A stretch of 64,000 nucleotides of DNA from a virus (lineage: Duplodnaviria > Heunggongvirae > Uroviricota > Caudoviricetes): positions 27,395 to 91,394 of IMG/VR virus record IMGVR_UViG_3300036760_000193; one strand, written 5' to 3'. The position numbers were made by a program, and so were the translations under genes. Positions 1 through 64,000 of the stretch are shown here, one piece after another (positions within the stretch are counted from its first letter, which is position 1; the number at the start of each line of letters is the position of its first letter). Below the pieces are notes generated by a model that was not told the DNA's origin, searched no databases, and saw nothing but the letters and a program-made list of their open reading frames with translations.

Positions 1-321
1 TTCAAATGACAACGATTCGTCAATCAATTCAACATATGCTTTCGCACCGAATTTCTCAACACTGGTCTTAGAGACCTTCCAACCTTCATTGTGCATCTTG
101 TCTAGGATTGGGTCTAACGCCGCTTTATGGCCTACCAGTTCGTAACGGTCAGAAACAATGGCAAGCGTTTTAGCAGTGTCCGTTCGAGTAACACCAATGA
201 AACCAGGAATGACAACGCCATTCTGGTTAAAGATGGGCTGCTTCTGAACGGGAATATCCAACAGCCTCAATGATTCTAGGCCGTTTTGCGTGGCTTTCTT
301 CGTGGCAGTGAGTGTTTCCAT
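1..321 (-). CDS. hypothetical protein; N-terminal part in window, continues past the window edge
   Basis: ATG at 321-319 with GGAGG SD at 328-332; open frame (METLTATKKATQNG...) runs to position 1; promoter P1 just upstream. Confidence 0.5.
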   Translation of the reverse strand, partial: METLTATKKATQNGLESLRLLDIPVQKQPIFNQNGVVIPGFIGVTRTDTAKTLAIVSDRYELVGHKAALDPILDKMHNEGWKVSKTSVEKFGAKAYVELIDESLSFE

Positions 322-356
322 AATGTGCCTCCCTTGCTTCGATTTGGTTACAATAC

Positions 357-385
357 AGTATACCATGTTTTCCTGGTTTTGTCAA
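357..385 (-). promoter_or_regulatory. sigma70-type promoter P1 (-35 TTGACA 385-380, 17-nt spacer, -10 TATACT 362-357)
   Basis: Minus strand reads TTGACA-N17-TATACT; member of the repeated TATACCATG...TTGTCAAGGG family. Confidence 0.6.
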
Positions 386-858
386 GGGTTTATTGACACT
401 CAAAAAATAGGAGGTTGATGGGTCTTCTACGGACTGAACCCAGGGAACCTGAATTCACCCGTGCCTTATTCGTTTATTCGGCACCGACCCACCAACCGAG
501 GGGGAACTACACTACATTGTACATCAATACTGCTGAAAAGTCAAGGCTTTTTGAAAGCCCCTATCAACGCCATAATCACGTCGTATACCAACGCCAATGG
601 CGATAGAATTATAACAAACCAAAATGGGGCTGTGAAAAACATCAAGAACGGATGATTTCCCGCGAACGTGAAAAACATCCTGATTATTTCAAGCAGCATT
701 ACGCCGCCTTCTCTTTGCTTCTGCCCGTTTCTTCTTGTTCCCTTTCTTAATTCTTCGTTCTACCGACTTGAAAAAAGTCTTATCCCGCCTCTGCATGGTG
801 TTCTCCTGTGGAACTCGTTTCTACATTATACGTAATAAACGTGTGTCTGTCAACCTAA

Positions 859-2118
859 TTATTTGGAATCGCGGAACGAAAGGAAAATTGGAAATCTCAA
901 ACTCTCCTTACCTTCCGTCACTTCAAAGCCTTTCAACTTTATCCACTGCCGCACATAGGGGTATGGATTCTTCCAAATCTCTGTCCGCTGTGCCTCAGTG
1001 AATCCAGAACCCACACTGACGGCGTTTCTAATTCCTTCCACTTCAACAATGAAAGAACCCAGCATACCTTTGTGTTGTCCTGTGCCTTCTTCAAATCCAA
1101 TTATCTGTCCATCGTATTCGTCATGTGGTTTTAATTTCATCATGATGCCGCTCTTCACCGTAACGCGCTTCCATTGATATGCGCCATTTGGGTCTTTCAA
1201 CATCAATCCCTCGAAACCTTGATCCAATGCCCACTGATAGAAATTCTGCACAGCGGCTTCATTTTGCAAATCTTCACTCGTTACAACGCTGACATTCTTA
1301 ACACCTTCTTTATTCCATTGCTTCACAGCGATTGCCAAATTGTTTATGCGTGTCAGATAAACGTATACACTTTTCTGACATGCCCATTCATCTTCTCTCA
1401 TGAAATCATACGCGCAATAGTAAATGCCGTCCAACGGCTTATCCTCAGAATTCAAGATGGAAGCGATCTCATTAAAAGATAGTGTATCAGAGTAAAGCTC
1501 TCCGTCAATCACATGCTTGGTGTTTCTCTTCACGAACTCTTCAAAGTATTTGTTTAGATTCTCGTTACGCACAGGCTTACCGTTGCGCCCCATGAATACC
1601 CGCTCTTTAGGAAAGTATACGCACCTGAACCCGTCCAGTTTCGTCTGAGCTATGATGGGGTACTTTATGTCAGCCAGCTTCGGTTGTTTGGCGTCCGCCA
1701 ACATCAATCCGAACTCTGGAATTAATCGCGGCTTCACCTTATTTATAAGTTTAGCCCCGAAGTTCAGAGGCTCTTTTAAGAGGATGGTTTGAAATACCCA
1801 AGCTTCATCTTCATTGCAGTCTTTGAAGAAGTCATAAACTGCGGCCAAGGCTTCATGACCTGTCACTGTTCTCCGATGTAAAATTCCAGTGAGTTGAAGG
1901 AAACGATCATAGTTGGTGCTGTTCATGAACGGAAATGCTTTGGCGTCTGGCCGTGCCACTGGGAGCTTCGTCACATAGAACTGACGGAACGGATTTAGAT
2001 GAAGCTCTAGAAGTTGGAACAATTTGAAATTGCTCACATTGTCCTTTAACAGCTTCTCCTTTTCTTTGGTGGAAGCGGTGTTGGAAATCTTCTCTATGAT
2101 CTCTCGTAAGTCTTTCAT
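859..2118 (-). CDS. lig: ATP-dependent DNA ligase
   Basis: KxDG adenylation motif (TKLDGFRCVYF), OB-fold C-terminal region. ORF table starts at GTG 2145; ATG 2118 has GGGGGAG SD and overlaps the upstream stop as TAATG. Confidence 0.8.
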   Translation of the reverse strand: MKDLREIIEKISNTASTKEKEKLLKDNVSNFKLFQLLELHLNPFRQFYVTKLPVARPDAKAFPFMNSTNYDRFLQLTGILHRRTVTGHEALAAVYDFFKDCNEDEAWVFQTILLKEPLNFGAKLINKVKPRLIPEFGLMLADAKQPKLADIKYPIIAQTKLDGFRCVYFPKERVFMGRNGKPVRNENLNKYFEEFVKRNTKHVIDGELYSDTLSFNEIASILNSEDKPLDGIYYCAYDFMREDEWACQKSVYVYLTRINNLAIAVKQWNKEGVKNVSVVTSEDLQNEAAVQNFYQWALDQGFEGLMLKDPNGAYQWKRVTVKSGIMMKLKPHDEYDGQIIGFEEGTGQHKGMLGSFIVEVEGIRNAVSVGSGFTEAQRTEIWKNPYPYVRQWIKLKGFEVTEGKESLRFPIFLSFRDSK

Positions 2119-2423
2119 TACTCCCCCTTTTCTTTCTTTAGCCACAGATCAATGTCATCTGATGAAATTACAAATCCATCTTGTGCTGCCGCAACAATAA
2201 ATTTGTACTTGAATGCCTGATAATAATGAAGCGCGGTTGATCTGCCATACAATTCTAACAGGATCGCCAACGCTAACTGAGAAGGGCCACTGCCGCCATA
2301 GCCCCATTCAAATCCTGTTGGGGAATGGGAATACACTTCCAAAGACGGTTCCAGTGTAAGTTGTTCACCATCTATAAAAACTTCCGCCCCATTCTTTGTC
2401 CGTTTTCCTATGAAAAGCTTCAT
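2118..2423 (-). CDS. hypothetical protein (101 aa), possibly leaderless
   Basis: ATG at 2423 lies 6 nt downstream of the P2 -10 (TATAAT-atagat-ATG). Confidence 0.5.
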   Translation of the reverse strand: MKLFIGKRTKNGAEVFIDGEQLTLEPSLEVYSHSPTGFEWGYGGSGPSQLALAILLELYGRSTALHYYQAFKYKFIVAAAQDGFVISSDDIDLWLKKEKGE

Positions 2424-2429
2424 ATCTAT

Positions 2430-2458
2430 ATTATACCAGATAAATTACAATTTGTCAA
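2430..2458 (-). promoter_or_regulatory. sigma70-type promoter P2 (TTGACA-17-TATAAT)
   Basis: Plus tgtcaa 2453-2458 and attata 2430-2435; exact consensus on the minus strand. Confidence 0.6.
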
Positions 2459-2464
2459 TGGCTT

Positions 2465-2863
2465 TCATCTTGTCAAAGCTGGATGGTTGGGGCTTGTTAC
2501 CATAATCAGCGAGAATCCAACGACTTCTACACATCTTGCATCTACATAAACAAAATCATTGTGACCTTGAAAACCTATAAATGGTGTGAATCCCGCTCTC
2601 GTATCATCCCATTCCACTATCTGATTTACTTCCGCACCCATGTACGAATATCGTACAACATCCCATCGGTAAATTAATGTTTCATTTTTATCTCTTAAAC
2701 CAGTGGATGGGAGAATAACAAACTCACCTCTGCTTGGAAATTCCACAAGCAACACGCCGTTCTCATCTATACGTTCCAAACGCGCACCTGTGGAACCTTG
2801 CGTCTGTAAAAACAGAGTTTGAATATCCCACACCTTATTTTTGTACCATGCTCTCAGTTGCAT
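2465..2863 (-). CDS. hypothetical protein (132 aa)
   Basis: Minus ORF tiling with neighbours; no motif recognised. Confidence 0.45.
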   Translation of the reverse strand: MQLRAWYKNKVWDIQTLFLQTQGSTGARLERIDENGVLLVEFPSRGEFVILPSTGLRDKNETLIYRWDVVRYSYMGAEVNQIVEWDDTRAGFTPFIGFQGHNDFVYVDARCVEVVGFSLIMVTSPNHPALTR

Positions 2864-3028
2864 AATTTCTCCTTAAATCATAGGCCAGATTACCCACCCT
2901 TTTCCAGTGAAACCGGACAAGGAGGAACCACAATACTAGGCTTGTACTGGCGAGGGTCTGCGTTATTGACACGAAGTACGGCCAGCAGTCCTTGCCTCCG
3001 TATCACCTAATACCACTCCGCTGCTGCG

Positions 3029-3457
3029 CTACTTAAATAGGTTCTTGAAATTCAACCACAGGCATTTGAAAAAACCATGTTGTGACTTGATATAATTTCT
3101 CTGAGCTTCCTGGGCTTGCTCTTGTTTTATTCTAGCTTCCAATGGATTCTTTTCGATCCACTGTCTATGTGACCACTCATCACTCTGAAATTCGTAATCT
3201 TTGAGATATTCTTTGGCGGCAAAATACTTGTCTGATTGAAGCTCTTTAAGAACGTCTTCCCCTCGAATCAAGGAACAGAACGCATTAATACCATCGCCGC
3301 CGAACTTCTCTTCCACTTCCAACATCTTTGGTAAATCTTGGATATCTACACGTTCCGCATCTGCACACGCATAATAGAATGTGTCATTACAATTAACGGA
3401 GACTTCAAAACAATACTTCTCTAGCATCTTGAAGAGAGGATCGGTTTTGAGATTCAT
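3029..3457 (-). CDS. hypothetical protein (142 aa)
   Basis: Minus ORF; ATGA overlap with the upstream gene. Confidence 0.45.
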   Translation of the reverse strand: MNLKTDPLFKMLEKYCFEVSVNCNDTFYYACADAERVDIQDLPKMLEVEEKFGGDGINAFCSLIRGEDVLKELQSDKYFAAKEYLKDYEFQSDEWSHRQWIEKNPLEARIKQEQAQEAQRNYIKSQHGFFKCLWLNFKNLFK

Positions 3458-3816
3458 TATTTTCTCCTTTTTCCCGCTTCAATCCCGCTCTTAAACTGCT
3501 CCGTCAATAATGTTTGCAGATTAGAAATAGTTGCGTCAGTAAACTTCGATACATCGAAATGATACGATAAAAAATTAACAGCCAATAAACGGGCTGTCAA
3601 TGCTGGTTGAGAACGTCGTTTCATTACACGCAAAATTCCTTCTTCATAATTACTAATGTACTTGATACCTTCTGTGGGGCGTATTTTTTTCAGACGACGC
3701 TGTTCTTTACGATCTTCTACAAGATACATCGCAAGAGGTACAGTTTTCAAAAGTCTAGAAAGCTCTTTATATTTCGCCCGTGCTGTTCTTGCATACTTCC
3801 TATTTGCTTCGCTCAT
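3457..3816 (-). CDS. hypothetical basic protein (119 aa)
   Basis: Minus ORF, K/R-rich. Confidence 0.45.
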   Translation of the reverse strand: MSEANRKYARTARAKYKELSRLLKTVPLAMYLVEDRKEQRRLKKIRPTEGIKYISNYEEGILRVMKRRSQPALTARLLAVNFLSYHFDVSKFTDATISNLQTLLTEQFKSGIEAGKRRK

Positions 3817-3920
3817 TTTGTGTTACCTCCGTTTTTTGTGGTATTTGATCGACTACTTTAGCTTTCATGGTCAAACTCAAGACCCAAAAGAAAATGATAT
3901 GGACGGCTATGATAGGCATG

Positions 3921-4175
3921 TTACCTCCAGGCGTTATCAAAGTCATATCGAAGCTGTTCATTCTCAGCTTCTAGACGTTTGATCTCTTCCAATAGGAATT
4001 GAATATCGTCGGGAATTATAATCTTCCCGCCGTTCAATGGTAGAAACTCAACAGAAGTCTTATAGTTGTGGACGGCATCCCACAACCTAAAGAATCTATC
4101 AACTCTGTTTTCTTCTGGTCTATTTGACATATCCAAAACTTTTGGCAGCATCGGGGTTTTCCAGCAGGTGTCCAA
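3921..4175 (-). CDS. hypothetical protein; start uncertain (TTG at 4175 or internal ATG 4151/4130)
   Basis: Minus ORF; overlaps the upstream gene's end. Confidence 0.35.
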   Translation of the reverse strand: MDTCWKTPMLPKVLDMSNRPEENRVDRFFRLWDAVHNYKTSVEFLPLNGGKIIIPDDIQFLLEEIKRLEAENEQLRYDFDNAWR

Positions 4176-4389
4176 GAACAGCTAGAGCATGTTCAAGCTC
4201 CCAATCACCGCGAATGAATTGTTTAACTTTATTGTCATAAATTCGGACAAAGGTTCCTGTGGGTTTTCCACTACCTTTAGAATTATAAATATAAAACATC
4301 TTCGTTGTGAATCTAGTTTTTCTCACTTTAACGCGCTTCAATGCTTTGAGTGATTTGCGCCATTTTGCTATTTTCTTTGTTTTTGGCAT
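4120..4389 (-). CDS. hypothetical basic protein (89 aa)
   Basis: Minus ORF, K-rich N-terminus. Confidence 0.45.
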   Translation of the reverse strand: MPKTKKIAKWRKSLKALKRVKVRKTRFTTKMFYIYNSKGSGKPTGTFVRIYDNKVKQFIRGDWELEHALAVLGHLLENPDAAKSFGYVK

Positions 4390-4406
4390 AGTGTTCTCCT
4401 TGTGTA

Positions 4407-4955
4407 TTATACGTTCTTTTTACGGGTTTGTCTACGTTTCTTTCTAGCTCTGGGTTTCTTCTTGGCACCTGTGACAGCATCGTAAACTTCCATCATCTGA
4501 GACAACTCAATCGGTGAAGCTAAATGTGCCAGATCAACGGTGCAGGTGATTGACTCCAACAAAAATTCTCGGCTCTTATCATGTCTTAAAGATTGATACA
4601 CGCCATTGATGTATTGCATGATACCGCCCCGTGTCACATCATTGGCGGGTTCCCGTTTGTTAAGAGCCTCTTCCAACATCCGATGGAACTTTCTCAAGAG
4701 CAACCATTTCTTGAACGGCATCTCTCTCCGACAACTGATACAAAATCTATTACGGATATCAAACTTCTTGTTCCAATCAAATTGATAGTTATTGTAACAG
4801 TTCAAACAGGTTTGATAGGAAACAGCCTGTTCTGTAGTTTCATCATCATAACTATAGGTTTTGGTGGTAAGCCAACGCGAATAGGGAAGTCGCGTGATTT
4901 GCTTACGCCTGGGATTTTTCCGAATTGTTCTCTTTCTTGGCGGCATTGATCGCAT
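4407..4955 (-). CDS. hypothetical Cys-rich, very basic protein (182 aa)
   Basis: CLNC...C...CISCRRE motif; basic termini. Confidence 0.45.
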   Translation of the reverse strand: MRSMPPRKRTIRKNPRRKQITRLPYSRWLTTKTYSYDDETTEQAVSYQTCLNCYNNYQFDWNKKFDIRNRFCISCRREMPFKKWLLLRKFHRMLEEALNKREPANDVTRGGIMQYINGVYQSLRHDKSREFLLESITCTVDLAHLASPIELSQMMEVYDAVTGAKKKPRARKKRRQTRKKNV

Positions 4956-5388
4956 CCTTTATAATTTCTTCCATCGTTGACCTATAGACTTCAATCCTTT
5001 CACAGGCTTCGAGGTTATCTATTTTCTTGGGGTGAACATCATCAAAAATCAAAACGTCTCCAAAGGTTTCCGTGGTACGTTCTCTCCAAGGCCCAAGCTG
5101 ACTAAACTCCACAAATATGCTCCCAGTTTCGTCAACGCCATGAAAGGACAAATGCTTTAGAGACCACGGAATGTGCATCAGAATTGAACTTAGAACACCT
5201 CGCGGTATAACCAGATCATAATTGTCAGCACCCATCGCGTAGTAGACCATCGTATCAGTGACTGGCTCCGTATATAGAATGTATCTTGAATACGGCTCAT
5301 CTCTATTCACTGGTTCCCCGACAAATTTCTCTGCCATTTCTTTTGCTGCTTGGTGCGCCATTAAGAGTTCTCTGTAGCCTTCAAACAT
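4903..5388 (-). CDS. hypothetical protein (161 aa)
   Basis: Minus ORF. Confidence 0.45.
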   Translation of the reverse strand: MFEGYRELLMAHQAAKEMAEKFVGEPVNRDEPYSRYILYTEPVTDTMVYYAMGADNYDLVIPRGVLSSILMHIPWSLKHLSFHGVDETGSIFVEFSQLGPWRERTTETFGDVLIFDDVHPKKIDNLEACERIEVYRSTMEEIIKDAINAAKKENNSEKSQA

Positions 5389-5663
5389 AACTTCTCCGCG
5401 ATATACTGGTCAGCCAATCGTTTAACAAGCAACATGAGCCTGGCGGTGGAATCGTCTATATTACCTTCAAACCGCAAAACATTATCCTTGAAACCAATCT
5501 GGGCGATCTTCTCTCCATCTTTCCCCATGATATGAATTTCATGGTGGTTTTCAGCGGGTATCAATAGAATCATTTCTGATTGTGTGCCTTCACTGAATTT
5601 TAATACATTTGAATCTGGTACGCTATCAAATGTCCAATCACTCATATTATGCACACTTAACAA
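5361..5663 (-). CDS. hypothetical protein (100 aa)
   Basis: Minus ORF. Confidence 0.4.
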   Translation of the reverse strand: MLSVHNMSDWTFDSVPDSNVLKFSEGTQSEMILLIPAENHHEIHIMGKDGEKIAQIGFKDNVLRFEGNIDDSTARLMLLVKRLADQYIAEKLCLKATENS

Positions 5664-5889
5664 TCCAACCCATTATCTTCTTGAAGCACCTGCAACAAAC
5701 CCAATTCGTCAAAGGGTGATGAGGAAGTACAATTTCTTTACCCTCTACCATTATTCTACTAACCGCCTCATCTGCACATTGCTCAACTTTATGAGAAGCG
5801 GGACGCTTACACATAGAACATTTCTCTCCCACATACGATGGGTCTATCAAGTGTGGGATCGTCATTTTTAATTTCTTCTGAATAGCCAT
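5647..5889 (-). CDS. hypothetical zinc-ribbon protein (80 aa)
   Basis: CSMCKRP...CCRC motif. Confidence 0.45.
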   Translation of the reverse strand: MAIQKKLKMTIPHLIDPSYVGEKCSMCKRPASHKVEQCADEAVSRIMVEGKEIVLPHHPLTNWVCCRCFKKIMGWIVKCA

Positions 5890-6251
5890 TAGTCCTCCGC
5901 AACTCCGTCTCTGATTTTACTGCCCCACATTTCGCTGCCCATTTCTAGTTCACGCTTGAACGACTGGAAGTTTTCAATCGCCGCTTCTTTGGTCGGCTCT
6001 GGTTTAAGAAGCTTCGTAAGACAAGTAGACGTACACCGAAGAACGTAGTGAGAGCCAGTGCTGCTGACAGTAATTTCACCATAACACAGTGGGCATTCCA
6101 GCTTACTGTCCACTCCCCTGTTCCTTTGCAAGCTTCTCAGCGGCCTCGACTTTCGCCTTTTTACGGGCACGACGCTCTTCTGCATAAGCAGAAGAATTGA
6201 ACGCAAAAGTATTCTTGCGTTGGCTCTTACGCTGTTTCCGTGTTGCACCAT
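5889..6251 (-). CDS. hypothetical protein (120 aa), Cys-containing
   Basis: Minus ORF; CPLC...C..C motif. Confidence 0.45.
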   Translation of the reverse strand: MVQHGNSVRANARILLRSILLLMQKSVVPVKRRKSRPLRSLQRNRGVDSKLECPLCYGEITVSSTGSHYVLRCTSTCLTKLLKPEPTKEAAIENFQSFKRELEMGSEMWGSKIRDGVAED

Positions 6252-6286
6252 CTGCTACTGTTGCGTACTTCTTGAATGCTGGCATG

Positions 6287-6745
6287 TTAGTCAATCCTCC
6301 CTGGTGATTCGTATTTAGCTCTCAATCTCAAATATTCTTCTGATTCTCGCTTAACTTGTTCCTCGGCATCTTTCATCGCTTTCTCTTGCTTAAGCTGTTC
6401 TTGCTTTGTTTTGTAAGCTTCCATCCCTTCTATGAACAACGGATTGGAAAACAGGCGGGTTAGCCAACCGCCCACGTCAGAAACATCCCATTCCTTCTCG
6501 TTTCGTTCTGTTGGCACCGACACATCTTGAAACTCTACATATTCTTGTTCTAAAATGTCGTACTCAGATAGAGGAAATCCCCAAATACGATTAGGAACCA
6601 ATCGTTCGATAGCTCTATTCTCAAGGTCGTATAAAGTATCTGCTATAATTGTAATACGATCTAAGTCATCGTAGCAACTGCCACAATGTTGTTTCGGCAT
6701 TATCTGAAGCCGGTACTTAGTCTTGAGTTGGGCTGTTACTTCCAT
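6287..6745 (-). CDS. hypothetical protein (152 aa)
   Basis: Minus ORF. Confidence 0.45.
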   Translation of the reverse strand: MEVTAQLKTKYRLQIMPKQHCGSCYDDLDRITIIADTLYDLENRAIERLVPNRIWGFPLSEYDILEQEYVEFQDVSVPTERNEKEWDVSDVGGWLTRLFSNPLFIEGMEAYKTKQEQLKQEKAMKDAEEQVKRESEEYLRLRAKYESPGRID

Positions 6746-7232
6746 TTGTTTCCTCCGTAGGCGATGGAGCTACTGGCGTACACTCCATCACATCATTTAT
6801 AACAGGTCGCGGTCGTCTCAATATTGTGTACTTGATAAAGTTCTTTGTATCGTGTAAAAACCAATGGATTCGGCTTCGCAGTTTCCAATGCCATTTGCTG
6901 TTCCGCTCATCGACATCATACCAAGTCTTCCCCCCATCTTCTGAGAATTTGGCGGGATCGCGGCGGTTCTGCCATACTCCCTTACCATTAAAATATTGTG
7001 TCACTTCCATCCATTCTGTAGGATTAGAGGATATGGGTGTCAAGGTTCTGAACCTCGCTACCCTATTAAAGATTTCCAAGGTCATGCCAGCTGAGAATCC
7101 TGAGTGTCCCTGGGCTGCAAACTTTTCTACCAATTCCAATACTGCATTGCCAAGCATTCCGTCATAGTCGCTGTCTTTGTCAAACAGTCCAGCGCGAGTC
7201 AATTCTTCTTTTGCGTGTTGTACTAAGCTCAT
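6717..7232 (-). CDS. hypothetical protein (171 aa)
   Basis: Minus ORF. Confidence 0.45.
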   Translation of the reverse strand: MSLVQHAKEELTRAGLFDKDSDYDGMLGNAVLELVEKFAAQGHSGFSAGMTLEIFNRVARFRTLTPISSNPTEWMEVTQYFNGKGVWQNRRDPAKFSEDGGKTWYDVDERNSKWHWKLRSRIHWFLHDTKNFIKYTILRRPRPVINDVMECTPVAPSPTEETNGSNSPTQD

Positions 7233-7444
7233 TGTTGGTCTCCTTGTATTTCCTTTGTAACAAAGGCATCCGCCTCGTCTTCTATTAATTGAGACAAAAA
7301 TCCCACCAATGATATTCTTCGCTCCATTAACTCATGTTTATGAAGATCATGCACAATATAACCTGTCATGGGTTTTAGAATATCTAAGGCTTTGTCAATC
7401 TCTCGTATTAAACGATGTATTTCTAACTTCTTTTCTTCATTCAT
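7229..7444 (-). CDS. hypothetical protein (71 aa)
   Basis: Minus ORF with ATGA overlaps. Confidence 0.4.
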   Translation of the reverse strand: MNEEKKLEIHRLIREIDKALDILKPMTGYIVHDLHKHELMERRISLVGFLSQLIEDEADAFVTKEIQGDQQ

Positions 7445-8139
7445 AAAATGTTCTTTCGGAAGGGTTCAAAGACTTTGCGAAATGGTTTGGCTGCTCTCTT
7501 CATACTTTTTGAAGTCATGGTAAAGTGAAGGCCAGTTGCCAAGTACGCCTGAGCCTCATCATCATAAACATTGTTTGCGTATCCACGGCCTTTCAGCTTT
7601 TTCTTCATTGTACGCCAAATTTGTTCTGGAAGTTTATTTATAAGTTTCCCCATTGTCCTTTGGTATTCAGAGTTGGTAGAAAACAACGCATGAGCTAATT
7701 CATGACGCAAAGTCTGTTGGTCTTCTTTAGGGTTCATGACGCCAATCAAATAGAATTTATTATCTTGGTGCTGCTGAGATATAATCTTTAGCACTGTGCT
7801 GTACATCAAATCATCATAGGGCGTCCACATGTCATATTCAGAAGTCCTAAGTTCTTTCAAGACTGGTATAATTACATGACTTGGAAGGTTGAACCCAACA
7901 TAATCTGTGGGGTATGTGAAAGCTCCATCACCATACTTCTTTGAATACCATTCCATGAAATCAGAGATCGTAAAGAACTTCTCACGGAATTTGGGGGATT
8001 CGTAGTATTCCTGGTAACGTAAAAATGTCATGCTTAGGTCGTAAGCATTATTGAATTCTAGACAATAGATTTTATCGGCCAGCTTTCTTAACTTTGGCTT
8101 TTGCACAGGATATCTCCAACTCATGTAATAAATCTGCAA
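7441..8139 (-). CDS. putative Zn-metallopeptidase-like protein (HExxH)
   Basis: HELAHALF motif; start uncertain (several in-frame Met). Confidence 0.4.
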   Translation of the reverse strand: MQIYYMSWRYPVQKPKLRKLADKIYCLEFNNAYDLSMTFLRYQEYYESPKFREKFFTISDFMEWYSKKYGDGAFTYPTDYVGFNLPSHVIIPVLKELRTSEYDMWTPYDDLMYSTVLKIISQQHQDNKFYLIGVMNPKEDQQTLRHELAHALFSTNSEYQRTMGKLINKLPEQIWRTMKKKLKGRGYANNVYDDEAQAYLATGLHFTMTSKSMKRAAKPFRKVFEPFRKNIL

Positions 8140-8219
8140 GGGATGCGTACCTGCCCATCAAATAAGACCCGTTATATGAGGTTTTGTCTGCAAGGTGCCT
8201 TTCATAGGCTTTCCTGGCT

Positions 8220-8540
8220 TCAATCACTTTCTTCTGAACGATCTTCTCGAACGTCGTCACTGAATCTCTCCTTGAATCGTATTTTGTTCTTAACCTTTCT
8301 CAGAACATCATCCACTTCTTCTTGTCTTTGAAATGAAGCACGATCTTCTGATAATTTCTCATTCAACTTGTCCGTTGCTTTTGTCATGGCAATAGCAAAA
8401 TCCGTTAAGGCTCCCATCGCGGGTAACATTGAAATCCCAGAGGTTTTCTCCACCTCTAGTACATCGTTCTCAATGGCTGCATATAAATGTGTCAGCCTAT
8501 CATTAAGGGCGAATAGTTTTGACCACTCATTTCGTGTCAT
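8220..8540 (-). CDS. hypothetical protein (106 aa)
   Basis: Minus ORF. Confidence 0.4.
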   Translation of the reverse strand: MTRNEWSKLFALNDRLTHLYAAIENDVLEVEKTSGISMLPAMGALTDFAIAMTKATDKLNEKLSEDRASFQRQEEVDDVLRKVKNKIRFKERFSDDVREDRSEESD

Positions 8541-8660
8541 TGTAATTTATCCTCTTCTTTTGTAATGTCTTCGTCAGTTGGTTGATCTGGTTCCAACTTG
8601 AAATCCATAAGGGCTTTGAACGCATCGGCTAAGGCTTTCTGCCGTATCTTAGAAAATTCC

Positions 8661-9047
8661 TCAGACATGTTCTACTCTCAAAAAATCTGGTGAAAAGAAT
8701 CTGTCGCCCGTATGTTCGTTGTTACATGTCAAATCTACATCATACCCCGCAAACAGAGACGGGTGCATAACTCCTTGTCGATCTACGACTTGCCTACTAT
8801 AAACTTCTCGTAGAACGGTTCCCTTACAGTCTTCATAGAACCCGTGTTTCACTCGAACAAAAGCCCCCACTCCTAATGGTTGGGTGCTGTCCAAATAATT
8901 CTCACGAATCCCATGTATAACGGCTCCGATTACTAATACAGTGGACGCAATCAAAATGACTTTGATCTTCTGATCGAACGTCATTTTAATTCTCTTTAGC
9001 TTTCGCTTCTTTGTAAAGTTCCCACAGTCGGTCTGAAATGTCCGCAC
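8661..9047 (-). CDS. hypothetical membrane-anchored protein (128 aa)
   Basis: N-terminal hydrophobic segment ILIASTVLVIGAVIHGI. Confidence 0.45.
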   Translation of the reverse strand: MRTFQTDCGNFTKKRKLKRIKMTFDQKIKVILIASTVLVIGAVIHGIRENYLDSTQPLGVGAFVRVKHGFYEDCKGTVLREVYSRQVVDRQGVMHPSLFAGYDVDLTCNNEHTGDRFFSPDFLRVEHV

Positions 9048-9140
9048 CGAACGTGCTCATCACGTTCTTGGTGTACATGTTATCAGCCCACTGGAGAAGT
9101 TCTGAAAGCTCAGCCAATGACAACTCAACGATTAGCTTGC

Positions 9141-9377
9141 TCATAGAAGTCCCTCCGCTTTTAGTCTTGCGACATTGTGCTTAAGAGCTTGTGCCAAGAA
9201 CTGTTCTGGTGTAAGACCCGATACTTCAATGGCTCTCTGAATCAAATCTGCTGTCTTGCCATAGAAGAACACCCTGTTGCGGTACACTCTACATTGAACT
9301 TTCTTTTTACGTTTCATATTATATTTCCTCCACTTTGGTAAGTTCGACAATCTCCCACCCTTCGTATTCGTAATCAT
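9141..9377 (-). CDS. hypothetical basic protein (78 aa)
   Basis: Minus ORF. Confidence 0.4.
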   Translation of the reverse strand: MITNTKGGRLSNLPKWRKYNMKRKKKVQCRVYRNRVFFYGKTADLIQRAIEVSGLTPEQFLAQALKHNVARLKAEGLL

Positions 9378-9789
9378 TGTGATCGCGGATGATAGGCCAA
9401 GCTAGTCTGCCATCTTCGTTTTTTACAGCATCTAGGATTCTATCGTATTCGGCTTGGTCTACATTGTACTGCTTCAAATTTCTTTGATACTTATTAGCCT
9501 CCTCTCTTAAGACGGCCTGAACAGCGGTATTAATGGTTCGTTCTATTTCATCCAGAGAAATTTCTGGGTCTTCGGGTTTCTCTGGTTCACAATACCATCC
9601 CTCTGCAAACCTGCTTTTGACGATTTGCAGAGCCGCTGCATAAAGAACCTCGACGGTTGGAATAGCTACATGAACATCGCCATGCTTTTCATGTAAAATC
9701 AAAATAGAATCAGGGCTGACAAACTGTTCGTTGAATTTATCTATCCGCATAATGCGCTCTTCTGGTGTCAATTGTTTTGTCTTTTCCAT
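9319..9789 (-). CDS. hypothetical acidic protein (about 156 aa)
   Basis: ATG 9789 with AGGTGGA SD; table start at 9798 is GTG. Confidence 0.45.
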   Translation of the reverse strand: MEKTKQLTPEERIMRIDKFNEQFVSPDSILILHEKHGDVHVAIPTVEVLYAAALQIVKSRFAEGWYCEPEKPEDPEISLDEIERTINTAVQAVLREEANKYQRNLKQYNVDQAEYDRILDAVKNEDGRLAWPIIRDHNDYEYEGWEIVELTKVEEI

Positions 9790-9790
9790 A

Positions 9791-9937
9791 TTATCCACCT
9801 ATTCTCTTGACTGCGCCTTCGATCACTTCTACAATTCCAATCGCCAGAACACATGCCCAGCCGCCAAAGAGATGATACACGGCGACCGCTACCAAAATTT
9901 GCCCTACCAGCATTGGGATGTTAACTGTAAATTTCAT
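9791..9937 (-). CDS. small hydrophobic membrane protein (47 aa)
   Basis: ATG 9937 with AGGAGAA SD; MKFTVNIPMLVGQILVAVAVYHLFGGWACVLAIGIV; below the ORF-table size cutoff. Confidence 0.4.
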   Translation of the reverse strand: MKFTVNIPMLVGQILVAVAVYHLFGGWACVLAIGIVEVIEGAVKRIGG

Positions 9938-9953
9938 TTTATTCTCCTATACT

Positions 9954-9982
9954 ATTGTACATTCTTATTGTAACTTTGTCAA
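9954..9982 (-). promoter_or_regulatory. sigma70-type promoter P3 (TTGACA-17-TACAAT), weaker family member
   Basis: Plus tgtcaa 9977-9982 and attgta 9954-9959. Confidence 0.4.
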
Positions 9983-9996
9983 CCTAAATTTGTAAT

Positions 9997-10218
9997 TCAT
10001 TGATACTGAGGGTCATTCACCCATTTCACTGCATCTTGATAGAAGTAATTCAGGTCTATATCGACACCTTGATTGTGGTGGAACCACAGTACAAATGCCT
10101 TGTTGCATATTTCGGCCTTGTGAAGAGCGTAGTACCATCTGCAATTCAACATTACAGATAAAATCAAAAGCCAAATCATTCCTTTGATGCCCCATGTAAT
10201 TATTTTATCGTCATCCAT
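9997..10218 (-). CDS. hypothetical membrane protein (73 aa)
   Basis: Hydrophobic stretch MIWLLILSVML. Confidence 0.4.
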   Translation of the reverse strand: MDDDKIITWGIKGMIWLLILSVMLNCRWYYALHKAEICNKAFVLWFHHNQGVDIDLNYFYQDAVKWVNDPQYQ

Positions 10219-10348
10219 TTAGTCATCCCCCAAACTCAATGTGTCTTTTACTTCAATCTTTATTATCCGGCCAACAGCATGACATCGCGGACACAAAACT
10301 CTTACTACTCCAAATGCGTCTGTCCAAGCTGAATAGCGGGTGCAACAC

Positions 10349-10639
10349 TCAAGAATTACCTGGATTTCCATTCAGACCATCTACAATTGTAATGCCTTTC
10401 GCACACCATTCATTGACATCCGAAACATCAGGGCCGAACTGCGCCCCATACGATAGAGAGACAGGCTCTGAGTGTATTTCTTTATCATCAGCATTGTGAT
10501 CCCAAATGAATAGGTTCCCAATATGAGAGCCTGTGCGCCACACTTCTAATTGGTAACGTGCATCCAAAAAACTCACCCACACAAGTCCTACGGATTCATC
10601 TGGGTCTGCAATTCCGAACTTAGCTTTTGGTTGGTTCAT
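10349..10639 (-). CDS. hypothetical protein (96 aa)
   Basis: Minus ORF. Confidence 0.4.
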   Translation of the reverse strand: MNQPKAKFGIADPDESVGLVWVSFLDARYQLEVWRTGSHIGNLFIWDHNADDKEIHSEPVSLSYGAQFGPDVSDVNEWCAKGITIVDGLNGNPGNS

Positions 10640-10776
10640 CTTTCTTCTCCGTCTTTGGGGTTTTCTTATGCGGGGTGATATAAGTGTTCCATCGGTTACG
10701 AAAGGCTTTCTGAGACCGACTCATTACTTCACGCCAATTGATCGGCGGTCTTTCTGTAATCTCTTTAAGAACTATT

Positions 10777-11082
10777 TTAGGCTGTGGGCTTTCCATCGGT
10801 TTGCTCCTTTATTTTCTTCTCTGATATCTCAGCGGTGTTTTTGAGAATATCGAAGGACATCTGTCTTGCAGTTTCAAAGTTTAAGATCAAATGATCGTTG
10901 AACGGTTTTCCTGTTCGCAATAAATGCCAACACCAACGTAGCCGCTCTCTGAACGACATCTTTCCCTCACCAGGACTCATCATCCAACCTGTTATAAATA
11001 CTTCTGGAGCTTCGTCGTCATAGCTAACAGTTACGCCAGACGCGCTGCATTCACATGTGTAAAGCTTCTGTATATCATTCAT
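10777..11082 (-). CDS. hypothetical protein (101 aa)
   Basis: Minus ORF. Confidence 0.4.
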   Translation of the reverse strand: MNDIQKLYTCECSASGVTVSYDDEAPEVFITGWMMSPGEGKMSFRERLRWCWHLLRTGKPFNDHLILNFETARQMSFDILKNTAEISEKKIKEQTDGKPTA

Positions 11083-11091
11083 ACTTTCTCC

Positions 11092-11229
11092 TTATCCTCG
11101 TAAAATCCAAAATATCATCCAAAGCGTCACTGAGATCATAACTAGCAAGTCAACCAACGGATCGTCTTTTGTTGGCTTTGTAATGATTACTTTCTCATCA
11201 GGCTTTTTGATCTGTGTCTGGTCTGACAT
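11092..11229 (-). CDS. small membrane protein; trimmed from ORF 11092..11298 to ATG 11229
   Basis: C-terminal hydrophobic segment LLVMISVTLWMIFWIL; weak SD. Confidence 0.3.
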   Translation of the reverse strand: MSDQTQIKKPDEKVIITKPTKDDPLVDLLVMISVTLWMIFWILRG

Positions 11230-11815
11230 CGTAATTTCCTTTGAGGGGCTTAAGCTTGTTCTCTTGCATGGCTGATAGTTCTTCCAACAATTCAACAAGT
11301 GTTAGAGTGTCTCCAACATTGCCCCAGGTATACTTTTCAAGAGCGTCAAATAAAGGTTCGCGGGGTGCCTTATGTTTAATGGCGTAATAAACACTGAGAA
11401 TGATACCTAACACATCTTTGGTGCCGATAGACTTGCCTTCTTTATCTGTTTGTTTCTCCCCCCATTCTCCAAACTTTTTAATGAGGTTCAGTCCGCCCTC
11501 TGGGATTGCTTTAGCGCATTGTGGGCAAAAGACGGTACATAGCATATAATCAATGGTATCTAAATCGTACCCATCCTTGCAAACCGTGCATTCCTTAAAC
11601 ATGTCCCGCTTCTCCCGTCTCCATCCACTTAGAAATTCTTTGAAGTTGAAGATGATTATGACGATCAATAGAAAAACTATCATCAACTGAGATACAATCC
11701 AGTTGCCTAAACTTTGGTCTTGATACCGTGGGATTTCCAATAATTCCCGCAGGTCTGTCCATACGTTCCTCACTTCTTTCCACATTCTCCGTCTTCCCTG
11801 GGGGTCTGTGCCCAA
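11198..11815 (-). CDS. hypothetical membrane/zinc-finger protein (205 aa)
   Basis: TM segment LMIVFLLIVIIIF; CTVC...C..C motif. Confidence 0.45.
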   Translation of the reverse strand: MGTDPQGRRRMWKEVRNVWTDLRELLEIPRYQDQSLGNWIVSQLMIVFLLIVIIIFNFKEFLSGWRREKRDMFKECTVCKDGYDLDTIDYMLCTVFCPQCAKAIPEGGLNLIKKFGEWGEKQTDKEGKSIGTKDVLGIILSVYYAIKHKAPREPLFDALEKYTWGNVGDTLTLVELLEELSAMQENKLKPLKGNYDVRPDTDQKA

Positions 11816-12069
11816 CCCTTGAATCGCACTTCCACTTGTACAATGCCGTCTTCATCTACACACTTTCTGTGGGCTTTTAGAGAGGCCACGTCAGGATAAA
11901 CTTTATTGCCATCCGAAGCTTCCCCAAGCTCGAATTCGTAATCAACCCCACACATGTACCCAATGATTGATTGGGGCTTCGCTTTCTTAACTCTCTTTGC
12001 CATTTGATTTGATTTCCTCAATGCGTTTGTCGATCTGTTCTTCGACATACTCATATAAATTACGATCAC
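11770..12069 (-). CDS. hypothetical protein (99 aa)
   Basis: Minus ORF. Confidence 0.4.
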   Translation of the reverse strand: MIVIYMSMSKNRSTNALRKSNQMAKRVKKAKPQSIIGYMCGVDYEFELGEASDGNKVYPDVASLKAHRKCVDEDGIVQVEVRFKGWAQTPREDGECGKK

Positions 12070-12137
12070 TTAGCCCAGGACGTTCTTTCCAAATATCATG
12101 TCCTTTGGCTAAAATGTAGAGTGTCCGTGCTAAACGC

Positions 12138-12329
12138 TTAGCTGCTTTTAGGTCGTCCATTTTCTTCTATGACGATTTCTTTAAGCTTTTCTGTTATGAC
12201 CAATTGAGATTTCTGCATTGATAGCAAACAATCCAAGACGCCCACAATCCCTTCTGTCTTATAAACATGATCTATCATAATACGGAATTCTGCTTCTTCG
12301 GCAACTGGCATGTGTTCATCATTTATCAT
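12138..12329 (-). CDS. hypothetical protein (63 aa)
   Basis: Minus ORF. Confidence 0.35.
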   Translation of the reverse strand: MINDEHMPVAEEAEFRIMIDHVYKTEGIVGVLDCLLSMQKSQLVITEKLKEIVIEENGRPKSS

Positions 12330-12487
12330 TTGAATGCTCCCGTTAGGTGGATGTAGGTAATCGCATTAGCAAATGCTAATGCGTAAAAGAATGCTTTCCA
12401 AAACGGTTCTTTTGGGCTACACTCAAACGCACACCCCAACAACCAAACTCCAGCGGCGAGAGTAAACAGCCCAACTACAAAGCTCAT
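12326..12487 (-). CDS. small membrane protein (53 aa)
   Basis: ATG 12487 with AAGGAGA SD; two hydrophobic segments; contains the 10-bp palindrome cgcattagcaaatgctaatgcg. Confidence 0.4.
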   Translation of the reverse strand: MSFVVGLFTLAAGVWLLGCAFECSPKEPFWKAFFYALAFANAITYIHLTGAFK

Positions 12488-12732
12488 ACTTTTTTCTCCT
12501 TGTTTGGATGTTCTTGTTCAGCTAGTTTCTTAAACTCCTTGGAAATATCTCTATATCTATGCGCCAACTCATCTTGACCCACTTCAAAATAAGCGGTCGC
12601 TTTGGCGATCATGATTGTTGCTGCTCTTGATAATCCAGAAGAAATGCCGACTTGATAAGAATTATTAAGTTTCTCATCAAACTCTTCCTCAGTCATTTTC
12701 TCCCCATCCACATCTATTATATTTTTGCTCAT
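12484..12732 (-). CDS. hypothetical protein (82 aa)
   Basis: Minus ORF. Confidence 0.4.
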   Translation of the reverse strand: MSKNIIDVDGEKMTEEEFDEKLNNSYQVGISSGLSRAATIMIAKATAYFEVGQDELAHRYRDISKEFKKLAEQEHPNKEKKV

Positions 12733-13181
12733 ATCTTATTGTACGTCTTTTCTGTTTCTTTGTCAATTGGTTTTTGTCCCGTGGAATTATAATAACGGGC
12801 TACGCCAGTTGTGAAGAACGGCAAGTAACGGTCAGTGTCATCCAGGCATAAGTCGATACCTTCACGCTGGCAATACTCCGCTTTGGTCTTGCTCCATACA
12901 TCGTCATCCATCCACGGGTTCTTTTCATCACCCCACATCTTTGTCCCAATCTTTTTATGGTAATCTGAGATAGAAAAGAGATGAGTGTAATGCTCATAAC
13001 GATTGATCCCAAGACGTTTCAGTTCCGCTATGATACCATTCTCAATGTGCTTGCCCGTTAGGATGTGCACTTCCCAATTAGCATCGCGGAGGGTACACAG
13101 GAAGTCTGAAAAGAACTCTGGGTCTTTATCCAAGACTCCATGAATGTCTACAGCGACCTTACGACGGCTCAATCGGCTCAT
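12729..13181 (-). CDS. possible HAD-like hydrolase / nucleotidase-like protein
   Basis: N-terminal VAVDIHGVLD resembles HAD motif I (DxDGxL) with the second Asp replaced by His. Confidence 0.3.
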   Translation of the reverse strand: MSRLSRRKVAVDIHGVLDKDPEFFSDFLCTLRDANWEVHILTGKHIENGIIAELKRLGINRYEHYTHLFSISDYHKKIGTKMWGDEKNPWMDDDVWSKTKAEYCQREGIDLCLDDTDRYLPFFTTGVARYYNSTGQKPIDKETEKTYNKI

Positions 13182-13368
13182 GATGTTCCACCAGTACCTT
13201 TATTTCCGCCAACAGTCTATCTTTGGTTGCCCGTCGGATGGAACTCTCTGGGGAGCGGTGTTCAATCTCTATCCCCGTTGGCTTGTGAGTCATCCGGATA
13301 AACTCCCCCTTCCCCATCATGTCAATGGTCGAAGCGTCTATCTTAACGTCTTCAATCTTGAACTTCAT
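13159..13368 (-). CDS. hypothetical protein (69 aa)
   Basis: Minus ORF. Confidence 0.35.
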   Translation of the reverse strand: MKFKIEDVKIDASTIDMMGKGEFIRMTHKPTGIEIEHRSPESSIRRATKDRLLAEIKVLVEHHEPIEPS

Positions 13369-13699
13369 CCAAATAGCCCTGATGGAATTCTTTGTCTGTG
13401 ACTGCTCTTTCTTTCTTCATACGGTCGAATGCTTTGTCGTCACAATATTCCATTGTGTAGCCAGGCTGAGTGTCGTAAGAGTAGGCTTTACGAAATGCTT
13501 CTGCCGTTGGGAATACTTTGTATTGAATACTCGACTTCAAAGGGTTGGCTGGGTGTCCGCCAAACGTTCTCACAACTACCATACCGATTGGACGCGCTAT
13601 AATATAGACCCACGCTGAGAACATTTCGTGGAATCTCATTCCTGCTTTTGGCTTTGCAAAGGCTTTCTCTGTATCACGCTTCATTTTATCGTAGTCCAT
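13352..13699 (-). CDS. hypothetical protein (115 aa)
   Basis: Minus ORF. Confidence 0.4.
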   Translation of the reverse strand: MDYDKMKRDTEKAFAKPKAGMRFHEMFSAWVYIIARPIGMVVVRTFGGHPANPLKSSIQYKVFPTAEAFRKAYSYDTQPGYTMEYCDDKAFDRMKKERAVTDKEFHQGYLDEVQD

Positions 13700-13952
13700 T
13701 TTCTTTCTCCAATAGGTTTATAGTGAATGTTTTTCCTAACAGTTTTTTAATTTCATCCCCCTGATATTCAAGTGGAGCGAAAGTTCTCAGTACGCCTTTG
13801 ATTCTACTCTCTACAGTCTTTAGATCAGTTACGAAAAGCATATCACGCTTAATAGTCTTGAACCACCGCCGATCAAGATTCTCTACAACATAGTAAATAA
13901 ATGATCCGTCACCCTGTTGCACAACTTTTTCTACTCTTAATTGAATTCTCAT
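13686..13952 (-). CDS. hypothetical protein (88 aa)
   Basis: Minus ORF. Confidence 0.4.
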   Translation of the reverse strand: MRIQLRVEKVVQQGDGSFIYYVVENLDRRWFKTIKRDMLFVTDLKTVESRIKGVLRTFAPLEYQGDEIKKLLGKTFTINLLEKENGLR

Positions 13953-14584
13953 ATCAATTTCTCCAATTCCGCCCGAACTCTTTCAGGCGTAGTTTTTTCG
14001 TATGCTTCATTGAAAAGTGTTCGACAAGCGACAAGACTTTTAGGGTCGGGACGGTATCCCTTAGCAAGGAACCGATAGAAACGAAATACGCGAAGATAGT
14101 CTTCTTTGATACGGTCTTCGGGGCGTCCAATGAATCTAAGGATTTTCTTTTCAAGGTCTTCGGTTCCCTGTGATAAAGGATCAAGGATGGTTCCGTCCAA
14201 GCGCATGTAAAGAGCGTTGATGGTAAAATCCCTACGTTTGGCATCCTCTTCCAAAGTGCCAATAGAAACGCTATCAGGCCGTCGGCCATCTGAGTACACA
14301 CCATCTTTGCGATAGTTAGCAACTTCATACTGTTCGTTGTCCTTTGAAATGGAGAGCACCAAGAATGCTTTGCCTGTTGTGCTTACTGCCCATCCAGCCT
14401 CTTTGAAAATCTCTTCGAGTTTATCCATCGGTATGTCCGTAACAAAATCATAATCAGACGGCTCCTTATGTAAGATTGTGTCACGAACGCTTCCTCCAAC
14501 GAGATAATTGTTTTGACTGTATGTGTCCAGGATCATGAATATCTGGACAAGCTGCATTTGTATTTTAGGGTTTAACAGGTTCAT
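13949..14584 (-). CDS. tRNA nucleotidyltransferase / poly(A) polymerase family head domain (CCA-adding-enzyme-like, 211 aa)
   Basis: GGSVRD...DYDF...RRDFTINA motifs of the Pol-beta nucleotidyltransferase (PolyA_pol head) family. Confidence 0.65.
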   Translation of the reverse strand: MNLLNPKIQMQLVQIFMILDTYSQNNYLVGGSVRDTILHKEPSDYDFVTDIPMDKLEEIFKEAGWAVSTTGKAFLVLSISKDNEQYEVANYRKDGVYSDGRRPDSVSIGTLEEDAKRRDFTINALYMRLDGTILDPLSQGTEDLEKKILRFIGRPEDRIKEDYLRVFRFYRFLAKGYRPDPKSLVACRTLFNEAYEKTTPERVRAELEKLI

Positions 14585-15209
14585 GAATTGGTTTTGGGTA
14601 CGGCAATATTTTGTAATGAAGCTTCTTCAACAACTCTTTCTTCCGCTTCCTATTACAATTAAAGTAAACGTATCGGTGCTTCTGTGGTCTTTCCACCCAG
14701 ATCACTTCATCGCCCCACTTCTCATTGATCTCTTTGTTCGTCATGTGCTGAGCGAACGTAGTGTGATGCAAAGATGGGTTCGCTTTCAACTTAGGGTCTT
14801 TGAACTTTGTGGATAGTCCTGTGTAAAACCAATTGGTCGCCTGATATACAAAACCAACATGCCCCCTGCTTGCATCAGCAAAACTTACAATTATTTCTTT
14901 ATCAAGCTTCTTCAACGTATACCCAATCAAAAAACTTTCACAGTTACGTGGTAAGCTATCTTCAAGCCAAAGACGTGTCAACTCATATACATTACTGGCT
15001 TCTTCTTCTCCACAAACACCACGTCGTAGTGTGGTGGACGCGCTTACCCCATAAATGATAACCCCGACTAATTCTTCTGTGATTTTTCTGAATAGACCAA
15101 ATGCTTTGGAGCATGGTGCTTTACGGTGCAAGTAATGGTTTTTTACAACCATGTCTTGTGCGATAGGCTTTTCGACTGGTAGAATCTCGAAGTCTTCGGC
15201 AATACTCAT
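14565..15209 (-). CDS. Mom-like / GNAT-fold putative modification enzyme, paralog C
   Basis: Shares HYxH, PRNxESF, SFADxxxGHVGFVYQATNW and KHRYVY motifs with 17018..17581 and 17751..18338. Confidence 0.5.
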   Translation of the reverse strand: MSIAEDFEILPVEKPIAQDMVVKNHYLHRKAPCSKAFGLFRKITEELVGVIIYGVSASTTLRRGVCGEEEASNVYELTRLWLEDSLPRNCESFLIGYTLKKLDKEIIVSFADASRGHVGFVYQATNWFYTGLSTKFKDPKLKANPSLHHTTFAQHMTNKEINEKWGDEVIWVERPQKHRYVYFNCNRKRKKELLKKLHYKILPYPKPIHEPVKP

Positions 15210-15210
15210 C

Positions 15211-15798
15211 TTATTTTCTTATCTGTTTCGCCCGTTCTTCGTATGCGTCTGGTAACTTTGAATTTTCTAACTTTGTTCCTTCGGAAAAAAAGTGAGCGTT
15301 ACCACGACCCATAACACGCCCTTCTTTAGTGTGAATATCTAGAGCGTAATCTGGTATCGGTTTCTTTTCTTGTGAACCTTCAAAAAAAACTATATTTGCA
15401 TTATCTACGATGCGGGACTTGGGTTCACGAACAAGAAGAATAACGGCCTGTATAAAAAATAGTCTGTCACCTGGATTGTTATTCTTCTTCATCTTAGTCC
15501 ATAGTTCATGTAATGTTTGAATACGAACAACCGCATTAAAATCGGCGGGGCCAATATCTTCGGTAGCAATGATTTCAAAACGAGCCCAAGCTAGACTAGC
15601 ATGATTGCTTTTATACAACTCCACAGCCCAATATAAAGCATCTTCTTCGAGTCCTCTGCGAATTGATTTTTGAAGGGCAGATAAGACTTGATGTACGTCA
15701 TATCCTCCTACGGTTGGCATCTGCATAAAGGTATCTTTTGCAGTGGTAACTGCATTTGTCTTTACTTCCATGTTAATCTCCTTTAAGAATAATTTCAA
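15211..15798 (-). CDS. hypothetical protein (195 aa)
   Basis: Minus ORF; ATGA overlap with the upstream gene. Confidence 0.45.
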   Translation of the reverse strand: MKLFLKEINMEVKTNAVTTAKDTFMQMPTVGGYDVHQVLSALQKSIRRGLEEDALYWAVELYKSNHASLAWARFEIIATEDIGPADFNAVVRIQTLHELWTKMKKNNNPGDRLFFIQAVILLVREPKSRIVDNANIVFFEGSQEKKPIPDYALDIHTKEGRVMGRGNAHFFSEGTKLENSKLPDAYEERAKQIRK

Positions 15799-16751
15799 CC
15801 GTGACAGGTTGGTGAAAATGCTTTGAGAATACCGTCTTTCATTTTCACATTTGGTAATTTACATCCTGGGAATGCCTTTTTCAAATAATGAAATTCTTTC
15901 CACCAAGCAGGGTCTCGATAATGTCTGTCTTCCATTTTTTCGGTGGGAGGGTAACGAATGACAGCTCCTGTATACAACGATACGATACCGCCGTTTGCTG
16001 TTTCTGATAAAGAACGTCCACGATCTTCTAATTGATTAACAGGTCTCCAAATCCCCTTTGCATCTTTTGATATGATAAAAAGATTACGAATGTACCCATC
16101 ATAGCCAATTTTATGAAACATTTTGTCTTTATTTTCTCTTGGCATACCCATACCCTCAAAACGCGCCCCCACATTATTCTGGAGATAAGGACTGGATAAA
16201 GTAATTCCGAATAGTTTCATTCCTTGAAGTTGGTATGCAACCTCAGCACAAAAATTCTGTGGTGTCGAAAGACTTACACCGTTAACTCGGTCGGCTGGAA
16301 TCGCATGAAGAAAATCAGCATCTGAAATTAAAATAAACTCAGCATCTCCGATTAATTCCTTTTCTATATAAGTCCAATCTTCCCCAAAAGATTTTCCGTC
16401 AGGTCTACCAACAACTTCAAACCCCCGCATTATATCTACATATTCTTTTTTCTGTTCTAAACATTGTTTCTTTCTTTTATTTACACAGTCCTTCAAAGCT
16501 TTAGTACAGGCGTCTAACTGTCTTTGATATACAGAAATAATACGCCGACGGACTGGAATCAGCGGTTCACTTTTTCTATTCCACAGTCTATGGTGTGCGT
16601 CAAAACCTAACCATTCTAACTTAGTATTATGTCCTTCTCCATAGGGTCTAACAAGCGATTTTACCTGATGTGCCGCATCTTCTTCTGTTCGCGCCCCACA
16701 TCTAATGCCGATAGTAAGTGTCGGGCATTCTGGTAAATTTTGCGTTGCCAT
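15795..16751 (-). CDS. hypothetical protein, possible GT-A-like glycosyltransferase (DxD-type ISDAD motif)
   Basis: Start moved to ATG 16751 (GGGGG SD 9 nt upstream, directly after the upstream stop); ILISDADF motif. Confidence 0.4.
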   Translation of the reverse strand: MATQNLPECPTLTIGIRCGARTEEDAAHQVKSLVRPYGEGHNTKLEWLGFDAHHRLWNRKSEPLIPVRRRIISVYQRQLDACTKALKDCVNKRKKQCLEQKKEYVDIMRGFEVVGRPDGKSFGEDWTYIEKELIGDAEFILISDADFLHAIPADRVNGVSLSTPQNFCAEVAYQLQGMKLFGITLSSPYLQNNVGARFEGMGMPRENKDKMFHKIGYDGYIRNLFIISKDAKGIWRPVNQLEDRGRSLSETANGGIVSLYTGAVIRYPPTEKMEDRHYRDPAWWKEFHYLKKAFPGCKLPNVKMKDGILKAFSPTCHG

Positions 16752-16752
16752 A

Positions 16753-16935
16753 TTATTGACCCCCATATTGTTCTGAATTAAATACCTGAACAGCGAAAGC
16801 TTCTTGGATATCACATTCCTTAAAACCATGTTTCAATAACAGACGCCCAATTTGGTTGGTATTTTTTCCCACCCACAATTTGGTGTTTTCATCCAAAAAT
16901 TCTAACACCGATTCAAACCCACGTTTCTTTTTCAT
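16753..16935 (-). CDS. hypothetical protein (60 aa), probably leaderless
   Basis: ATG 5 nt downstream of the P4 -10 (TATAAT-ggagt-ATG). Confidence 0.4.
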   Translation of the reverse strand: MKKKRGFESVLEFLDENTKLWVGKNTNQIGRLLLKHGFKECDIQEAFAVQVFNSEQYGGQ

Positions 16936-16940
16936 ACTCC

Positions 16941-16969
16941 ATTATACCATGAAAACGATAATTTGTCAA
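16941..16969 (-). promoter_or_regulatory. sigma70-type promoter P4 (TTGACA-17-TATAAT)
   Basis: Plus attata 16941-16946 and tgtcaa 16964-16969; near-identical copy of P8. Confidence 0.6.
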
Positions 16970-17017
16970 GGGGAATCTGATTGTTGATTATTTGATATGA
17001 TTTTTAGAGGTGTTTTA

Positions 17018-17581
17018 CTATACCCATTGCTTTACTTCGTACTTCAAGGCAGGTTTCAAGCCGGGTTTTAACAGATACACGTATTTATGTTTTGGTTCTC
17101 TAGGTTCGGTTGTAATGGGTCCAACTCCCATTTCTGCCAGTTTTTTCATAGACGACGTACCGTAAAGATTATAGAATTGTTTGGGGTGCATTTCACGTCC
17201 ATTCAGGAACATACGGTCTCGATCTTGTTTCTGTTTTCCAAGGTAGAGAAAATTGCTGGCACGGTAAATGATGCCCTTATGACCATACTTAGGATCAGAG
17301 AAACTTACGATTGCTTTTACATCTGTATTCTTTTGGAGCCAACGCAAACACCACCCAACAAATCTAGATTCGCTATTCTTCGGTATTTCATCTAACAAAA
17401 CTAATCGTTGTAGTTCAAGATAATCCTTATAATTTTCATAGCCTTTAAGAACTTCAACGGCCTTTGGGTTTCCACCAATCATACCAAAAAGACAGGCACC
17501 AACCAAAATACCGTTCACTGTTATCTTAAACGCATGGGAAACAACTTTGTGGTGTGTGTGTGAATAATGATGTGTGTCCAC
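17018..17581 (-). CDS. Mom-like / GNAT-fold putative modification enzyme, paralog A
   Basis: Table ORF runs to 17677 but its first 17 codons are the tRNA; likely GTG start at 17581. Motifs HHYSH, PKNSESRF, SFSDPKYGHKGIIYRASNF, PKHKYVY. Confidence 0.45.
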   Translation of the reverse strand: MDTHHYSHTHHKVVSHAFKITVNGILVGACLFGMIGGNPKAVEVLKGYENYKDYLELQRLVLLDEIPKNSESRFVGWCLRWLQKNTDVKAIVSFSDPKYGHKGIIYRASNFLYLGKQKQDRDRMFLNGREMHPKQFYNLYGTSSMKKLAEMGVGPITTEPREPKHKYVYLLKPGLKPALKYEVKQWV

Positions 17582-17618
17582 AAAATTAGCAACTTCTTTT
17601 AATGGACACTTTTCAAAA

Positions 17619-17692
17619 TGGAGCGGAGGGGTCGGGATCGAACCGCCATCCTGTTCGGGAAGAACAGATTTTTCCACTTAAACTACCTCCGC
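17619..17692 (-). tRNA. tRNA, probably tRNA-Gly(UCC)
   Basis: 74 nt GCGGAGG...CCTCCGC-T-CCA. 7-bp acceptor stem, TTCGATC T-loop, 5-bp anticodon stem CTGTT/AACAG with loop CTTCCCG (anticodon UCC), CCA encoded. Confidence 0.7.
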
Positions 17693-17725
17693 AAATTGAA
17701 CAATCAAAGATTTCATACTATCTAT

Positions 17726-17754
17726 ATTATACGAAATATTTTCATTGATCTTAA
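17726..17754 (-). promoter_or_regulatory. candidate promoter upstream of the tRNA (-10 TATAAT, weak -35 TTAAGA, 17-nt spacer)
   Basis: Minus strand TTAAGA-N17-TATAAT about 35 nt upstream of the tRNA 5' end. Confidence 0.3.
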
Positions 17755-18338
17755 GAACTTCTAGTGAATTCATACAAATAAATTACCTTGCCTTTCTGTT
17801 CCTTGTAGAACGCTTCTCCAGTTTCCAACGCCGCTTTAACTCTGGCGGCGAACGGTTTCAATCGCCCTTTATACTTTGTTCTAATAGCTTTATCATGGTA
17901 CTTCTTACCATTCCACAAGATCACTCGTCCCTTGGCGGTTTCCCCAAGGCGTTTGAAATTGCTGGCTTGATAGATAATCCCCTGATGGTTATAATTAGTA
18001 TCCGCATAGGAAATGATACGTTTGATCTGAGTATTTTTCTTAATCCAAAGAAGGCATTTGGATATAAAGAATGATTCAGTATTCTTGGGGGTGTCATCAA
18101 TACAACACAACCTGCGAAGTTCTATAAGGTCTTCTTCTTTTTCAGCGTACTTCTTCCAGACATTAGCCATCGCCAATCCGCCAAATAGCGCAGCCCCTAT
18201 CAATTGTTCACCATTACGTAGGGCAAAACAATAAGAAAGCCGCAACCCATTCACCGATTTAGAATAATGCCATTGTTCTACGAAGGGTCGCAACTTATCT
18301 ATTGTTGATAATTCAACTCGGAAAGCCTTAACATCCAT
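17751..18338 (-). CDS. Mom-like / GNAT-fold putative modification enzyme, paralog B
   Basis: Motifs WHYSKS, ELRRL, TPKNTESFF, SYADTNYNHQGIIYQASNF. Confidence 0.5.
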   Translation of the reverse strand: MDVKAFRVELSTIDKLRPFVEQWHYSKSVNGLRLSYCFALRNGEQLIGAALFGGLAMANVWKKYAEKEEDLIELRRLCCIDDTPKNTESFFISKCLLWIKKNTQIKRIISYADTNYNHQGIIYQASNFKRLGETAKGRVILWNGKKYHDKAIRTKYKGRLKPFAARVKAALETGEAFYKEQKGKVIYLYEFTRSS

Positions 18339-18353
18339 TAAAGAATTATACGC

Positions 18354-18674
18354 TTATTTTGACTTGTTGTCTAGGTAAAACTTTTGAAACTGACTCCAAC
18401 CCCATTTTACATAAGGTTCGGGCACTGGCTCTCCAAGGTAAAACCGCATAAAGCTCTGCAACTTCTGTTGGAATATCTCGAAGGTCGGGCAGTCATTGAC
18501 CAACTTCCTCAACTTATACTCAACGTTCTCTGATGTTCTTTCTTTAGACTCAAGGTCTTGTTCTGCAAGAAAATCTTCTGCCTCTTTGCGGGTGCGAAAT
18601 TGTTGTATGGCAAGTCCGTCTTCTGCTGTTACCGCAAAATTATTTGCGTTTTCGTTGAACTCTATTTTTAACAC
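18354..18674 (-). CDS. hypothetical protein (106 aa)
   Basis: Minus ORF. Confidence 0.4.
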   Translation of the reverse strand: MLKIEFNENANNFAVTAEDGLAIQQFRTRKEAEDFLAEQDLESKERTSENVEYKLRKLVNDCPTFEIFQQKLQSFMRFYLGEPVPEPYVKWGWSQFQKFYLDNKSK

Positions 18675-18843
18675 GTTGTCTCCTTTTTGTAACTCTTAAC
18701 TCAATGCCAAGTAACCCAAAACTCAAGGCATAACAATTCTCGTCTGAATTATCCCATTCATGCCACGGATGCCAGAACCAGAAGTCTGACACCTCAAGCT
18801 TTAGATTGTAACGGCTAACGCCGATGTGGGTCTCAATGTACAT
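18640..18843 (-). CDS. hypothetical protein (67 aa), uncertain
   Basis: Overlaps both neighbours. Confidence 0.25.
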   Translation of the reverse strand: MYIETHIGVSRYNLKLEVSDFWFWHPWHEWDNSDENCYALSFGLLGIELRVTKRRQRVKNRVQRKRK

Positions 18844-19310
18844 TGTGTCTCCTTTTGTTTATTCTGTTGAACATTACACCACGGTTGATACTCCCAAAAG
18901 AAGTTCAACGGGAATTTACTTTGCTTCTTCTGATTGCACCTTGAACAAGCGATGCACAAATTATTCTTGTCATACCGATCTCCGCCCCGCGATAATGGAT
19001 GGATATGGTCAACCGTTGCGAGGATGGACTCATCGGGCGAGTAGATATGTAAATCTGTCTTGTTACAATAAACGCAGGTGAGTGCACCTTCTTGTTGTTT
19101 CTCTATCAGGTACGTGTACCGAAATTGCATCCAACGGTCGGAGTTGGTCATCATTTCCAATGAAGCCAACCAACGCAGGTACTTGATGAAAGCGGCATAG
19201 CTCTTCTCATGCGGTTGCTTCACATGAATGCAGTGAATGTACTGCCAATCAAAAGTTCGATGCTTAAATCTAGCCACGTTCCATTGCCTTAAGGATTCGT
19301 GGTAATTCAT
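18801..19310 (-). CDS. HNH homing endonuclease
   Basis: CVYCN...DHIHPLSRGG...NLCIACSRCNQKK HNH motif. Confidence 0.7.
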   Translation of the reverse strand: MNYHESLRQWNVARFKHRTFDWQYIHCIHVKQPHEKSYAAFIKYLRWLASLEMMTNSDRWMQFRYTYLIEKQQEGALTCVYCNKTDLHIYSPDESILATVDHIHPLSRGGDRYDKNNLCIACSRCNQKKQSKFPLNFFWEYQPWCNVQQNKQKETQCTLRPTSALAVTI

Positions 19311-19635
19311 ATCTGCTCTCGACGCCCAGCTTAATCAAAGACTTCTTAAATGTGCCTCGATGCCCACGGTTCCCATGCACTTGATAATTGTGCAAATGCG
19401 CTAGTTCGTGAATCGCCAACCCCACGGAGAAAGGTCGCTTCGGCAACTTGATGCCAGCCACTCTTGCGTATGCGTGTCCCCAACTCTGCGAATCGAATGT
19501 AACCCATCTGACTTGAATCCCAAAGAACCTAGCAAGTCTGTCAATAATCGCCGCTCGATACTTAGGAAGAAGGTAAATACTGTACAGGTCTTTGAACGTC
19601 TCTTGTTCCCAATCGTAGATTTTCAGACGCGCCAT
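19270..19635 (-). CDS. SprT-like Zn-metalloprotease domain protein (121 aa)
   Basis: AIHELAHLHNYQVHGNRGH (HExxH...HG). Confidence 0.4.
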   Translation of the reverse strand: MARLKIYDWEQETFKDLYSIYLLPKYRAAIIDRLARFFGIQVRWVTFDSQSWGHAYARVAGIKLPKRPFSVGLAIHELAHLHNYQVHGNRGHRGTFKKSLIKLGVESRYELPRILKAMERG

Positions 19636-19644
19636 AACGCCCCC

Positions 19645-19848
19645 TTATTTGAAGTTTTTTAGAAGGTCAAATGTTTCTTGATGTTTCAATGATAGATTAC
19701 GAAGAGTCTTACCTTTCCGTGTCCCAAGATATTTTGCGACTGCGGTTGTGAATTCTCTTTGGCTCATAGCTCCCAACATGGAATCACGATCAAGGATGAT
19801 CGCCAACTTCGCTAAGCTTCTTCGATTCAATTCAACTTTAACTTTCAT
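19645..19848 (-). CDS. hypothetical protein (67 aa)
   Basis: Minus ORF. Confidence 0.35.
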   Translation of the reverse strand: MKVKVELNRRSLAKLAIILDRDSMLGAMSQREFTTAVAKYLGTRKGKTLRNLSLKHQETFDLLKNFK

Positions 19849-19858
19849 ACTACCCCCT

Positions 19859-20059
19859 TTAGACTTTTCTTAAATCGTCTACTGACTGCATCGCTTTTGA
19901 AATCTGTACTATCTCTTTTGTGCTGAGGTGAAGCCGTTGACTGTAGGTCTTTTCATCTGCTTCAAAGACCTCAACGATGATCCCGTCCATATTATCGGGG
20001 TCTCCTGAAATATGCGCCACTTGGTCTGCCTCAAGAAACACTTTCAATGTCACGAACAT
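19859..20059 (-). CDS. hypothetical protein (66 aa)
   Basis: Minus ORF. Confidence 0.35.
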   Translation of the reverse strand: MFVTLKVFLEADQVAHISGDPDNMDGIIVEVFEADEKTYSQRLHLSTKEIVQISKAMQSVDDLRKV

Positions 20060-20140
20060 ATCACGCCCCCTGATGCCACTTTTCCCAGGCGAAGATCAGT
20101 GCCTCGGTTAAAGCCGTTAGAATTAAAATGTTGGTAGCCA

Positions 20141-20341
20141 TTAGCCTATCTTGTCGCCGTCTTTGTATGTCTGCACCAGACGGTCTATCCAGTATTTGTG
20201 GTTCTTCTCTGCTGACAGAAAGTCCCCCACTACAGCTTTGGCTCCATCTGCAAAGGCTTCCAAATAAAGCTTCGCCAGAGTAATCGCCGTGGGCGAACTC
20301 TTCTCATCAGCTAAAATTGTTACAGCTTCGTCTCTTGTCAT
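20141..20341 (-). CDS. hypothetical protein (66 aa)
   Basis: Minus ORF. Confidence 0.35.
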   Translation of the reverse strand: MTRDEAVTILADEKSSPTAITLAKLYLEAFADGAKAVVGDFLSAEKNHKYWIDRLVQTYKDGDKIG

Positions 20342-20342
20342 A

Positions 20343-20600
20343 TTAAGATTCCTTCACTAATTCGTAACTAGAAAGTTTGCGGCCACGGAAGTATCGAATC
20401 ACCCCAAGCTCCCGTCCCTTCGGTGAGATAATGCGATAGTCACAGCAAGCCCCCAAGTCGTTCACAAATTTGACGCCGTGCCAAACAAACTTATTCCGTG
20501 TGATCGTTTTCTCAGACTTCGGGGCAACCTCAAAGAAGTTCTGAATGGTCAACTGGCTTTCGATCTCAATGACTCTTAACGTTCTGTAAGGTGTAGGCAT
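20343..20600 (-). CDS. hypothetical protein (85 aa)
   Basis: Minus ORF. Confidence 0.4.
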   Translation of the reverse strand: MPTPYRTLRVIEIESQLTIQNFFEVAPKSEKTITRNKFVWHGVKFVNDLGACCDYRIISPKGRELGVIRYFRGRKLSSYELVKES

Positions 20601-20605
20601 GGCAC

Positions 20606-20923
20606 TTACCTTTCCGATCCGTCAAAGAGTTGTGGGGTAGGCCAAATCACCACGCCCAGGCCGTCGTGAGTCGCTGGCTTGCCTTCCCGTTCTATAAGCT
20701 CCACGTTTTGGTCATACGTCCAATGAACGTTTCCTTGAGCGTCTTTGACGCCCAGCTTGAAAGTGGTGGTAGCGAAACGGCTTTGCCCGTACACCAAAGG
20801 ATTGCTGACCCAAAACACTTCACCCTCAGTCCCGATAGGAACCTTGCGGCCAGCCACAACCTTAACCTTGTCGTACTTCTGAAATCTACACTCTCTTGGT
20901 TTCGGTGATCCGTAGAAGCTCAT
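20606..20923 (-). CDS. hypothetical protein (about 105 aa)
   Basis: Start trimmed to ATG 20923 (AAGGAGG SD); the table start 20962 lies upstream of the P5 -10. Confidence 0.5.
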   Translation of the reverse strand: MSFYGSPKPRECRFQKYDKVKVVAGRKVPIGTEGEVFWVSNPLVYGQSRFATTTFKLGVKDAQGNVHWTYDQNVELIEREGKPATHDGLGVVIWPTPQLFDGSER

Positions 20924-20952
20924 GGTGTTGCCTCCTTGTTTTGACCTACTAT

Positions 20953-20981
20953 AGTATACCATGAAAACCCAAAACTTTCAA
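20953..20981 (-). promoter_or_regulatory. sigma70-type promoter P5 (TTGAAA-17-TATACT)
   Basis: Plus agtata 20953-20958, tttcaa 20976-20981. Confidence 0.55.
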
Positions 20982-20984
20982 GGG

Positions 20985-21206
20985 CTATTTTGGGAGGGTA
21001 ATAAATAGTTGGCCGTTTTGTTGCTTAGTGTGGGTCTCCCAATATACCTTGTCCACGAACCCCAGCCGCCAGGTCTCAGGCTTGTCTTTGTCACCTGCCA
21101 GCACTGAGGCGTAATTGTCCATCCAATTGTCATGCTTCCATAGCACTGTCCCACCCGACAGCACAGGCAAATCTACAGTCTCGTCACCAGGTTTCGCTTG
21201 TCGCAT
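20985..21206 (-). CDS. hypothetical protein (73 aa)
   Basis: Minus ORF. Confidence 0.35.
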   Translation of the reverse strand: MRQAKPGDETVDLPVLSGGTVLWKHDNWMDNYASVLAGDKDKPETWRLGFVDKVYWETHTKQQNGQLFITLPK

Positions 21207-21207
21207 C

Positions 21208-21393
21208 TTAGTCTACCCAATACCTGGGGCACTTAGAACAAAAGAACTTATCCGTTCGCCCGTTCTTGTCCAGGTGGGTTTCGACATGTGACATATACTT
21301 CTGATGGAAGAGGATACAAAAGATTGCTAGTAGTTTAGTTTTCATTTTTTCTTCTCCGGAATAGAGTCTATGAAGTCTCTTGTGGCGTCCCAC
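21208..21393 (-). CDS. hypothetical Cys/His-containing protein (61 aa)
   Basis: Minus ORF. Confidence 0.3.
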   Translation of the reverse strand: MGRHKRLHRLYSGEEKMKTKLLAIFCILFHQKYMSHVETHLDKNGRTDKFFCSKCPRYWVD

Positions 21394-21536
21394 TTGGGAT
21401 TCAAGCTGAATGGCTCCCGACCTGCTTTGTAGTTCTTCACGATCTTATGCAAAACCCAAACGGTAAGCACGGCCAACATCATTCCTATGAAGAACGTCGA
21501 AGCATATACTAACTGGGTGTATGCTAACTGGCTCAT
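21342..21536 (-). CDS. hypothetical membrane protein (64 aa)
   Basis: TM segment FFIGMMLAVLTVWVL. Confidence 0.35.
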   Translation of the reverse strand: MSQLAYTQLVYASTFFIGMMLAVLTVWVLHKIVKNYKAGREPFSLNPKWDATRDFIDSIPEKKK

Positions 21537-21811
21537 ACGCTCTCGCCCCGCACCTTCCTGCTTAGCTCATCCAAATCCGATCTGTCCAAAGGTCCTCCAG
21601 CATTACGAAGGGTGAACCGATCTGGTAATCCCAAATCTATCCACAGGCAAAAATCAGGAAGGGTGGGCGTATCATACGGCGACCAGTCCATGCTGACCGT
21701 TGACCCGTCTGGCCGCTGAACCTCATGCCAAATCTTGACGTTCTCAGGCCGTCCATCGCCGTCGTATTCTGTTTCGGTGTATGGTTGGTAAATGTGTCCT
21801 TTGTATTCCAT
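21533..21811 (-). CDS. hypothetical protein (92 aa)
   Basis: ATG 21811 with AAGGAGG SD; promoter P6 upstream. Confidence 0.5.
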   Translation of the reverse strand: MEYKGHIYQPYTETEYDGDGRPENVKIWHEVQRPDGSTVSMDWSPYDTPTLPDFCLWIDLGLPDRFTLRNAGGPLDRSDLDELSRKVRGESV

Positions 21812-21835
21812 AATGTCCTCCTTTGTTCTTCCTAC

Positions 21836-21864
21836 AGTATATCAGGAGTTTGCTGTAATTTCAA
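21836..21864 (-). promoter_or_regulatory. sigma70-type promoter P6 (TTGAAA-17-TATACT)
   Basis: Plus agtata 21836-21841, tttcaa 21859-21864. Confidence 0.55.
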
Positions 21865-21867
21865 GGG

Positions 21868-22278
21868 TTATTCTGCCCAGACTGGTTCATCTGTCTTGGG
21901 TGTGGGCTTCTGATCGCTTGGAAATGCTTCATACTTAGACATTTCAGACTCGAAGCTACCTTCGTTGTTGTTGATCTTAACCAGCTTAGGGCGGAACACA
22001 ACATCCAACAAGATGTCCTTCTCAATCCGTGGAACGTTCCAGGCCACGGCTTTGTACACACCGTCTACCACTCGATAGACTGTGTACAGCTTCTTATCTA
22101 ACAGCTGTTCTTTCTTCTCCGCTGCGCTGCGCTCTTGGAACAATGGTTGGCCTACTTTCTCGTCACCATCAAACCAATTAGGTGTGGACTTCTTTAGATC
22201 GTAGCCTTTTGTAATGCCCTCAATCTTTTTGAAGAATTGTTGCCGCTTCTCTCTTGAATCCATACTATCTGCCATCAT
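21868..22278 (-). CDS. hypothetical protein (136 aa)
   Basis: Minus ORF. Confidence 0.45.
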   Translation of the reverse strand: MMADSMDSREKRQQFFKKIEGITKGYDLKKSTPNWFDGDEKVGQPLFQERSAAEKKEQLLDKKLYTVYRVVDGVYKAVAWNVPRIEKDILLDVVFRPKLVKINNNEGSFESEMSKYEAFPSDQKPTPKTDEPVWAE

Positions 22279-22377
22279 AGTGCCTCCCGATTTTTTATCT
22301 TAAATTGTGCACCCTCTATCCTTGCGGAAACGGTGTTGTCATTCATGCAACACCTTTTTAGAGAGTGACTGACTGAC

Positions 22378-22740
22378 TTACTTAATTGGCTCTACTGATA
22401 TGTTTCCGTCTACGTCAAACGTCTGTCCATTCTTGTCTGTGAGAGTGGCTCCGATGATTCTGAATTGGAAGGTTGTAATCCCATCATAAGACTCAACCAC
22501 CTTTCCAGCATCGTCCAACACTTTCACGCGATAGACTTTGGCAACCTTCTCTACCTTCGGAACAAACACTTTCTTAATCACAGGCACTTCTCTAATGACT
22601 TCTTTTGTGATGACTACTGGTTTCACTTGAGGAACAAAGTCTGGCAACTTAAAGCCTTGACTCACTCCGCCAAGTGCCAACAGCGCACCTATTACTGCAC
22701 CTGCTCCGTATCTTGATGTGTTCTTTAATTTATCGCTCAC
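22378..22740 (-). CDS. membrane-anchored hypothetical protein (120 aa)
   Basis: N-terminal TM segment GAGAVIGALLALGGV; K/V-rich repeats. Confidence 0.45.
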   Translation of the reverse strand: MSDKLKNTSRYGAGAVIGALLALGGVSQGFKLPDFVPQVKPVVITKEVIREVPVIKKVFVPKVEKVAKVYRVKVLDDAGKVVESYDGITTFQFRIIGATLTDKNGQTFDVDGNISVEPIK

Positions 22741-22751
22741 GGCATCCTCCC

Positions 22752-24017
22752 TTACTTCACGTCTTTCAAGTGAAGGAGTGCTTTCTTCTCATTGGCAACT
22801 TTGAACGTGCTCAACTGCTTTTGCATGTCGCGGATCAATGCCTGTTGCTCACGTAGAAGCTTCTCTTGTTGTTCAAGCATCCGACGGGCTTCCGTGTCTT
22901 TCGGCACGCCCACCGTGGAGTTGCGGTTAGAACTGTTCTCGATCAACTTCTCTTCATAGCTCTTACCCAATTTGTAACCAAGAACCAAGCCAATAGAATC
23001 ATTGTGCTTGCGACGAGTGTCGTAGTTATCAAACAGGTTCAACTGCCATTTGCGAGAATCCAACAAGCGAACCGCACCACCAAGGATGTACTTCGTCTGT
23101 CCAAGTTTATGCACTTCGTTTTCCAGGCCATTCACACGACTGTCCAATCCGTCCACACGGCTGTTGGTGTTGTTGATGTTATTCTGGAGGACTTCATCGC
23201 CAGCTTTGCGCTCAGTGGTCTCGTTGTTGATCTTCGAGTCCAAGAGATTATCGCCGTCGATTCTGCTGTTGGTTTCATTGTTGATGTTGTTTTGAAGCAC
23301 GTTGTCACCAGCGATACGACTGTTCGTTTCGTTGGTAATGTCTGTGCCCAAGTTTGTGATGCTGGTCGAATGATTGTCCAACGTGTTATGAACGTCAGTC
23401 AAGTCAGTCGAGTTGTTGTTAACTGTATCTGTAAGGTTACTGATGTTGGTTTCATTGGTATTGCCTTGGGTAGTTTTGAGTCCACTCAAGTCAAGAGTCG
23501 CATCGGCACCACTTCCTGATACCGTCACGCCTTCTCCAACTACATCAACATGTCCCGCGCCTGAAACGCTTCCATCGACTCCACCGTTCGCGGTTAGATT
23601 TCCAACCACGCCAGTTTCGCCTTGAACTCCTTGATCTCCCTGGACGCCCTGCACTCCTTGGATTCCCTGATCGCCTTGAACTCCCTGCGCTCCAGTTTCT
23701 CCCTGGGCACCTTGAATTCCTTGCTCACCTTGAACGCCTTGGATACCTTGAACTCCAGAGGCACCAGTGGCTCCCGTCGCTCCGATTGATCCCGTCGCGC
23801 CAGTGGCTCCTGTTGCACCAGTAGCACCTGTCAATCCAGGAATAGAACTAGGCGCAGCCCATGTTCCTTCTGAATTACCAGATACTCCATTGTAATACAG
23901 GATATCTCCTGCTGCTGGTGTTTGCCCATTTGTCAGTGTGTCTGTTACGTTGTTGGCTCTCACGAAAGAGGTTAATCCCCCGATGAGAATTGCTGCTATT
24001 GCGATTAGCTTCTTCAT
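22752..24017 (-). CDS. secreted collagen-like triple-helix repeat protein with C-terminal tandem repeats (421 aa)
   Basis: Signal peptide MKKLIAIAAILIGGLTSFVRA; about 30 Gly-X-Y triplets; 17-aa NNINNETNSRIDGDN repeats; AAGGAGA SD. Confidence 0.7.
   Translation of the reverse strand: MKKLIAIAAILIGGLTSFVRANNVTDTLTNGQTPAAGDILYYNGVSGNSEGTWAAPSSIPGLTGATGATGATGATGSIGATGATGASGVQGIQGVQGEQGIQGAQGETGAQGVQGDQGIQGVQGVQGDQGVQGETGVVGNLTANGGVDGSVSGAGHVDVVGEGVTVSGSGADATLDLSGLKTTQGNTNETNISNLTDTVNNNSTDLTDVHNTLDNHSTSITNLGTDITNETNSRIAGDNVLQNNINNETNSRIDGDNLLDSKINNETTERKAGDEVLQNNINNTNSRVDGLDSRVNGLENEVHKLGQTKYILGGAVRLLDSRKWQLNLFDNYDTRRKHNDSIGLVLGYKLGKSYEEKLIENSSNRNSTVGVPKDTEARRMLEQQEKLLREQQALIRDMQKQLSTFKVANEKKALLHLKDVK
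23150..23345 (-). repeat. about 51-nt tandem repeats inside the collagen-like gene
   Basis: Repeated ctgttggtgttgttgatgtt...tcgccagc units encoding the NNINNETNSRI(A/D)GDN repeats. Confidence 0.5.
23567..23837 (-). repeat. 9-nt periodic repeat encoding the collagen-like Gly-X-Y region
   Basis: Periodicity is visible in the DNA (ccttg(g/a)a(t/c)(a/t)cc...). Confidence 0.6.
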
Positions 24018-24238
24018 TGTTGTGTCTCCTTTGTTTTTTGTTTACTGATAAAAAAATGGTTAAGGGCTTCTTGCTGTACCAACTGTGCGTCCAATGTTCG
24101 CGCACAACATCGGCACACCTTTATACAATAAAGAGATTCTACAACTCCGTCGTGTCCCCAAAAATGTCTTTCGAGTATACCCATCTTCGGGCAACGCCCC
24201 ATATCTTTTATTATGCTGATCTGACAAAATGCGTTCAT
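24014..24238 (-). CDS. hypothetical Cys-rich small protein, possibly leaderless (74 aa)
   Basis: ATG 24238 lies 5 nt after the P7 -10 (TACAAT-taacc-ATG); the table ORF 24014..24304 overlaps the promoter and is trimmed. Confidence 0.3.
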   Translation of the reverse strand: MNAFCQISIIKDMGRCPKMGILERHFWGHDGVVESLYCIKVCRCCARTLDAQLVQQEALNHFFISKQKTKETQQ

Positions 24239-24243
24239 GGTTA

Positions 24244-24272
24244 ATTGTACGTTATAATTTCCAGTTTGTAAA
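24244..24272 (-). promoter_or_regulatory. sigma70-type promoter P7 (TTTACA-17-TACAAT)
   Basis: Plus attgta 24244-24249, tgtaaa 24267-24272. Confidence 0.45.
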
Positions 24273-24275
24273 GGG

Positions 24276-24599
24276 TTATTTATAATAGGTGTAGGCAATG
24301 TCACTCATCTTCTGAAAACCTAAACCCAAAGCTATTCGACCTGTCTGCCCATATGATGACCCGTCAAGGATTCTCACTTCACTGATAAGCTGAAACTTGA
24401 ATATCTCGTTCAAGCATTCTTGTACGATTTTCTTACCATACCCTTGAAGACGGTATTCGTCAAGCACAAACAAATCCTCGATGATTGCCGTGTGTGGACT
24501 GAACACACATATAATGAATCGCCCACGGCCAATGCACCGTTTGCCCTCGAAGGCAAACAGATTAAATTTCGTGCCCGTTCGTTTGACTTGGAAGGTCAT
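24276..24599 (-). CDS. GNAT-family N-acetyltransferase (107 aa)
   Basis: VLDEYRLQGYGKKIV matches GNAT motif A (Q/RxxGxG). Confidence 0.55.
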   Translation of the reverse strand: MTFQVKRTGTKFNLFAFEGKRCIGRGRFIICVFSPHTAIIEDLFVLDEYRLQGYGKKIVQECLNEIFKFQLISEVRILDGSSYGQTGRIALGLGFQKMSDIAYTYYK

Positions 24600-24894
24600 T
24601 TTCTAACCCTGCGGTTTCTTTTTCTAATTTATAAAACGCTTCGTGTATATGTTCTTTAACAGATGGATTCTTACGCATTAAATGTGCGGCACGACTGGTA
24701 ACACGGGCATCACTTAACAACCAATTAGCATATGAGCGTGGAAGAATGCGAAGATGCCACAAGAAAGCAATCGGACTCATTTTCAATACATCGTCCAAAA
24801 TTAGATTAAGAATTGTATCATTTGGTTTCGGGGTAATAATCTCCCCCGTTTCTGGTTCAGATTTTATTACTGGTTGTTTCTTTGCTTTTTTCAT
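24562..24894 (-). CDS. hypothetical protein (110 aa)
   Basis: Minus ORF. Confidence 0.4.
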   Translation of the reverse strand: MKKAKKQPVIKSEPETGEIITPKPNDTILNLILDDVLKMSPIAFLWHLRILPRSYANWLLSDARVTSRAAHLMRKNPSVKEHIHEAFYKLEKETAGLENDLPSQTNGHEI

Positions 24895-25144
24895 TTTCAG
24901 CCTCTCTTACAATTTGGTCGATGATCTCGGACTTCTCCATCGGTGATACACTTAAAGCGTTGATAAGTTCTACCAGCCATTCGTATGACACTTTGCCTTG
25001 GGCTTTACACGCTTCACATGCTTCTTGAACTTGTACTGGAATGGGGCACCCTTCATGACAATTCTCTCCCGTGCAGTTTCTTGAATGGTCTGCTTCTGTC
25101 TTGAGAAACCATCCATGCCCGTCACACATTGGACAACGATACAT
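24857..25144 (-). CDS. Cys-rich zinc-finger protein (95 aa)
   Basis: CPMCDGHG...C..C...C..C motifs. Confidence 0.45.
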   Translation of the reverse strand: MYRCPMCDGHGWFLKTEADHSRNCTGENCHEGCPIPVQVQEACEACKAQGKVSYEWLVELINALSVSPMEKSEIIDQIVREAENEKSKETTSNKI

Positions 25145-25371
25145 TAAGCGTGTGCCCCGATTATCACATGATCTCCATTCTCTAGAACATGTTCAGAAGG
25201 TTCATCACATGAATCAGTTTTACTCATCCACGACGGTAGACCATATTCAAGCATGGTCTTTTTATAAATCGCTGGAATGAGGATAAGCCAATCTTCATCG
25301 CCCCCGTGCTGAGACAATGCTTGAAGCTCTTTCGGAGCGTCGTAGAATGCCCACACTTTAATAGGTTCCAT
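25144..25371 (-). CDS. hypothetical protein (75 aa)
   Basis: Minus ORF. Confidence 0.4.
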   Translation of the reverse strand: MEPIKVWAFYDAPKELQALSQHGGDEDWLILIPAIYKKTMLEYGLPSWMSKTDSCDEPSEHVLENGDHVIIGAHA

Positions 25372-25568
25372 TAGTTTAACCCCGTGATGTTAGCCCAGCC
25401 GCCTTGGAATCCCTCATCTTTTAACAACTGCTTACTCGCTGGAACGAGAACTCTAATTCCTTGGAACATCGCTTTAGGCTTCGTGAGTACACACAGCTTC
25501 ACGATCTCTTTTGTTACATCTTGGTGTCGTACAAACACTTTCATCAATTTATCAAACGGACATTTCAT
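25371..25568 (-). CDS. hypothetical protein (65 aa)
   Basis: Minus ORF. Confidence 0.35.
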   Translation of the reverse strand: MKCPFDKLMKVFVRHQDVTKEIVKLCVLTKPKAMFQGIRVLVPASKQLLKDEGFQGGWANITGLN

Positions 25569-25714
25569 ATTATTACCCCCAAATTAATACTGGCATGGAC
25601 GACGAACCATGCACAGCACCTACTGGACTACGAACCAGCCAGGAAATCAATGGTGTGTCCTTTCGGAGACGATGCCCGTCCCTAACCAAGTGGGCACCTT
25701 TTCACACGCAAATC

Positions 25715-26068
25715 TTATTTCAAGTATTCCGCACCCGTCCAACGGATACGGTACTCTCCAAAAATGTTACCACGCGCTTTGTTCTTGGCTGGGGCGTTCC
25801 AACTTGCGGCCTTTAGAATGTCGCCAGCCTTAAACTTGTCCTCATCTACAACTACGATGAATGAATGAACACTCTTGGAACTGCCTGATTTTGTAACCAC
25901 TTTCAGATACTTCTTACCAGGCACCACTTCAAGTCCAGCGTTAAATTCGTCTGTCATCTTCTGGCGGATAGCTAATTCTATCGCATCTGCTGGCTCATTA
26001 CGAACTGCACTCCAATTCGAGTAATCCGCCTTGATCGCTTCCAGGTATTTAGCCAATGCGTTTTTCAT
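25715..26068 (-). CDS. hypothetical protein (117 aa), probably leaderless
   Basis: ATG 26068 lies 5 nt after the P8 -10 (TATAAT-ggagt-ATG). Confidence 0.5.
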   Translation of the reverse strand: MKNALAKYLEAIKADYSNWSAVRNEPADAIELAIRQKMTDEFNAGLEVVPGKKYLKVVTKSGSSKSVHSFIVVVDEDKFKAGDILKAASWNAPAKNKARGNIFGEYRIRWTGAEYLK

Positions 26069-26073
26069 ACTCC

Positions 26074-26102
26074 ATTATACCATGAAAACTATAATTTGTC
26101 AA
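26074..26102 (-). promoter_or_regulatory. sigma70-type promoter P8 (TTGACA-17-TATAAT)
   Basis: Plus attata 26074-26079, tgtcaa 26097-26102. Confidence 0.6.
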
Positions 26103-26236
26103 GGGCAAAGTTTACAACAATCGTAGCCGTTACCAGGTAAATGCTATACTTCCGCCGCCTTTTGATATCCTTGCTTGATGTCGCAAAAGTGTGTCATCAG
26201 GGTGCGACTACGACTGCTGCTTACTTTGTATGCTTC

Positions 26237-26443
26237 TTACTTTACTCTAACGTTTTCGGCTTTAGGACCTTTCTCGCCAGCCACTACATCAAAAGTTACA
26301 TCCTGCCCTTCTTGCAAGCTCTTGTAACCTTCACTCTGGATTGCTGAGAAGTGAACGAACACATCTCCCGATCCATCAGCCTTGGATATGAAACCAAAGC
26401 CCTTTGTGCTATTGAACCATTTAACTTTTCCTTCTACACTCAT
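26237..26443 (-). CDS. csp: cold-shock protein (CspA family, 68 aa)
   Basis: [16 protein letters not shown] (RNP1) and VFVHFSAI (RNP2) motifs. Confidence 0.85.
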
Positions 26444-26476
26444 TGTAACTTTACCTCTTTTTCTATACTTCTATTT

Positions 26477-26493
26477 TTGCTACTCATTAGCAA
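26477..26493. promoter_or_regulatory. palindrome TTGCTA-ctcat-TAGCAA upstream of csp
   Basis: Perfect 6-bp inverted repeat about 35 nt upstream of the csp start. Confidence 0.3.
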
Positions 26494-26503
26494 ATTGTTT
26501 CTG

Positions 26504-26668
26504 TTATCGTTGTGGCTTACTCGTTAAATGCCAATTATGGCAAGTGGGGCATTTGTATGCTCGAAGCTTTGGACTCCAATCAATTCTTATAATATGATTA
26601 ATCATATCTAAGGCTTCTTGTTCTGTTTCATACCGCCGCTTCTCACACAATTTGAATTCTTCGTTCAT
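26504..26668 (-). CDS. small zinc-ribbon protein (54 aa), uncertain
   Basis: C..(n)..CPTCHNWH; weak SD. Confidence 0.25.
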   Translation of the reverse strand: MNEEFKLCEKRRYETEQEALDMINHIIRIDWSPKLRAYKCPTCHNWHLTSKPQR

Positions 26669-26686
26669 ATCAATATTCCGATATCT

Positions 26687-27160
26687 TTATCGGTTTCCCG
26701 ATAATTCGCAAAGGGTTCCGCCGTGACCTGATAACAACACTCGACAATTTTTGTTGGGGCGTGATTGTAGAATACGAAATCTCAATTCACGTTTTAAGTG
26801 GTCTTCCAATGATTCATCCCTCAACTCATCCAGTTTCACTTCAATACTGACGTGCTCCATTATATCACCTTCCCACTCATAAATACCATACACATCTTTA
26901 ACGTGTTGAGTGTACTGCATATCCAATCTCATGCTCTTGTGTTCCCACAAGAAAGTCTCCAACCATTCCCATTGTTTAGAGGATTGCAAATCAAATCTCT
27001 TAAGGGTGAAGATTGGTTCATTCCATCCCACCACGATACGCAACCACCCGCGATCTATCAATGCACCTTCGCTGATTCCGTGAACTCGATCAGACCATTC
27101 ATGGTGTCTCTCTTCCCCGATCTCATAAAACTTACCCCGTGGGTCTAGAAAGCCTCTCAT
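26687..27160 (-). CDS. hypothetical protein (157 aa)
   Basis: Minus ORF. Confidence 0.45.
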   Translation of the reverse strand: MRGFLDPRGKFYEIGEERHHEWSDRVHGISEGALIDRGWLRIVVGWNEPIFTLKRFDLQSSKQWEWLETFLWEHKSMRLDMQYTQHVKDVYGIYEWEGDIMEHVSIEVKLDELRDESLEDHLKRELRFRILQSRPNKNCRVLLSGHGGTLCELSGNR

Positions 27161-27162
27161 GG

Positions 27163-27564
27163 TTATTTTGGCTCAGGTATGTCCAAACAAGTTAGGTCAA
27201 CTTGATAAAGCAAATTGTACCTGCGAATCATAATCATGCTGGCACTTCCATGACCCGGGTTATGTGAAGCACACACTGTTCCTATCGCGGCACCTGTACC
27301 ATCCAAGAACTCAACAGCCAACAACCGTGCGTTATATGGCGTCCCGTCTGGTGCAGTGCCTTTGATCTCTGGCTCTACTATCGCTTTGACTGGCAACCCA
27401 GGAAGGTCTATCCGAACTGATACGCTTGACACTTCGACACCTGGAGCAATTGCCGTGGCGTTCTTATCATTGTTCTTCGTTACATAAACTTGCCACATCA
27501 CTTCTGCACTGGCCGTACTGCACAAAAGCCCTATGTTTAGTAACAAATATAGGTATGTTTTCAT
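27163..27564 (-). CDS. putative secreted protein or lipoprotein (133 aa)
   Basis: Signal peptide MKTYLYLLLNIGLLCSTASA with a possible lipobox GLLC. Confidence 0.5.
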   Translation of the reverse strand: MKTYLYLLLNIGLLCSTASAEVMWQVYVTKNNDKNATAIAPGVEVSSVSVRIDLPGLPVKAIVEPEIKGTAPDGTPYNARLLAVEFLDGTGAAIGTVCASHNPGHGSASMIMIRRYNLLYQVDLTCLDIPEPK

Positions 27565-27800
27565 TTCAAAACCTCCACGGTTAGGGCGGGTTCAAAGGTT
27601 GTGGTAGCATCTATTTGAACGGTGCCTTTATTGATTCTCTCGTACACGATCTCTTCGGCTCTTGCTTTGGCAGTCTCCGCATCCTTGGCGAATACCAACA
27701 CACGCAACTCTACATCTACAGGCACTTCATATTCGTACACTCGTCTCTTCATCTTAATCTCCTTCTCGCTCTTCCTTGATGCACTCCAACTCATCAACAA
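27561..27800 (-). CDS. hypothetical protein (79 aa)
   Basis: Minus ORF. Confidence 0.4.
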   Translation of the reverse strand: MLMSWSASRKSEKEIKMKRRVYEYEVPVDVELRVLVFAKDAETAKARAEEIVYERINKGTVQIDATTTFEPALTVEVLK

Positions 27801-28017
27801 GGTTAGCGATCTCTAAATCTGATAGGTCTGTCCACACATGCAACTCATCTATCATAAAGTCCAATGTAACATACCCACCCACAACGTAACTTTCCACCAA
27901 CTCAAGCATGTACGTATATGCACTGTCCGTTATTTCACTGGTTGTGTTGTCATACCGTATGTATGTATGCTCTGCTACAAGTTCGTCAAATACTTTCTTG
28001 AGGTGGTTGCTGTTCAT
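27754..28017 (-). CDS. hypothetical acidic protein (87 aa)
   Basis: Minus ORF. Confidence 0.4.
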   Translation of the reverse strand: MNSNHLKKVFDELVAEHTYIRYDNTTSEITDSAYTYMLELVESYVVGGYVTLDFMIDELHVWTDLSDLEIANLVDELECIKEEREGD

Positions 28018-28870
28018 TCTTAAACTTCGTCAACTCTTCTGTCAACTTAAACTTGGCGTACTCTTTGGCCTTCTCATACACTGCGGTCGCATCAGCTTGA
28101 TTAGGATTAAATATGTCAATAGGAATCAACAAGCTGGGCTTTAGGTGAATTATCTTGGTCTTGCCGATCATGTCAGGCCACACTTCGGATTCGTGCATGG
28201 CAAACACTCGACGGATGATCTCAAGGATTGGTAGCTTCTCGTTCTCTAGGTAATGGTCATCTACTGCGACGTGTTCGTGGCTAAAGTTACTGACGATGAT
28301 TAGATCAAGGTCTGGTTCCACATCTATCAATGCTTGGGGTAGTTTCTCTTTCACCACAGCCCCGTCGATATAATTAATCTTCCCAATCTTCTTGGGCATG
28401 AACAACATAGGAATAGACGTTGATGCCCTCACCTTGTCTGATATGGTTCCTGTATGGAACAACTGTAATTGGTATGTGTCCAGGCTGGTTGCCGCGATAT
28501 ACAATGGGATATTGGTTTTCTCGAATTCATCTTTATCTTTCAAGGAATCTTTCAGGTAAGTTTCAAGTTTGTCACCAACCACAAAGCCTGTGAAGTTCTT
28601 GGCCTTTTTGATTATAAATTCATAGAGAAGACGCCAACGTGGTTGAAGGTCAATGAACTCTTCTACTTTAAGGGATACCATCTTGCGGTACATCGTTGTC
28701 TTGCTCAAGCCGCAAGCGTAGAAGGCGGCAATGATGCTACCTGCGGATGCCCCCAAGATTACATCTGGCTTAATACTCAATCCTTCTAACTCATCCAGGG
28801 CGGCAACGATCCCCGTGTGCCCGTAAACTCCCTTAAGGGAACCACCAATCAGAATCAGCCCCACCTTCAT
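27986..28870 (-). CDS. patatin-like phospholipase (294 aa)
   Basis: Gly-rich oxyanion motif GLILIGGSLKG and the GxSxG serine motif ILGASAGSI near the N-terminus. Confidence 0.65.
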   Translation of the reverse strand: MKVGLILIGGSLKGVYGHTGIVAALDELEGLSIKPDVILGASAGSIIAAFYACGLSKTTMYRKMVSLKVEEFIDLQPRWRLLYEFIIKKAKNFTGFVVGDKLETYLKDSLKDKDEFEKTNIPLYIAATSLDTYQLQLFHTGTISDKVRASTSIPMLFMPKKIGKINYIDGAVVKEKLPQALIDVEPDLDLIIVSNFSHEHVAVDDHYLENEKLPILEIIRRVFAMHESEVWPDMIGKTKIIHLKPSLLIPIDIFNPNQADATAVYEKAKEYAKFKLTEELTKFKNEQQPPQESI

Positions 28871-29076
28871 GACTTTACGTTAAGGCTTCCAATTCTTTTA
28901 GCGATAGTTGTAAACACTTTAACCAACCGCTTTTGGTTAGCGCGGGTCAACGGAAGGCCACGATACTTTGAATCGCTATCTTCGCCCACATTAAACTCCA
29001 TGCCAATGTACTTAGCATTGTACGGGTTGGTGAATTTATAAACGGTAATCAAACTGTCTTTGTAAACTGATCTCAT
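28867..29076 (-). CDS. hypothetical protein (69 aa)
   Basis: Minus ORF. Confidence 0.35.
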   Translation of the reverse strand: MRSVYKDSLITVYKFTNPYNAKYIGMEFNVGEDSDSKYRGLPLTRANQKRLVKVFTTIAKRIGSLNVKS

Positions 29077-29084
29077 ATTATCTC

Positions 29085-29366
29085 CTATTTTTTCTCTCGT
29101 AGACTTGCAAGCATGTCCCGGCGTTCTTTCTCAACCTTTTTCAGATTGATGCCAAAGAAGTCGGCCAACAATGATTCGATACTTAAACATGCTGGGACAT
29201 ATGGAAACTCATAAGAATCCCCTTTGCCCTGTTCGCAAACAATGAATCCCTTTTCACTCTGCAACCAATCCAAGAACTCTCCCACTGCTTGAGACTCTTT
29301 TTGTACTGCCGCCATCTTCTCACATTCTGGATACTTTTTCATATTGTCCCCTTTTACCAACCACAA
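29085..29366 (-). CDS. hypothetical protein (93 aa)
   Basis: Minus ORF. Confidence 0.4.
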   Translation of the reverse strand: MWLVKGDNMKKYPECEKMAAVQKESQAVGEFLDWLQSEKGFIVCEQGKGDSYEFPYVPACLSIESLLADFFGINLKKVEKERRDMLASLREKK

Positions 29367-29581
29367 CGATCTTCACTATTAACTCTGCGTACTTTAATCT
29401 TACGCTTTTTGGCTCTCTTTGTCAACTCTTGTTTATATAACTCTAGAAATTCTCGTTGCACATTTCGACGGGCGACTCTACGGCGTCCAAGAGGGATACT
29501 ACACAGCGCGTCGATCTGATCTACAGCGACTTTTAATAATAGGTTAAAGTCTTTCTTCATATTCTTTCCTCCAAGCTCCAT
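29354..29581 (-). CDS. hypothetical basic protein (75 aa)
   Basis: Minus ORF. Confidence 0.35.
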   Translation of the reverse strand: MELGGKNMKKDFNLLLKVAVDQIDALCSIPLGRRRVARRNVQREFLELYKQELTKRAKKRKIKVRRVNSEDRCGW

Positions 29582-29682
29582 TCCACCATTCTATTAAGTA
29601 TCTGGTACTCCAATGCAAAGCTATGTTCTCATTCAACTGATCCCCAATCTCTCGCGCCCGATTGAAACGGCGCATCCAGTAT

Positions 29683-29937
29683 TTAATCTTCTGACTTAAC
29701 TTCAAGGATCGCCTCTACCCACGTATGGTGAACTGGTATCACATCAAATATCTGCCGCCCGATCTGTACTGGCTCTAGCAACTGTAATCCATACATCTGT
29801 CCGCCATCCCCCACAGCTTCTATCTTAAGCTCCAATCCAAGGAACGGCTTCAATTCGTTTAGGTTACGGATGCCGAGATACCCCAACGGCAACTGCGCGA
29901 TACGCACCATGTCTCCCTTCTGAAAGACAACACTCAT
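29683..29937 (-). CDS. hypothetical protein (84 aa)
   Basis: Minus ORF. Confidence 0.4.
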   Translation of the reverse strand: MSVVFQKGDMVRIAQLPLGYLGIRNLNELKPFLGLELKIEAVGDGGQMYGLQLLEPVQIGRQIFDVIPVHHTWVEAILEVKSED

Positions 29938-30227
29938 CGTTCATCGCTCCCACAGCATCCACCATTACCAAGCACTTGTACTTCCTTCTCAAGCAGGGCT
30001 ATCATATTCTTTTGAATCTCAATGATTTCCGTGAGTTGTTTAATCTGGAACTCATGGTTCGCTAACAAAGCTTCTTGGTTCTTCAAAAGGGCTTGATCGT
30101 TAAGGCGAGATGCTTCCTTCAAATCTACTAATTCCTTTGAAATAATTAATGACGCATCATCTGGTACAATAGGGATATGAATTGGTTGATTCTGTTCGTG
30201 CTTAGGCCATACATTTCCATCACTCAT
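29934..30227 (-). CDS. hypothetical coiled-coil protein (97 aa)
   Basis: GGAGGT SD; promoter P9 upstream. Confidence 0.45.
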   Translation of the reverse strand: MSDGNVWPKHEQNQPIHIPIVPDDASLIISKELVDLKEASRLNDQALLKNQEALLANHEFQIKQLTEIIEIQKNMIALLEKEVQVLGNGGCCGSDER

Positions 30228-30246
30228 AAAGACCTCCGTTTCCTAC

Positions 30247-30275
30247 AGTATACATCCAAAGTTACAATTTGTCAA
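30247..30275 (-). promoter_or_regulatory. sigma70-type promoter P9 (TTGACA-17-TATACT)
   Basis: Plus agtata 30247-30252, tgtcaa 30270-30275. Confidence 0.6.
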
Positions 30276-30282
30276 GGGGAAT

Positions 30283-30579
30283 CTAACAATCACGGGAGAC
30301 TATCTGTTCTCTCAGGAAGTTCACGATATGCTGCGCGGTCGCTTCTGCTGCCTTTGCTGCTTCCTTCTCCAACCATGCTTCCATGTCATCATCGCGGTTC
30401 ATGTCGGCCAGCTGACCTTTCTTAAGCTTCTTGTTACGCTGATCTATTTCGTGACGATGTTCGTTGAGGGTTAGCCGAAAGTCTGTCATCAATAAATTGA
30501 ACAGCATGTCTTGTACCCGTTGATCTATGTACTCCGCTCTCCGTCTACGGCGTTCTGCTGCGTCTTCGCTGTCACTCAT
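30283..30579 (-). CDS. hypothetical protein (98 aa)
   Basis: Minus ORF. Confidence 0.4.
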   Translation of the reverse strand: MSDSEDAAERRRRRAEYIDQRVQDMLFNLLMTDFRLTLNEHRHEIDQRNKKLKKGQLADMNRDDDMEAWLEKEAAKAAEATAQHIVNFLREQIVSRDC

Positions 30580-30791
30580 TTGTACTCCTTTACTCTTTTG
30601 CGTTCAGCCCACCATATTCTTAATCTTCTCCAAATCAATATCTTGAGTGCCAACAGTAGGAACCCAAGTATGTACATTTCTAGCAATGACGAAAGCCGAA
30701 CTTGGGCACCCATCTTAAAGAACCCCTGTTCAACTTTCACTTCGATAAAGCTATTGTGCTTGGCGTCTGCTAATCTCATGCTGCTCCTCAA
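30576..30791 (-). CDS. hypothetical membrane protein (71 aa)
   Basis: TM segment ILGFLLLALKILIW. Confidence 0.35.
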   Translation of the reverse strand: MRSSMRLADAKHNSFIEVKVEQGFFKMGAQVRLSSLLEMYILGFLLLALKILIWRRLRIWWAERKRVKEYK

Positions 30792-30948
30792 TCCACACGG
30801 ACAGTTCTAATGGTGTCATCTGCTCGTAACCCCACATGCCAATTTTCGGGCACATATATGCTTCTGGGTTAAGTCTCAAAATATCTTTAATGTGATCTTT
30901 CCTCAACCGATTGCAGTTCTTGCACCTGTCCATCTCTATTTCGTTCAT
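30751..30948 (-). CDS. hypothetical zinc-ribbon protein (65 aa)
   Basis: CKNCN...C motif. Confidence 0.35.
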   Translation of the reverse strand: MNEIEMDRCKNCNRLRKDHIKDILRLNPEAYMCPKIGMWGYEQMTPLELSVWIEEQHEISRRQAQ

Positions 30949-30979
30949 ACTGTTCCTCTATATCCCGCCAATAATCCCG

Positions 30980-31222
30980 CTAAAATGGCGAGGTATCTTC
31001 TGGTATAGTATAGGGTGTTTCGCATGAATCCTTTTGGTAACGTGATCTTGCGTCGTCTGCTACATCTATGAACACACACGCATCCATAGGCTTGAACTCG
31101 TAGTTCTCTAGAAGCCTGATGAAGGCTTGCCGATCCATGTGACCTGTTACATAAAGCTTTCGTATTGTTGCTAACATTTCTCGCCCTATTACTTTGTGTG
31201 CAACATTATAATTCTCTTCCAT
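30980..31222 (-). CDS. hypothetical protein (80 aa)
   Basis: Minus ORF. Confidence 0.4.
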   Translation of the reverse strand: MEENYNVAHKVIGREMLATIRKLYVTGHMDRQAFIRLLENYEFKPMDACVFIDVADDARSRYQKDSCETPYTIPEDTSPF

Positions 31223-31394
31223 TCGTCATTGCCTCTATTCCTTCTTTACATCTATGAAGAATGTAATCATCCCAGCAAGCAGGTGTAATCTCTCCATTCT
31301 CCCAGGTGTTGTAGTAAATCTTCTTGCGCCCACAATACTTACAATTCGATTCTGACTTTGATGTCTTCTTGCGCTTCATAGTTTGCACGGGCAA
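31206..31394 (-). CDS. hypothetical zinc-ribbon protein (62 aa)
   Basis: CKYCG...C...C motif. Confidence 0.35.
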   Translation of the reverse strand: MPVQTMKRKKTSKSESNCKYCGRKKIYYNTWENGEITPACWDDYILHRCKEGIEAMTNGREL

Positions 31395-31531
31395 GCCATT
31401 ATGTATCGACCTTTAAGTCCGTGACTAACTCGTCCCTCCGTTACGGGCTTTATAGCATACCTTTATGGTATGCGCGTTACGACTGTCGCGGTTGGACAGG
31501 AGTGAAGCCAGCCGATGAAGGCTGCACCGCA

Positions 31532-32437
31532 TTATTTATCTGATCTGTCTTTAGAAGGTTGAACGTTGATGAAGGGAATTGTACCACCACCCATAATTGT
31601 ATCTGGCAGTTTACCATCCCATTTGCTAATGGCCTTTACTTGTGCTTCAATGCGTCTAAGCTCCAACAACTCTGACGTGATAACTTCACGTTGCGCTCTT
31701 AACCCTGCGGCTTCCGCTTGGGCTTTAGCGACTTGTTGTTCTGCTTCTGTCTTAACTTGGCGAAGAGTATTCTGCGCGGTTAAGGCATTCTGCTCTGCGA
31801 TCTGCTTCTGCTCGATAGCATGTGCAAACCCTTCACTGAACTTGAAGTTCGTGATGTACGTCTCTGTCAACACTAAGTCTGCTTTCTTAAGAAGCAAGGC
31901 CAAATGTTCTTGCACTTGGGCTTTAACAGCTTCACGCTTTGTGATAAGCTCTTCGGCTGTATACAATGCCGTCACAGCTTTTACTGCTTCTTGTACTGCT
32001 GGGTGGATAACCTTCTCACTATAATCTTTACCATAGTTCTGATAGATTTGTGGTACCGCTTCTGCACTTGGATGAACGTTCAATGTAACTTTGGTTGAAA
32101 CATCCTGCAAGTCTCTGCTGGCTGCGGTTGTCTCGAACTCTTCTTTCTGAATCCGAACGTCATATGTGATAGCACTTTGAACGAAGGGCATAATCAAATG
32201 GAACCCTTCCCCCAACGCTGTCTTCTGTACGCCATTAAACTTATCGAACACTACAACTCTCTCACCTGCACCGACGATTACAATTGAACTGGCAATGTTG
32301 GTAACACCAACAACACCAATGAACATGAAACCAGCGGCTACAACTGTGCCTACTCCGAACTCTTTACCTACTACTTTCTTGAAGACATAGGCGGCAATGG
32401 CCGCTGCTCCAAGGATGAACACTAGGAATGACAACAT
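31532..32437 (-). CDS. SPFH / band-7 (prohibitin/HflC-like) membrane protein (301 aa)
   Basis: N-terminal TM segments; band-7 core (VVVFDKFNGV...ITYDVRIQ) followed by a long Ala/Gln/Glu coiled coil. Confidence 0.65.
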   Translation of the reverse strand: MLSFLVFILGAAAIAAYVFKKVVGKEFGVGTVVAAGFMFIGVVGVTNIASSIVIVGAGERVVVFDKFNGVQKTALGEGFHLIMPFVQSAITYDVRIQKEEFETTAASRDLQDVSTKVTLNVHPSAEAVPQIYQNYGKDYSEKVIHPAVQEAVKAVTALYTAEELITKREAVKAQVQEHLALLLKKADLVLTETYITNFKFSEGFAHAIEQKQIAEQNALTAQNTLRQVKTEAEQQVAKAQAEAAGLRAQREVITSELLELRRIEAQVKAISKWDGKLPDTIMGGGTIPFINVQPSKDRSDK

Positions 32438-32542
32438 GTTTACTGCTCCTTTACTTTTATTTGAACTTCAAATTGTTTCAGCATCTCTACAGCTTTGGCT
32501 CTCTGCTCTGGTGTCATCTGTTCTAGAATACCCGCGATTGCT

Positions 32543-32851
32543 TCAAGAGCGTCTATCTTTTCCACGCTTCTCCCGTTCCTCTCTGAGTGACTGTATAATT
32601 AATGGAACATGCTTATCATCTGTCAACATCGTCAAAGCTTCTTCATGCAGTGTGTAGTAATTGTACGTCTCATTGTAATCCCCTTCACACCGGATTAAGC
32701 ACATCCGCAACAACGCCCAGCATGTCCCGCCTTGTACTCGATCATTGTCTACCCACCATCCGCCAGGGATTGATTGCGTCAACTCTTGGTTCTCTGAGTC
32801 TCTGATCTTCTCTATCAGCTTACACATCCTAGTTGTGAGAAATGGGTTCAC
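32543..32851 (-). CDS. hypothetical protein (102 aa)
   Basis: Minus ORF. Confidence 0.4.
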   Translation of the reverse strand: MNPFLTTRMCKLIEKIRDSENQELTQSIPGGWWVDNDRVQGGTCWALLRMCLIRCEGDYNETYNYYTLHEEALTMLTDDKHVPLIIQSLREEREKRGKDRRS

Positions 32852-32985
32852 TTAATGTCCCTTAAACCAACCGTAATCAGGAACATAGTTGACTCGATAG
32901 AAGGTGCACAAACTTGTACGGGAACAACGCTTCTCTCCCTTCTTACATAGCGAACACCGTTTCCGTTTGGCTTTCATTGGAACGT

Positions 32986-33297
32986 TCATAGGTTTATTAA
33001 ACTCTCCGACCCGCCCCAAATATAAATTAGAATAGACGCAATGGCTTCCAAACGAGTTTGTCGAAAAATATTGTAATACATTGGTTTGTCATCTTCGTCG
33101 ATTGTGTATACTCGCCATATCATACCGCCAAGTGTTGGTACATAATGCAGGTGCCATTTCCTCATAAGCCGTTGCCATCTGTACTTCATCCTCAAATATA
33201 TGCAATATGGATGGAGACTTGGGTGTTTCTGATAATCTCTACTCATTTGGTTTGCTTCCTTTTGGTTAATTATACGCTTAAGTTCGACGATAGTCAA
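32986..33297 (-). CDS. hypothetical protein (103 aa)
   Basis: Minus ORF. Confidence 0.4.
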   Translation of the reverse strand: MTIVELKRIINQKEANQMSRDYQKHPSLHPYCIYLRMKYRWQRLMRKWHLHYVPTLGGMIWRVYTIDEDDKPMYYNIFRQTRLEAIASILIYIWGGSESLINL

Positions 33298-33460
33298 GCT
33301 TATACCGCTCCCTTAAATACTCCATAGCCACTGCCATTTGCATTGGATTCATACCATGCTTCTGCAAGGCGTCAATAAACTCTTCTGTTGTTACACGCCC
33401 GTCCATCCAACCATATCCTTTCAGGCGTAGTTCTATCTTTGAAAACCATTCCCAGTTCAT
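33278..33460 (-). CDS. hypothetical protein (60 aa)
   Basis: Minus ORF. Confidence 0.3.
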   Translation of the reverse strand: MNWEWFSKIELRLKGYGWMDGRVTTEEFIDALQKHGMNPMQMAVAMEYLRERYKLDYRRT

Positions 33461-33563
33461 TGCTTCCCAATAAATCTATACCAACGTTGCACTGTTCGAT
33501 CTGTGATGAAGTCTTCTGTCTTCATCCACAGAATTATAAAGGTAAACAGTCTGATCCATCCGG

Positions 33564-33758
33564 TCATTGTACCAATGTAGCTGGGTCTATTTCTTCAAAT
33601 AACTCTTTCACATCTGGTAACAATTGTGCATTTTCATGTTCAATGAACTGTACTTGAAGTTGATTGATGACCGCTTCCAAATCTTTAATACGTCGTTCAA
33701 TTGGTGTAGTTCCGTCATCTCTATACACTGGCAACTTCTTTAGCTTGTAAACTTTCAT
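33564..33758 (-). CDS. hypothetical protein (64 aa)
   Basis: Minus ORF. Confidence 0.35.
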   Translation of the reverse strand: MKVYKLKKLPVYRDDGTTPIERRIKDLEAVINQLQVQFIEHENAQLLPDVKELFEEIDPATLVQ

Positions 33759-34009
33759 AATGTCTCCCTGTGTTTTTCTAATTCATCTGTTATCATCACT
33801 GCCCAATCATGTGTGATCCCAAGGTACTCCAGTTCTTGTATGAACGCATCGTAACCCCAAATGTTTCTGAGGTACTCCAATGATCTACGTATAGCAAAGG
33901 CAACCTTCGGGTCTACCTTCTCCGACTTGGCAATCATTTCACGCAATTTTCCTGATCCCATTTCAGAGAAAAAGTAATCAGTTGGTGGGGCTTTGACTGG
34001 TTCGTTCAC
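33755..34009 (-). CDS. hypothetical protein (84 aa)
   Basis: GTG start with AAGAGGTGA SD. Confidence 0.4.
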   Translation of the reverse strand: MNEPVKAPPTDYFFSEMGSGKLREMIAKSEKVDPKVAFAIRRSLEYLRNIWGYDAFIQELEYLGITHDWAVMITDELEKHRETL

Positions 34010-34170
34010 CCTATCACCTCTTTGCCAAGATTATAAATACCTTCTAACACCGCCCATACAATCGCAACTGCTGGCACCACTGTTACCAGTAGAACCAGGG
34101 CTATCACTGTTGCGATTGCCAACATAATCACTGTTACCAATCCAGTTAGAAAGTATCCAATGTGTTTCAT
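34006..34170 (-). CDS. small membrane protein (54 aa)
   Basis: ATG 34170; two hydrophobic helices (LTGLVTVIMLAIATVIALVLLVTVV); below the ORF-table cutoff. Confidence 0.35.
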   Translation of the reverse strand: MKHIGYFLTGLVTVIMLAIATVIALVLLVTVVPAVAIVWAVLEGIYNLGKEVIG

Positions 34171-34505
34171 AAGCCTTTGTATTTCCTGAACTTCTCAATC
34201 ATTTGGGATATCTTCACACCGTCTCCATCAAGCTCTGTAATTACTTCCATGAACTCTTTCTCATCCAACTTGTCAATCGAATCAAAGAAGTCCCACATCT
34301 TAAAGGCCAACTCACGGCGGCAATGCTTGATGACAGATCGCATCTCTTCCACACTTGATTGCTTCTCACACTTCACATCAGCATTAGGTGTCGTCGCCAT
34401 ACCAGGGAATATCGCTAATGATGCACTCTTAATTGTTTTCCATACTCCCGATGGTTTACCACAATTACCCCCACAGTATTTACAATCACTCATTACCGTT
34501 TCCAT
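34167..34505 (-). CDS. hypothetical Cys-containing protein (112 aa)
   Basis: CKYCGGNCGK motif. Confidence 0.4.
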   Translation of the reverse strand: METVMSDCKYCGGNCGKPSGVWKTIKSASLAIFPGMATTPNADVKCEKQSSVEEMRSVIKHCRRELAFKMWDFFDSIDKLDEKEFMEVITELDGDGVKISQMIEKFRKYKGL

Positions 34506-34879
34506 TGAATGTCAATGTAATGCCATTCATTGTGCTTTCCACTATTGGTTGGCTCTACCCAATAACCTAACTGGAAAAGCGCATCAATCACTTTCTTAAT
34601 AGCTTTATCAGAATAGTTATTGACTCGAAATGCCGTGGTGTATTGCCCATTTGCAATTGCTTCTTTAATCGAATCCTCTATTTGTAATGACAAGTCAATG
34701 TACTCTTTATCTTCTTGATGTGCAATAGCTACTGCGGTCTTAGCTGCGGAAATCTCAGCGGTCTGGAATCCTTTGGTTTGTTTTGCTTCCACTATGCCTA
34801 CTGTGAATAGACAGATTACAATTAAAGTAAACCATTTGTTCATATCATTCTCCTTTCTTCTCGTTGTCTGCCCATTCAA
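34493..34879 (-). CDS. putative secreted protein (128 aa)
   Basis: Signal-peptide-like FTLIVICLFTVGIVEA. Confidence 0.45.
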   Translation of the reverse strand: MNGQTTRRKENDMNKWFTLIVICLFTVGIVEAKQTKGFQTAEISAAKTAVAIAHQEDKEYIDLSLQIEDSIKEAIANGQYTTAFRVNNYSDKAIKKVIDALFQLGYWVEPTNSGKHNEWHYIDIQWKR

Positions 34880-35132
34880 TCACTTCGGCCATCAATATTG
34901 GTGTCAACTTACATAGCTTCATGTCGTCAATCAAATCCTCTTTGGTCTTGGTTCCAGCAATATACTTCTTCACCTTCTCATCTAAAGTCTGCACTGCCCC
35001 CATCGCGCATCGCTTCCAATAACCAGAAGGGGCTGAGTGTGCCATCGCTTGGAATATATAATCACCCTTGACGGGGTTCTCTACTTCACCAAAGAAGAAG
35101 TCTTCAAGTGTCTGTTCCAACTCTTTCTTCAT
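34845..35132 (-). CDS. hypothetical protein (95 aa)
   Basis: Minus ORF. Confidence 0.4.
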   Translation of the reverse strand: MKKELEQTLEDFFFGEVENPVKGDYIFQAMAHSAPSGYWKRCAMGAVQTLDEKVKKYIAGTKTKEDLIDDMKLCKLTPILMAEVIEWADNEKKGE

Positions 35133-35476
35133 TCTCCTGTCCCTCGCACTATCTTACGCTTTTTGATGTCATAAGTCAATACCTTGTTGGCTTCTATTTC
35201 TTCAATGATCTCTGACAACTCTATTGGAGTCGGCTCAATCTGCATCAGCCACTCAATCAATGCACCCTTAGATAACTTATCGAACACATATGCTTCTTGA
35301 ACTTGCGCGAACACCTTAACCATTTCGGTTGCCACTTTAGCTCCGCCTATATCCGCTTGGCCGTGCTTCCATTTCTGCATCCAGTCATAGCCGACTTCAT
35401 GTTTCATGACCAAATTATAAATGCGTCTCTCTACATCGTGGAAGGGGCTTGAGTTAGTGTAAGTGATGTTTCCCAT
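35129..35476 (-). CDS. hypothetical protein (115 aa)
   Basis: Minus ORF. Confidence 0.4.
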   Translation of the reverse strand: MGNITYTNSSPFHDVERRIYNLVMKHEVGYDWMQKWKHGQADIGGAKVATEMVKVFAQVQEAYVFDKLSKGALIEWLMQIEPTPIELSEIIEEIEANKVLTYDIKKRKIVRGTGE

Positions 35477-35937
35477 TTGTCTAATACCTCACAGAATTCT
35501 AATGCGTTATTCAAAATCATACAGGTGATGTTCTGCCACTTCTTTGCTGGTGGATACACTCGATACATCGCCATCAAAAAGGTTTCTTTCTCGTTGTACA
35601 AAACCAACGGTTGTCCTTTCATCAGAGTCAATGAAAAATCCAATGGCACACGGTTTACATTCAAGAACTTATACTTCTTGCTTCGGTATTGTGTCGTAGC
35701 CCTCTTACATACATTATACATTTTATTTGTAACAGGGTCAACAAGAATCGAATTAAGTTCGTACCTTTTGAAGTAGTCTGATACTTCTTCTGGGGTCAAT
35801 GGGATCATCATTTGCTTTCTACTATCGCATCCGTTGCGGCCATCGCACACAGGGCAATTATAACTGTAAACATCCCCGCTCCAAACGCTGACAGCCCAAC
35901 GCCAATCCAAATGGCTCCGATAGCCCAACCCTTCCAA
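35431..35937 (-). CDS. hypothetical protein (168 aa) with a CPVCDG zinc motif
   Basis: Minus ORF. Confidence 0.45.
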   Translation of the reverse strand: MEGLGYRSHLDWRWAVSVWSGDVYSYNCPVCDGRNGCDSRKQMMIPLTPEEVSDYFKRYELNSILVDPVTNKMYNVCKRATTQYRSKKYKFLNVNRVPLDFSLTLMKGQPLVLYNEKETFLMAMYRVYPPAKKWQNITCMILNNALEFCEVLDKWETSLTLTQAPSTM

Positions 35938-35954
35938 CTATTATTTCTTTTCAT
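35808..35954 (-). CDS. possible small membrane protein (48 aa), uncertain
   Basis: Internal ATG of ORF 35808..36053; TM segment WAIGAIWIGVGLSAFGAGMFTVIIALCAMAA. Confidence 0.25.
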   Translation of the reverse strand: MKRNNSWKGWAIGAIWIGVGLSAFGAGMFTVIIALCAMAATDAIVESK

Positions 35955-36126
35955 TCGCCTTCTCCAATCCATATCTGTAACCTGTGATCCCTGCTCCAAT
36001 GATAGCGGCCAGCATCCCCACCAGTCCACGAACGGCGTCTGTTGATCCTGCAACCATCAGAGGGGTCGTAACCCATCCCACCACAAAGAAGCTCATCAAT
36101 TGAACTATTCTCAATACGTCTTTCAT
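35941..36126 (-). CDS. small two-TM membrane protein, holin-like (61 aa)
   Basis: AAAGGAGAG SD; two hydrophobic helices; charged C-terminus. Confidence 0.45.
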   Translation of the reverse strand: MKDVLRIVQLMSFFVVGWVTTPLMVAGSTDAVRGLVGMLAAIIGAGITGYRYGLEKANEKK

Positions 36127-36554
36127 ATCTCTCCTTTAATTATAACTCAGGCAGTTTTGTAACTCCCACCAAACCGGCTCAACGAGCGGCCTTGAAAAGG
36201 CTACTGGTAGTACCCTACAAGTGTAGGGTGAGGCTAATTGTAAGTTATAATCGTTTGTTTCAAATCCTCTCTACTATCTCTTAGGCATTTGTAAGGGTAG
36301 ATGCCTCAGTTATAATTCCATATTTATAACGTTTTAGGCACGTTCTTAGGCATGTGCCCAGCTGTCAAAGAAGCAATATAACCTACTTTCTTATTGTGGC
36401 GTCCTCAACCTCATCCCAAGTAGTTTCTCTCGCTTTAGGGTCGTTCTGCTGCTCCTGATACAAGGATTTTTACGTAAGAAAGCTCTCACGTCACAGTACC
36501 CACAGGTACAGGTCTTGGTACAATTACAATTTGTATTGAACTTAAGCTTTTTCA
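36127..36554. other. 428-bp non-coding region with repeats and palindromes
   Basis: No ORF; palindrome CCCTACAagTGTAGGG (36213-36228); direct repeat tcttaggcat x2; hairpins AGGCAT..ATGCCT and GGCAC..GTGCC; minus-strand TATAAATA at 36321-36328. Confidence 0.5.
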
Positions 36555-36770
36555 TTAGCTCATCCCGTCCTTCTGGGCGTCAAAGAAGCTCAATGGGGTG
36601 TGGGCTTTCTCCACTATCCCGTCGATCTCGAACTCCCAATCGGTGTCTGATGTTATCTTCACCACCCTGATATCCCGTCCAAAGTATTGTGAGAAGATTA
36701 AGTCTCCTACTTTATATTCCATGCAACCTCCCAATCCAAAAGGGTGACGAGGCGATAAATAATACCACAA
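36555..36770 (-). CDS. hypothetical protein (71 aa)
   Basis: Minus ORF. Confidence 0.4.
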   Translation of the reverse strand: MWYYLSPRHPFGLGGCMEYKVGDLIFSQYFGRDIRVVKITSDTDWEFEIDGIVEKAHTPLSFFDAQKDGMS

Positions 36771-36806
36771 GTCCTAACCCTATAATGAATCCTATTATAA
36801 ATCCTT

Positions 36807-37028
36807 TCATGCACTTTCTCCTGCTTCTGGGTCTAAGTTGGGGTCGATCTCATCATCTAGGTCAAGGGTATCGTCTTCGTCTTCTGCTCCGACTTCTTCC
36901 ACCTTCGCATCCAAATCTATATTCTCATCCCACCCACAGTCCAAGCAATACAAATAGTCTTCGTAAGGTTCTCTGGCTATTTCTCCACCACATTCAGGGC
37001 AAGCTTTAGGGTCTTTCTTTTTGCTCAC
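36807..37028 (-). CDS. acidic zinc-ribbon protein (73 aa)
   Basis: CPECGG...CLDCG motif; D/E-rich tail. Confidence 0.45.
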   Translation of the reverse strand: MSKKKDPKACPECGGEIAREPYEDYLYCLDCGWDENIDLDAKVEEVGAEDEDDTLDLDDEIDPNLDPEAGESA

Positions 37029-37437
37029 GGCACTCCTCCAAAAGTTTAATGTTCTCTGTCTCTATAAGCTCTGCCATCACCAAAGGGGACTTCACTAACT
37101 TCGTATGCAGGTAATCATAAATATAATAGTGTCTCACATTGCCGCCATCTGCATCAAACCGTTCCTCTATACGCTTCATGTCGTCCACTACTTGCACCAT
37201 CATTACGGGGTCTTTTACCTTATCATCCCATGCTGCCATGTTTCGATAGACGATTAGCCCCTTGCCCATCAATGATGTTGTCGCTTTAACTAACTCATCA
37301 GGCAGCACTACAATCTTATGAAACGAAAACTGAATCCCTTCATCCCCAGCACTGTACATGGTCATGTTGTTGGCTCTCAACACCAGGCCAGTGATAGGTT
37401 CAATCAGAAAGATTGGAGCGATGTCTGTAGCGGTCAC
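37006..37437 (-). CDS. hypothetical protein (143 aa)
   Basis: Minus ORF. Confidence 0.45.
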   Translation of the reverse strand: MTATDIAPIFLIEPITGLVLRANNMTMYSAGDEGIQFSFHKIVVLPDELVKATTSLMGKGLIVYRNMAAWDDKVKDPVMMVQVVDDMKRIEERFDADGGNVRHYYIYDYLHTKLVKSPLVMAELIETENIKLLEECREQKERP

Positions 37438-37585
37438 GCACTTTCTCCAATGCCCAAAGAGTTAAGTCCCAGGCTATGTCCGTTGGTACTGTCCAGCACA
37501 AGAACACAATCCATTCTTTAGGATTCTCTTTGAAGTCTTCCCATAACAAACCTAAAAGAGTTTCAATGGGTCGAATGATAATCAT
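37400..37585 (-). CDS. hypothetical protein (61 aa)
   Basis: Minus ORF. Confidence 0.35.
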   Translation of the reverse strand: MIIIRPIETLLGLLWEDFKENPKEWIVFLCWTVPTDIAWDLTLWALEKVRDRYRHRSNLSD

Positions 37586-37687
37586 AAATTGTGGGCTAGG
37601 TCATTCCCGTAGCCAATGTCGCTCGACCTGAGACTGCTCATCGGGGGGTGGAGCATATCTCTCATTGGTTAGCCCGAACGGGTCTTC

Positions 37688-38821
37688 TTATATCTCTTTG
37701 GAACTTCTCACCATCTTGGCCGTGATCGCTGTCACTTCGCGTCTCGACACTAACACTTTGCAATAGGCTGAGGGTAGCTTCGACATAAACGTTGCTATGA
37801 TCTCTCCAGGAGCCTTCTGCATAAACTTTATGATGTTCTCTATTCTGTCATTGGTTGGGCTGTCATTAGCAAACATTTCTGCTGACATTTCAGTAAGAGT
37901 CGCATCCCATTCAGGAATCTTCTGCCCTTGTAGTTTGTGTGACACTTCGTCGTACCTATCAAGAACGTCGATGCCACGTACAGGGCGTTTGTACTCTTCG
38001 TTGATCCACTTCTCCAATGCCACTGCCGCCACATTACCCAAGAATCCCACAGCTACTTCATTAAAGATTTCCTGCGGTATCACTCCAGAGTCCATGTAGT
38101 CTCCCAACATGGTGTATTGGTCTGGTGTGTGTTCCAACTCTAATTCAATCTTCTCTTCATTCACAAGAAGGTTAGGATGCTGGGCAATAAAGCCTCGAAT
38201 CTTCTCATTGATGTCGGCCTTGGTCGCCCATCGCAACCAAATGTCTTCGTTGGTTCTCACCTTGATAACACAGAACCGACGGAACATGGCTTTGTCTAGG
38301 GTCTCGACTTGGTATTGTCCGTTGTCTGGGTTGATCGCGGCCACAATGAACCAACCTTTAGGAAGATTATGTGTATGCAGACGACGCTCTTTTACCAACT
38401 GGAAGATAGCTTGTCGCACATCGGTAGGCGCACGGTTAAGCTCATCCAAGAATAGAATGCCTCTTGTCCCTTCTTCGGGGAACCATTCGGGCTGAGCATG
38501 GGACAACACTTTGTACGCTTTCTTAAAAAGCTTTGAAATCTTATCAAGCAGGAAAGGATAACCAACAAGGTCGGCGGGTTCTTGCGTAGCAAGTCTCAGG
38601 TCTACGAATCCAAAGTTCTCTCGAAGTGTCTCTATATCTTTTGGATTGGTAAGATCAAATGACTTGGTGCCAAAATTGCCAAGCTCCACTGCAAGCTCGT
38701 TCACAACCTGCTCCACGATCTGTGTCTTACCTATTCCCATCTGTCCTACCATGAGAATGCCATGCCTTACTTGCGCTCTAGCACACCGTTTGATTAGTTC
38801 TTTTGCTTGGTCAATCCACAT
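37688..38821 (-). CDS. MoxR-like AAA+ ATPase (AAA_5 family, 377 aa)
   Basis: Walker A GQMGIGKT, Walker B ILFLDELNRA, arginine finger/sensor region. Confidence 0.7.
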   Translation of the reverse strand: MWIDQAKELIKRCARAQVRHGILMVGQMGIGKTQIVEQVVNELAVELGNFGTKSFDLTNPKDIETLRENFGFVDLRLATQEPADLVGYPFLLDKISKLFKKAYKVLSHAQPEWFPEEGTRGILFLDELNRAPTDVRQAIFQLVKERRLHTHNLPKGWFIVAAINPDNGQYQVETLDKAMFRRFCVIKVRTNEDIWLRWATKADINEKIRGFIAQHPNLLVNEEKIELELEHTPDQYTMLGDYMDSGVIPQEIFNEVAVGFLGNVAAVALEKWINEEYKRPVRGIDVLDRYDEVSHKLQGQKIPEWDATLTEMSAEMFANDSPTNDRIENIIKFMQKAPGEIIATFMSKLPSAYCKVLVSRREVTAITAKMVRSSKEI

Positions 38822-38864
38822 ATTTTCCCTCCGATTTATATTGTACGTATTTGTCTTTCAAAAG

Positions 38865-40082
38865 TCAATCCATATTTTGCTGTTTTCTATCCAGCACAAG
38901 AACATCGCCCCAAGGGGCTTTCATATTGGCGTCTATCGTAACCCATAGGGTAGGGTATCGGGGCGCATGGTCAGGAAATGTACCACATAAATCCGTGAAG
39001 TAAACAAGCAAATCTGTCTCCACTCTCTTTTCTGCAATGTGGTCAAAGACGGGCACGAATGATGTACCTCCACGACCTTTGAACTTGGGGTCAACCTTCG
39101 TATGTGGAGTCAGTTTGTAAACCTTCTGCACTTCTGCATCGCACTCAATAATAGTGATCTTGCTCTTGTATGATCTCATAATGCCTTGAATTTCCACCAT
39201 GAAAGCCTGTAAGTCCGCATCGGATACGCTGCCACTGGTGTCTATTGCTACGGTTATAAGAAGCTTGCGGGTCGGAATCTTTCCTTTCTGTGTCATCCCG
39301 AACCGTCTGTTAGGCCACTTCCAACTGTACTTGAAGGATGCCTTCACTCTCAACCCAACCCATTTACGGAGAAGTCGATGCCAAGGTAACACTGGCGGCT
39401 TAAACAACTGGTCAATATCGTCTTGGAGTTTGCCAGGCACTTTACCCTTTAAGCGTTGGGTTTCATCCACCGCTTTCTTAACCGTCTGCCGAATAACCTC
39501 TTCTGCTATGTCTTGGCTGTCCCCTTCTTTGTCTCCCCACTTCCCGTGATTGCCAGGAGCGTCCATGTCGAACTCTCCATGCGTAGAACCATCAGAGTTT
39601 TTGATCGTAACCTTGGTTGTTCCATCACTATTTTGAGAGAATGAAATTTGTTTTTGATGTTGCTTAAGAACATTGTAGTAATACTCGGCTGGTTTGCCCT
39701 TGTGCATTTTCCAATCTGGCGGGTACTTATCCGTAGTGTAAACCCAATCAGGTAGATTCTGAATGTCCTGGTTCACGGCTAGGTCAGCGGCTATGTTCCA
39801 TAGTTCTCTCTGCCGTCCACCCAAGCGGTTCAAATGGTTCTTGATAAGGTGGTGACACTCATGCTCCAAGATAGCTACACGTTGCTTAATATCTGAAAGC
39901 TCTTTCCACTTCTCAGGGTTCCAGTACATTTCTATGTACCCGTTCTTAATCCCCACGGCTGCTGCAAATGGTAGATCAGGTCTAGCGATACGGCGCATCT
40001 GTGTAAGGAGACGGGCGTAGAACACTCCGTCATTTCTCAAAAGGTGTACAACAACCTTTTCGATGTCCTCCATGTCACTCAT
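38865..40082 (-). CDS. VWA-domain protein with an N-terminal HExxH putative metallopeptidase domain (DUF2201-like, 405 aa)
   Basis: HECHH motif in the N-terminal half; MIDAS motif VAIDTSGSV in the C-terminal half. Confidence 0.6.
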   Translation of the reverse strand: MSDMEDIEKVVVHLLRNDGVFYARLLTQMRRIARPDLPFAAAVGIKNGYIEMYWNPEKWKELSDIKQRVAILEHECHHLIKNHLNRLGGRQRELWNIAADLAVNQDIQNLPDWVYTTDKYPPDWKMHKGKPAEYYYNVLKQHQKQISFSQNSDGTTKVTIKNSDGSTHGEFDMDAPGNHGKWGDKEGDSQDIAEEVIRQTVKKAVDETQRLKGKVPGKLQDDIDQLFKPPVLPWHRLLRKWVGLRVKASFKYSWKWPNRRFGMTQKGKIPTRKLLITVAIDTSGSVSDADLQAFMVEIQGIMRSYKSKITIIECDAEVQKVYKLTPHTKVDPKFKGRGGTSFVPVFDHIAEKRVETDLLVYFTDLCGTFPDHAPRYPTLWVTIDANMKAPWGDVLVLDRKQQNMD

Positions 40083-40773
40083 CTGTTAACCTATCCTTGG
40101 TATGTGGCATTTCGTAAAGTGTATCAACCAACTCTGCCAATTTCAACGTGGGCATTTTCTCATGCAGTCTCTCAACAAGTGTTCGTACACGAATAGTTCC
40201 TACTCGTTCTTTCAATTCCACACTTTCTAGCTTCAATGTATCGGTGCAAAGCTTTAATCTATCTTTGAACTCTGGCAATCTCAAACGATAAGCTACAAAG
40301 CAATCATCTGTAATCAATATGGAACTCGCATCACATGACTGAACCTGATAGGTTCCCTTCTCTAAAAATCTACTGCCACTGGGACTGTTGATAAGTTTCT
40401 TTACCAACCGCCCATTCTCATCGTACTTGTTCTCAACATTCTCTACAAGGTTCACTTTATCTCCACTTCGTATCAACGGAAAGGTGTAGTACGGACTCAT
40501 ACCTGTTAGAATTTCTAAAAAGTTGTTCTCAATAAAGTTTGCGCCTTTTTGAGTTAGCTGCATGACGGCCATTTCTTTGTTCTCTACCTTGTCTTTGTAC
40601 ACCACAGCGTAGTTATGTTTCTGAATGTCATCGAAAAAGGATTTCTGAGTGAAGACCTCACCTAGATCGAATATCCCATGCTTGTAAGAATTAAGAAGAA
40701 ACGGAATTGCTGCTGCCGTTAGGTCTTTCTTAACGAAAATGATAGAAATACTATTGGGGGTTTTGGGTTCCAT
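40075..40773 (-). CDS. hypothetical protein (232 aa)
   Basis: Minus ORF. Confidence 0.45.
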   Translation of the reverse strand: MEPKTPNSISIIFVKKDLTAAAIPFLLNSYKHGIFDLGEVFTQKSFFDDIQKHNYAVVYKDKVENKEMAVMQLTQKGANFIENNFLEILTGMSPYYTFPLIRSGDKVNLVENVENKYDENGRLVKKLINSPSGSRFLEKGTYQVQSCDASSILITDDCFVAYRLRLPEFKDRLKLCTDTLKLESVELKERVGTIRVRTLVERLHEKMPTLKLAELVDTLYEMPHTKDRLTDE

Positions 40774-41476
40774 CGACTGATTCTTTGCGCTCTTGAGTGG
40801 CGGCTTTTATAATCTCTCTAAGCTTTTGTTCTAATGAAACAGTGAACTCTTGAAACTTTATATCACCGTGGAAGGATTGGTAAATAACCAAAATATTATC
40901 TAACAGTTCGTCTACTAATCCTTCAAGATAAAGCTGCATGTCCTTTTCATCTTCTTTGTTCAGTTCTTTTCCATATTCGATACTCTTTTCCAAAATGGTT
41001 CTGATGCTTGTTACATAAGAAGAGATCGCATTTTCTAGTTGGGCACTTGGTAGCCCCGTAGACTGAGCACGTTCTAAGAATTGAATACGACCTTCACAAA
41101 ACTCTTTCCAGTATTCTAGCTGTTCTTTGGTGGAACCGCGATCATTATTCAAAACTGAATCAACAATGTTTGCTCCGTGTCGAAACCCCTCTTGCAATGA
41201 AGATGCTGTTTGTCTTTCAATTTCTGCTTCGCGCATTAGATCATCATAATGACGATCAATATATAATTGATAAGTGCCACGGCTGGATGGTATAATGTCA
41301 TTGAAGGTGGGAAACTTCTTTTCAAATTCCGTTTTTGTTTTCACCGCTCCATATCCTACTTTAATGATACTATGCAAAATATCCTTCATGGCCTGTGGAA
41401 GGTCTTCTAATTTAGTATTGTGTATGGGGGCTGGCTCAGGGGCTGGCGGCGGGGTTATTGGCTGTTCTTCATTCAT
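40751..41476 (-). CDS. hypothetical protein with a Pro-rich N-terminus (241 aa)
   Basis: Minus ORF. Confidence 0.45.
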   Translation of the reverse strand: MNEEQPITPPPAPEPAPIHNTKLEDLPQAMKDILHSIIKVGYGAVKTKTEFEKKFPTFNDIIPSSRGTYQLYIDRHYDDLMREAEIERQTASSLQEGFRHGANIVDSVLNNDRGSTKEQLEYWKEFCEGRIQFLERAQSTGLPSAQLENAISSYVTSIRTILEKSIEYGKELNKEDEKDMQLYLEGLVDELLDNILVIYQSFHGDIKFQEFTVSLEQKLREIIKAATQERKESVDGTQNPQ

Positions 41477-42861
41477 TGTAAGTCCTTGTTGGCACGACCT
41501 CGAATGTCTTCCAGGGTCTGTGTTCGTATAATCTCTCCGTTCTCATACACCAATTCCAATAGATCGGTGTGGTGTGACGGGTCTACACTACCTTCACGTA
41601 CTGTCCAAATCTCTCCAGGGTTTGGCTCGACAAGGATGAGACGCCCCGCCTTGCTCTTCTTACCTGGGTCTGTAATGGGATTCTTTGATACAGGAATATG
41701 TTTCCCATCAATTGTAATTTCACTGCACTTCAAAGCGAACTTTTGAGTATCACGGTTCAATTGTTGCAGAAGTGCCCCACCCATTCCAAAAGCAATGTTG
41801 GTTGCGCTATAGCCATCATCCGTGGCGGTCTTAAGAATCTCATTGATACTGTCCTGATTGATTCCATCCCCCTGAATAACTCGAACATTGTTCAGAACTT
41901 TATAGCCTTTGGTATTTACTGTAACACCGAACTTCGTTTCAAGCAATCGCAAGGTTTCCAAAACGATCTCAGGCGGATTGCCAGAGTCAGGACGAATAAT
42001 AACCGTCGCTCCTGAATTTATAACCTCATTCTTAAGAATCTCTCCCCATAAATGCTCAACTGCATTCCATAAATTGTACGAATCAGATACCACAGCCACA
42101 AGGCTACCAGGTTTTGCGAACTGTGTCAACATATTTCTGAAAGCATCTACCTCATGTTCTTTACCCCAAGCAGTGATTGTAGAATGTTCTGCCGCTGGTA
42201 TCGAAAATCCCGCCATGCCAGCTTGATAGTATTTGTTAGCGCACCATACGCCAGCGCATGTATCAGAACCCATGAAGTTAACAAGGTGAGAAGCCCCGCC
42301 AATGGATGCTGACTCTTGGCTCGACACTCCACGGGAACCAAAGTCATGAAGTTTGAAATTGATTTCAGCATCAGGATTGTCTGCGGTCTTTTTCAAATAT
42401 CCATAAATCAATCGTTTGATATGCCAGCTTTGGGTAGCCACAGTGATAGGATACCACATACGCATCAACATGGTCTCGAACCAGGATACCAACCAAAAGC
42501 ATTTAGGGTCTTGGCATTCCACAGTCATCAAAACGTTATGGGTTGGAACTACCAAACCTTCTGGCACTGCTCGAATCCTAAGCGGTATCTTGCCGCCCAA
42601 TTGCTCAACAACATACATCCACCCTTCCAATGGGAATGGTTCCCCATGACCTGCAAAGAAGGCTTGCGCTTCCAATACCATTTCTTTCGTTATACTAACA
42701 GTCAGGTATTTCTGCAAAATATATTGTAACCCAAAGAACACAGTACGATCATACTTTCCCCCACGGCTCTCCACGTATGAATACATACCAGTGGTCTTAG
42801 GTGGGTACTGCAAATGATGGGACGCCTTATACGAGTCTGTGTCAATAATGATGTTGTCCAT
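41473..42861 (-). CDS. nadV: nicotinamide phosphoribosyltransferase (NAMPT/NadV, 462 aa)
   Basis: N-terminal IIDTDSYKASHH (the NAMPT TDSYK motif); length and conserved blocks match NAMPT. Confidence 0.8.
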   Translation of the reverse strand: MDNIIIDTDSYKASHHLQYPPKTTGMYSYVESRGGKYDRTVFFGLQYILQKYLTVSITKEMVLEAQAFFAGHGEPFPLEGWMYVVEQLGGKIPLRIRAVPEGLVVPTHNVLMTVECQDPKCFWLVSWFETMLMRMWYPITVATQSWHIKRLIYGYLKKTADNPDAEINFKLHDFGSRGVSSQESASIGGASHLVNFMGSDTCAGVWCANKYYQAGMAGFSIPAAEHSTITAWGKEHEVDAFRNMLTQFAKPGSLVAVVSDSYNLWNAVEHLWGEILKNEVINSGATVIIRPDSGNPPEIVLETLRLLETKFGVTVNTKGYKVLNNVRVIQGDGINQDSINEILKTATDDGYSATNIAFGMGGALLQQLNRDTQKFALKCSEITIDGKHIPVSKNPITDPGKKSKAGRLILVEPNPGEIWTVREGSVDPSHHTDLLELVYENGEIIRTQTLEDIRGRANKDLQ

Positions 42862-43575
42862 TTATTGCTCCTGGTTTACTTTTAAGAATCGGCTATCGGA
42901 ATTTTCTATGATAACCTTGGCGATCCGACGAATCTCAATTATTTCTTGATTGATACGTTGTTTGGTGATTCCAAATTTCTGTGCAATGAATAGGTTGGTA
43001 GCCTTTGGTGTTCCCGACTTACTGAATGGCATACCGAACAACTCAGGCGCAACCAATACATCTAGGATAAACCCTTGACGTTCTGTCAAACGGGCTTTAA
43101 TGATTGACAGAAGTTGTTCATGTTCAATATTATACGTATTATCTTTCATGGAAAGCATAGTGGAAAGATTCTTAACTTGGCCTCGCTCCGCCGCATTAGC
43201 TTCAATCACACTCTCGTTTATGATTTGCGCTTTAGGCATACGTTTTTTCTGAACGTTCTTCCATGTTCCATCTTTGTAAACATGCCCAGCGGATATTAAC
43301 GCATTCACAATAGATCGGTGAAGAAGCGTATTGAAAAGAGTGCGTCCCGCTTTCGGAAGATGTTTACGTTTCGCTGGATCAAACTTAAAGTTGGGATCAT
43401 AATGTCTTGACACACGAATCAGAACACGAACGGCAATGTTCTCTTTTTCGTCGTCAAACAATACCGATGACTTAAACGACTGTGCTATAGTCAAAGCGTC
43501 TTCATAGTATTTAGAAACTAATTCCCGCTGAGTTGGTGTTAACTCTTGTGGTGTTTCGACGATTTCTTCATTCAT
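42862..43575 (-). CDS. putative sigma-70-family sigma factor-like protein (237 aa)
   Basis: C-terminal QKFGITKQRINQEIIEIRRIAK resembles a sigma region-4.2 HTH. Confidence 0.35.
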   Translation of the reverse strand: MNEEIVETPQELTPTQRELVSKYYEDALTIAQSFKSSVLFDDEKENIAVRVLIRVSRHYDPNFKFDPAKRKHLPKAGRTLFNTLLHRSIVNALISAGHVYKDGTWKNVQKKRMPKAQIINESVIEANAAERGQVKNLSTMLSMKDNTYNIEHEQLLSIIKARLTERQGFILDVLVAPELFGMPFSKSGTPKATNLFIAQKFGITKQRINQEIIEIRRIAKVIIENSDSRFLKVNQEQ

Positions 43576-44537
43576 AAGTCCCCCTTATCTTGTATGCCTT
43601 CATCAATGAAGGTCTCACCTTCCAAGTCGTCGCGGCGACCTTTCGAGTCTTTTTTTCCAAGATGCTGCAACAACGCTGTCCACAAAATCTTGTGAGATTC
43701 ATAAACAAGCTTTAATGTAGCATTGTTTATTGGATAGAACGCCACGTCTTGCAACTCTTCCGTACTTTCTGGATTCCCCCAGGTATGCTTTGCTACAAAA
43801 AACGATGTGATAATACGCTCATCTTTGGTGTATCTCCAATCATTCATCTGAAAACTGCCAACGTAATGCAACGCATCAGCACCCAGGCCAGATACCGTGG
43901 TCTCTTCGTCAAGCTCTCGTACTGCTGCCATCTCCAAGCTTTCATCTGCTGGGTCTACGAACCCACCAGGGAACACCAATGCCCCACCGACAGCCTTGCG
44001 CCCCAACAGAACCTTGTTGCCCTTCACTACAGCAATATCTATCGTCATGTGAAGTCTTGGATATTGGTTTTGCGTCGAATAGATGATCCCCGCTCGAAAG
44101 TCCGAACTGTTACGAATTGTCTTACCAGCGTCTTTACGAATGCTCGTACCAGATACATCGGGGAAGTTCTCGATCTTGCATGTCTTAAGACTTCCATCGT
44201 ACTGCTTCAAAAATGAGTCCTTGCCGCCATATAAACAAACTGTACCCATTGGGAACACTGTACGAATCATAACGTCCAGATTCTTGCTCCACTCTTTATT
44301 GGTTGGTCTGTCCATCAATGGCACCACAATGACATTAGGGAAGTCTGTCTGAATCATCTTAGCACGGCTTGTAAAGTCTAATGGGTCAACCTTCGTACCC
44401 AAGGTGGGAGCGACTCCCAGGAATACCAAAACATTCTTGGCCTCACTGGAAACAAACTCAAGCAGTTTCTTGTGTCCAACGTGAAGCTCTGGCACCTGGA
44501 ACCGCCCGACCACTACCCCAATGTCGTATTTAGTCAT
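43572..44537 (-). CDS. natV: bifunctional NMN adenylyltransferase + Nudix hydrolase (NatV-like)
   Basis: GRFQVPELHVGH (cytidylyltransferase H/TxGH) plus a Nudix box GGFVDPADESLEMAAVRELDEET; start set to ATG 44537 (GGGAGAG SD). Confidence 0.75.
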   Translation of the reverse strand: MTKYDIGVVVGRFQVPELHVGHKKLLEFVSSEAKNVLVFLGVAPTLGTKVDPLDFTSRAKMIQTDFPNVIVVPLMDRPTNKEWSKNLDVMIRTVFPMGTVCLYGGKDSFLKQYDGSLKTCKIENFPDVSGTSIRKDAGKTIRNSSDFRAGIIYSTQNQYPRLHMTIDIAVVKGNKVLLGRKAVGGALVFPGGFVDPADESLEMAAVRELDEETTVSGLGADALHYVGSFQMNDWRYTKDERIITSFFVAKHTWGNPESTEELQDVAFYPINNATLKLVYESHKILWTALLQHLGKKDSKGRRDDLEGETFIDEGIQDKGDL

Positions 44538-45441
44538 TTGATTCTCTCCCGTTATGCGCCCGTTTGATATCAAGAATCCGCCGCAACTGATCGCGGGTTA
44601 ACCCCGACAACTCCAAGCTATAGGTATCATAGTTGATGTTGTATTCAAGCTTCCCCTCTTTGATATAAAAAGATGCACGATTGCCCGTTACATACACATC
44701 TTTCGCTTCTGGAAACTCCACGGCCATCTTTTCTTTAACAACTGTGTCCGTCTCTTTTTGCTGAACTCGCGCTTCATACTTCGACTGCAACTCTTGAACG
44801 AACTCTGTAACCTTGGTATTGATTTTGGTTGCTAGGTCTTTTGTGGTTGGCGTCCAATTCTTCTTGAAGCTGACAGTCCAATCGTCTGAATCAATACGGA
44901 TATACGTTTTGTATCCCGTATGATGATAATGACCGTTACCTTTTAGATTGGCGAACACTCGAATTTTCTTATTGTAAGACGGATGATCTTCGGGGAACAC
45001 TTGAATCTTAATTTCAAAAGCATTTTTTTCCCAGCCATTGTCCTTCACCAATTCATAAACAAATGAATTTTTGACAGCAAATAGACCATCCAACTGATAG
45101 AAAAGCCGTTGAATCACGGCATTGGCTTCTCTCCGCGCTCTCTCATAGGGTGATTGTTTTGGCTCTTCCACTTTTTTCTCCACGACAGGTGGTGGTATGG
45201 GCTTAGCTTCTTCTTCTTTTACAGGATGAATCCCATAGACTCTTGTCAAATTAAATTCTTGAATCAACGCATTGGCCTGGACTGTTCCATGTTCGGATGC
45301 CACGCCACTAAGAACCAAACCCACAATATTATGTGAAAAAGGTCCTTTCTGTCTGATCGCCTTACGAATCTGCTCCCGCGCTTCGTCTAAACTTTCAATC
45401 CCGATTTTCATAAATCCCCCGTTATTTAGGTTCGACTTCAA
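44530..45441 (-). CDS. hypothetical protein (303 aa)
   Basis: Minus ORF. Confidence 0.45.
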   Translation of the reverse strand: MKSNLNNGGFMKIGIESLDEAREQIRKAIRQKGPFSHNIVGLVLSGVASEHGTVQANALIQEFNLTRVYGIHPVKEEEAKPIPPPVVEKKVEEPKQSPYERARREANAVIQRLFYQLDGLFAVKNSFVYELVKDNGWEKNAFEIKIQVFPEDHPSYNKKIRVFANLKGNGHYHHTGYKTYIRIDSDDWTVSFKKNWTPTTKDLATKINTKVTEFVQELQSKYEARVQQKETDTVVKEKMAVEFPEAKDVYVTGNRASFYIKEGKLEYNINYDTYSLELSGLTRDQLRRILDIKRAHNGRESND

Positions 45442-45643
45442 CGACCTGCACTGACCCCTTCGCGTCTGTGTAAATATAATCCCCTAAACTCTTTGACACT
45501 TTGTCCAACAGTTCCCGAATGGTCTCTGGATTCTCACTGCTCGAATTGACGCTCACCAGCACCCGAAACTCTTGAGATACAACGTTGCGTTTAGCCTCGA
45601 ACTTGTGATCTACAAAGTCCTTCGCTTCATCTAGAACGCTCAT
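45422..45643 (-). CDS. hypothetical protein (73 aa)
   Basis: AAGGAG SD; promoter P10 upstream. Confidence 0.45.
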   Translation of the reverse strand: MSVLDEAKDFVDHKFEAKRNVVSQEFRVLVSVNSSSENPETIRELLDKVSKSLGDYIYTDAKGSVQVVEVEPK

Positions 45644-45669
45644 GGGAGTCTCCTTTTTACGTATACCCC

Positions 45670-45698
45670 ATTATACACCCAAAATGGGGGTTTGTCAA
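45670..45698 (-). promoter_or_regulatory. sigma70-type promoter P10 (TTGACA-17-TATAAT)
   Basis: Plus attata 45670-45675, tgtcaa 45693-45698. Confidence 0.55.
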
Positions 45699-45701
45699 TA
45701 C

Positions 45702-46334
45702 TTATTTGAACGCTGGCTGATTCTTTTCCGCCCATGCCCAAACCTGTTCTTCAGAAACTTTGCGACCCAATTCCCGTTCAAGGTCTTGCAACTCGCGGTT
45801 CAGCCGCGCTCGACGGGCATTGACCTCACGAATTGGCAATTCCCCATCGCACGTTAGATTCTCAGGCGACAAGGCACCGAACACATCTGTCAATTGGTTC
45901 ATGATCTCTGCCTCAGTACGAGGGGCTTTCTTGATGCCCACAGTCTGCACAACGACCTTGGTATCCTCTGCGCCAACCTTCGTAAGAAACAACGTCTTGG
46001 CTCGATACTTCTTTGACAATGGGGAATTAAAATCACGGGTAGGAATAATGATAGCTGACCCACGCTTGGTGAACTCAACAATCTTGTACGTCTCTGGATG
46101 CCCCGCTAGTCTGACTTCATCCCCCGCCAATAGGCCAGAATAGTGAGACGTGATCTTATTGCTGGCTTGGTACTCCCCCGCCTTAGACGCCACAATGAAC
46201 TTAACGCGCCCCGTCACGTCCAAGTCACTGTACCGCAAGTTACCAGTCTGGAACACGAACCCGTTAGCTTCTGCGACCTTCTTAAGAGCCTCATTGATCT
46301 CTGCGTGTAACTTCTTGACCGTTGATCTTTCCAT
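45702..46334 (-). CDS. hypothetical protein (210 aa)
   Basis: Minus ORF. Confidence 0.45.
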   Translation of the reverse strand: MERSTVKKLHAEINEALKKVAEANGFVFQTGNLRYSDLDVTGRVKFIVASKAGEYQASNKITSHYSGLLAGDEVRLAGHPETYKIVEFTKRGSAIIIPTRDFNSPLSKKYRAKTLFLTKVGAEDTKVVVQTVGIKKAPRTEAEIMNQLTDVFGALSPENLTCDGELPIREVNARRARLNRELQDLERELGRKVSEEQVWAWAEKNQPAFK

Positions 46335-46345
46335 AATGCCCCCTT

Positions 46346-46606
46346 TTAACGTGTCGATAGTGGTGCGCCCATCGTTCCGGCTTTTACGTCAAACCGTGAC
46401 GGCACCACATTGCCATACGCATCCTTAAATCGTTTCTCTCCAAGCTCACACTGCCCCGCCCGAAGAAGCTCCATCGCCCGACGGCCATACGACCCTTGGA
46501 AATGCCACACAGACCCGTCGTTAATCATCCGCTGAAACATCGCCACTTCATCTTGCTCGTCTTGCTCCCCGTTTTCATGCTCGATGATTTCGTTGATGTT
46601 TTCCAT
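46346..46606 (-). CDS. hypothetical acidic protein (86 aa)
   Basis: Trimmed to ATG 46606 (AAGGAGA SD); the table start 46642 lies inside promoter P11. Confidence 0.45.
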   Translation of the reverse strand: MENINEIIEHENGEQDEQDEVAMFQRMINDGSVWHFQGSYGRRAMELLRAGQCELGEKRFKDAYGNVVPSRFDVKAGTMGAPLSTR

Positions 46607-46632
46607 GATGTTGTCTCCTTTTTGCGTACTTA

Positions 46633-46661
46633 AGTATACCATGAAAAGGATAAAAAGTCAA
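46633..46661 (-). promoter_or_regulatory. sigma70-type promoter P11 (TTGACT-17-TATACT)
   Basis: Plus agtata 46633-46638, agtcaa 46656-46661. Confidence 0.55.
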
Positions 46662-46690
46662 GAGAAATCTTGTAACAAAGTTGTAACAGT

Positions 46691-46876
46691 TTAATAAACC
46701 GTCAGGACACTGATCTCAATATCTTTGCTCAGTTCAGAAGCGACCTGCAATGTGTTCAATTCCTCTTCGTCTATGGCGGTCTTGCCCGTCACTGCCGCCA
46801 AAAGAGCTTTGCTGGCGTCCCCTTTAGGATAGAGATAGCCGTTCACTGCAACCAATTTCAGTTTCAATTTAGACAT
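46691..46876 (-). CDS. hypothetical protein (61 aa; MSKLKLKLVAVNGY...)
   Basis: ATG 46876 with GGAGGT SD; table ORF 46691..47074 trimmed because it reads through promoter P12. Confidence 0.45.
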   Translation of the reverse strand: MSKLKLKLVAVNGYLYPKGDASKALLAAVTGKTAIDEEELNTLQVASELSKDIEISVLTVY

Positions 46877-46903
46877 GATAACCTCCGATTTGAGACTTAC
46901 TAC

Positions 46904-46932
46904 AGTATACCATGAAAAGGACAAAAAGTCAA
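46904..46932 (-). promoter_or_regulatory. sigma70-type promoter P12 (TTGACT-17-TATACT)
   Basis: Plus agtata 46904-46909, agtcaa 46927-46932. Confidence 0.55.
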
Positions 46933-47129
46933 GGCTTTTTAACACCACACTTGCCACACTTGCCGTCGATGGTCTTGGTAGCACAGAAGCACCCATCCTT
47001 GCACAGCGACACTTCAAAGTCTTTGAAGAATACACGCTTAATCCAATCTGCCGCATCATAAGCCCCAATCTCATTGGCCTTGTCTAGGACGGATGCCATC
47101 TGATCGTAAAGGCTGTCTTGCCGTGGCAT
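46929..47129 (-). CDS. hypothetical Cys-rich protein (about 66 aa)
   Basis: Trimmed to ATG 47129; CKDGCFC...CGKCG motif. Confidence 0.35.
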   Translation of the reverse strand: MPRQDSLYDQMASVLDKANEIGAYDAADWIKRVFFKDFEVSLCKDGCFCATKTIDGKCGKCGVKKP

Positions 47130-47130
47130 A

Positions 47131-47388
47131 TTATCTCTCGAAGGGCACCAGAGTATTTGGCCGCTTCTTCTCAATGTAATTGGTGCCATTAGAATTGACT
47201 ATAGATAACGAAACGAATTTGCCATTATTTACAACAGACCCAATGATATAACGATAGCCACAGTTGTAAATGCGCTTCTCCCCAGGAACTAAGTCTTTGG
47301 CGGGTTTCGCTTCCACCCAGCCGATCTCCTGCAACCACACCGCAGGTTCCGAAGGCTTGAATTCTTTAGGATTGCTATATATTCTCAT
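47131..47388 (-). CDS. hypothetical protein (85 aa)
   Basis: ATG 47388 with AGGAGGA SD, downstream of promoter P13; the table start 47550 lies upstream of the promoter. Confidence 0.45.
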   Translation of the reverse strand: MRIYSNPKEFKPSEPAVWLQEIGWVEAKPAKDLVPGEKRIYNCGYRYIIGSVVNNGKFVSLSIVNSNGTNYIEKKRPNTLVPFER

Positions 47389-47415
47389 GGTATCCTCCTG
47401 TTTGTTGCGTAGTAT

Positions 47416-47444
47416 AGTATACCATGAATTGAGGAAAAAATCAA
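47416..47444 (-). promoter_or_regulatory. sigma70-type promoter P13 (TTGATT-17-TATACT)
   Basis: Plus agtata 47416-47421, aatcaa 47439-47444. Confidence 0.5.
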
Positions 47445-47923
47445 GGGTTTTTTGGATATCTTCGATGTGGTCTTTTGGCTTGTTTAGAAGCTTTTTTCTT
47501 AGATTTGCCCTTACTAGGGTTTCGGGGGTTTCTTTTAGATTTAGCCTCAAGCTTTAATGCTATACGAATCTTGCGATAGCATACCAATAAGGCGTCTGAA
47601 ACGTAGGGTTGTGTGACTTTAGATTGACGGGCAATTTCATTTTCTAATAGTCCAAATTTGTAACGCAATATAAAAATTTGAAATTGTAAGTCTGTAAGGC
47701 AGGATGCTGCTGCTTTATAAATATCTTCGGACATTTGGTCACGGCGTTTTCTATCAATAAGAAAGGACTCATCAAGTACGTTAGATTTAGAGAAACGTTC
47801 CTCATGTTCTTTTAGGAATATCTCAAGCTCCGCTGGCGATACGTGGACTTCTACAAAATCCAAGTCATATCGTGGACGCCGATCATCCCAATACTTCTCT
47901 CTTATCCATTCTTTTTTTTTCAT
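47441..47923 (-). CDS. sigma-factor region-4-like / ECF-like transcription regulator (160 aa)
   Basis: LTDLQFQIFILRYKFGLLENEIARQSKVTQPYVSDAL resembles a sigma-70 region 4 HTH; basic tail. Confidence 0.4.
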   Translation of the reverse strand: MKKKEWIREKYWDDRRPRYDLDFVEVHVSPAELEIFLKEHEERFSKSNVLDESFLIDRKRRDQMSEDIYKAAASCLTDLQFQIFILRYKFGLLENEIARQSKVTQPYVSDALLVCYRKIRIALKLEAKSKRNPRNPSKGKSKKKASKQAKRPHRRYPKNP

Positions 47924-48453
47924 TCTTTAATAACGAAACATGATGCAGGATCGACTTCGGCCAATACATCACGGCCAAAGACTGACACTTCTACGACTAC
48001 TTTATCCTTCTTCATATATTGAATTTTCCCAACGATACCTAAAAAAGGCCCCGTAGTGATCTCTACCTTCTGACCTATTTCAAGTTCATATCTATCGGCA
48101 ATGGATTGTGGGCTGCTTTTATCATCAGCAACCTTTCGGATGTGCTTCATTTCACTGTCACTTAAAGAAGCAGGATAGGAGCAACCAGGATGCTTAAGAA
48201 GATGCCCACCACAAGAGGTTTGGATCGCCTCTTCCACTTGTCCAGCTTCTATATCGACATTGATAAAGACGTAACCTGGAAACAAGGGGCGCAACAGTTC
48301 TCTGTTTTTACCTCTAATCTTCAAGTAGACTTTCTTCTCTGGAATCCAAACCGCTGAATCCAATACTACCGATTTGATCGCTGCTGGTAGCGCAGAGATA
48401 CGCTTTTGATCTCCAACAAAAGCGACGTACCATTTTTTGTTTGTGTCATTCAT
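47920..48453 (-). CDS. NusG/Spt5-like transcription antitermination factor (177 aa)
   Basis: N-terminal NGN-like KKWYVAFVG; C-terminal KOW motif IGQKVEITTGPFLGIVGKI. Confidence 0.5.
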   Translation of the reverse strand: MNDTNKKWYVAFVGDQKRISALPAAIKSVVLDSAVWIPEKKVYLKIRGKNRELLRPLFPGYVFINVDIEAGQVEEAIQTSCGGHLLKHPGCSYPASLSDSEMKHIRKVADDKSSPQSIADRYELEIGQKVEITTGPFLGIVGKIQYMKKDKVVVEVSVFGRDVLAEVDPASCFVIKE

Positions 48454-49166
48454 TACGAACTCCTTCCATTACTATTTAGCTTGATTACTTCAAGCTTAAA
48501 AAATTCATCGCGGCCACGTTCTCTTAGAAACTTATCGGGATCAAAGAACAATGGTAACTTAACATGAGAGAAAGACAATGCCAACTTAGGGAACTTCTGT
48601 ATCAATCCTTTCTTACCTGATCGTCCTGTTATTCTCTCAATCAACTTCTCTCCAGCTGTATCGCCATCTGGAACCAATAACACTTCGTCAACGAATCGGG
48701 ACAAGATGCTTAACTGTGTAATGCTCAATGTTGATCCAAGCATACCCACTACATTCTTCACACCACTTTGGTACATCATCAACGTATCCACGTTGCCTTC
48801 AACTACATATACTTTGTTCTCTTTAATGCACTCAGCCAGTGTAACACTTAGGCCATACAAGTGATCTGTTTTTTGATAAACAGTATTCACATACTTTAGG
48901 TCGGCATTGCTTTTGTAGTTTAATTTACGTCCTGATACTCCAACCATCCCACCATACACATTACAAACAGGGAACAAGGCCGTGTCAAAAAACTTGTAGT
49001 CCAATTCTAGACTTTGGTCTGGAAAGTCTGAATCCGAATATATATTACCCTTACCATCACAGTAAGCTAAATGAAACTGACGAATCGTTTCATCGGTAAG
49101 ATGTCTCTCTTTCTTTAAGTATTCAAATGCTGGTAACATTAGATTGAACACGCTCCAGTCGTGCAT
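48453..49166 (-). CDS. DnaG-like DNA primase, TOPRIM domain (237 aa)
   Basis: TOPRIM motifs VYVVEGNVD and LVPDGDTAG. Confidence 0.55.
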   Translation of the reverse strand: MHDWSVFNLMLPAFEYLKKERHLTDETIRQFHLAYCDGKGNIYSDSDFPDQSLELDYKFFDTALFPVCNVYGGMVGVSGRKLNYKSNADLKYVNTVYQKTDHLYGLSVTLAECIKENKVYVVEGNVDTLMMYQSGVKNVVGMLGSTLSITQLSILSRFVDEVLLVPDGDTAGEKLIERITGRSGKKGLIQKFPKLALSFSHVKLPLFFDPDKFLRERGRDEFFKLEVIKLNSNGRSS

Positions 49167-51022
49167 TGACTCTCTGCTGCTTTGCTCTCGTTCTCTAATT
49201 TCAAGGCTTGTTCCAAAGGTACTGGCTCCATCGGTTGATTACCTCTAGCCCCGTCTGGGTATAGAGTAACTCCCTTGATGCCACGTCGCAAGGCTTTTGA
49301 TACAGCCATCTTAACCTTTGATATATTGAACGTCCCCACCTTGGGAAGGTTTATTGTCTTGGACACTGAGTTATCTACAAATGTCTTTTGCGTCTTGATC
49401 TGGATAGCCAAATGCTGTTCAACCGTTAATGAAAAGCTATCTTCTACCTTGATACCTTTAGTTAAGCACTCCTTAGCCAATGGGTCTATGAACACTTTAG
49501 CATCCAACTTCTGGTCAGGCCCTCCTGTATAGTAATTCCTCTTATAGGCCGCACAGAACATAGGTTCAATCCCTGACGTAACTCCGATCATAATTGAAAC
49601 TGTACCCGTTGGGGCTACGGTTGTAACCGTTTCAGGTGCATTAATCCTGAGCTTTTTAGCGTACTTATTGGCATGTGCCCTGATACGATTGTACAACTCT
49701 ATAAAAAACTTCTCTTCTTCTTTGTCTATTATGAATGACTTACCTCTTTGAACTAACCACGTATGAAGCCCCAGGATACCAACTCCGATCCGACGATCTT
49801 TGTCTACTCTCTCACTGAACTCTGGCAATGGGAACTTCGACTTCAAAGTTCCATTTATCAGCATCTCTGTAAGTATAATAGCTGTGTCCATGATTTCATC
49901 AAAGGATTTATGTGCTGCCAAGTTAATGTGTCCAAGATTACAATTCCCATAAGCAGGTAGTGACTGTTCTCCACAAGGATTAGTTGCTATCGCTTCTGGT
50001 ACAGTTTTCCTGGCAAGCTCTATGTTCCACAATCCAGGTTCTCCATGTGTACACGCATGTTTGATAACTTTATCAAAAAGCTTATTGGCCTTTGTACCCT
50101 TGTTCTTGGATTGCTTGACAAAGGTGTTGTCGATGACTACCGATATGTTCATGCCTTCCAGGTCTCCATCTCTATCTTTACACGTTACAAATCTGTCAAT
50201 AGAATCATGTTGCCAATGGAGCATTGACATTTGGGCTGACCGCCTCTGTCCACCCGAACTCACCCCACGGCCAATGAAGTTTGCAATCTTCATCCAATCA
50301 ATAGGCCCTAACGTTCTCTTTTTAAGATAGCATCGCATGATGGAATTGAACAGCCCGTCGATCATCAAGATCAAAGACTCAGGCCCAGCCGATACTCCAC
50401 CCAAAGATTTTATAAGTGTACCCCTGGGTCTAATGTGACTCAAATTTAGAACTACCTCTTTACATTCCAACAACCCGTTAGCTGACTTAAGCAACGCTAA
50501 CCCCCATCCTTCTCTGGAATCTTCTACTTGGAATCCGACGTTGATGTCTTTACCGTTCTCTTCTGGATTCTCTTTAATCATGTATGGGTATTGGTTCATA
50601 AGCAAAGTAAAATCTGGATGACTCCTTGAAATATAAAGCTCTGGATAAAATGGCATACTCTTTTCAACCCTTGTCGTCGGATGTATGATGCCAGAATAAT
50701 TAACTCCCACACCACCACCCGTCATCAATGTAATACATAGATCGTGACAGAACTTCCCAAGTCCTTTATCAGTTGGGATAACGAAACAGTTGTTGATCTG
50801 TGGATAGTCTTTGCCAGCATTAGACCACCACCTACCTGCTGGAACCAATTTATGTTCCAAAAGTAGCTTCTCTATATGCCGTCTTTGTTCGTCTGTTTCC
50901 CCACCAAAAGTCGCTACTCTCTTACACGCTTCTTCAAACGTTTCCAATGGCTTTCCGTGCTCATCCCGTAAAGCATATGATCTATTGAAGATAGTTTCCC
51001 CTAAAGGGTTTTTCCACTCCAT
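49139..51022 (-). CDS. nrdJ: ribonucleotide reductase, probably class II (B12-dependent, NrdJ-like, 627 aa)
   Basis: NPCGEQSL active-site motif; C-terminal Cys pair (CTTGACSI); no nrdB-like gene in the window. Confidence 0.65.
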   Translation of the reverse strand: MEWKNPLGETIFNRSYALRDEHGKPLETFEEACKRVATFGGETDEQRRHIEKLLLEHKLVPAGRWWSNAGKDYPQINNCFVIPTDKGLGKFCHDLCITLMTGGGVGVNYSGIIHPTTRVEKSMPFYPELYISRSHPDFTLLMNQYPYMIKENPEENGKDINVGFQVEDSREGWGLALLKSANGLLECKEVVLNLSHIRPRGTLIKSLGGVSAGPESLILMIDGLFNSIMRCYLKKRTLGPIDWMKIANFIGRGVSSGGQRRSAQMSMLHWQHDSIDRFVTCKDRDGDLEGMNISVVIDNTFVKQSKNKGTKANKLFDKVIKHACTHGEPGLWNIELARKTVPEAIATNPCGEQSLPAYGNCNLGHINLAAHKSFDEIMDTAIILTEMLINGTLKSKFPLPEFSERVDKDRRIGVGILGLHTWLVQRGKSFIIDKEEEKFFIELYNRIRAHANKYAKKLRINAPETVTTVAPTGTVSIMIGVTSGIEPMFCAAYKRNYYTGGPDQKLDAKVFIDPLAKECLTKGIKVEDSFSLTVEQHLAIQIKTQKTFVDNSVSKTINLPKVGTFNISKVKMAVSKALRRGIKGVTLYPDGARGNQPMEPVPLEQALKLENESKAAESQCTTGACSI

Positions 51023-51161
51023 TGCTATACTCCTTATTTCTCAATCAAATTATTATATTTTTCTTGTTCTTCAACTGTCATAGTGCGGGTCTCTAACGTA
51101 TCGACGTTAAGAACCGTTTGCTCTTCCAGGTTGACGAACTCTCTTATGATTTTAGGTTTCT

Positions 51162-51590
51162 TCATTTTCTTTTCCTTAGTTTTGTTTGTGGTTGTGTTTT
51201 TGTTTCTCTACCCATATCTTGTTCTCTTCCTATGTATTCTACAAAAGTGTCTCCACGAACCAATTTCAACTTAGCCAGTCGTGCCTTGTATCCCAGGGCT
51301 TCATCAATGCGTTCCCAAAGTCGTGTCGCTATCACCTCTAATGTATGTGGAAGATAAGCCAACCCCTTGATTTCATCTAAATCTTTGCCGTTCACATCTT
51401 CAATGGCGTTCTCAACTGCATTATCTAGCTCATCTAATGGTAGCACTTCCCCTGTTAATGTATCTAGACGCCCTGACCTACTCTCAACAAATACAATCAA
51501 TCTATGTGCGTTGTCCTTCTTTGGTTTGAGAATGAGATTGAAATAGTATTCTTTACCTAGAACTAATTTCATTCTTTGCACCCTGCACAA
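51162..51590 (-). CDS. hypothetical protein (142 aa)
   Basis: Minus ORF. Confidence 0.4.
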   Translation of the reverse strand: MCRVQRMKLVLGKEYYFNLILKPKKDNAHRLIVFVESRSGRLDTLTGEVLPLDELDNAVENAIEDVNGKDLDEIKGLAYLPHTLEVIATRLWERIDEALGYKARLAKLKLVRGDTFVEYIGREQDMGRETKTQPQTKLRKRK

Positions 51591-52264
51591 TACTTGCTCT
51601 TACACTTCTGAGGAAGTCTCTTGGTTGTTTCATAATTTAAGACATATTCTTTAATTTCTTTAACCTTATTAAGAACATTATTCAATCTAACTTTGTCTAT
51701 GGGGATATGAAATTCCATGATATCCTGATTGTTCTTATTCTCGTAAAATACAATGGCTCTTGGAATATCCGTCATGAACATGTACAAATGAACTTGATCT
51801 AAATAGTCCTCACTTGGCGTTGATAATTCTTGGAACAGTTCTTGCTTGATTGATTTAAGTTCAAAGATATAAAGAAGGCCGTCTTGTCTATTAAGAATTA
51901 CAGCATCTGGTGCCCCACGCAACCATAACTCTTTGTTCTCTATGGTGCGCTCTATGAATGGTTCATGGTCTATAACTACCGCGCAACCCATCGCTGGTAT
52001 GTAAGTTTTCAAATATCGCTTGTGTACTGAATTGCCCATATCAAAAGTCCGTTGCTGCTTTGGCTCAGCTGGTGAATCCTTTACTTGATTCAATATAAGA
52101 CGAACGATCTTCCTAGTGCATTGTCCAATCTCTGACGGACGTATAGTGCGCTTTCGTTCATAATTGGAATTGGCTGAAGACTTGCTTTCCAAATATGTGT
52201 CCAACTCATGAGAAAACCAACCCTTCTCCATCTTTGGCGGTCTCTTGATGATCTTGATTATCAC
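51569..52264 (-). CDS. PD-(D/E)xK nuclease, Cas4/RecB-like exonuclease (231 aa)
   Basis: D...YIFELKS core; C-terminal Cys cluster CKSKYCAGCKE plus an N-terminal Cys (Cas4-type Fe-S arrangement). Confidence 0.45.
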   Translation of the reverse strand: MIIKIIKRPPKMEKGWFSHELDTYLESKSSANSNYERKRTIRPSEIGQCTRKIVRLILNQVKDSPAEPKQQRTFDMGNSVHKRYLKTYIPAMGCAVVIDHEPFIERTIENKELWLRGAPDAVILNRQDGLLYIFELKSIKQELFQELSTPSEDYLDQVHLYMFMTDIPRAIVFYENKNNQDIMEFHIPIDKVRLNNVLNKVKEIKEYVLNYETTKRLPQKCKSKYCAGCKE

Positions 52265-52773
52265 TTTAGTTCTCCAATTTGATACTTAATAAATTTAGGT
52301 AATGATCTCTTTAGGATGCCAAGCTTCCAAACAAATCTTTTTTTCCATGTACCCCAACGTTCATTTATAATCTGTGCCGCTTCTTCCAAGGAATAGGCAA
52401 TTACATCATCTTCAAATACCGTAATCATATGTGGAGAAGAACCAGGTCTATACACTCTGATGACTGGCTTCCATAGAAAGAACCTAGCGTACCCAAGTTC
52501 TCTCAAAACGCCTTCACTCTTGCTCTCAGGTGTTATGTCTATCACAACATGGGAACGTCGGATAGCTCTCTTGTCATTGTTCCAAGCTATCAACCCATCC
52601 GCTCCTGGCTTGTTTGGGATAACGTCATCCGTGTTTGGAATGTTTTCCTCTATCACAGGGTCTATTGTCGTAATCCCATGACGCCCAAGAATTATCTCAG
52701 TAATCGTAGACTCATTCCACAACTCTGACCCTGGCCTATTGGTCATAGCATGTGCGATATAGGCGTTTAACAT
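52261..52773 (-). CDS. hypothetical protein, possible nucleoside 2-deoxyribosyltransferase-like (170 aa)
   Basis: Weak N-terminal AYIAHAMT resemblance only. Confidence 0.3.
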   Translation of the reverse strand: MLNAYIAHAMTNRPGSELWNESTITEIILGRHGITTIDPVIEENIPNTDDVIPNKPGADGLIAWNNDKRAIRRSHVVIDITPESKSEGVLRELGYARFFLWKPVIRVYRPGSSPHMITVFEDDVIAYSLEEAAQIINERWGTWKKRFVWKLGILKRSLPKFIKYQIGELK

Positions 52774-53402
52774 TAAACTAAGCTCACTTTTGCTTCAACG
52801 GTATTGATAATGAAATTTAGAATCTGCTCAATGGGGGCGTCACCACGTACACCGTATACATGCCACTTATCACCATAGACTGTCTTGAACCTATCATACT
52901 CACTACGTACAATATTGATGAAGTCTAGATTAGTCATCTTCTCTGGCTGTTCTGTTTTTTGATGTCTCACTTGAAGAACATCATTAGACACGTCAAATAA
53001 AAAGGTCACTGTGGGGGTAAAAAAATTTCGTAACATGGTGTCCATGACACTTAAAAACAAGAAACTATACTTGTCAACATCTATTGCATTGTAAGCAAAA
53101 CACGATGGTAAGAATCTGTCAATCAAAATGATACTTTGTCCGATGTATGGCTTAATATTCTTGTAGAAATTATTGACTTGCCATGCCATATATTCAAAGT
53201 ATCTGGTATTAGCATTTGATAAATCGAACCATTCCTTGTCATGTGATTCTAAGAATACTGGATATGGTATGGAATCTACCACATGCACAGTTTCTCCTTG
53301 CTTTTCATAGAACTCCTTTAGGTGGTTCAGAGCGTAGGTCTTTCCTGATCCGTCTAATCCCTCGAACAATATGATTGGTTTGTTTTCCATAATTCTCCTC
53401 AT
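52773..53402 (-). CDS. tmk: thymidylate kinase-like dNMP kinase (209 aa)
   Basis: P-loop ILFEGLDGSGKT typical of thymidylate kinases. Confidence 0.65.
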   Translation of the reverse strand: MRRIMENKPIILFEGLDGSGKTYALNHLKEFYEKQGETVHVVDSIPYPVFLESHDKEWFDLSNANTRYFEYMAWQVNNFYKNIKPYIGQSIILIDRFLPSCFAYNAIDVDKYSFLFLSVMDTMLRNFFTPTVTFLFDVSNDVLQVRHQKTEQPEKMTNLDFINIVRSEYDRFKTVYGDKWHVYGVRGDAPIEQILNFIINTVEAKVSLV

Positions 53403-53938
53403 TTTCCAGATGATCCGAAACCACCTTGGCCTCGGTCACTGTCTGACAATTTATCGCTCTCCACCAATGTCACTTGCGGTGTTGGTAGGATGAGTGCCTG
53501 ACAAAATTTGCTCCCCGCTTCTATAATGAAGTCTTCATACCCATTGTTATAGGCTATGACCAATACTTCATTCCTATATCCTGAATCTATAATCCCAAGA
53601 TGATTTTTAACCTGAACTTTAGCATACGATGATCGCGTATGTACTTGCATGTGCCAACCCGTAGGAATTTCAAATGCCAATCCAGTGCGAACCATGCGCC
53701 ATTGCCCTGCTGGAATGTAAGTTCGTTCTAAGGCGTACAGGTCTATCCCAGCGTCGTCACTGTATGCTTTAGTAGGAATCATTGCTTTGGGGTCTAACTT
53801 TTTGAAGTGCAAAGTTAAGTTGTTCCGTTGATACACTTTACCCATGAATCCATCTATATCTCCCATGATGAGAGACAGAAACCATAGTTTTAATTTCCAC
53901 ATATTCTTACCTAGCGACCAGTTCTTTCTTAAATTCAT
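53399..53938 (-). CDS. dut: dUTP pyrophosphatase (dUTPase)
   Basis: dUTPase motifs AGIDL, GIIDSGYRNE and C-terminal RGQGGFGSSG. Confidence 0.75.
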   Translation of the reverse strand: MNLRKNWSLGKNMWKLKLWFLSLIMGDIDGFMGKVYQRNNLTLHFKKLDPKAMIPTKAYSDDAGIDLYALERTYIPAGQWRMVRTGLAFEIPTGWHMQVHTRSSYAKVQVKNHLGIIDSGYRNEVLVIAYNNGYEDFIIEAGSKFCQALILPTPQVTLVESDKLSDSDRGQGGFGSSGK

Positions 53939-56624
53939 ATGTCTTAGCCTCTCCCCAATTCTTTCCGACTTTGAATTCGGCTCTCATGGGGACATTCACG
54001 CCAGCGATTGGGCGTTCCATTTCTTCCTTCATCGTGTCTATACCACGTTGAAAATCTTCTACATCCACTTCACAATAGATAGCATCATGAACTAAGATGA
54101 GCACTTGTCCTTTGATCCCCTTGGTTTTGAAAGCTAGTCTCATTCTATTAGCGGCGTTACATGTCATATCCGATGCTGCGGCTTGAATAGGGCTGTTCAT
54201 CGCTAACCGTTCATGTTCTTCTCGAACAAACTGCACTGGACTATCAATCCCAGGTAGTCTACGTACTCTACCAAAAATGTCTCTGATCTGTTTGTATTGC
54301 TTCACGGTTATAATAGCCATGTCTAGCCATTGCTTAGCAATAGGATATCGTGCAAGAAATTGGTTGATGATCTCTTGTGCTTTCGTAACTGGAAAGGGCT
54401 TCCCCGTATCCTGACTGATCTGATCTGCAATGCTCTCAGCCTGTCTTCCATACATAATACCAAACACAATACGCTTAGCGGCCTCTCTCATTTCTTTTGT
54501 CACTTGGTCTATAGTGACACCCCAGGCTATAGAAGCAGTCTTTTTGTGGATGTCAGGGCCTGATCCATCATCAGCGGCTACGATGTCTCGAATCATATCT
54601 GGGTCTTGGGAGTAATTCGCCCAATGTCTGAACTCTGCTTGCCCATAGTCCGACTCAATCCAAACTTTCCCAGGTCTTGGAATGAACAAACTCTTGATTT
54701 TGATTTCCGTACCATCTGATAGAATAACAGGAGACCGTGGTATGTTCTGTAAATTGGGGTCACTGCTTGATAGACGGCCTGTCACTGTCCCATGAATCAA
54801 GAAGCTAGAATGCAAAGCATAATTCGCATCTACTCTCTTCTCTAAGCCTTCCACATACTTGCTTAATACACCTACGACCTCTCGGTATTCCAATACCATC
54901 TTGGGGATTGGATGCAAAGGGGCTAAACTCTTAAGAACTTCCTCATCTACAGCTGGCTTCTGGCTCTTTGCTGTTAGCTTATTGACGGGTAACTTCAATT
55001 TATCAAAGAAGATACCAGCCAATTGATCGTTTGAACTAAAATTGAACTCGTCATCCACGTCTGTTAAATTAGACTCCGCACACTTCTTACGAAGTTCTAT
55101 CTCTCGTTTAGAAATCTCTTCAAGTAGTTTGCTCTTGAATTGCTCCAACCGATCTTTGTCTAACATAACACCAGTCAATTCTGCTTCTGTCAATGTCTCA
55201 TTCAACGGCATAACCAACTTACCCATCAATGACTGTAGATTCTCTTCTTCTATTCTAGGCTTAAACAACTCATACAGTCTGAATGTCACATCCGCATCCA
55301 TACCAGCATAAGGATATAAGACTTCTGGGGGTACATGCGCGTAGTTGCGTGACTTCTTTGATCCGCTGGTATTTTCGTCAAACCATTTTTCAAGAGGATC
55401 ATTGTATCCACCCATGTCTGTGTAGTTTTGAGCGCACTCTTTCAAATCGTGCATACCTTCTGCGTTCTCATTCAGAAGGTGGTGAGCAAGCATAGTGTCA
55501 AACCAGAATTTGTTCACCATGATGTTCATGTACTTAAATAAAAATTTGTTATCGAACTTCCCATTATGAGCTATCTTGATAGCATCATTGGCGAATGTCT
55601 TTCTCAACTTCTCTAAAATGTAATCCTTCTTGTCTCCCCACCAATCAAAATACTCATCAATCACTATGGTACTCTTCTTAGGAATCTCTTTGACTCCTGT
55701 CTCTACCCATTGCCCATTCACTTTCTTTTTGGTTTTACGCTTAACCATCTCGATATGTTCTTCTGGCCGTCCATTGTATCTAGTGATTGGCAATATGCAA
55801 GCTGTACCACTCTGCCAACTGAATGAAATACAAAGAACTTTTCCAGTCATGAAGTTAAGACTGTTGGTTTCTATATCATAAGAGAAGGCGGGTACAGTAT
55901 TAAGGCGGGTTATAAGTTGATCGAACTTCTCTGGGGTGTCTACAATCACATACTTTCCAAGTTGTCTTGGTGTAAGCTCTTTATACTCAGAAGATTTCTT
56001 GATACGTCTCAAATCTTCAATGGTAAATCCCTCAAATTCAGGAGAGCGGCGAAGCGTCATTGGATGATAAATAGGAATCACTTTGCAATTATATTTCTCA
56101 CTCCAGACTTCGGCTCCACGGGTTCCCTTAATAGTAGAGACCTTGCCAAATATACGTTTCACAGCAATGGTTCCCATAGGGACAATGATAGTAGGTTGGA
56201 TCGCCGCTATCTCTTTATCTAGATAATCGGCACAAGCTTCGATTTCGTCTTTTTTAGGTTCGCGGATTCTTTCAGGTGGGGGTGCTTTAGGGTAGCATCT
56301 TACTACTGTAGTCAAGAAGACCTCTTGAGCGGAAATTCCCGCTTTCCATAGAAGTCTCTTTACTTCTTTGCCGATTGGGCCACCCCATACATCACCAGAT
56401 TCATCTTCTGGGGAACCAGGCCACTCACCGATAAGCATTATTTTGGCGGTGAGTGATCCCTTGCCGTTTACTACTTTTTTACGACCTTGGCACAATCCGC
56501 ATTTTTGACATGCGCTATTTTGTAGGTCTAACATTGCGTTTCTTTGCTTTAACTCTTCTTGGTTGCCTTTTCGATTGTTTTGGATACACAAGTTTCCCAT
56601 TAGCATCTGGGAATGTGAACTCAA
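53907..56624 (-). CDS. family A DNA polymerase with an N-terminal family-4 UDG-like domain (SPO1 type, 905 aa)
   Basis: N-terminal GEWPGSPEDESGDVWGGPIGK (UDG family 4); 3'-5' exo motifs; PolA motif B RIVFGIMYG and motif C VHDAI. Confidence 0.8.
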   Translation of the reverse strand: MSSHSQMLMGNLCIQNNRKGNQEELKQRNAMLDLQNSACQKCGLCQGRKKVVNGKGSLTAKIMLIGEWPGSPEDESGDVWGGPIGKEVKRLLWKAGISAQEVFLTTVVRCYPKAPPPERIREPKKDEIEACADYLDKEIAAIQPTIIVPMGTIAVKRIFGKVSTIKGTRGAEVWSEKYNCKVIPIYHPMTLRRSPEFEGFTIEDLRRIKKSSEYKELTPRQLGKYVIVDTPEKFDQLITRLNTVPAFSYDIETNSLNFMTGKVLCISFSWQSGTACILPITRYNGRPEEHIEMVKRKTKKKVNGQWVETGVKEIPKKSTIVIDEYFDWWGDKKDYILEKLRKTFANDAIKIAHNGKFDNKFLFKYMNIMVNKFWFDTMLAHHLLNENAEGMHDLKECAQNYTDMGGYNDPLEKWFDENTSGSKKSRNYAHVPPEVLYPYAGMDADVTFRLYELFKPRIEEENLQSLMGKLVMPLNETLTEAELTGVMLDKDRLEQFKSKLLEEISKREIELRKKCAESNLTDVDDEFNFSSNDQLAGIFFDKLKLPVNKLTAKSQKPAVDEEVLKSLAPLHPIPKMVLEYREVVGVLSKYVEGLEKRVDANYALHSSFLIHGTVTGRLSSSDPNLQNIPRSPVILSDGTEIKIKSLFIPRPGKVWIESDYGQAEFRHWANYSQDPDMIRDIVAADDGSGPDIHKKTASIAWGVTIDQVTKEMREAAKRIVFGIMYGRQAESIADQISQDTGKPFPVTKAQEIINQFLARYPIAKQWLDMAIITVKQYKQIRDIFGRVRRLPGIDSPVQFVREEHERLAMNSPIQAAASDMTCNAANRMRLAFKTKGIKGQVLILVHDAIYCEVDVEDFQRGIDTMKEEMERPIAGVNVPMRAEFKVGKNWGEAKTYEFKKELVAR

Positions 56625-57039
56625 TTTGTCTTAAAATATCTTTGATCCGTGGGTCATCAGATAATACTTCACCTACTATGTACATAATAACAGTGATCGC
56701 ATCAAGGTGAGGAATGTTGGTTCGCTTGAACTCATGCCCGTCAATCAAAATCGGAGGCAATTGATTCAATCTAGGAAGTTCAACACCATCTTTCTTAGGT
56801 GATGCTGCTTGTACTACTGTATTAGGATTGCGACCAGCTAAAAGTCCACCCTTTTCAACTTGCTCTTTGATAAGATCAGCTGGAGTATCTGTAGGTTGTG
56901 GTGTTCTTTTAATCATTGCGTCAGCGAGATTGTGTATGATCTTGGCGGTCTCAGGTATGTCAGACGCCTTCTCTTTCATCTCTCTGCGAATCTGATCTAG
57001 CTTAGTTTCTCTAGCCTCTAAGTCGTTCATTTTAGCCAA
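56515..57039 (-). CDS. hypothetical protein (174 aa)
   Basis: Minus ORF. Confidence 0.4.
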   Translation of the reverse strand: MAKMNDLEARETKLDQIRREMKEKASDIPETAKIIHNLADAMIKRTPQPTDTPADLIKEQVEKGGLLAGRNPNTVVQAASPKKDGVELPRLNQLPPILIDGHEFKRTNIPHLDAITVIMYIVGEVLSDDPRIKDILRQIEFTFPDANGKLVYPKQSKRQPRRVKAKKRNVRPTK

Positions 57040-57407
57040 TCTTTGTTCAACTTTTTGTTCAGTAATTCAATGGAATAGTCAATTACGAAGCTGATTGCAT
57101 ACTTCTTCACTTTCTTTTCCAAGAAATCAGGAACCCAAGGAATGTCAAAGTCCAGTAATCGTGATAGAACGTCCACTGATATCTCTTTCTTCTCTTCTCC
57201 CGTCAATCCTCCGAACAAGTTGTCCTTGCCAAGTTTCTCAACCTCTGTCAAAACCAAATCAATTGAAGTGAGAATTGCTCTTACATCTTTAACATCGAAT
57301 CCATCACCACGATCTACAAGTTTAACTTGTGAACTCGTCGATTGAATTGTGTTATATATCTCTTCCGCTATCTTCTTTGTGTCAACACTCATTTTATTGC
57401 CTCCCAT
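57027..57407 (-). CDS. hypothetical protein (126 aa)
   Basis: Minus ORF. Confidence 0.4.
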
Positions 57408-57991
57408 TTATTATTTTTTACTATATTCTCTTTTGGAGTTAAATATTGTAAATTCCAAACTACATGTAAACCCGAAACTAATTTTCCATTCAAAGGTATT
57501 ATATGGTCAACTTGATAACCTTTAGGACAATTCCTATAAAATTCGTTAATTCCTTCCTTACCAAATTCTATTTTTCCGCGCACCCGACGTTTTGCTTCAT
57601 TTTGGTTTCTAATGAATTGATTTTTTCTATCCCAATTTCTATGATGTTTAGCTCGTTTCTCTGGATACTTAGAAATCCACATTTTATTTAATTCTTTACA
57701 TCGTTCAAGATGTAATTGACGCCATTCTTTACTGAGAATCTTAGATTTTTCTCTATTGTTACATCGCCAATGGCTACTTGTTCTATTGACTTTTTCTTTA
57801 TTTCTATTACGCCAAGACTTATTCCAAGTTCGTTGACATTCTGAACAATGCCCTTGATTATCACTACCCACTTCACGTTTATCGTGCCCATGTATACAAA
57901 AATTACTTTTTTTCATTATCTTTGTTATTTTTTTTATCAGACTCATCTTTTTTAGATTTGCCAAAAAGCTTCTTGAAAAAGTTCTCAACAA
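57389..57991 (-). CDS. HNH homing endonuclease (200 aa)
   Basis: C..H...C..C Zn motif; C-terminal [12 protein letters not shown]...[10 protein letters not shown]; very AT-rich locus. Confidence 0.65.
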
Positions 57992-58132
57992 CTCTTATAT
58001 CCACAGAATAAGAGACATGAATGCCTTTATCTTCGCGTTTTTTTAAGAAATCTTTGAAGTCAAATCCCATAAGTTTTCCCTATCTTATTATACGAAAAAA
58101 GATAGAGTTACAAAAGGGAGCTTAATTGTATT

Positions 58133-59104
58133 TTAGGATTGTTTTGAAGCTTGTTCAAGCTTCTTGTGGAGATACTGTCGAAGCAGAGTGAGAGTCCTGT
58201 TGTTGATAAGTTTGGACACTTGTTTCCATTCGACGGCACCATCGGCGGTGAGTTTGTCTATTTCAGTTTTGCCTTCACGGAGAATATCTAGGTTCATCTC
58301 TTTTAGGACGTGTGGAGTTTCGTCAAGGCTGGTAACTATAATTCCTTGATCTCTCAAATGATCCATAACATGTTCCAAACGGGTATCTGTCACGAACTCA
58401 TCTGCAAAAGTGTGTACATCATTGGGCAAAGGAACGAAATCTTTCTTCTCTTTCTCAGATTTACGCTCCGACCACCTAGCGGCTTTGTATTTCGTTATCA
58501 ACCATTGGCCTGTGTTTTCATTTATAATTGACTTCGTAGGCTTAATTACAATTCCCTCATGAAGGTTGTTCTCAGTCTCTACTCCAAGCTCTTTGGCGAC
58601 CGTGGACTGAACATCAAGTAACTTATCAAATATGTCAAGTTTCGGAAATCCTCGGTAAAGCTCTGGCACCGTGCGTAACCCAATAGCATTGGAGAAGCGT
58701 ACCACGTCATCCCAATCTTGGTACTTACCATTGAGACGAACATCGAAAACTCTGAACTGTTTTTCTTTACCATAGTTGACACCCTTTTGGATGCCAGACC
58801 CAAACCATTCACCAAAGAAGATGATATTATCGCCGCGAAAGAATACACTGATTCGATTGGCTAGTGCGGACTCCCTCACCCATTTAACAAATCCCATCAC
58901 AGAATCCCCTTGCTCATCGTTGGTATGGTCTTGATTGCGACCACCTATACGGACTGTACCCTCTACCAACCCCACACGGGCATTTGTACCATGTATCTTT
59001 TCAGTGCAGACTACCTCTGGTTGTAGAAAAATGTTTTGGCATTCTGGTTTCGTTAATGATTCCAAATGCTGATATTTGACGAATCCGTCATTAGAGTCCT
59101 CCAT
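58133..59104 (-). CDS. RNA ligase, Rnl2 family (323 aa)
   Basis: Motif I EKIHGTN (ligase nucleotidyltransferase lysine); size near T4 Rnl2. Confidence 0.65.
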   Translation of the reverse strand: MEDSNDGFVKYQHLESLTKPECQNIFLQPEVVCTEKIHGTNARVGLVEGTVRIGGRNQDHTNDEQGDSVMGFVKWVRESALANRISVFFRGDNIIFFGEWFGSGIQKGVNYGKEKQFRVFDVRLNGKYQDWDDVVRFSNAIGLRTVPELYRGFPKLDIFDKLLDVQSTVAKELGVETENNLHEGIVIKPTKSIINENTGQWLITKYKAARWSERKSEKEKKDFVPLPNDVHTFADEFVTDTRLEHVMDHLRDQGIIVTSLDETPHVLKEMNLDILREGKTEIDKLTADGAVEWKQVSKLINNRTLTLLRQYLHKKLEQASKQS

Positions 59105-59570
59105 ACATTTCCTCCTTGCGTGAGTCTAGGCAGTCTTTAAGTTCTGGCTCCAACTCAAAAAGTCTCTCAAAAGTTTTTATACTAACACAGGTCAATTTAT
59201 CTACAGGCGACGGCAATTCCACGATACAATCCGTCACGTCAAACTGCGCTTCTAGGTCTGTTGTATAATGATCTATCGAAGCGCGGGGCATTTCAACCAA
59301 ATCATCTGGCTTTTTAAGCTCTGATTGTTTGTAAAGCCAAAATCCAGAGACTTCTGTATGTTCAGGATGCTCCATGACCATTTCTGGGGCGTCTGTTTCA
59401 ACAATATATTTGCAGTATGATCCAATAATCAAAAATGGGTTTACTGAACCAATAGAATTCAGATTACGAATCACGAACGGCTTGTCCTGATCTTTGTCGA
59501 TACCTGGGATATCAAAGTCTTTGCTGTTGTCTATGAGATAAAGGGCTATCTCTTTTGTAATCCTATACAC
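59091..59570 (-). CDS. hypothetical protein (159 aa)
   Basis: Minus ORF. Confidence 0.4.
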   Translation of the reverse strand: MYRITKEIALYLIDNSKDFDIPGIDKDQDKPFVIRNLNSIGSVNPFLIIGSYCKYIVETDAPEMVMEHPEHTEVSGFWLYKQSELKKPDDLVEMPRASIDHYTTDLEAQFDVTDCIVELPSPVDKLTCVSIKTFERLFELEPELKDCLDSRKEEMYGGL

Positions 59571-59571
59571 G

Positions 59572-59832
59572 TTATTTCCTCCTATACTTAAAGTAAAGTG
59601 CGAAGTAAAAAACTAAAAATGTCATTCCTATGCCGTGGCTAAACACTATCGGCCAAGCTTGAATAGATATGCTGTAAATCAATCCGCATGTATAAGCTGC
59701 GAACAAGAAGAACAAGTACCCTGCGCTGATGTCGTCTACCTTCTTTGTCTTAACTATTTTTACAATCTGAGGTACATAGCTCACATTGAAACAAATCGTT
59801 GTTAACCAACCAAGCAGAGTATAGAATGTCAT
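59572..59832 (-). CDS. PQ-loop / SemiSWEET-like 3-TM membrane protein (86 aa)
   Basis: Three hydrophobic helices; conserved PQ (NVSYVPQIVKIVKTKK). Confidence 0.45.
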   Translation of the reverse strand: MTFYTLLGWLTTICFNVSYVPQIVKIVKTKKVDDISAGYLFFLFAAYTCGLIYSISIQAWPIVFSHGIGMTFLVFYFALYFKYRRK

Positions 59833-60371
59833 CGTCTGCGCTTCTTTGCTTTGGGAGTTAATAGCAACTCTATCAGTTGTATAGCACGATCTTTAATCAG
59901 AGGTGGACGTGTCTTCGTTTTGTATTTTGATAGCATTTTCTTGGTTATCTGGATGTCTACAGTTGTCTTACGTATTGCGTTTTCTATTGCGTCCAATTCT
60001 AAATTGTATTTAATCGTATTGCGCTTCAATCGTTCTTTTGCTGTCTTCTTATCATGGCAGGGATCACAAATTCGCTGCAAGTTCTTCTTCTCACAAAACA
60101 GACGATCATGAAATATATTCCAGTCTTTGAATCCTTTTTCTTCGTCAATGACTGGGATCATGTGATCTACTTCCATGAACTTCCTCATCACCCAATTCCC
60201 GCAAACCTGACAATTAAACTGTACTTCATCTACTTTGTGTCTGCTACCATCTTTCTTATATCTGGGTACAGCCCGCCTTCCTTCGTTAAGAACCTCTATG
60301 ACAATAGGAGACCTAGCAAATATTCTTCTCCAAGCTCCACGACAAGCGGCATTCTCATTCCATGTTCGCAC
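59829..60371 (-). CDS. HNH homing endonuclease (180 aa)
   Basis: CQVCGN...EVDHMIPV...ICDPCHDKKT motif. Confidence 0.65.
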   Translation of the reverse strand: MRTWNENAACRGAWRRIFARSPIVIEVLNEGRRAVPRYKKDGSRHKVDEVQFNCQVCGNWVMRKFMEVDHMIPVIDEEKGFKDWNIFHDRLFCEKKNLQRICDPCHDKKTAKERLKRNTIKYNLELDAIENAIRKTTVDIQITKKMLSKYKTKTRPPLIKDRAIQLIELLLTPKAKKRRR

Positions 60372-60567
60372 GACGTTTGATTACCCCTTTCGAGTGTCTG
60401 ATAATTCTGTCTCCTAGACGCTCTCCACCAAAGCCATTTTCCTCTGCGGAACAACCACATGCGGGACATAGAACATATCCAACGGGTTTTGCCTTCGCTT
60501 TAACTTCAAACTCTGCAAAAAAATGACGACAATGTAATTGTGTACACAAATATAGATACAAGTTCAT
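60355..60567 (-). CDS. hypothetical zinc-ribbon protein (70 aa)
   Basis: CPACGC motif. Confidence 0.3.
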   Translation of the reverse strand: MNLYLYLCTQLHCRHFFAEFEVKAKAKPVGYVLCPACGCSAEENGFGGERLGDRIIRHSKGVIKRRANME

Positions 60568-61199
60568 GATGGTCTCTCTTCGGCTTTTGACAAGTCCCCC
60601 GTCTTAGATACTTCAAAAATACGATGTGCTTTGCCAGCAATGACAGGACTATGAGTAATCAGAATCGTCTGCAACGTAAGCTTCTCTGACACTTGCCGAA
60701 CGAACTCACCTAATGGTTCTTGATCTGATACACTGACAAACTTAAAATTCTCATCAAGAATCATGATCCTAGAAAGCACTGGCTCCCACTTTAATAGCAG
60801 AGCAATCTTCAAGGGGTATGTCACAATATCGGCAATACTGCCGCCACACGAATCCAATATGTCGTATTCCCGCTGCGTGGCTTTGTCGAATACTACAAAT
60901 TTCACATCCACCTGGTTACGTTCCGTGGACAGAAGCATACGAAACTCAAGGTTTGGGTCTTTGACCTTCTGAAGTGCATCGGTAACAATGTTGCTTATAC
61001 GATCAATTATCTGCTGCCGTGTCGTATCTGAAAGGGTTTGTAAGAATACCGATGCTTTACCCAGCGTATCTGTGTCCCGATCAATGGCTCCTAGCCTGTC
61101 ATTGGATTGCGACAGTTTCCGCGACAAAGTGTCGCGTCTGCCAAGCTTGACATAAAGCGCGTTATTCAACTGTTGGTACTCTATTTTAAGATCAATCAT
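60564..61199 (-). CDS. sbcC: SbcC/Rad50-like ABC ATPase, C-terminal half (211 aa)
   Basis: N-terminal coiled coil, then signature-like DSCGGSIADIV, Walker B RIMILDE and H-loop ILITHSP. Confidence 0.6.
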   Translation of the reverse strand: MIDLKIEYQQLNNALYVKLGRRDTLSRKLSQSNDRLGAIDRDTDTLGKASVFLQTLSDTTRQQIIDRISNIVTDALQKVKDPNLEFRMLLSTERNQVDVKFVVFDKATQREYDILDSCGGSIADIVTYPLKIALLLKWEPVLSRIMILDENFKFVSVSDQEPLGEFVRQVSEKLTLQTILITHSPVIAGKAHRIFEVSKTGDLSKAEERPS

Positions 61200-61214
61200 A
61201 TTTATTTTAATGTT

Positions 61215-61583
61215 TTAATGTTCCAAATACCATCTTACTGCTGCCATAAATACGGGGTTTTCTATTACCCCAAGACGAACATTACATTGGGTGCATAACA
61301 AACCTCTGACTCTATTAGTATTATGGTCATGATCTACTGATAATTTTTTACGTTTTCTACAGATAGCACAACGATAATTCTGTTTTCTGCGTAATCTGTC
61401 AAATTCTCCTTCTTGCATACCATAAATTCTTTTATAATGCCAATCTCTATGAAATATTTTATCGTGAGATAACCCATGAACAAAATTCGGATTCTTCTTC
61501 CCTTTTCTGTCTCTTAAAATAGAAAGAAGCTTATCCCCATTATTACGCATTTTAATTGGTAATTTTCTACGATCTAAAAGCAT
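61215..61583 (-). CDS. HNH homing endonuclease (122 aa)
   Basis: CAICRKRKKLSVDHDHNTNRVRGLLCTQCN motif. Confidence 0.7.
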   Translation of the reverse strand: MLLDRRKLPIKMRNNGDKLLSILRDRKGKKNPNFVHGLSHDKIFHRDWHYKRIYGMQEGEFDRLRRKQNYRCAICRKRKKLSVDHDHNTNRVRGLLCTQCNVRLGVIENPVFMAAVRWYLEH

Positions 61584-61815
61584 TGAACTGCTCCAGCTGC
61601 GCTTTGATGTCTTTGACCTCTTTAGAAAGCTCTTCTTCCTGCTGCTGAATAGCGGCCTCGATGCCCTTGGGGTCTACTCCTAACGCTTTGCACTCTTCCA
61701 AAAGCTGCGCTTTCTCGCTCTCTAGAGTCTGTAACCGTGTAGCAGTCTCAATCTTACGCACTTGGATACTCTCAAGCTCTCGTTTCAATCTTAGAATATC
61801 GTCATCAATACTCAC
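61567..61815 (-). CDS. coiled-coil protein, probably the descending coiled-coil segment of split SbcC/Rad50 (82 aa)
   Basis: Heptad-rich E/K/Q sequence; position between sbcD and the HNH gene. Confidence 0.4.
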   Translation of the reverse strand: MSIDDDILRLKRELESIQVRKIETATRLQTLESEKAQLLEECKALGVDPKGIEAAIQQQEEELSKEVKDIKAQLEQFNAFRS

Positions 61816-62744
61816 TTAAGCACCTCTTTCGCTTCTCGAAGTTTTGTCAAAATCAGTTCTAAAATTTCCCCGCCTACATCTTGCGCTTTCCCGACCGTTC
61901 GTACTACTTGTTCAATGTCGATGTCCTGAAACGATGTCTCTTCAAGGCTTCTAGCAAACTGTTCAATGTTTCGTTCCTGCTGTTTCAATATCTCTACAGC
62001 ATCCACATCAAAAATTTCATGTCCTGGCCGCGAAGATGTCAATTTCCTATAAGCTACATTTAACTTCCCCTTGTTGACGGTAATAAAAAGCACTTGAGGA
62101 GTATGATCTCTTTCAGTAATCTTCCAACGGCTGACCGCCCCAGGATTGATCCATCTTGTTTTACCATTGGTGTAATCAAATGCTACATGGTAATGACCAC
62201 ACAACACTAGGTCTGCATTGGTCTTGATATCTTTGGGATGAACAAATCCCCACGGCATACTGTCCGTTGGTATGACATAATTATGGGAGAGAATGATTTT
62301 TATATGATCGTCATATTTGCTGTCAAACATGTAATCTTTATTGAAGTCAAGGGATGAGTGAACTGCCTTTACCACCACCTTCTCTTTATCTTGCCACACC
62401 ATGTTCTCCAACCGCTCCACCGCACCTGACTCAAATAACACTCCCAGGCCACTGTTAATCACACTATCCAAATTGTACCCTGTGATGTCATGGTTCCCGA
62501 TCACTCCCACTATAGGCTTACTCAACATCTTGCACCAGTCAAGGATATGAACCACCAACCTATGGGACGGCTTCTTTGTATTGAAAAAGTCCCCACCATG
62601 TAGAATCACATCTATATCTTCTTCATTACAAATATGCAGAACCTCTCCAAGCTCATCAAACTGCGCCTTCATGATGTCATCCGTCCGACCTTTCGGCTTG
62701 TCATCGCGGTAATGCGTATCTGTTAGGAACAAAAACTTAAGCAT
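61812..62744 (-). CDS. sbcD: SbcD/Mre11-like nuclease (calcineurin-like phosphoesterase, 310 aa)
   Basis: Motifs DTH, GGDFF, GNHD, GHYH. Confidence 0.75.
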   Translation of the reverse strand: MLKFLFLTDTHYRDDKPKGRTDDIMKAQFDELGEVLHICNEEDIDVILHGGDFFNTKKPSHRLVVHILDWCKMLSKPIVGVIGNHDITGYNLDSVINSGLGVLFESGAVERLENMVWQDKEKVVVKAVHSSLDFNKDYMFDSKYDDHIKIILSHNYVIPTDSMPWGFVHPKDIKTNADLVLCGHYHVAFDYTNGKTRWINPGAVSRWKITERDHTPQVLFITVNKGKLNVAYRKLTSSRPGHEIFDVDAVEILKQQERNIEQFARSLEETSFQDIDIEQVVRTVGKAQDVGGEILELILTKLREAKEVLK

Positions 62745-63747
62745 TAAGATTCTCCAAAATCTGTTGGCATGTGTGATCGTCTATTGAACCAAAACATGTC
62801 GGACACTTCTGATTCTTTTGAAGTATAGCTACATACTTCTCTTTTGACAATCGTTCTGTGGTAGTAGTGTCTTCCAATAATGTTTTTGTGGATTTGTACA
62901 CAGTCGAAAATCGTTGCACTCGGTCGAAAAGTGCCCTTATTTTCTTAAGAGAGTCGAATTTCTCAATAAGGTTGTCTGTGTTCGTGACCGTTATGCTTTG
63001 AAGTTCTGCATGAAGCTGCTTGATAACGGTATAATCCTGCTTCCAGGAAGAAACTCGCCCAAACAACTCTTTCAACTTCTCCAATCTTTCTTGTGCTTGC
63101 GATAAGCTCTCGATACGCTGCCCAATCTTTTCCAACTGAATCTTTTCTGCATCCAAATGATCGAACTGTACAAGCTCAACACCAAGGTCTAACACTTCTT
63201 TTTCTAGGACTGTCTTCTCACCACTTAGCCGTTTCTTATCCCTGTTGATCTCTCTTAGAGCGTAGTCCAAATAATGCGCCTTTGATAGCTTGCCAAGAAC
63301 TTTAGCCTTATATGCCCCAGGGTTTGACAATAGAAATAGGTTGTCCAATTGGCTTGATAAGTTCAAGTTGATCTCTTCTTTGTCACCTACCTGCGCCTTA
63401 AAAATATGCAGAAGCTTCTCAATCTCTTCTGGCACATGCGTACCAAAATTGGAATAAATCTGCTCTGGTAGCTCTGGCACCCGCACAACGTACCGATTGA
63501 CCTTTTCCCCCTTCTCTCGAATCACCACGGTCTGGTTGTCCATGACCAAGGCGATACGACAAAAAGCGGCTCCGTTCCGAACCCAACTTGACTCCCATTG
63601 TCCGAAAAGGATAAAAGAAAGGGCACGAACGATTGCGCTCTTCCCGCTGTTACCTGTTCCTACAATGCAGTTGAAGTTAGGATGGAAGTCTAAGACGGTC
63701 TCTTTATGAGACTGAAAGTTCTCAATCCTTAACTGCTTTATCCACAT
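62737..63747 (-). CDS. sbcC: SbcC/Rad50-like ATPase, N-terminal half with coiled coil and CxxC zinc hook (336 aa)
   Basis: Walker A GTGNSGKSAI; long coiled coil; CPTC hook 20 aa before the stop. Confidence 0.65.
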   Translation of the reverse strand: MWIKQLRIENFQSHKETVLDFHPNFNCIVGTGNSGKSAIVRALSFILFGQWESSWVRNGAAFCRIALVMDNQTVVIREKGEKVNRYVVRVPELPEQIYSNFGTHVPEEIEKLLHIFKAQVGDKEEINLNLSSQLDNLFLLSNPGAYKAKVLGKLSKAHYLDYALREINRDKKRLSGEKTVLEKEVLDLGVELVQFDHLDAEKIQLEKIGQRIESLSQAQERLEKLKELFGRVSSWKQDYTVIKQLHAELQSITVTNTDNLIEKFDSLKKIRALFDRVQRFSTVYKSTKTLLEDTTTTERLSKEKYVAILQKNQKCPTCFGSIDDHTCQQILENLNA

Positions 63748-63749
63748 TA

Positions 63750-63956
63750 TTATTTTCTTACGGCGTCAAATACTTCTTTTGTTTTTTCGTAATTGAGTCC
63801 GAAATCAGCCAAGATTTCTTGGAAGGTTTGAACGTCATGTTTCCGCAACTGATACTTTTTCTTCTCGTCATCGTATCGGACGCGCAACAGCTGTTCATAC
63901 ACTAACAATGACCGTTGGTACTCATCTGATCCTTCCCAATTTCCTTTCCACACCAC
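63750..63956 (-). CDS. hypothetical protein (68 aa)
   Basis: Minus ORF. Confidence 0.35.
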   Translation of the reverse strand: MVWKGNWEGSDEYQRSLLVYEQLLRVRYDDEKKKYQLRKHDVQTFQEILADFGLNYEKTKEVFDAVRK

Positions 63957-64000
63957 AAGAACAAGCTTGCGATTGGTGAAGGCCGCTAAGAGACCGCTAA

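Follow-up and report, generated by a model that had tools for sequence, protein, structure and literature searches.

A phage cluster of three Mom-family genes with an embedded tRNAGly-like RNA, a candidate dedicated glycyl carrier

The window analyzed here is a 64,000-nucleotide stretch of a phage contig of ~193 kb. The original prediction had described a group of genes in this window as a candidate nucleic acid modification module, and that proved to be the right frame; every element it named lies at or near the position it gave, on the minus strand. The Mom genes, the tRNA-like element, and their neighbors all share that strand, and the locus sits among replication and nucleotide-metabolism genes. 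The promoter-like sites come from a consensus scan alone, which found 19 sites in the region against 12.4 ± 3.6 expected. The features, by window position, are as follows.

13949 to 14584, minus strand: head-and-neck-only class II tRNA nucleotidyltransferase, CCA-adding type, 211 aa (PF01743 PolyA_pol head, E 5.4e-32)
14565 to 15209, minus strand: Mom1, Mom-family GNAT, 214 aa (PF25680, E 4e-45)
15211 to 15798, minus strand: MgsA/RarA C-terminal-domain-only protein, 186 to 195 aa, no AAA+ domain (PF12002 MgsA_C, E 7e-08)
15795 to 16751, minus strand: predicted GT-A-fold glycosyltransferase-like protein, 318 aa (structure model)
16753 to 16935, minus strand: conserved 60-aa ORF, with a 64-aa counterpart (69% identity) in the corresponding position of a related phage locus, L131
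16941 to 16969, minus strand: promoter-like site, TTGACA-17-TATAAT with TG, 12/12, upstream of the 60-aa ORF and the GT-A gene
17018 to 17677, minus strand: Mom2, Mom-family GNAT, 219 aa (PF25680, E 2.7e-38 for 17018 to 17581)
17619 to 17692, minus strand: atypical tRNAGly(UCC)-like RNA gene, member of a Mom-linked family (ARAGORN, tRNA-Gly(UCC))
17726 to 17754, minus strand: promoter-like site, TTAAGA-17-TATAAT, 10/12, upstream of the tRNA-like element and Mom2
17751 to 18338, minus strand: Mom3, Mom-family GNAT, 195 aa (PF25680, E 6.2e-31; phrog_1384, E 5e-60)
18345 to 18373, minus strand: promoter-like site, TAGACA-17-TATAAT, 11/12, upstream of Mom3

All three Mom ORFs score above the Pfam Mom (PF25680) cutoff of 27.1 bits, and all three matched phrog_1384, "Mom-like DNA modification protein," in a PHROG profile search. 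Mom1 matched the Mu Mom sequence of PDB 8BV8 with a phmmer E value of 1.2e-14, and the sequence match holds for the other two ORFs. The suggested resemblance to Mu Mom was thus borne out, and the profile search against the Mom family that had been suggested as a check placed all three paralogs in PF25680. Of the motifs said to be shared, HY, ELxRL, P[KR]NxES, and S[FY][AS]D..H.G.[IV]Y[QR]A[ST]N were found in the alignment, but KH[KR]YVY is degenerate in the third copy, which reads KGKVIY. The Mu Mom residues H58, Y59, R111, S124, D149, and Y159, which matter for activity (PMC13219725), are invariant across Mom1 to Mom3. R151, which is essential in Mu Mom (PMC13219725), is not kept: the window copies have S, K, and N at its position, the N being that of Mom3.

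The paralogs had been taken for three diverged tandem copies. The divergence is clear, the other two being 31% and 26% identical to Mom1, but all have much closer relatives elsewhere (56 to 84% identity) than within the window (26 to 31%). Rather than tandem duplicates, they are better seen as members of three Mom subfamilies that have come together at one locus. The nearest relatives of Mom3 come from Geobacillus, Bacillus, Enterococcus, and Klebsiella phages (55 to 64% identity), and its insertion region differs strongly from those of the other copies. Mom2 is 84% identical to a protein of locus L131 and 64% identical to one of locus L001, and the nearest relatives of Mom1 in IMG/VR are ~60% identical; in a Mom1 relative at loci L023 and L025, the frame is read through a tRNA-like element. 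Mu Mom transfers a glycyl group from Gly-tRNAGly to N6 of adenine in double-stranded DNA, after which the product rearranges; it needs the terminal A of the tRNA and presumably recognizes the acceptor end (PMC13219725). DNA bases, tRNA, or proteins had been offered as targets, and this solved chemistry (PMC13219725) narrows them to DNA as the target and tRNA as the cosubstrate.

Several neighboring genes could also be assigned. The guess of a GT-A glycosyltransferase-like protein is supported at fold level by the structure model of the 318-aa protein. The first Asp (D144) of its "ISDAD" motif, put forward as a DxD motif, is nearly invariant across 15 to 19 relatives, but the second is not conserved. 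That second Asp, and the absence of any sequence-family membership, set the protein apart from GT-A (GT2-like) enzymes such as GlfT2 (PDB 4FIX), as does the constant pairing of its family with an MgsA_C-only protein in DNA modification neighborhoods. That partner, here the 195-aa protein previously listed as unknown, is assignable to PF12002; it has 202 homologues of 130 to 296 aa, mostly ~170 to 220 aa, and there is a 4-nt overlap between its gene and the GT-A stop, as also in loci L132 and L134. The two genes are a separate recurrent pair seen in DNA modification neighborhoods. The 60-aa ORF gave just subthreshold TraC-like matches in profile searches. The CCA-adding head domain predicted downstream of Mom1 is real: the protein matched NF009814 with an E value of 6e-44 over positions 16 to 204 of 396, as well as phrog_2244 and phrog_24229, and the motifs GGSVRD, DYD, RRDFTINA, and EDYLR can be read in its translation. 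It shares the head and neck, with motifs GGxVRD, DxD, RRD, and EDxxR, with bacterial class II CCA-adding enzymes of ~400 aa; in contrast to these, the phage protein, of the short phage family phrog_24229, has neither the body nor the tail, the parts that hold the tRNA elbow. In L131, whose element has no encoded CCA, the corresponding block likewise ends in an orthologue (66% identity). The linkage of this enzyme to the block is seen in two related phages only.

The tRNA noted between the paralogs is the sole tRNA that ARAGORN called in the window, but it is not an ordinary one, as it scored 20.8 bits against Rfam RF00005, whose gathering score is 29. Against family model R1 it scored 68.5 bits. 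It has a T stem with a bulged A, C37, a possible C32-G38 pair, and a 3-nt variable loop. It also carries G1:C72, C2:G71, G3:C70, U73, C35, C36, and CCA; all the bacterial GlyRS determinants (as listed in PMC10464925) and the UCCA end are kept. By itself, its minimum-free-energy fold is unexceptional (z = −1.31). The window copy is among the more tRNA-like members of its family, and since a 7-nt loop is possible and U33 and a UCC anticodon are present, it may do some decoding.

The RNA element overlaps the Mom2 frame. The second paralog had been given a start at 17581, but that GTG removes ~14 conserved N-terminal residues, and homology to the L001 and L131 proteins extends upstream of it. Between the 3' end of the element and GTG 17581, the window and L131 differ by four synonymous codons and one nonsynonymous codon. 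No canonical start codon occurs in that interval, so Mom2 likely starts at GTG 17677, in the D loop of the tRNA-like element, a start also used by a public gene call (219 aa). At 8 nt ahead of this GTG, the 5' strand of the acceptor stem contains a GGAGG. The overlap is observed across the family, where 34 of 41 sequences keep the Mom frame open across the element, versus 12 and 22 for the remaining two frames. Of 52 read-through ORFs, 18 have no start at all downstream of the element and 20 have one in the D-arm region; an in-frame ATG or GTG occurs at element nt 15 to 16 in 7 of 17 distinct viral or window elements.

The linkage between element and Mom genes was observed in three collections searched with a 29-nt T-arm/acceptor signature free of Mom sequence. 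In 22 of 24 stretches from IMG/VR and 17 of 24 from GTDB genomes, the element is touched by a Mom-like ORF on its own strand. The metagenomes gave at least 120 stretches; among the matches listed, 103 were touched in this way and 9 more had a Mom gene elsewhere in the locus. Pooled, and again among the matches listed, contact was seen in 142 of 168 stretches. In 59 of the 120 metagenome matches listed, the element lies at the 3' end of the Mom gene or just past its stop codon. The element was also reached by independent routes: in L131 through the GT-A protein, in L132 through the MgsA_C protein, and in the cultured Psychrobacter phage Y8A, where Mom is followed past its stop by two tandem, D-arm-less copies. 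In L001 and L132 the elements are separated from the Mom start. The family is present in phages and many phyla, with many matches in bacterial MAG contigs; acidobacterial copies stand upstream of GT2 and FemAB-family genes, and Terriglobia chromosomes carry a similar element without Mom.

Covariation supports the cloverleaf of the family. Across 104 distinct sequences, 97.5% of cells were paired and 20 of 22 pairs showed compensatory changes, a result reached in 0 of 500 shuffles; because the search pattern dictated the T stem, the invariance of that stem is partly a product of how the sequences were collected. Acceptor-stem covariation links the 5' and 3' halves of full-length elements in viral contigs, and the closing pair 31:38 covaries, giving 5- or 6-nt loops of the form (N)NNCCA with a variable position "33." Most members have such a loop or an otherwise noncanonical anticodon loop, or lack the D arm; the 3' half is the most conserved part. 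Among 41 distinct elements from viruses, genomes, and the window, G1:C72, C2:G71, and U73 are universal, CC is present in every loop, CCA in 40, and UCC in 31 loops. ARAGORN missed 85 of 142 elements (60%) and called 31 "tRNA-???."

Because it adjoins Mom genes in well over a hundred viral and bacterial sequences, the tRNAGly look-alike is probably a private glycine carrier of Mom. We give a probability of roughly 55% to the reading that the region is a phage DNA hypermodification ("momylation") module with a dedicated, probably nondecoding glycyl-carrier RNA. Here the three Mom-family GNATs, of different subfamilies, would most likely draw their glycine from a charged RNA of the tRNAGly type and, by chemistry carried over from the Mu enzyme, place it on adenine N6 in double-stranded phage DNA, the resulting N6-carbamoylmethyl-adenine blocking host restriction. 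Divergent HTH-like insertions probably give each copy its own DNA sequence context. For the RNA, we infer its processing, charging, donor use, and escape from translation, as we do the site specificity of the enzymes. The element between Mom3 and Mom2 would be excised from the mom transcript, charged by host GlyRS through its retained determinants, and used as a glycyl donor by Mom, with the bulged T stem and abnormal anticodon loop keeping it off EF-Tu and the ribosome. A role for the head-only CCA-adding enzyme would be to add or restore the 3' CCA on which Mom depends. Since the acceptor stem holds the Shine-Dalgarno sequence and the D loop holds the GTG, a single transcript would give either the RNA or full-length Mom2, so that the two would be coupled and limited. 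Such a donor is not required, since Mu lacks a tRNA gene and its Mom works with all three ordinary Escherichia coli tRNAGly isoacceptors. Also counting against it are the replacement of R151 in the window copies and the count of 0 atypical elements at 80 Mom1-like loci.

The read-through of the Mom frame means that the element could instead act in cis on translation of the mom mRNA, either because the cloverleaf buries the Mom2 Shine-Dalgarno sequence and start, keeping a toxic enzyme low, or because Mom, on binding an RNA that mimics its substrate, represses translation of its own message. The placement of GGAGG ahead of GTG 17677, the recurrent D-arm starts, and the open frame all speak for this, as does the control of Mu mom through mRNA structure. 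Com controls Mu mom translation, and ThrRS represses its own through the thrS operator. However, no occlusion of initiation is possible for the metagenome elements at or after the Mom 3' end, for the tandem copies of Y8A, or for the elements of L001 and L132, and simple occlusion needs no GlyRS determinants, U73, or 3' CCA, yet these are strictly kept; the Fem-linked cousins, too, suggest a donor role. We consider a cis role in place of a donor role unlikely, though the two are not mutually exclusive. A separate matter is whether all three enzymes make N6-carbamoylmethyl-adenine in different contexts, or whether at least one uses another aminoacyl donor, modifies another base or RNA, or is inactive. 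The low identity among the copies, the loss of R151, and the very different insertion region of Mom3 lend such divergence a modest chance, set against the invariance of all the other activity-relevant Mu Mom residues and the glycine identity of the sole linked RNA.

Two further explanations are less probable. An ordinary, somewhat degenerate phage tRNA-Gly that supplements GGA/GGG decoding and whose place beside Mom has no functional significance would suit the ARAGORN call and the 7-nt loop with U33 and UCC, and large phages often carry tRNAs plus a CCA-adding enzyme. Moreover, ten related large-phage contigs have a canonical tRNA-Gly(UCC) gene within 0.5 to 2.8 kb of Mom1-like genes, and three syntenic contigs have a tRNA-Arg in its place. 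The Rfam score, the pyrimidine at 37, the bulged T stem, the overlapping coding frame, the frequent contact with Mom-like ORFs across the family, and the noncanonical loops and missing D arms of most members make this explanation improbable. Least probable is an integration relic, an attP/attB copy of a host tRNAGly gene with Mom at a prophage end as mom is at the Mu end. Temperate phages do often integrate in tRNA genes and carry tRNA 3' parts, which would agree with the conserved 3' half, the MAG contigs, and the Mom-free Terriglobia elements, but acceptor-stem covariation in viral contigs, noncanonical or missing arms that would break a host tRNA, tandem copies, the open reading frame, and the position of the window element among replication and nucleotide-metabolism genes all argue against it.

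The closest known system is Mu Mom itself (PDB 8BV8; Silva et al., Nat Commun 2026, PMC13219725). It shares with the window copies a Pfam family, the activity-relevant residues other than R151, an inserted segment where Mu has its HTH-like insertion, and, by analogy, the expected donor Gly-tRNAGly and target adenine N6 in double-stranded DNA. Mu, however, has a single mom under Com, and no tRNA gene or atypical element was found in the Mu mom region, whereas the window combines Mom copies of three subfamilies with an embedded atypical tRNAGly-like RNA and a CCA-adding enzyme, and R151 is not conserved. In Staphylococcus aureus, nonproteogenic tRNAGly isoacceptors serve the Fem transferases FmhB, FemA, and FemB, a likewise glycine-accepting RNA set aside for GNAT-fold tRNA-dependent transferases; normal GlyRS charges it, and D- and T-arm deviations lower its use by EF-Tu and the ribosome (PMC7826273), for which a counterpart here is our proposal. 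Those isoacceptors have been reported only in staphylococci, form regular cloverleafs in tRNA clusters, and serve peptidoglycan (PMC7826273). In contrast, the window element has a bulged T stem. Its family often shows a 5- or 6-nt loop or lacks the D arm, is joined physically to the gene of the enzyme, spans phages and many phyla, and would serve DNA.

tRNA-shaped modules and reading frames also meet in one RNA in tmRNA, the thrS operator, and viral 3' tRNA-like structures, and such mimicry is exploited by a protein that normally binds that tRNA. The tRNA-like domain of tmRNA is built from both RNA ends and is alanine specific, and the thrS operator mimics an anticodon arm only; here, by contrast, a complete acceptor/T-arm cloverleaf with glycine identity lies in or against the coding sequence of a Gly-tRNA-consuming enzyme. 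We found no paper describing a Mom-dedicated glycyl-carrier RNA. For the phage, three Moms together would cover more adenines than a single Mom, and in light of the solved Mom chemistry, the tRNA is no bystander but the part of the locus of greatest interest.

The three open reading frames (ORFs) on which the original prediction centered are members of the Mom family, as it had proposed, with a profile search as the check. All three scored above the curated cut-off of the Pfam Mom model PF25680 (27.1 bits), at 154.4, 132.1, and 108.1 bits (E values of 4e-45 for Mom1, 2.7e-38 for Mom2, and 6.2e-31 for Mom3). They also matched phrog_1384, and Mom1 aligned with the solved chain of Mu Mom, 8BV8, at an E value of 1.2e-14. 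The sequence motifs listed earlier as common to the paralogs were recovered in their alignment. The Mom assignment itself is known biology. Every gene in the 13.9- to 18.4-kb interval and its surroundings lies on the minus strand, and promoter-like sites, which are consensus matches only, lie in each of the three gaps; that preceding the 60-aa ORF is a perfect extended consensus.

Features of the Mom block in order of transcription (window coordinates)
18338-17751, minus strand: Mom3, first in the order
58 nt: gap between Mom3 and the tRNA-like element
17692-17619, minus strand: tRNA-like element
17677-17018, minus strand: Mom2
16935-16753, minus strand: 60-aa ORF
16751-15795, minus strand: 318-aa protein
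15798-15211, minus strand: MgsA_C-only protein
15209-14565, minus strand: Mom1
14584-13949, minus strand: 211-aa nucleotidyltransferase, last in the block

The wider window, from a source contig of 193,203 bp, is the part of a large phage genome devoted to replication and nucleotide metabolism, encoding a ligase, a class II RNR, PolA, NAMPT, a Nudix protein, and a MoxR/VWA pair. The NAD-salvage genes (NAMPT, and a Nudix domain with a weak cytidylyltransferase-like match) and the DNA polymerase lie at 41473-42861, 43572-44573, and 53907-56624 on the minus strand; the polymerase, of family A, carries an N-terminal domain of the UDG superfamily. The same phage has an anti-defense gene, a 171-aa ORF at 6717-7232 (minus strand) that matches Pfam Tad3, a type I Thoeris inhibitor, at an E value of 3.9e-35. 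A free-standing HNH endonuclease is encoded at 18801-19310 (minus strand), just upstream of Mom3. The 607-position profile PHROG 559 ("HNH endonuclease") also aligns with residues 35-163 of Mom3, which means that fusions of Mom with HNH exist elsewhere. A megablast search of phage records with the 4.8-kb region gave no match, and a 344-aa ORF had none by tblastn against phages or in a back-translated scan of IMG/VR.

As described by Silva et al. (2026, PMC13219725), Mu Mom moves glycine from Gly-tRNAGly onto the N6 of adenine in double-stranded DNA, and the adduct rearranges to N6-carbamoylmethyl-dA. Only since 2026 has this use of a charged tRNA for DNA modification been established. In the same work, each of the three E. 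coli tRNAGly isoacceptors is usable, mischarged Gly-tRNAAla is not, the terminal riboadenosine is important, and recognition is presumed to occur at the acceptor end. The paper makes no mention of paralogous Mom sets or phage-encoded tRNAs. Of the residues on which Mu Mom activity is there reported to depend (H58, Y59, R111, S124, D149, R151, and Y159), all except R151 are unchanged across Mu Mom, the three window copies, and six tRNA-linked homologs when these are aligned. R151 is replaced by S in Mom1 (with R one residue later), K in Mom2, and N in Mom3, and varies in other homologs too. The same source describes an HTH-like insertion of Mu Mom (approximately residues 175 to 209) as essential and models it in the DNA major groove. 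Each window copy has a segment of 40 to 50 residues at this site, strongly unlike in sequence between copies, and the three proteins would thus differ in the DNA context that they modify.

Mom2 and Mom3 are distant from Mom1 (31% and 26% identity for the two). Mom3 shares 55 to 64% identity with proteins from phages of Geobacillus, Bacillus, Enterococcus, and Klebsiella, Mom1 has relatives in IMG/VR at approximately 60% identity, and Mom2 is 84% identical to a protein of a homologous locus, L131, and 64% identical to one of the small IMG/VR contig L001. The copies are far closer to outside relatives than to each other and are therefore three subfamilies brought together, not recent duplicates. 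Such a cluster is unusual: among 80 Mom1-like loci, two Mom genes less than 3 kb apart were found in just two distinct groups, and three in none.

The tRNA placed within the cluster by the original prediction is not an ordinary one. ARAGORN calls tRNA-Gly(UCC), its sole tRNA call within the 64-kb window; as an ordinary tRNA, the element fell short, at 20.8 bits in a 131-nt scan with Rfam RF00005 (tRNA), for which the gathering score is 29 bits. A 7-kb Rfam scan returned nothing at an E value of 1 or below, and only 5 of 20 genomic relatives reached 29 bits. The acceptor stem, GCGGAGG/CCUCCGC, is followed by a U discriminator and an encoded CCA. The D stem is weak and A-U rich, the variable loop has 3 nt, and the anticodon loop is CUUCCCG, in which C32 and G38 could pair and position 37 is C. 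The T arm reads GGCGG-UUCGAUC-CCGaCC with the A bulged. The element therefore departs from a canonical tRNA in having no purine at position 37 and no regular 5-bp T stem. This bulge is at the position of the EF-Tu contacts on the T stem. Reading the element as a plain tRNA, which the ARAGORN call would favor, is ranked low.

The cloverleaf is supported by covariation. On L001, which carries a close Mom2 relative, a similar element lies directly upstream of the Mom gene. Its acceptor and D stems differ from those of the window element by compensatory changes, but its anticodon arm bears little resemblance, and the element goes undetected by ARAGORN. Across ten sequences with the same geometry, 96.4% of cells were paired and 12 of 22 pairs showed compensatory changes, matched by 0 of 500 shuffles. 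Among the metagenomic matches listed, 104 distinct sequences gave 97.5% pairing and compensatory changes in 20 of 22 pairs, with none of 500 shuffles as high and with approximately 40 to 47% pairing in slid controls. The pair closing the anticodon loop, 31:38, covaries as well (U-A versus C-G), implying a 6-bp anticodon stem with a 5- or 6-nt loop, (N)NNCCA. In an alignment of 41 distinct viral, genomic, and window elements, the loop has 5 nt in 22 and 6 nt in 17, and UCC lies within 31 of the loops; the nucleotide corresponding to position 33 in the family may be U, A, C, or G. ARAGORN, run on 142 distinct elements among the matches listed, missed 85, reported 31 as "tRNA-???" with 2- or 4-nt anticodons, and called 24 tRNA-Gly. 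The bacterial GlyRS determinants are G1:C72, C2:G71, C35, C36, and U73 (PMC10464925), and the aligned elements contain the full set: all 41 have G1:C72, C2:G71, G3:C70, and U73, every loop has CC, and 40 have CCA. The invariance of the T stem was partly produced by the search pattern. The element thus combines a cloverleaf supported by covariation and glycine identity with noncanonical T and anticodon arms; it is a structured RNA and probably not a decoder.

The family was collected with a T-arm/acceptor signature that contained no Mom sequence, applied to three collections.

Matches to the T-arm/acceptor signature and their contact with same-strand Mom-like ORFs
IMG/VR, pattern GGCGGTTCGANNCCGACCNCTNCGCTCCA: 24 stretches (16 distinct elements), 22 touched by such an ORF
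GTDB genomes, acceptor positions relaxed: 24 stretches, from MAGs of many phyla, 17 touched and 1 more with a Mom gene 3 kb off
Metagenomes, T loop also relaxed: at least 120 stretches (118 distinct), 103 touched and 9 more with a Mom gene elsewhere in the locus, among the matches listed

One of the two IMG/VR stretches not in contact with Mom lay at a contig end; among the metagenomic matches listed, eight stretches were without Mom, five of them with too little flanking sequence and three with no Mom gene. Loci reached by other routes agreed: L131, to which the 318-aa orphan protein led, has a Mom2 ortholog with the element fused to it, and L132, found through the MgsA_C protein, has it 5 nt upstream of a Mom gene. 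No window gene besides Mom recurred near the element in the IMG/VR matches, except for an MgsA_C-like tail on the L001 Mom protein. Blastn of the window element against isolate phages returned unrelated tRNAs only; three family members used as queries found the cultured Psychrobacter phage vB_PmaS_Y8A (OQ059336.1). In that phage, a Mom gene annotated as hypothetical (Pfam E value of 1.8e-55) is followed by two tandem elements without D arms, at 2462-2529 and 2534-2602 of the retrieved region L136 (OQ059336.1 7786-7853 and 7858-7926), with loop UUCCC, T arm GGCGG-UGCGACU-CCGaCC, and UCCA. The paper describing Y8A reports "No tRNA genes" (PMC10434257). ORF69 of Y8A is a second Mom. More than one element copy also occurs in seven metagenomic loci, in tandem as in Y8A in L151, L153, and L225 and more widely spaced in L154, L189, L192, and L233, with two copies each and three in L192.

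The physical linkage of the element family to Mom genes is therefore very strong, and it holds in one direction. The atypical element was absent from all 80 loci chosen by similarity to Mom1, so it accompanies only a subset of Mom genes, and none was found in the Mu mom region. Ten related large-phage contigs (L028, L030, L031, L034, L035, L039, L041-L043, and L065) carry a canonical tRNA-Gly(UCC) 0.5 to 2.8 kb from a Mom1-like gene on the opposite strand, replaced by tRNA-Arg(UCU) in three syntenic contigs, L032, L037, and L040; this group was left out of the support for linkage.

The contact between the element and Mom extends to the reading frame. The frame through the element that encodes [DE]GGS[IT]PT is open in 34 of the 41 aligned sequences, versus 12 and 22 for the other two frames, and the seven that contain a stop are those without a Mom overlap together with the window and L131, where a UAA immediately precedes the start codon. 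Among the 120 metagenomic matches listed, the element is at the 5' end of Mom in 43 and at the 3' end in 59, in which the frame extends beyond the usual ...PYPK terminus to a stop 11 to 38 nt after the CCA. Among 52 read-through ORFs, a canonical start is absent between the element and the HY motif in 18, and the D-arm region contains an in-frame start in 20. In the window, the 5' acceptor strand supplies GGAGG 8 nt before GTG 17677, which lies in the D loop. Between the end of the tRNA and GTG 17581, the window and L131 differ by four synonymous codons, one nonsynonymous codon, and one 3-nt indel, a mostly synonymous pattern indicating that the stretch upstream of GTG 17581 is translated. That GTG, the start of Mom2 in the original prediction, was accordingly rejected as the true one on the basis of this pattern and the read-through survey, in favor of GTG 17677; a public gene call likewise gives a 219-aa Mom2. 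The L131 element (2880-2953) ends in GCU-ACU with no encoded CCA, and a 3-nt insertion after it keeps the Mom2 frame. Because the Mom frame overlaps the element, a single transcript presumably could not give both the excised RNA and full-length Mom2.

The element also occurs outside the Mom setting. In two Acidobacteriota contigs, L111 (approximately 5514-5588, minus strand) and L114 (3442-3516, minus strand), a bulged-T-stem element with loop GACCA lies inside a glycosyltransferase cluster, where a GT2 gene and a FemAB-family gene (PF02388, E value of 8e-10) follow directly downstream; the GT2 frame of L111 runs through the element. Fem proteins have the GNAT fold and transfer amino acids drawn from charged tRNA. 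In Staphylococcus aureus, the tRNAGly species that supply them are "nonproteogenic," show poor binding to EF-Tu, and form a lineage reported from staphylococci alone (PMC7826273). By analogy, the Mom-linked RNA would parallel that system, in which a tRNAGly is set aside for a tRNA-dependent transferase, and would not constitute a new category. Terriglobia chromosomal contigs (L107 6925-7002, L112 3566-3643, and L130 1464-1541) contain a version with a canonical UUUCCAG loop, which scores 34 to 36 bits against the Rfam tRNA model in L107 and L112 and has no Mom or Fem gene within 8 kb in any of the three; these may be ordinary host tRNAs ancestral to the family.

The remaining genes of the block bear on the original prediction in different ways. 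A word search gave one relative of the 318-aa protein and a full phmmer search gave 18. An AF2 model from 15 sequences (pLDDT 79.7, pTM 0.83) had the GT-A fold, and the protein is on this model predicted to be of that fold; a model from just two sequences (pLDDT 41.8) was set aside, and a profile of the family against PDB sequences gave nothing meaningful. The suggestion of a GT-A-like protein thus stands for the fold; in the DxD motif, D144 is nearly invariant, and the second aspartate of DAD, D146, is G or N in relatives. The 318-aa gene ends in a 4-nt overlap with the gene for the supposed 195-aa unknown, a protein whose family numbers 202 homologs. Only PF12002 (MgsA_C) matches it; the RarA/MgsA AAA+ module is absent, with NCBIfam RarA models far under their cut-offs. 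The pair recurs in L131, L132, and L134/L135 with the GT-A member upstream, and the 4-nt overlap is seen in the window, L132, L134, and L135. In L133, a 363-aa protein precedes the MgsA_C gene, with TAGT and N6_Mtase genes nearby; it was rejected as a GT-A family member at 13% identity. Neighborhoods of the pair, in phages and bacteria, contain C5 methylases, TAGT with an N6 methylase, or Mom with its element, and we treat the two genes as an accessory or independent DNA-modification pair. In L001, the last approximately 37 residues of the Mom2-like protein (2062-2775) resemble the C terminus of the window MgsA_C-only protein, which suggests that a deletion fused the two genes.

The CCA-adding head domain was correctly recognized: the 211-aa nucleotidyltransferase matches PF01743 at an E value of 5.4e-32, and GGSVRD, DYD, RRDFTINA, and EDYLR are present in its translation. 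It spans positions 16 to 204 of a 396-position model, the tRNA-binding body and tail are missing, and no related body or tail domain was found in the adjacent ORFs. L131 retains the block of element plus Mom2, small ORF, GT-A, MgsA_C, and CCA enzyme at 47 to 84% identity within a different surrounding gene order, and CCA-adding activity would be needed there for an element without an encoded CCA.

The T-stem bulge, the abnormal loops, and the association with Mom genes, or with FemAB-family genes in Acidobacteriota, point indirectly to a dedicated nonproteogenic donor role. The RNA would be released from the transcript, receive glycine from the host GlyRS, and serve Mom as a private glycyl donor; the bulged T stem and shortened anticodon loop would keep it from EF-Tu and the ribosome, and the 211-aa CCA enzyme would service it. 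Since the enzyme frame overlaps the RNA, the exclusion between excision and translation would in this reading provide built-in dosage control. We put the probability of the whole proposal at roughly 45%, that is, a somewhat less than even chance that these are an undescribed class of small RNA: tRNAGly mimics in the 5' or 3' ends of mom frames, acting as glycyl carriers for Mom and, in Acidobacteriota, for Fem-like glycan-modifying enzymes, in a fusion of enzyme and cosubstrate genes. A literature search found no description of a Mom-linked tRNAGly-like RNA in the searchable literature.

The main rival is that the element acts in cis on mom translation, which fits its 5' arrangement and may coexist with a donor role; it leaves unexplained the 3', tandem, and detached copies, as well as the conserved GlyRS determinants. 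That the element is a relic of an integration site we rank low. The donor hypothesis is directly testable, because a cultured phage, Y8A, carries the element.

With three Mom subfamilies, this one genome offers a natural experiment on the choice of DNA sites by Mom, and the GT-A and MgsA_C genes add a further candidate DNA-modification pair. If the element is a dedicated donor, the T arm GGCGG-N7-CCGACC with UCCA would be a sequence marker for finding such systems, which standard tRNA finders mostly miss. The family would then be the second known lineage of tRNAs for nonribosomal aminoacyl transfer, after the staphylococcal one, and the first tied to DNA modification and fused to the gene of its enzyme, and it would explain how a phage can use glycyl-tRNA late in infection without competing with translation.

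Follow-up and report, generated by a model that had tools for sequence, protein, structure and literature searches.

Known MoxR/VWA Pairs in Phages and Other Viruses

Genes for a MoxR-type AAA+ ATPase and a neighbouring protein with a VWA domain have been described in several groups of viruses. In N4-like phages, gp24 and gp25 are 2 of the 14 core genes. The two N4 genes have been reported as middle transcripts, and their products are absent from lists of virion proteins. For jumbo phages, Iyer, Anantharaman, Krishnan, Burroughs and Aravind (2021, Viruses 13:63) described a MoxR/(metallopeptidase-vWA) pair in their group 2.2 (example proteins ASV44729.1 and ASV44728.2) and favoured virion assembly as its role, by analogy with p618/p892 from Acidianus two-tailed virus (ATV). 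The mode in which a MoxR motor engages its VWA partner has been described by cryo-EM of NorQD and has also been reviewed. A search of the literature found no functional experiments on any phage homologue; it yielded annotations and one hypothesis (Iyer et al. 2021).

The pair described below is not new: it is the same module as N4 gp24/gp25 and the pair of Iyer et al. It was found in the window, by which we mean the whole 64-kb stretch of DNA analysed, taken from the genome of an uncultured phage.

The Gene Pair

Both genes lie on the minus strand. A 405-aa partner protein, a putative cochaperone with a zincin-like N-terminal domain and a VWA/MIDAS C-terminal domain, is encoded at 38865..40082 and is a homologue of N4 gp25 (ORF, Pfam, hhalign and AF2 evidence). 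The 377-aa ATPase, of the MoxR-class AAA_5 type with a long helical C-terminal region, is encoded at 37688..38821 and is a homologue of N4 gp24 (ORF, Pfam, PHROG, hhalign and AF2 evidence). A preliminary description of this DNA had reported neighbouring open reading frames of 377 and 405 aa, and both were found at exactly the coordinates it gave. It had also placed the ATPase first and the partner second. That order is the wrong way round in transcription: with the minus strand as the coding strand of both, the partner (40082..38865) precedes the ATPase (38821..37688). The 43-nt spacer between them (38822..38864, minus strand), aaatcGGAGGgaaaatATG, carries a GGAGG ribosome-binding site before the ATPase start codon, as read from the sequence. 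The partner is 402 aa long in the JGI call, which starts at Met4, and 405 aa in the Logan assembly call.

This pairing of a phage AAA+ ATPase with a peptidase-VWA protein is genuine and far above chance. Homologues at E<=1e-5 number 4949 for the partner (among 8000 candidates scored) and 277 for the ATPase. The two genes share a strand in 74 of 80 viral (IMG/VR) contigs, mostly within ~1.8 kb of each other; at the remaining 6 loci the contig is cut close to the VWA gene. Gene order varies. The partner comes first, as in the window, in 60 of the 74 linked loci, and the ATPase comes first, as in N4, in 14.

The ATPase

The preliminary description had called this protein a MoxR-type AAA_5 ATPase, and the assignment is borne out by a Pfam AAA_5 match with E 5.5e-8 (33.4 bits, curated cutoff 22). 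The match to Pfam AAA_3 is barely at threshold (27.5 bits, cutoff 27). The protein also matches PHROG 1297, 'ATPase', at 3.5e-53, while a PDB search with the single ATPase sequence gave no match. Its Walker A motif, GQMGIGKT, occupies residues 26-33 (38723..38746, minus strand), and GxxGxGK[TS] is found in 58/58 full-length viral homologues, bar one Ser at position 26. The Walker B and NRA motifs form the stretch ILFLDELNRA at residues 122-131 (38429..38458, minus strand), where D126 is kept in 52/58 and R130 in 54/58. Both motifs are thus present as first read. At position 127, 44 of the 58 viral homologues have D and 14 have E; D-D replaces D-E in Walker B of most distant homologues, which was counted against the explanation preferred below. 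The sensor-1 asparagine N164 (38330..38332, minus strand) is found in 58/58; in the AF2 model it comes after strand beta-4 (residues 157-163). The (R)RF motif contains R182 (38276..38278, minus strand), which is likewise kept in 58/58 and is predicted to be the arginine finger, on the analogy of the 'DRF' motif in MoxR. Walker A, D126-[DE]127, N164 and R182 are together kept in 52-58 of the 58 viral homologues and are invariant in the homologue alignment. Judged by these residues, the ATPase appears to be a catalytically complete MoxR-class (AAA_5) AAA+ protein.

The AF2 model of the ATPase has a pLDDT of 93.6. In it, paired strands (89-95/102-108) and short strands at 147-152 stand where the helix-2 and pre-sensor-1 hairpin inserts are expected, and may represent them. 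Foldseek searches with the model gave E ~1e-7 to NorQ (including NorQ-NorD complexes), the MoxR-like protein CHU_0153 (2r44), BchI and MCM. The nearest folds are those of the helix-2-insert clade, namely NorQ, MCM, BchI, sigma-54 activators and dynein. Two closer identities were considered for the ATPase and rejected. A reading as CobS/CobT cobaltochelatase finds only a weak partial match of the ATPase to PHROG 249 (2.4e-5, residues 121-187), and the Pfam match of the partner is to DUF2201, not CobT. A special kinship with midasin is suggested by E 3e-27 for the ATPase family profile, but that score adds up matches to six AAA modules in tandem, each worth 13-20 bits, and therefore speaks for AAA_5 membership only.

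The Partner Protein

The N-terminal part of the partner (residues 18-261; 39300..40031, minus strand) is a putative metallopeptidase domain, DUF2201_N, recognised by Pfam with E 6.5e-27. It holds the sequence HECHHLIKNH, an HExxHx4H motif predicted to bind zinc and to be catalytic (H74, E75, H78 and H83; residues 74-83; 39834..39863, minus strand). The HECHH motif quoted in the preliminary description is thus present. The HExxHx4H motif is invariant across 65 aligned partner homologues. In 85 viral loci, H74, H78, H83 and D100 are each kept in 84 and E75 in 83. The third metal ligand of the predicted zincin site may be H83 or D100. The retention of Glu75 in 83/85 loci argues for hydrolysis over mere metal binding. 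No published peptidase activity for any DUF2201_N member was found in the literature.

The wider affiliation of this domain may be with zincins in general. Sub-threshold Pfam matches among the 65 family members include SprT-like (34/65), Peptidase_M48 (19/65) and PhageMetallopep (8/65), and weak profile matches (E ~0.4) were obtained to the minigluzincin MJ1213 and an M48 peptidase. In the AF2 model of the partner (mean pLDDT 83.8), the N-terminal order of helix-helix-three strands-long helix with HExxH is compatible with the zincin order. Fold searches, which used the whole partner model, returned VWA matches only. A specific SprT-like identity was rejected, as hhalign against a SprT-like phage protein covers 19 residues around HExxH with a probability of 2.4%. 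From the sequence, only a generic zincin motif is supported for the N-terminal domain.

The C-terminal VWA-like domain, DUF2201 (residues 276-398; 38889..39257, minus strand; Pfam E 1.2e-29), has the Rossmann-like VWA fold, and both DUF2201_N and DUF2201 occur, in this order, in 65/65 aligned homologues. The partner thereby belongs to the DUF2201 family, which is of the COG3864 type, 'predicted metal-dependent peptidase'. MIDAS loop 1 is DTSGS (D281-S285; 39228..39242, minus strand), as the preliminary description had read it. Its D, S, G and S are found in 85/85 viral loci and its T in 83/85, and the loop is invariant in the 65-homologue alignment. The GRGGT loop with the MIDAS threonine T340 (39063..39077, minus strand) keeps G336, G338, G339 and T340 in 85/85 and R337 in 84/85. 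The MIDAS aspartate D364 of the FTD motif (38991..38993, minus strand) is kept in 85/85. All five MIDAS metal residues (D281, S283, S285, T340 and D364) are therefore invariant in the 85 viral loci. AAA_5, DUF2201_N and VWA, the three families that the preliminary description had proposed to check against Pfam, were all matched.

Distribution and Annotation

The module recurs in N4-like, rV5-like, Campylobacter, Bacillus G, Moorella and Thermus phages, and uncultured phages that have it number in the hundreds. It is present in podo-, myo- and jumbo phages, whose tails are unrelated. Homologues of the window's proteins in cultured phages show identities of <=32%, and a nucleotide search found no near-identical DNA among cultured phages; this is a phage without a close cultured relative. 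Its polymerase belongs to family A and is closest (30%) to those of SPO1-like phages. A profile scan of genome contigs with a narrow alignment gave 9 loci only, mostly on MAG contigs, and has little bearing on cellular homologues. One similar MAG contig, assigned to Thermodesulfobacteriota, looked phage-like.

There are ~660 cultured-phage records with the same pair, often wrongly labelled "HNH endonuclease". The partner matches PHROG 1314 at 6.8e-83, and this PHROG, like many RefSeq records, bears that name. As an identity for the protein it was rejected: no HNH family is found in its Pfam matches, and none is present in a list of the 25 families that 65 partner homologues matched most often. 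The label looks like a mis-annotation propagated through PHROGs and RefSeq; it is unsupported and ought to be replaced. An NCBIfam search of the pair gave nothing meaningful.

Genomic Context

The pair ends a run of genes, from 45441 down to 37688, that overlap or abut, and no terminator-like intergenic site was found within this run. A possible promoter, TTGACA-17-TATAAT, lies in a 260-nt intergenic gap at 45670..45698 (minus strand); it is a consensus match only, with 12/12 positions of the sigma-70 consensus. Upstream of the pair is a 241-aa ORF (40751..41476, minus strand) with no Pfam or PHROG match. In the closest relatives jackhmmer found its homologues upstream of the VWA gene (loci L001, L002, L004, L083, L084 and L085), and it is uncertain whether this ORF is part of the module.

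The genes around the pair, here and in relatives, include NadV, NatV, primase, a NusG-like protein, RNR, dUTPase and PolA. Neither capsid nor terminase genes were seen close to the pair, here or in the relatives inspected. The pairs of N4, Pylas and the Moorella phage lie between RNA polymerase or dCTP deaminase/dUTPase genes and helicase/DNA polymerase genes. The window also encodes a Tad3 homologue and two Mom-family genes in addition to NadV/NatV. The preliminary description had placed the pair in a phage early region. This is plausible given the sigma-70 consensus that heads the gene run, the nearby genes for replication and for nucleotide and NAD metabolism, and the middle transcripts reported for N4. 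Where a gene lies is a poor guide to its timing or client, and the context weakly favours an early or middle intracellular role over virion assembly.

Proposed Function and Alternatives

As the preliminary description had suggested, the evidence favours a pair that may remodel or proteolytically process a host or phage target. The fuller reading, tentative and with a probability of roughly 0.45, is that a MoxR-class motor and a VWA-zincin cochaperone remodel and cleave one specific non-virion client in the early or middle phase of infection. If NorQ/NorD, CbbQ/CbbO, RavA/ViaA and midasin are a guide, the ATPase would form a hexamer on which the VWA domain of the partner would dock. The MIDAS metal would grip an acidic residue of a single specific client protein, and ATP hydrolysis would pull or twist the partner-client complex. 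The fused zincin-like domain would then cleave the client or a neighbouring chain; such cleavage is suggested by the near-invariant Glu of HExxH. The pair would be a dedicated remodel-and-cleave (chaperone-protease) device, and not a metal inserter. Gene context suggests that it would act inside the infected cell in the early or middle phase, beside genes for replication, nucleotide metabolism and host takeover, and that the client would be a non-virion protein of phage or host origin. A bolder form of this proposal makes the pair an unrecognised type of ATP-dependent protease (MoxR motor plus VWA-zincin subunit) with an essential step in replication or host takeover in N4-like, rV5-like and many large phages. 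In that form, for example, MIDAS could capture a DNA-bound or host regulatory protein that would be extracted and cleaved, a bacterial-virus counterpart of SPRTN/Wss1-p97; it is judged unlikely.

A different role, possible but doubtful, is that of a chaperone and maturation peptidase for the virion, in which the motor and VWA protein would fold or assemble tail or internal/ejected proteins and the zincin domain would trim them. It was proposed outright by Iyer et al. (2021) for the same architecture, and it can draw on ATV, where p618 binds p892 as well as tail proteins and p892 stimulates the p618 ATPase, although p618 is there a virion component and its partner has no peptidase domain. Core-gene status in N4-like phages, as for capsid, portal and terminase, would fit a morphogenetic role; the N4 homologues themselves are reported as middle transcripts and are not among identified virion proteins. 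Local gene order points both ways. Mid-expressed virion (tail-associated) genes, a 'second structural module', adjoin the gp24/gp25 homologues in roseophage RPP1 and Pseudomonas phage LIT1, and a head maturation protease is encoded ~3.6 kb from the pair in a Vibrio phage, whereas the neighbours here and at most loci inspected belong to replication, nucleotide and NAD metabolism and are not structural. The spread of the pair over phages with unrelated tails also speaks against assembly.

The HExxH glutamate bears on the idea, which we regard as quite unlikely, that the pair inserts a metal cofactor as do NorQ/NorD, CobS/CobT, BchI/BchD and CoxD/CoxE, with the metal of HExxHx4H delivered to a phage or host enzyme and no proteolysis. 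A residue kept in 83/85 loci would be needless for metal storage alone, the VWA partners of known inserters have no HExxH domain, and the sub-threshold matches of the family are to peptidases (SprT-like, M48 and PhageMetallopep) and not to metallochaperones. The best-characterised MoxR/VWA pairs are indeed metal inserters, NorQ has one of the closest structures solved, and the weak ATPase match at 2.4e-5 is to a CobS-type 'porphyrin biosynthesis' PHROG; genes for metal-dependent enzymes, RNR for one, lie close by, but no one metalloenzyme is consistently linked to the pair across phages. Very unlikely is a phage-carried conflict or defence module, comparable to MoxR-vWA ternary systems, that would serve superinfection exclusion or counter-defence by destroying a host immunity protein. 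Bacterial MoxR-vWA couples do regulate conflict systems, and here the pair runs in the same direction as NadV/NatV and is tightly packed with them, in a window that also has the other counter-defence-type genes. That NadV linkage is lost in more distant relatives, a third VMAP or iSTAND-like component is absent, and the pair consists of core genes of a whole phage family with conserved sequence, as against the patchy, fast-changing genes of defence and counter-defence. The analogy with conflict systems drawn in the preliminary description finds no support in PADLOC: the partner has no match among the PADLOC-DB defence-system models, and the ATPase matches through the P-loop alone (IetA and RtcR, 21.8 and 16.8 bits).

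Few gene sets that are neither structural nor polymerase genes are common to all N4-like phages, and the pair is one of them. Should it be a machine that remodels and cleaves a defined client, the textbook infection cycle of several groups of therapeutic phages would gain a step, and the ATP-dependent proteases a new architecture. The window contributes a divergent example and shows strong constraint on the catalytic residues of each of the three predicted activities; the functional question comes no nearer to an answer through it than through N4 itself. The practical gain is a corrected annotation of the PHROGs/RefSeq family.

Comparison with Known Systems

The resemblance of the partner to zincin peptidases (SprT/WLM-like, M48 and minigluzincins) lies in the HExxHx4H motif, its strand-then-helix surroundings and the sub-threshold profile matches; past the active-site helix there is no significant alignment. 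Midasin (Rea1/MDN1) likewise combines AAA_5 modules with a MIDAS domain that grips a client during ATP hydrolysis, but this eukaryotic protein is one polypeptide, 4,700-4,900 residues long, without a peptidase. In ATV, p618 (MoxR) and p892 (VWA) are also a virus-encoded couple in which the second protein binds and stimulates the first. As compared by description, ATV differs in being an archaeal virus, with p618 a virion protein and p892 lacking a peptidase domain.

The bacterial NorQ/NorD, like CbbQ/CbbO and RavA/ViaA, shares with the phage pair a helix-2-insert AAA_5-type motor and a VWA/MIDAS adaptor encoded beside it. Of the solved structures, those of NorQ and NorD are among the nearest, and the docking logic, as given in the NorQD cryo-EM report, is likely common to both. 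Sequence similarity is marginal (E ~3e-4 with a profile). Unlike the partner, NorD has no HExxH domain; NorQ, at ~260 aa, lacks the 190-aa helical C-terminal region of the window ATPase, and the function of NorQ/NorD is Fe insertion into NO reductase.

The closest systems are those of phages. The jumbo-phage pair of group 2.2 in Iyer et al., compared by its text description, has an identical architecture, in phages described as having T4-type genes (e.g., gp40 and gp20/gp21 homologues; Viruses 13:63). N4 (Schitoviridae) is a podovirus of 70 kb that has a virion RNA polymerase, whereas the window phage is uncultured, ~193 kb in size and has a PolA-type polymerase. The order of the two genes is reversed, the window ATPase has an extra ~25-aa insertion after helix alpha-1, and identities are just ~23% and ~30%. 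Both proteins are nevertheless homologous over their full length, with hhalign E 6.6e-42 for gp25 (probability 100%, 344 columns) and E 2.8e-24 for gp24 against the window ATPase (probability 99.6%). The N4 genes lie on the same strand, 167 nt apart, amid non-structural genes, and gp25 retains HELWHvgllH, DTSGS, GRGGTS and FTD.

Layout and Occurrence of the Gene Pair

The partner, a 405-aa protein with a zincin-like HExxH domain and a C-terminal VWA domain, is encoded on the minus strand at 40082..38865, and the 377-aa ATPase beside it on the same strand at 38821..37688. The 43-nt spacer, read directly from the sequence, carries a GGAGG ribosome-binding site. The preliminary description had the ATPase followed by the 405-aa protein; this order holds in window coordinates and is reversed in transcription, where the partner comes first. 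The JGI call starts the partner gene at Met4 (402 aa); in an independent Logan assembly the sequence is the same and the protein has 405 aa. A 193,203-bp JGI metagenome contig encodes both proteins with 100% identity.

The two genes are almost always linked. When IMG/VR was scanned by pattern, 512 viral stretches proved to encode a partner relative. Among the best 80 of these, a homologue of the ATPase is encoded on the partner's strand in 74, in most cases no more than about 1.8 kb away from the VWA gene; it lies downstream of that gene in 60 (as in the window) and upstream in 14. Of the six loci with no linked ATPase, three break off no more than 124 nt past the downstream end of the VWA gene; in the remaining three, the sequence upstream of that gene is just 186-1490 nt long. 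In cultured phages, tblastn detected partner homologues in 662 records and ATPase homologues in 515, with identities of 32% or less among the records listed. These include N4-like podoviruses of Escherichia, Klebsiella, Pseudomonas, Vibrio, Achromobacter and roseobacters, rV5-like myoviruses, Bacillus phage G, and phages of Campylobacter, Moorella, Thermus and Rhizobium. In the N4-like Klebsiella phage Pylas (viral locus L081, 4099..5968), the annotation shows the ATPase gene interrupted by an intron encoding an HNH homing endonuclease.

The ATPase

The assignment to AAA_5/MoxR-like ATPases made from the sequence alone is borne out by an above-threshold Pfam match to AAA_5 (E 5.5e-8); AAA_3 is just at threshold. 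The protein also matches phrog_1297 "ATPase" (E 3.5e-53). Its AlphaFold2 model is confident (pLDDT 93.6); similar structures are NorQ (also in the 2026 NorQ-NorD complexes), MoxR-like 2r44, BchI, MCM, ComM and sigma-54 activators, all members of the helix-2-insert clade of AAA+ proteins. In the model about 190 helical C-terminal residues extend beyond the coverage of NorQ. A special kinship with midasin (E 3e-27) was rejected as an artefact, since six tandem modules lie behind the score. All 58 full-length viral ATPases compared retain Walker A, sensor-1 N164 and R182, and Walker B reads D-E in 14 and D-D in 44. The enzyme is predicted to be catalytically complete.

The Partner Protein

Pfam profiles likewise uphold the two domains proposed for the partner, an HExxH metallopeptidase-like region and a VWA region: residues 18-261 match DUF2201_N "putative metallopeptidase" (E 6.5e-27) and residues 276-398 match DUF2201 "VWA-like" (E 1.2e-29). 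The protein also matches phrog_1314 (E 6.8e-83), and its AlphaFold2 model is confident (pLDDT 83.8). In the model the N-terminal domain runs through two helices, three strands and a long helix bearing HExxH, an order that fits a zincin. Weak profile matches point the same way, both in the PDB (minigluzincin MJ1213 and an M48 peptidase, E about 0.4) and among family members (SprT-like 34/65, Peptidase_M48 19/65, PhageMetallopep 8/65). When the profile was compared with a true SprT-like protein of a phage, only the active-site helix aligned (probability 2.4%); a putative zincin-type motif is claimed here, and SprT membership is not. The 'HNH endonuclease' label carried by phrog_1314 and many RefSeq phage records looks like a propagated mis-annotation, as no HNH family occurs among the partner's Pfam matches or among the 25 families most often matched by 65 homologues.

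Positions invariant in those 65 homologues (identity down to 36%) include H74, E75, H78, H83, D100 and N104, together with D281-T-S-G-S285, G336-R-G-G-T340 and D364. Across 85 viral loci (identity down to about 28%) these residues are kept in 83-85, except N104, which is replaced by Asp in 10. The predicted MIDAS is complete and the HExxHx4H motif conserved. A hydrolase is preferred over a passive metal site mainly because the HExxH glutamate is retained. Residue conservation in both proteins indicates that the predicted ATP hydrolysis, MIDAS-mediated binding and Zn-dependent hydrolysis are all under purifying selection.

The modelled peptidase-like domain contains a three-stranded insertion (residues 146-172; 39567..39647, minus strand) with two NSDG(T/S)T repeats, followed by an acidic loop of low confidence (residues 175-185). 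In 9/65 homologues the insertion weakly matches a 'collagen-flanked surface repeat' family.

Genomic Surroundings

The minus strand holds 47/50 ORFs of at least 150 aa in the window. The pair closes a packed run in which each junction overlaps or abuts: a 303-aa ORF, NatV, a 237-aa ORF, NadV, a 241-aa ORF, a 232-aa ORF, the partner and the ATPase. A candidate promoter, TTGACA-17-TATAAT (45698..45670, minus strand), matches the sigma-70 consensus perfectly; it lies in a 260-nt gap and is the sole 12/12 match within the 10.5 kb scanned. No intergenic terminator-like sites were found along the run.

NadV (41473..42861, minus strand; NAMPT_N + NAPRTase, E 8.8e-63) and the bifunctional NMNAT-like/Nudix NatV (43572..44573, minus strand) together make up an NAD+ salvage pair of the phage, which is kept in the closest relative but not in more distant ones. 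The pathway resembles that of the KVP40/NARP2 type, which acts against NAD-depleting defences. The 237-aa ORF between them (42862..43575, minus strand) has no family match; its C-terminus resembles by eye a sigma-70 region-4 helix-turn-helix (…FIAQKFGITKQRINQEIIEIRRIAK…), and it may encode a phage sigma-like factor. Pfam and PHROG gave no match for either the 241-aa ORF (40751..41476, minus strand) or the 232-aa ORF (40075..40773, minus strand), which overlaps both the former and the beginning of the partner gene. In six contigs of relatives (loci L001, L002, L004, L083, L084 and L085), a homologue of the 241-aa protein is encoded upstream of the partner. The 241-aa protein may be a third component, or the arrangement may be mere lineage synteny.

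Farther upstream lie NusG-like, primase, RNR, thymidylate kinase, dUTPase, PolA-type polymerase, RNA ligase and SbcCD-like genes. The polymerase has just 30% identity to SPO1-like phages, and the phage therefore falls in no cultured group. Relatives on 46-183 kb contigs retain the order primase, NusG-like ... partner, ATPase, and in N4, Pylas and a Moorella phage the pair sits amid dCTP deaminase/dUTPase, rII and helicase/polymerase genes.

Elsewhere in the window, a 171-aa homologue of Tad3, the type I Thoeris inhibitor (6717..7232, minus strand; Pfam E 3.9e-35), is likely a counter-defence gene. Two paralogous Mom-family proteins (14565..15209, E 4e-45; 17751..18338, E 6e-31; both minus strand) suggest DNA base modification; between their genes lie tRNA-Gly(TCC) (17619..17692) and a 344-aa ORF with no family match. 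A PolyA_pol-head (CCA-adding-like) nucleotidyltransferase is found at 13949..14584 and a patatin-like phospholipase at 27986..28870 (minus strand, E 1e-21). A collagen-like, tail-fibre-like ORF (22752..24017, minus strand; PHROG tail fibre families, E to 2e-22) sits in a patch of G+C 0.48 against about 0.42, among otherwise non-structural neighbours.

Possible Function

That the parts are what they appear to be is nearly certain. For the whole chain of action we give a probability of about 0.45. The ATPase would assemble as a hexamer on which the partner's VWA domain docks, the MIDAS ion would bind an acidic residue of a client protein, and ATP hydrolysis would strain the partner-client complex. 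We infer these steps from characterised MoxR/VWA couples (NorQ/NorD, ATV p618/p892 and others covered in a review); in NorQ/NorD, a VWA finger inserts into the pore and a linker is remodelled by the motor. The fused zincin-like domain, judging from its conserved glutamate, would then cut a peptide bond, either the client's or one of its own.

Gene context suggests a non-virion client protein, encountered in the early or middle part of infection; this is much less certain than the identity of the parts. The surroundings are circumstantial evidence for early or middle expression alongside replication and takeover genes, and the N4 homologues gp24 and gp25 are middle transcripts (Chan et al. 2014). 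Against this, mid-expressed tail-associated virion genes adjoin gp24/gp25 homologues in roseophage RPP1 and phage LIT1, and a Vibrio phage head maturation protease lies 3.6 kb from the pair. Virion assembly and processing was the role proposed for such jumbo-phage pairs by Iyer et al. 2021; such a chaperone for assembly, equipped with a processing peptidase, is rather unlikely here, though it is the most probable of the rival readings. That the motor and VWA protein instead insert a metal into their target is improbable, and that they form a conflict or counter-defence module slightly more so.

Comparison with Known Systems

Given the homology to N4 and published descriptions, this kind of module is already known. 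The pair belongs to the DUF2201/AAA_5 phage module, with coliphage N4 gp25 (partner; hhalign E 6.6e-42) and gp24 (ATPase; E 2.8e-24) as its type, and is a new, divergent example. Chan et al. 2014 count both N4 genes among the 14 that form the core of N4-like phages, as "vWFA domain" and "unknown" respectively, and such pairs are annotated in earlier genome papers too. Membership tests rejected a CobS/CobT identity, a PADLOC defence system (no relevant PADLOC match) and an HNH endonuclease, and an NCBIfam search of the pair returned nothing relevant. Literature searches found no experiments on its function. The function of this widespread core module is better approached in N4 than through this metagenomic copy. 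Like the window partner, N4 gp25 retains HExxHx4H, DTSGS, GRGGTS and FTD. By analogy, the pair would work like the NorQ/NorD-type chaperone couples, with a peptidase added.
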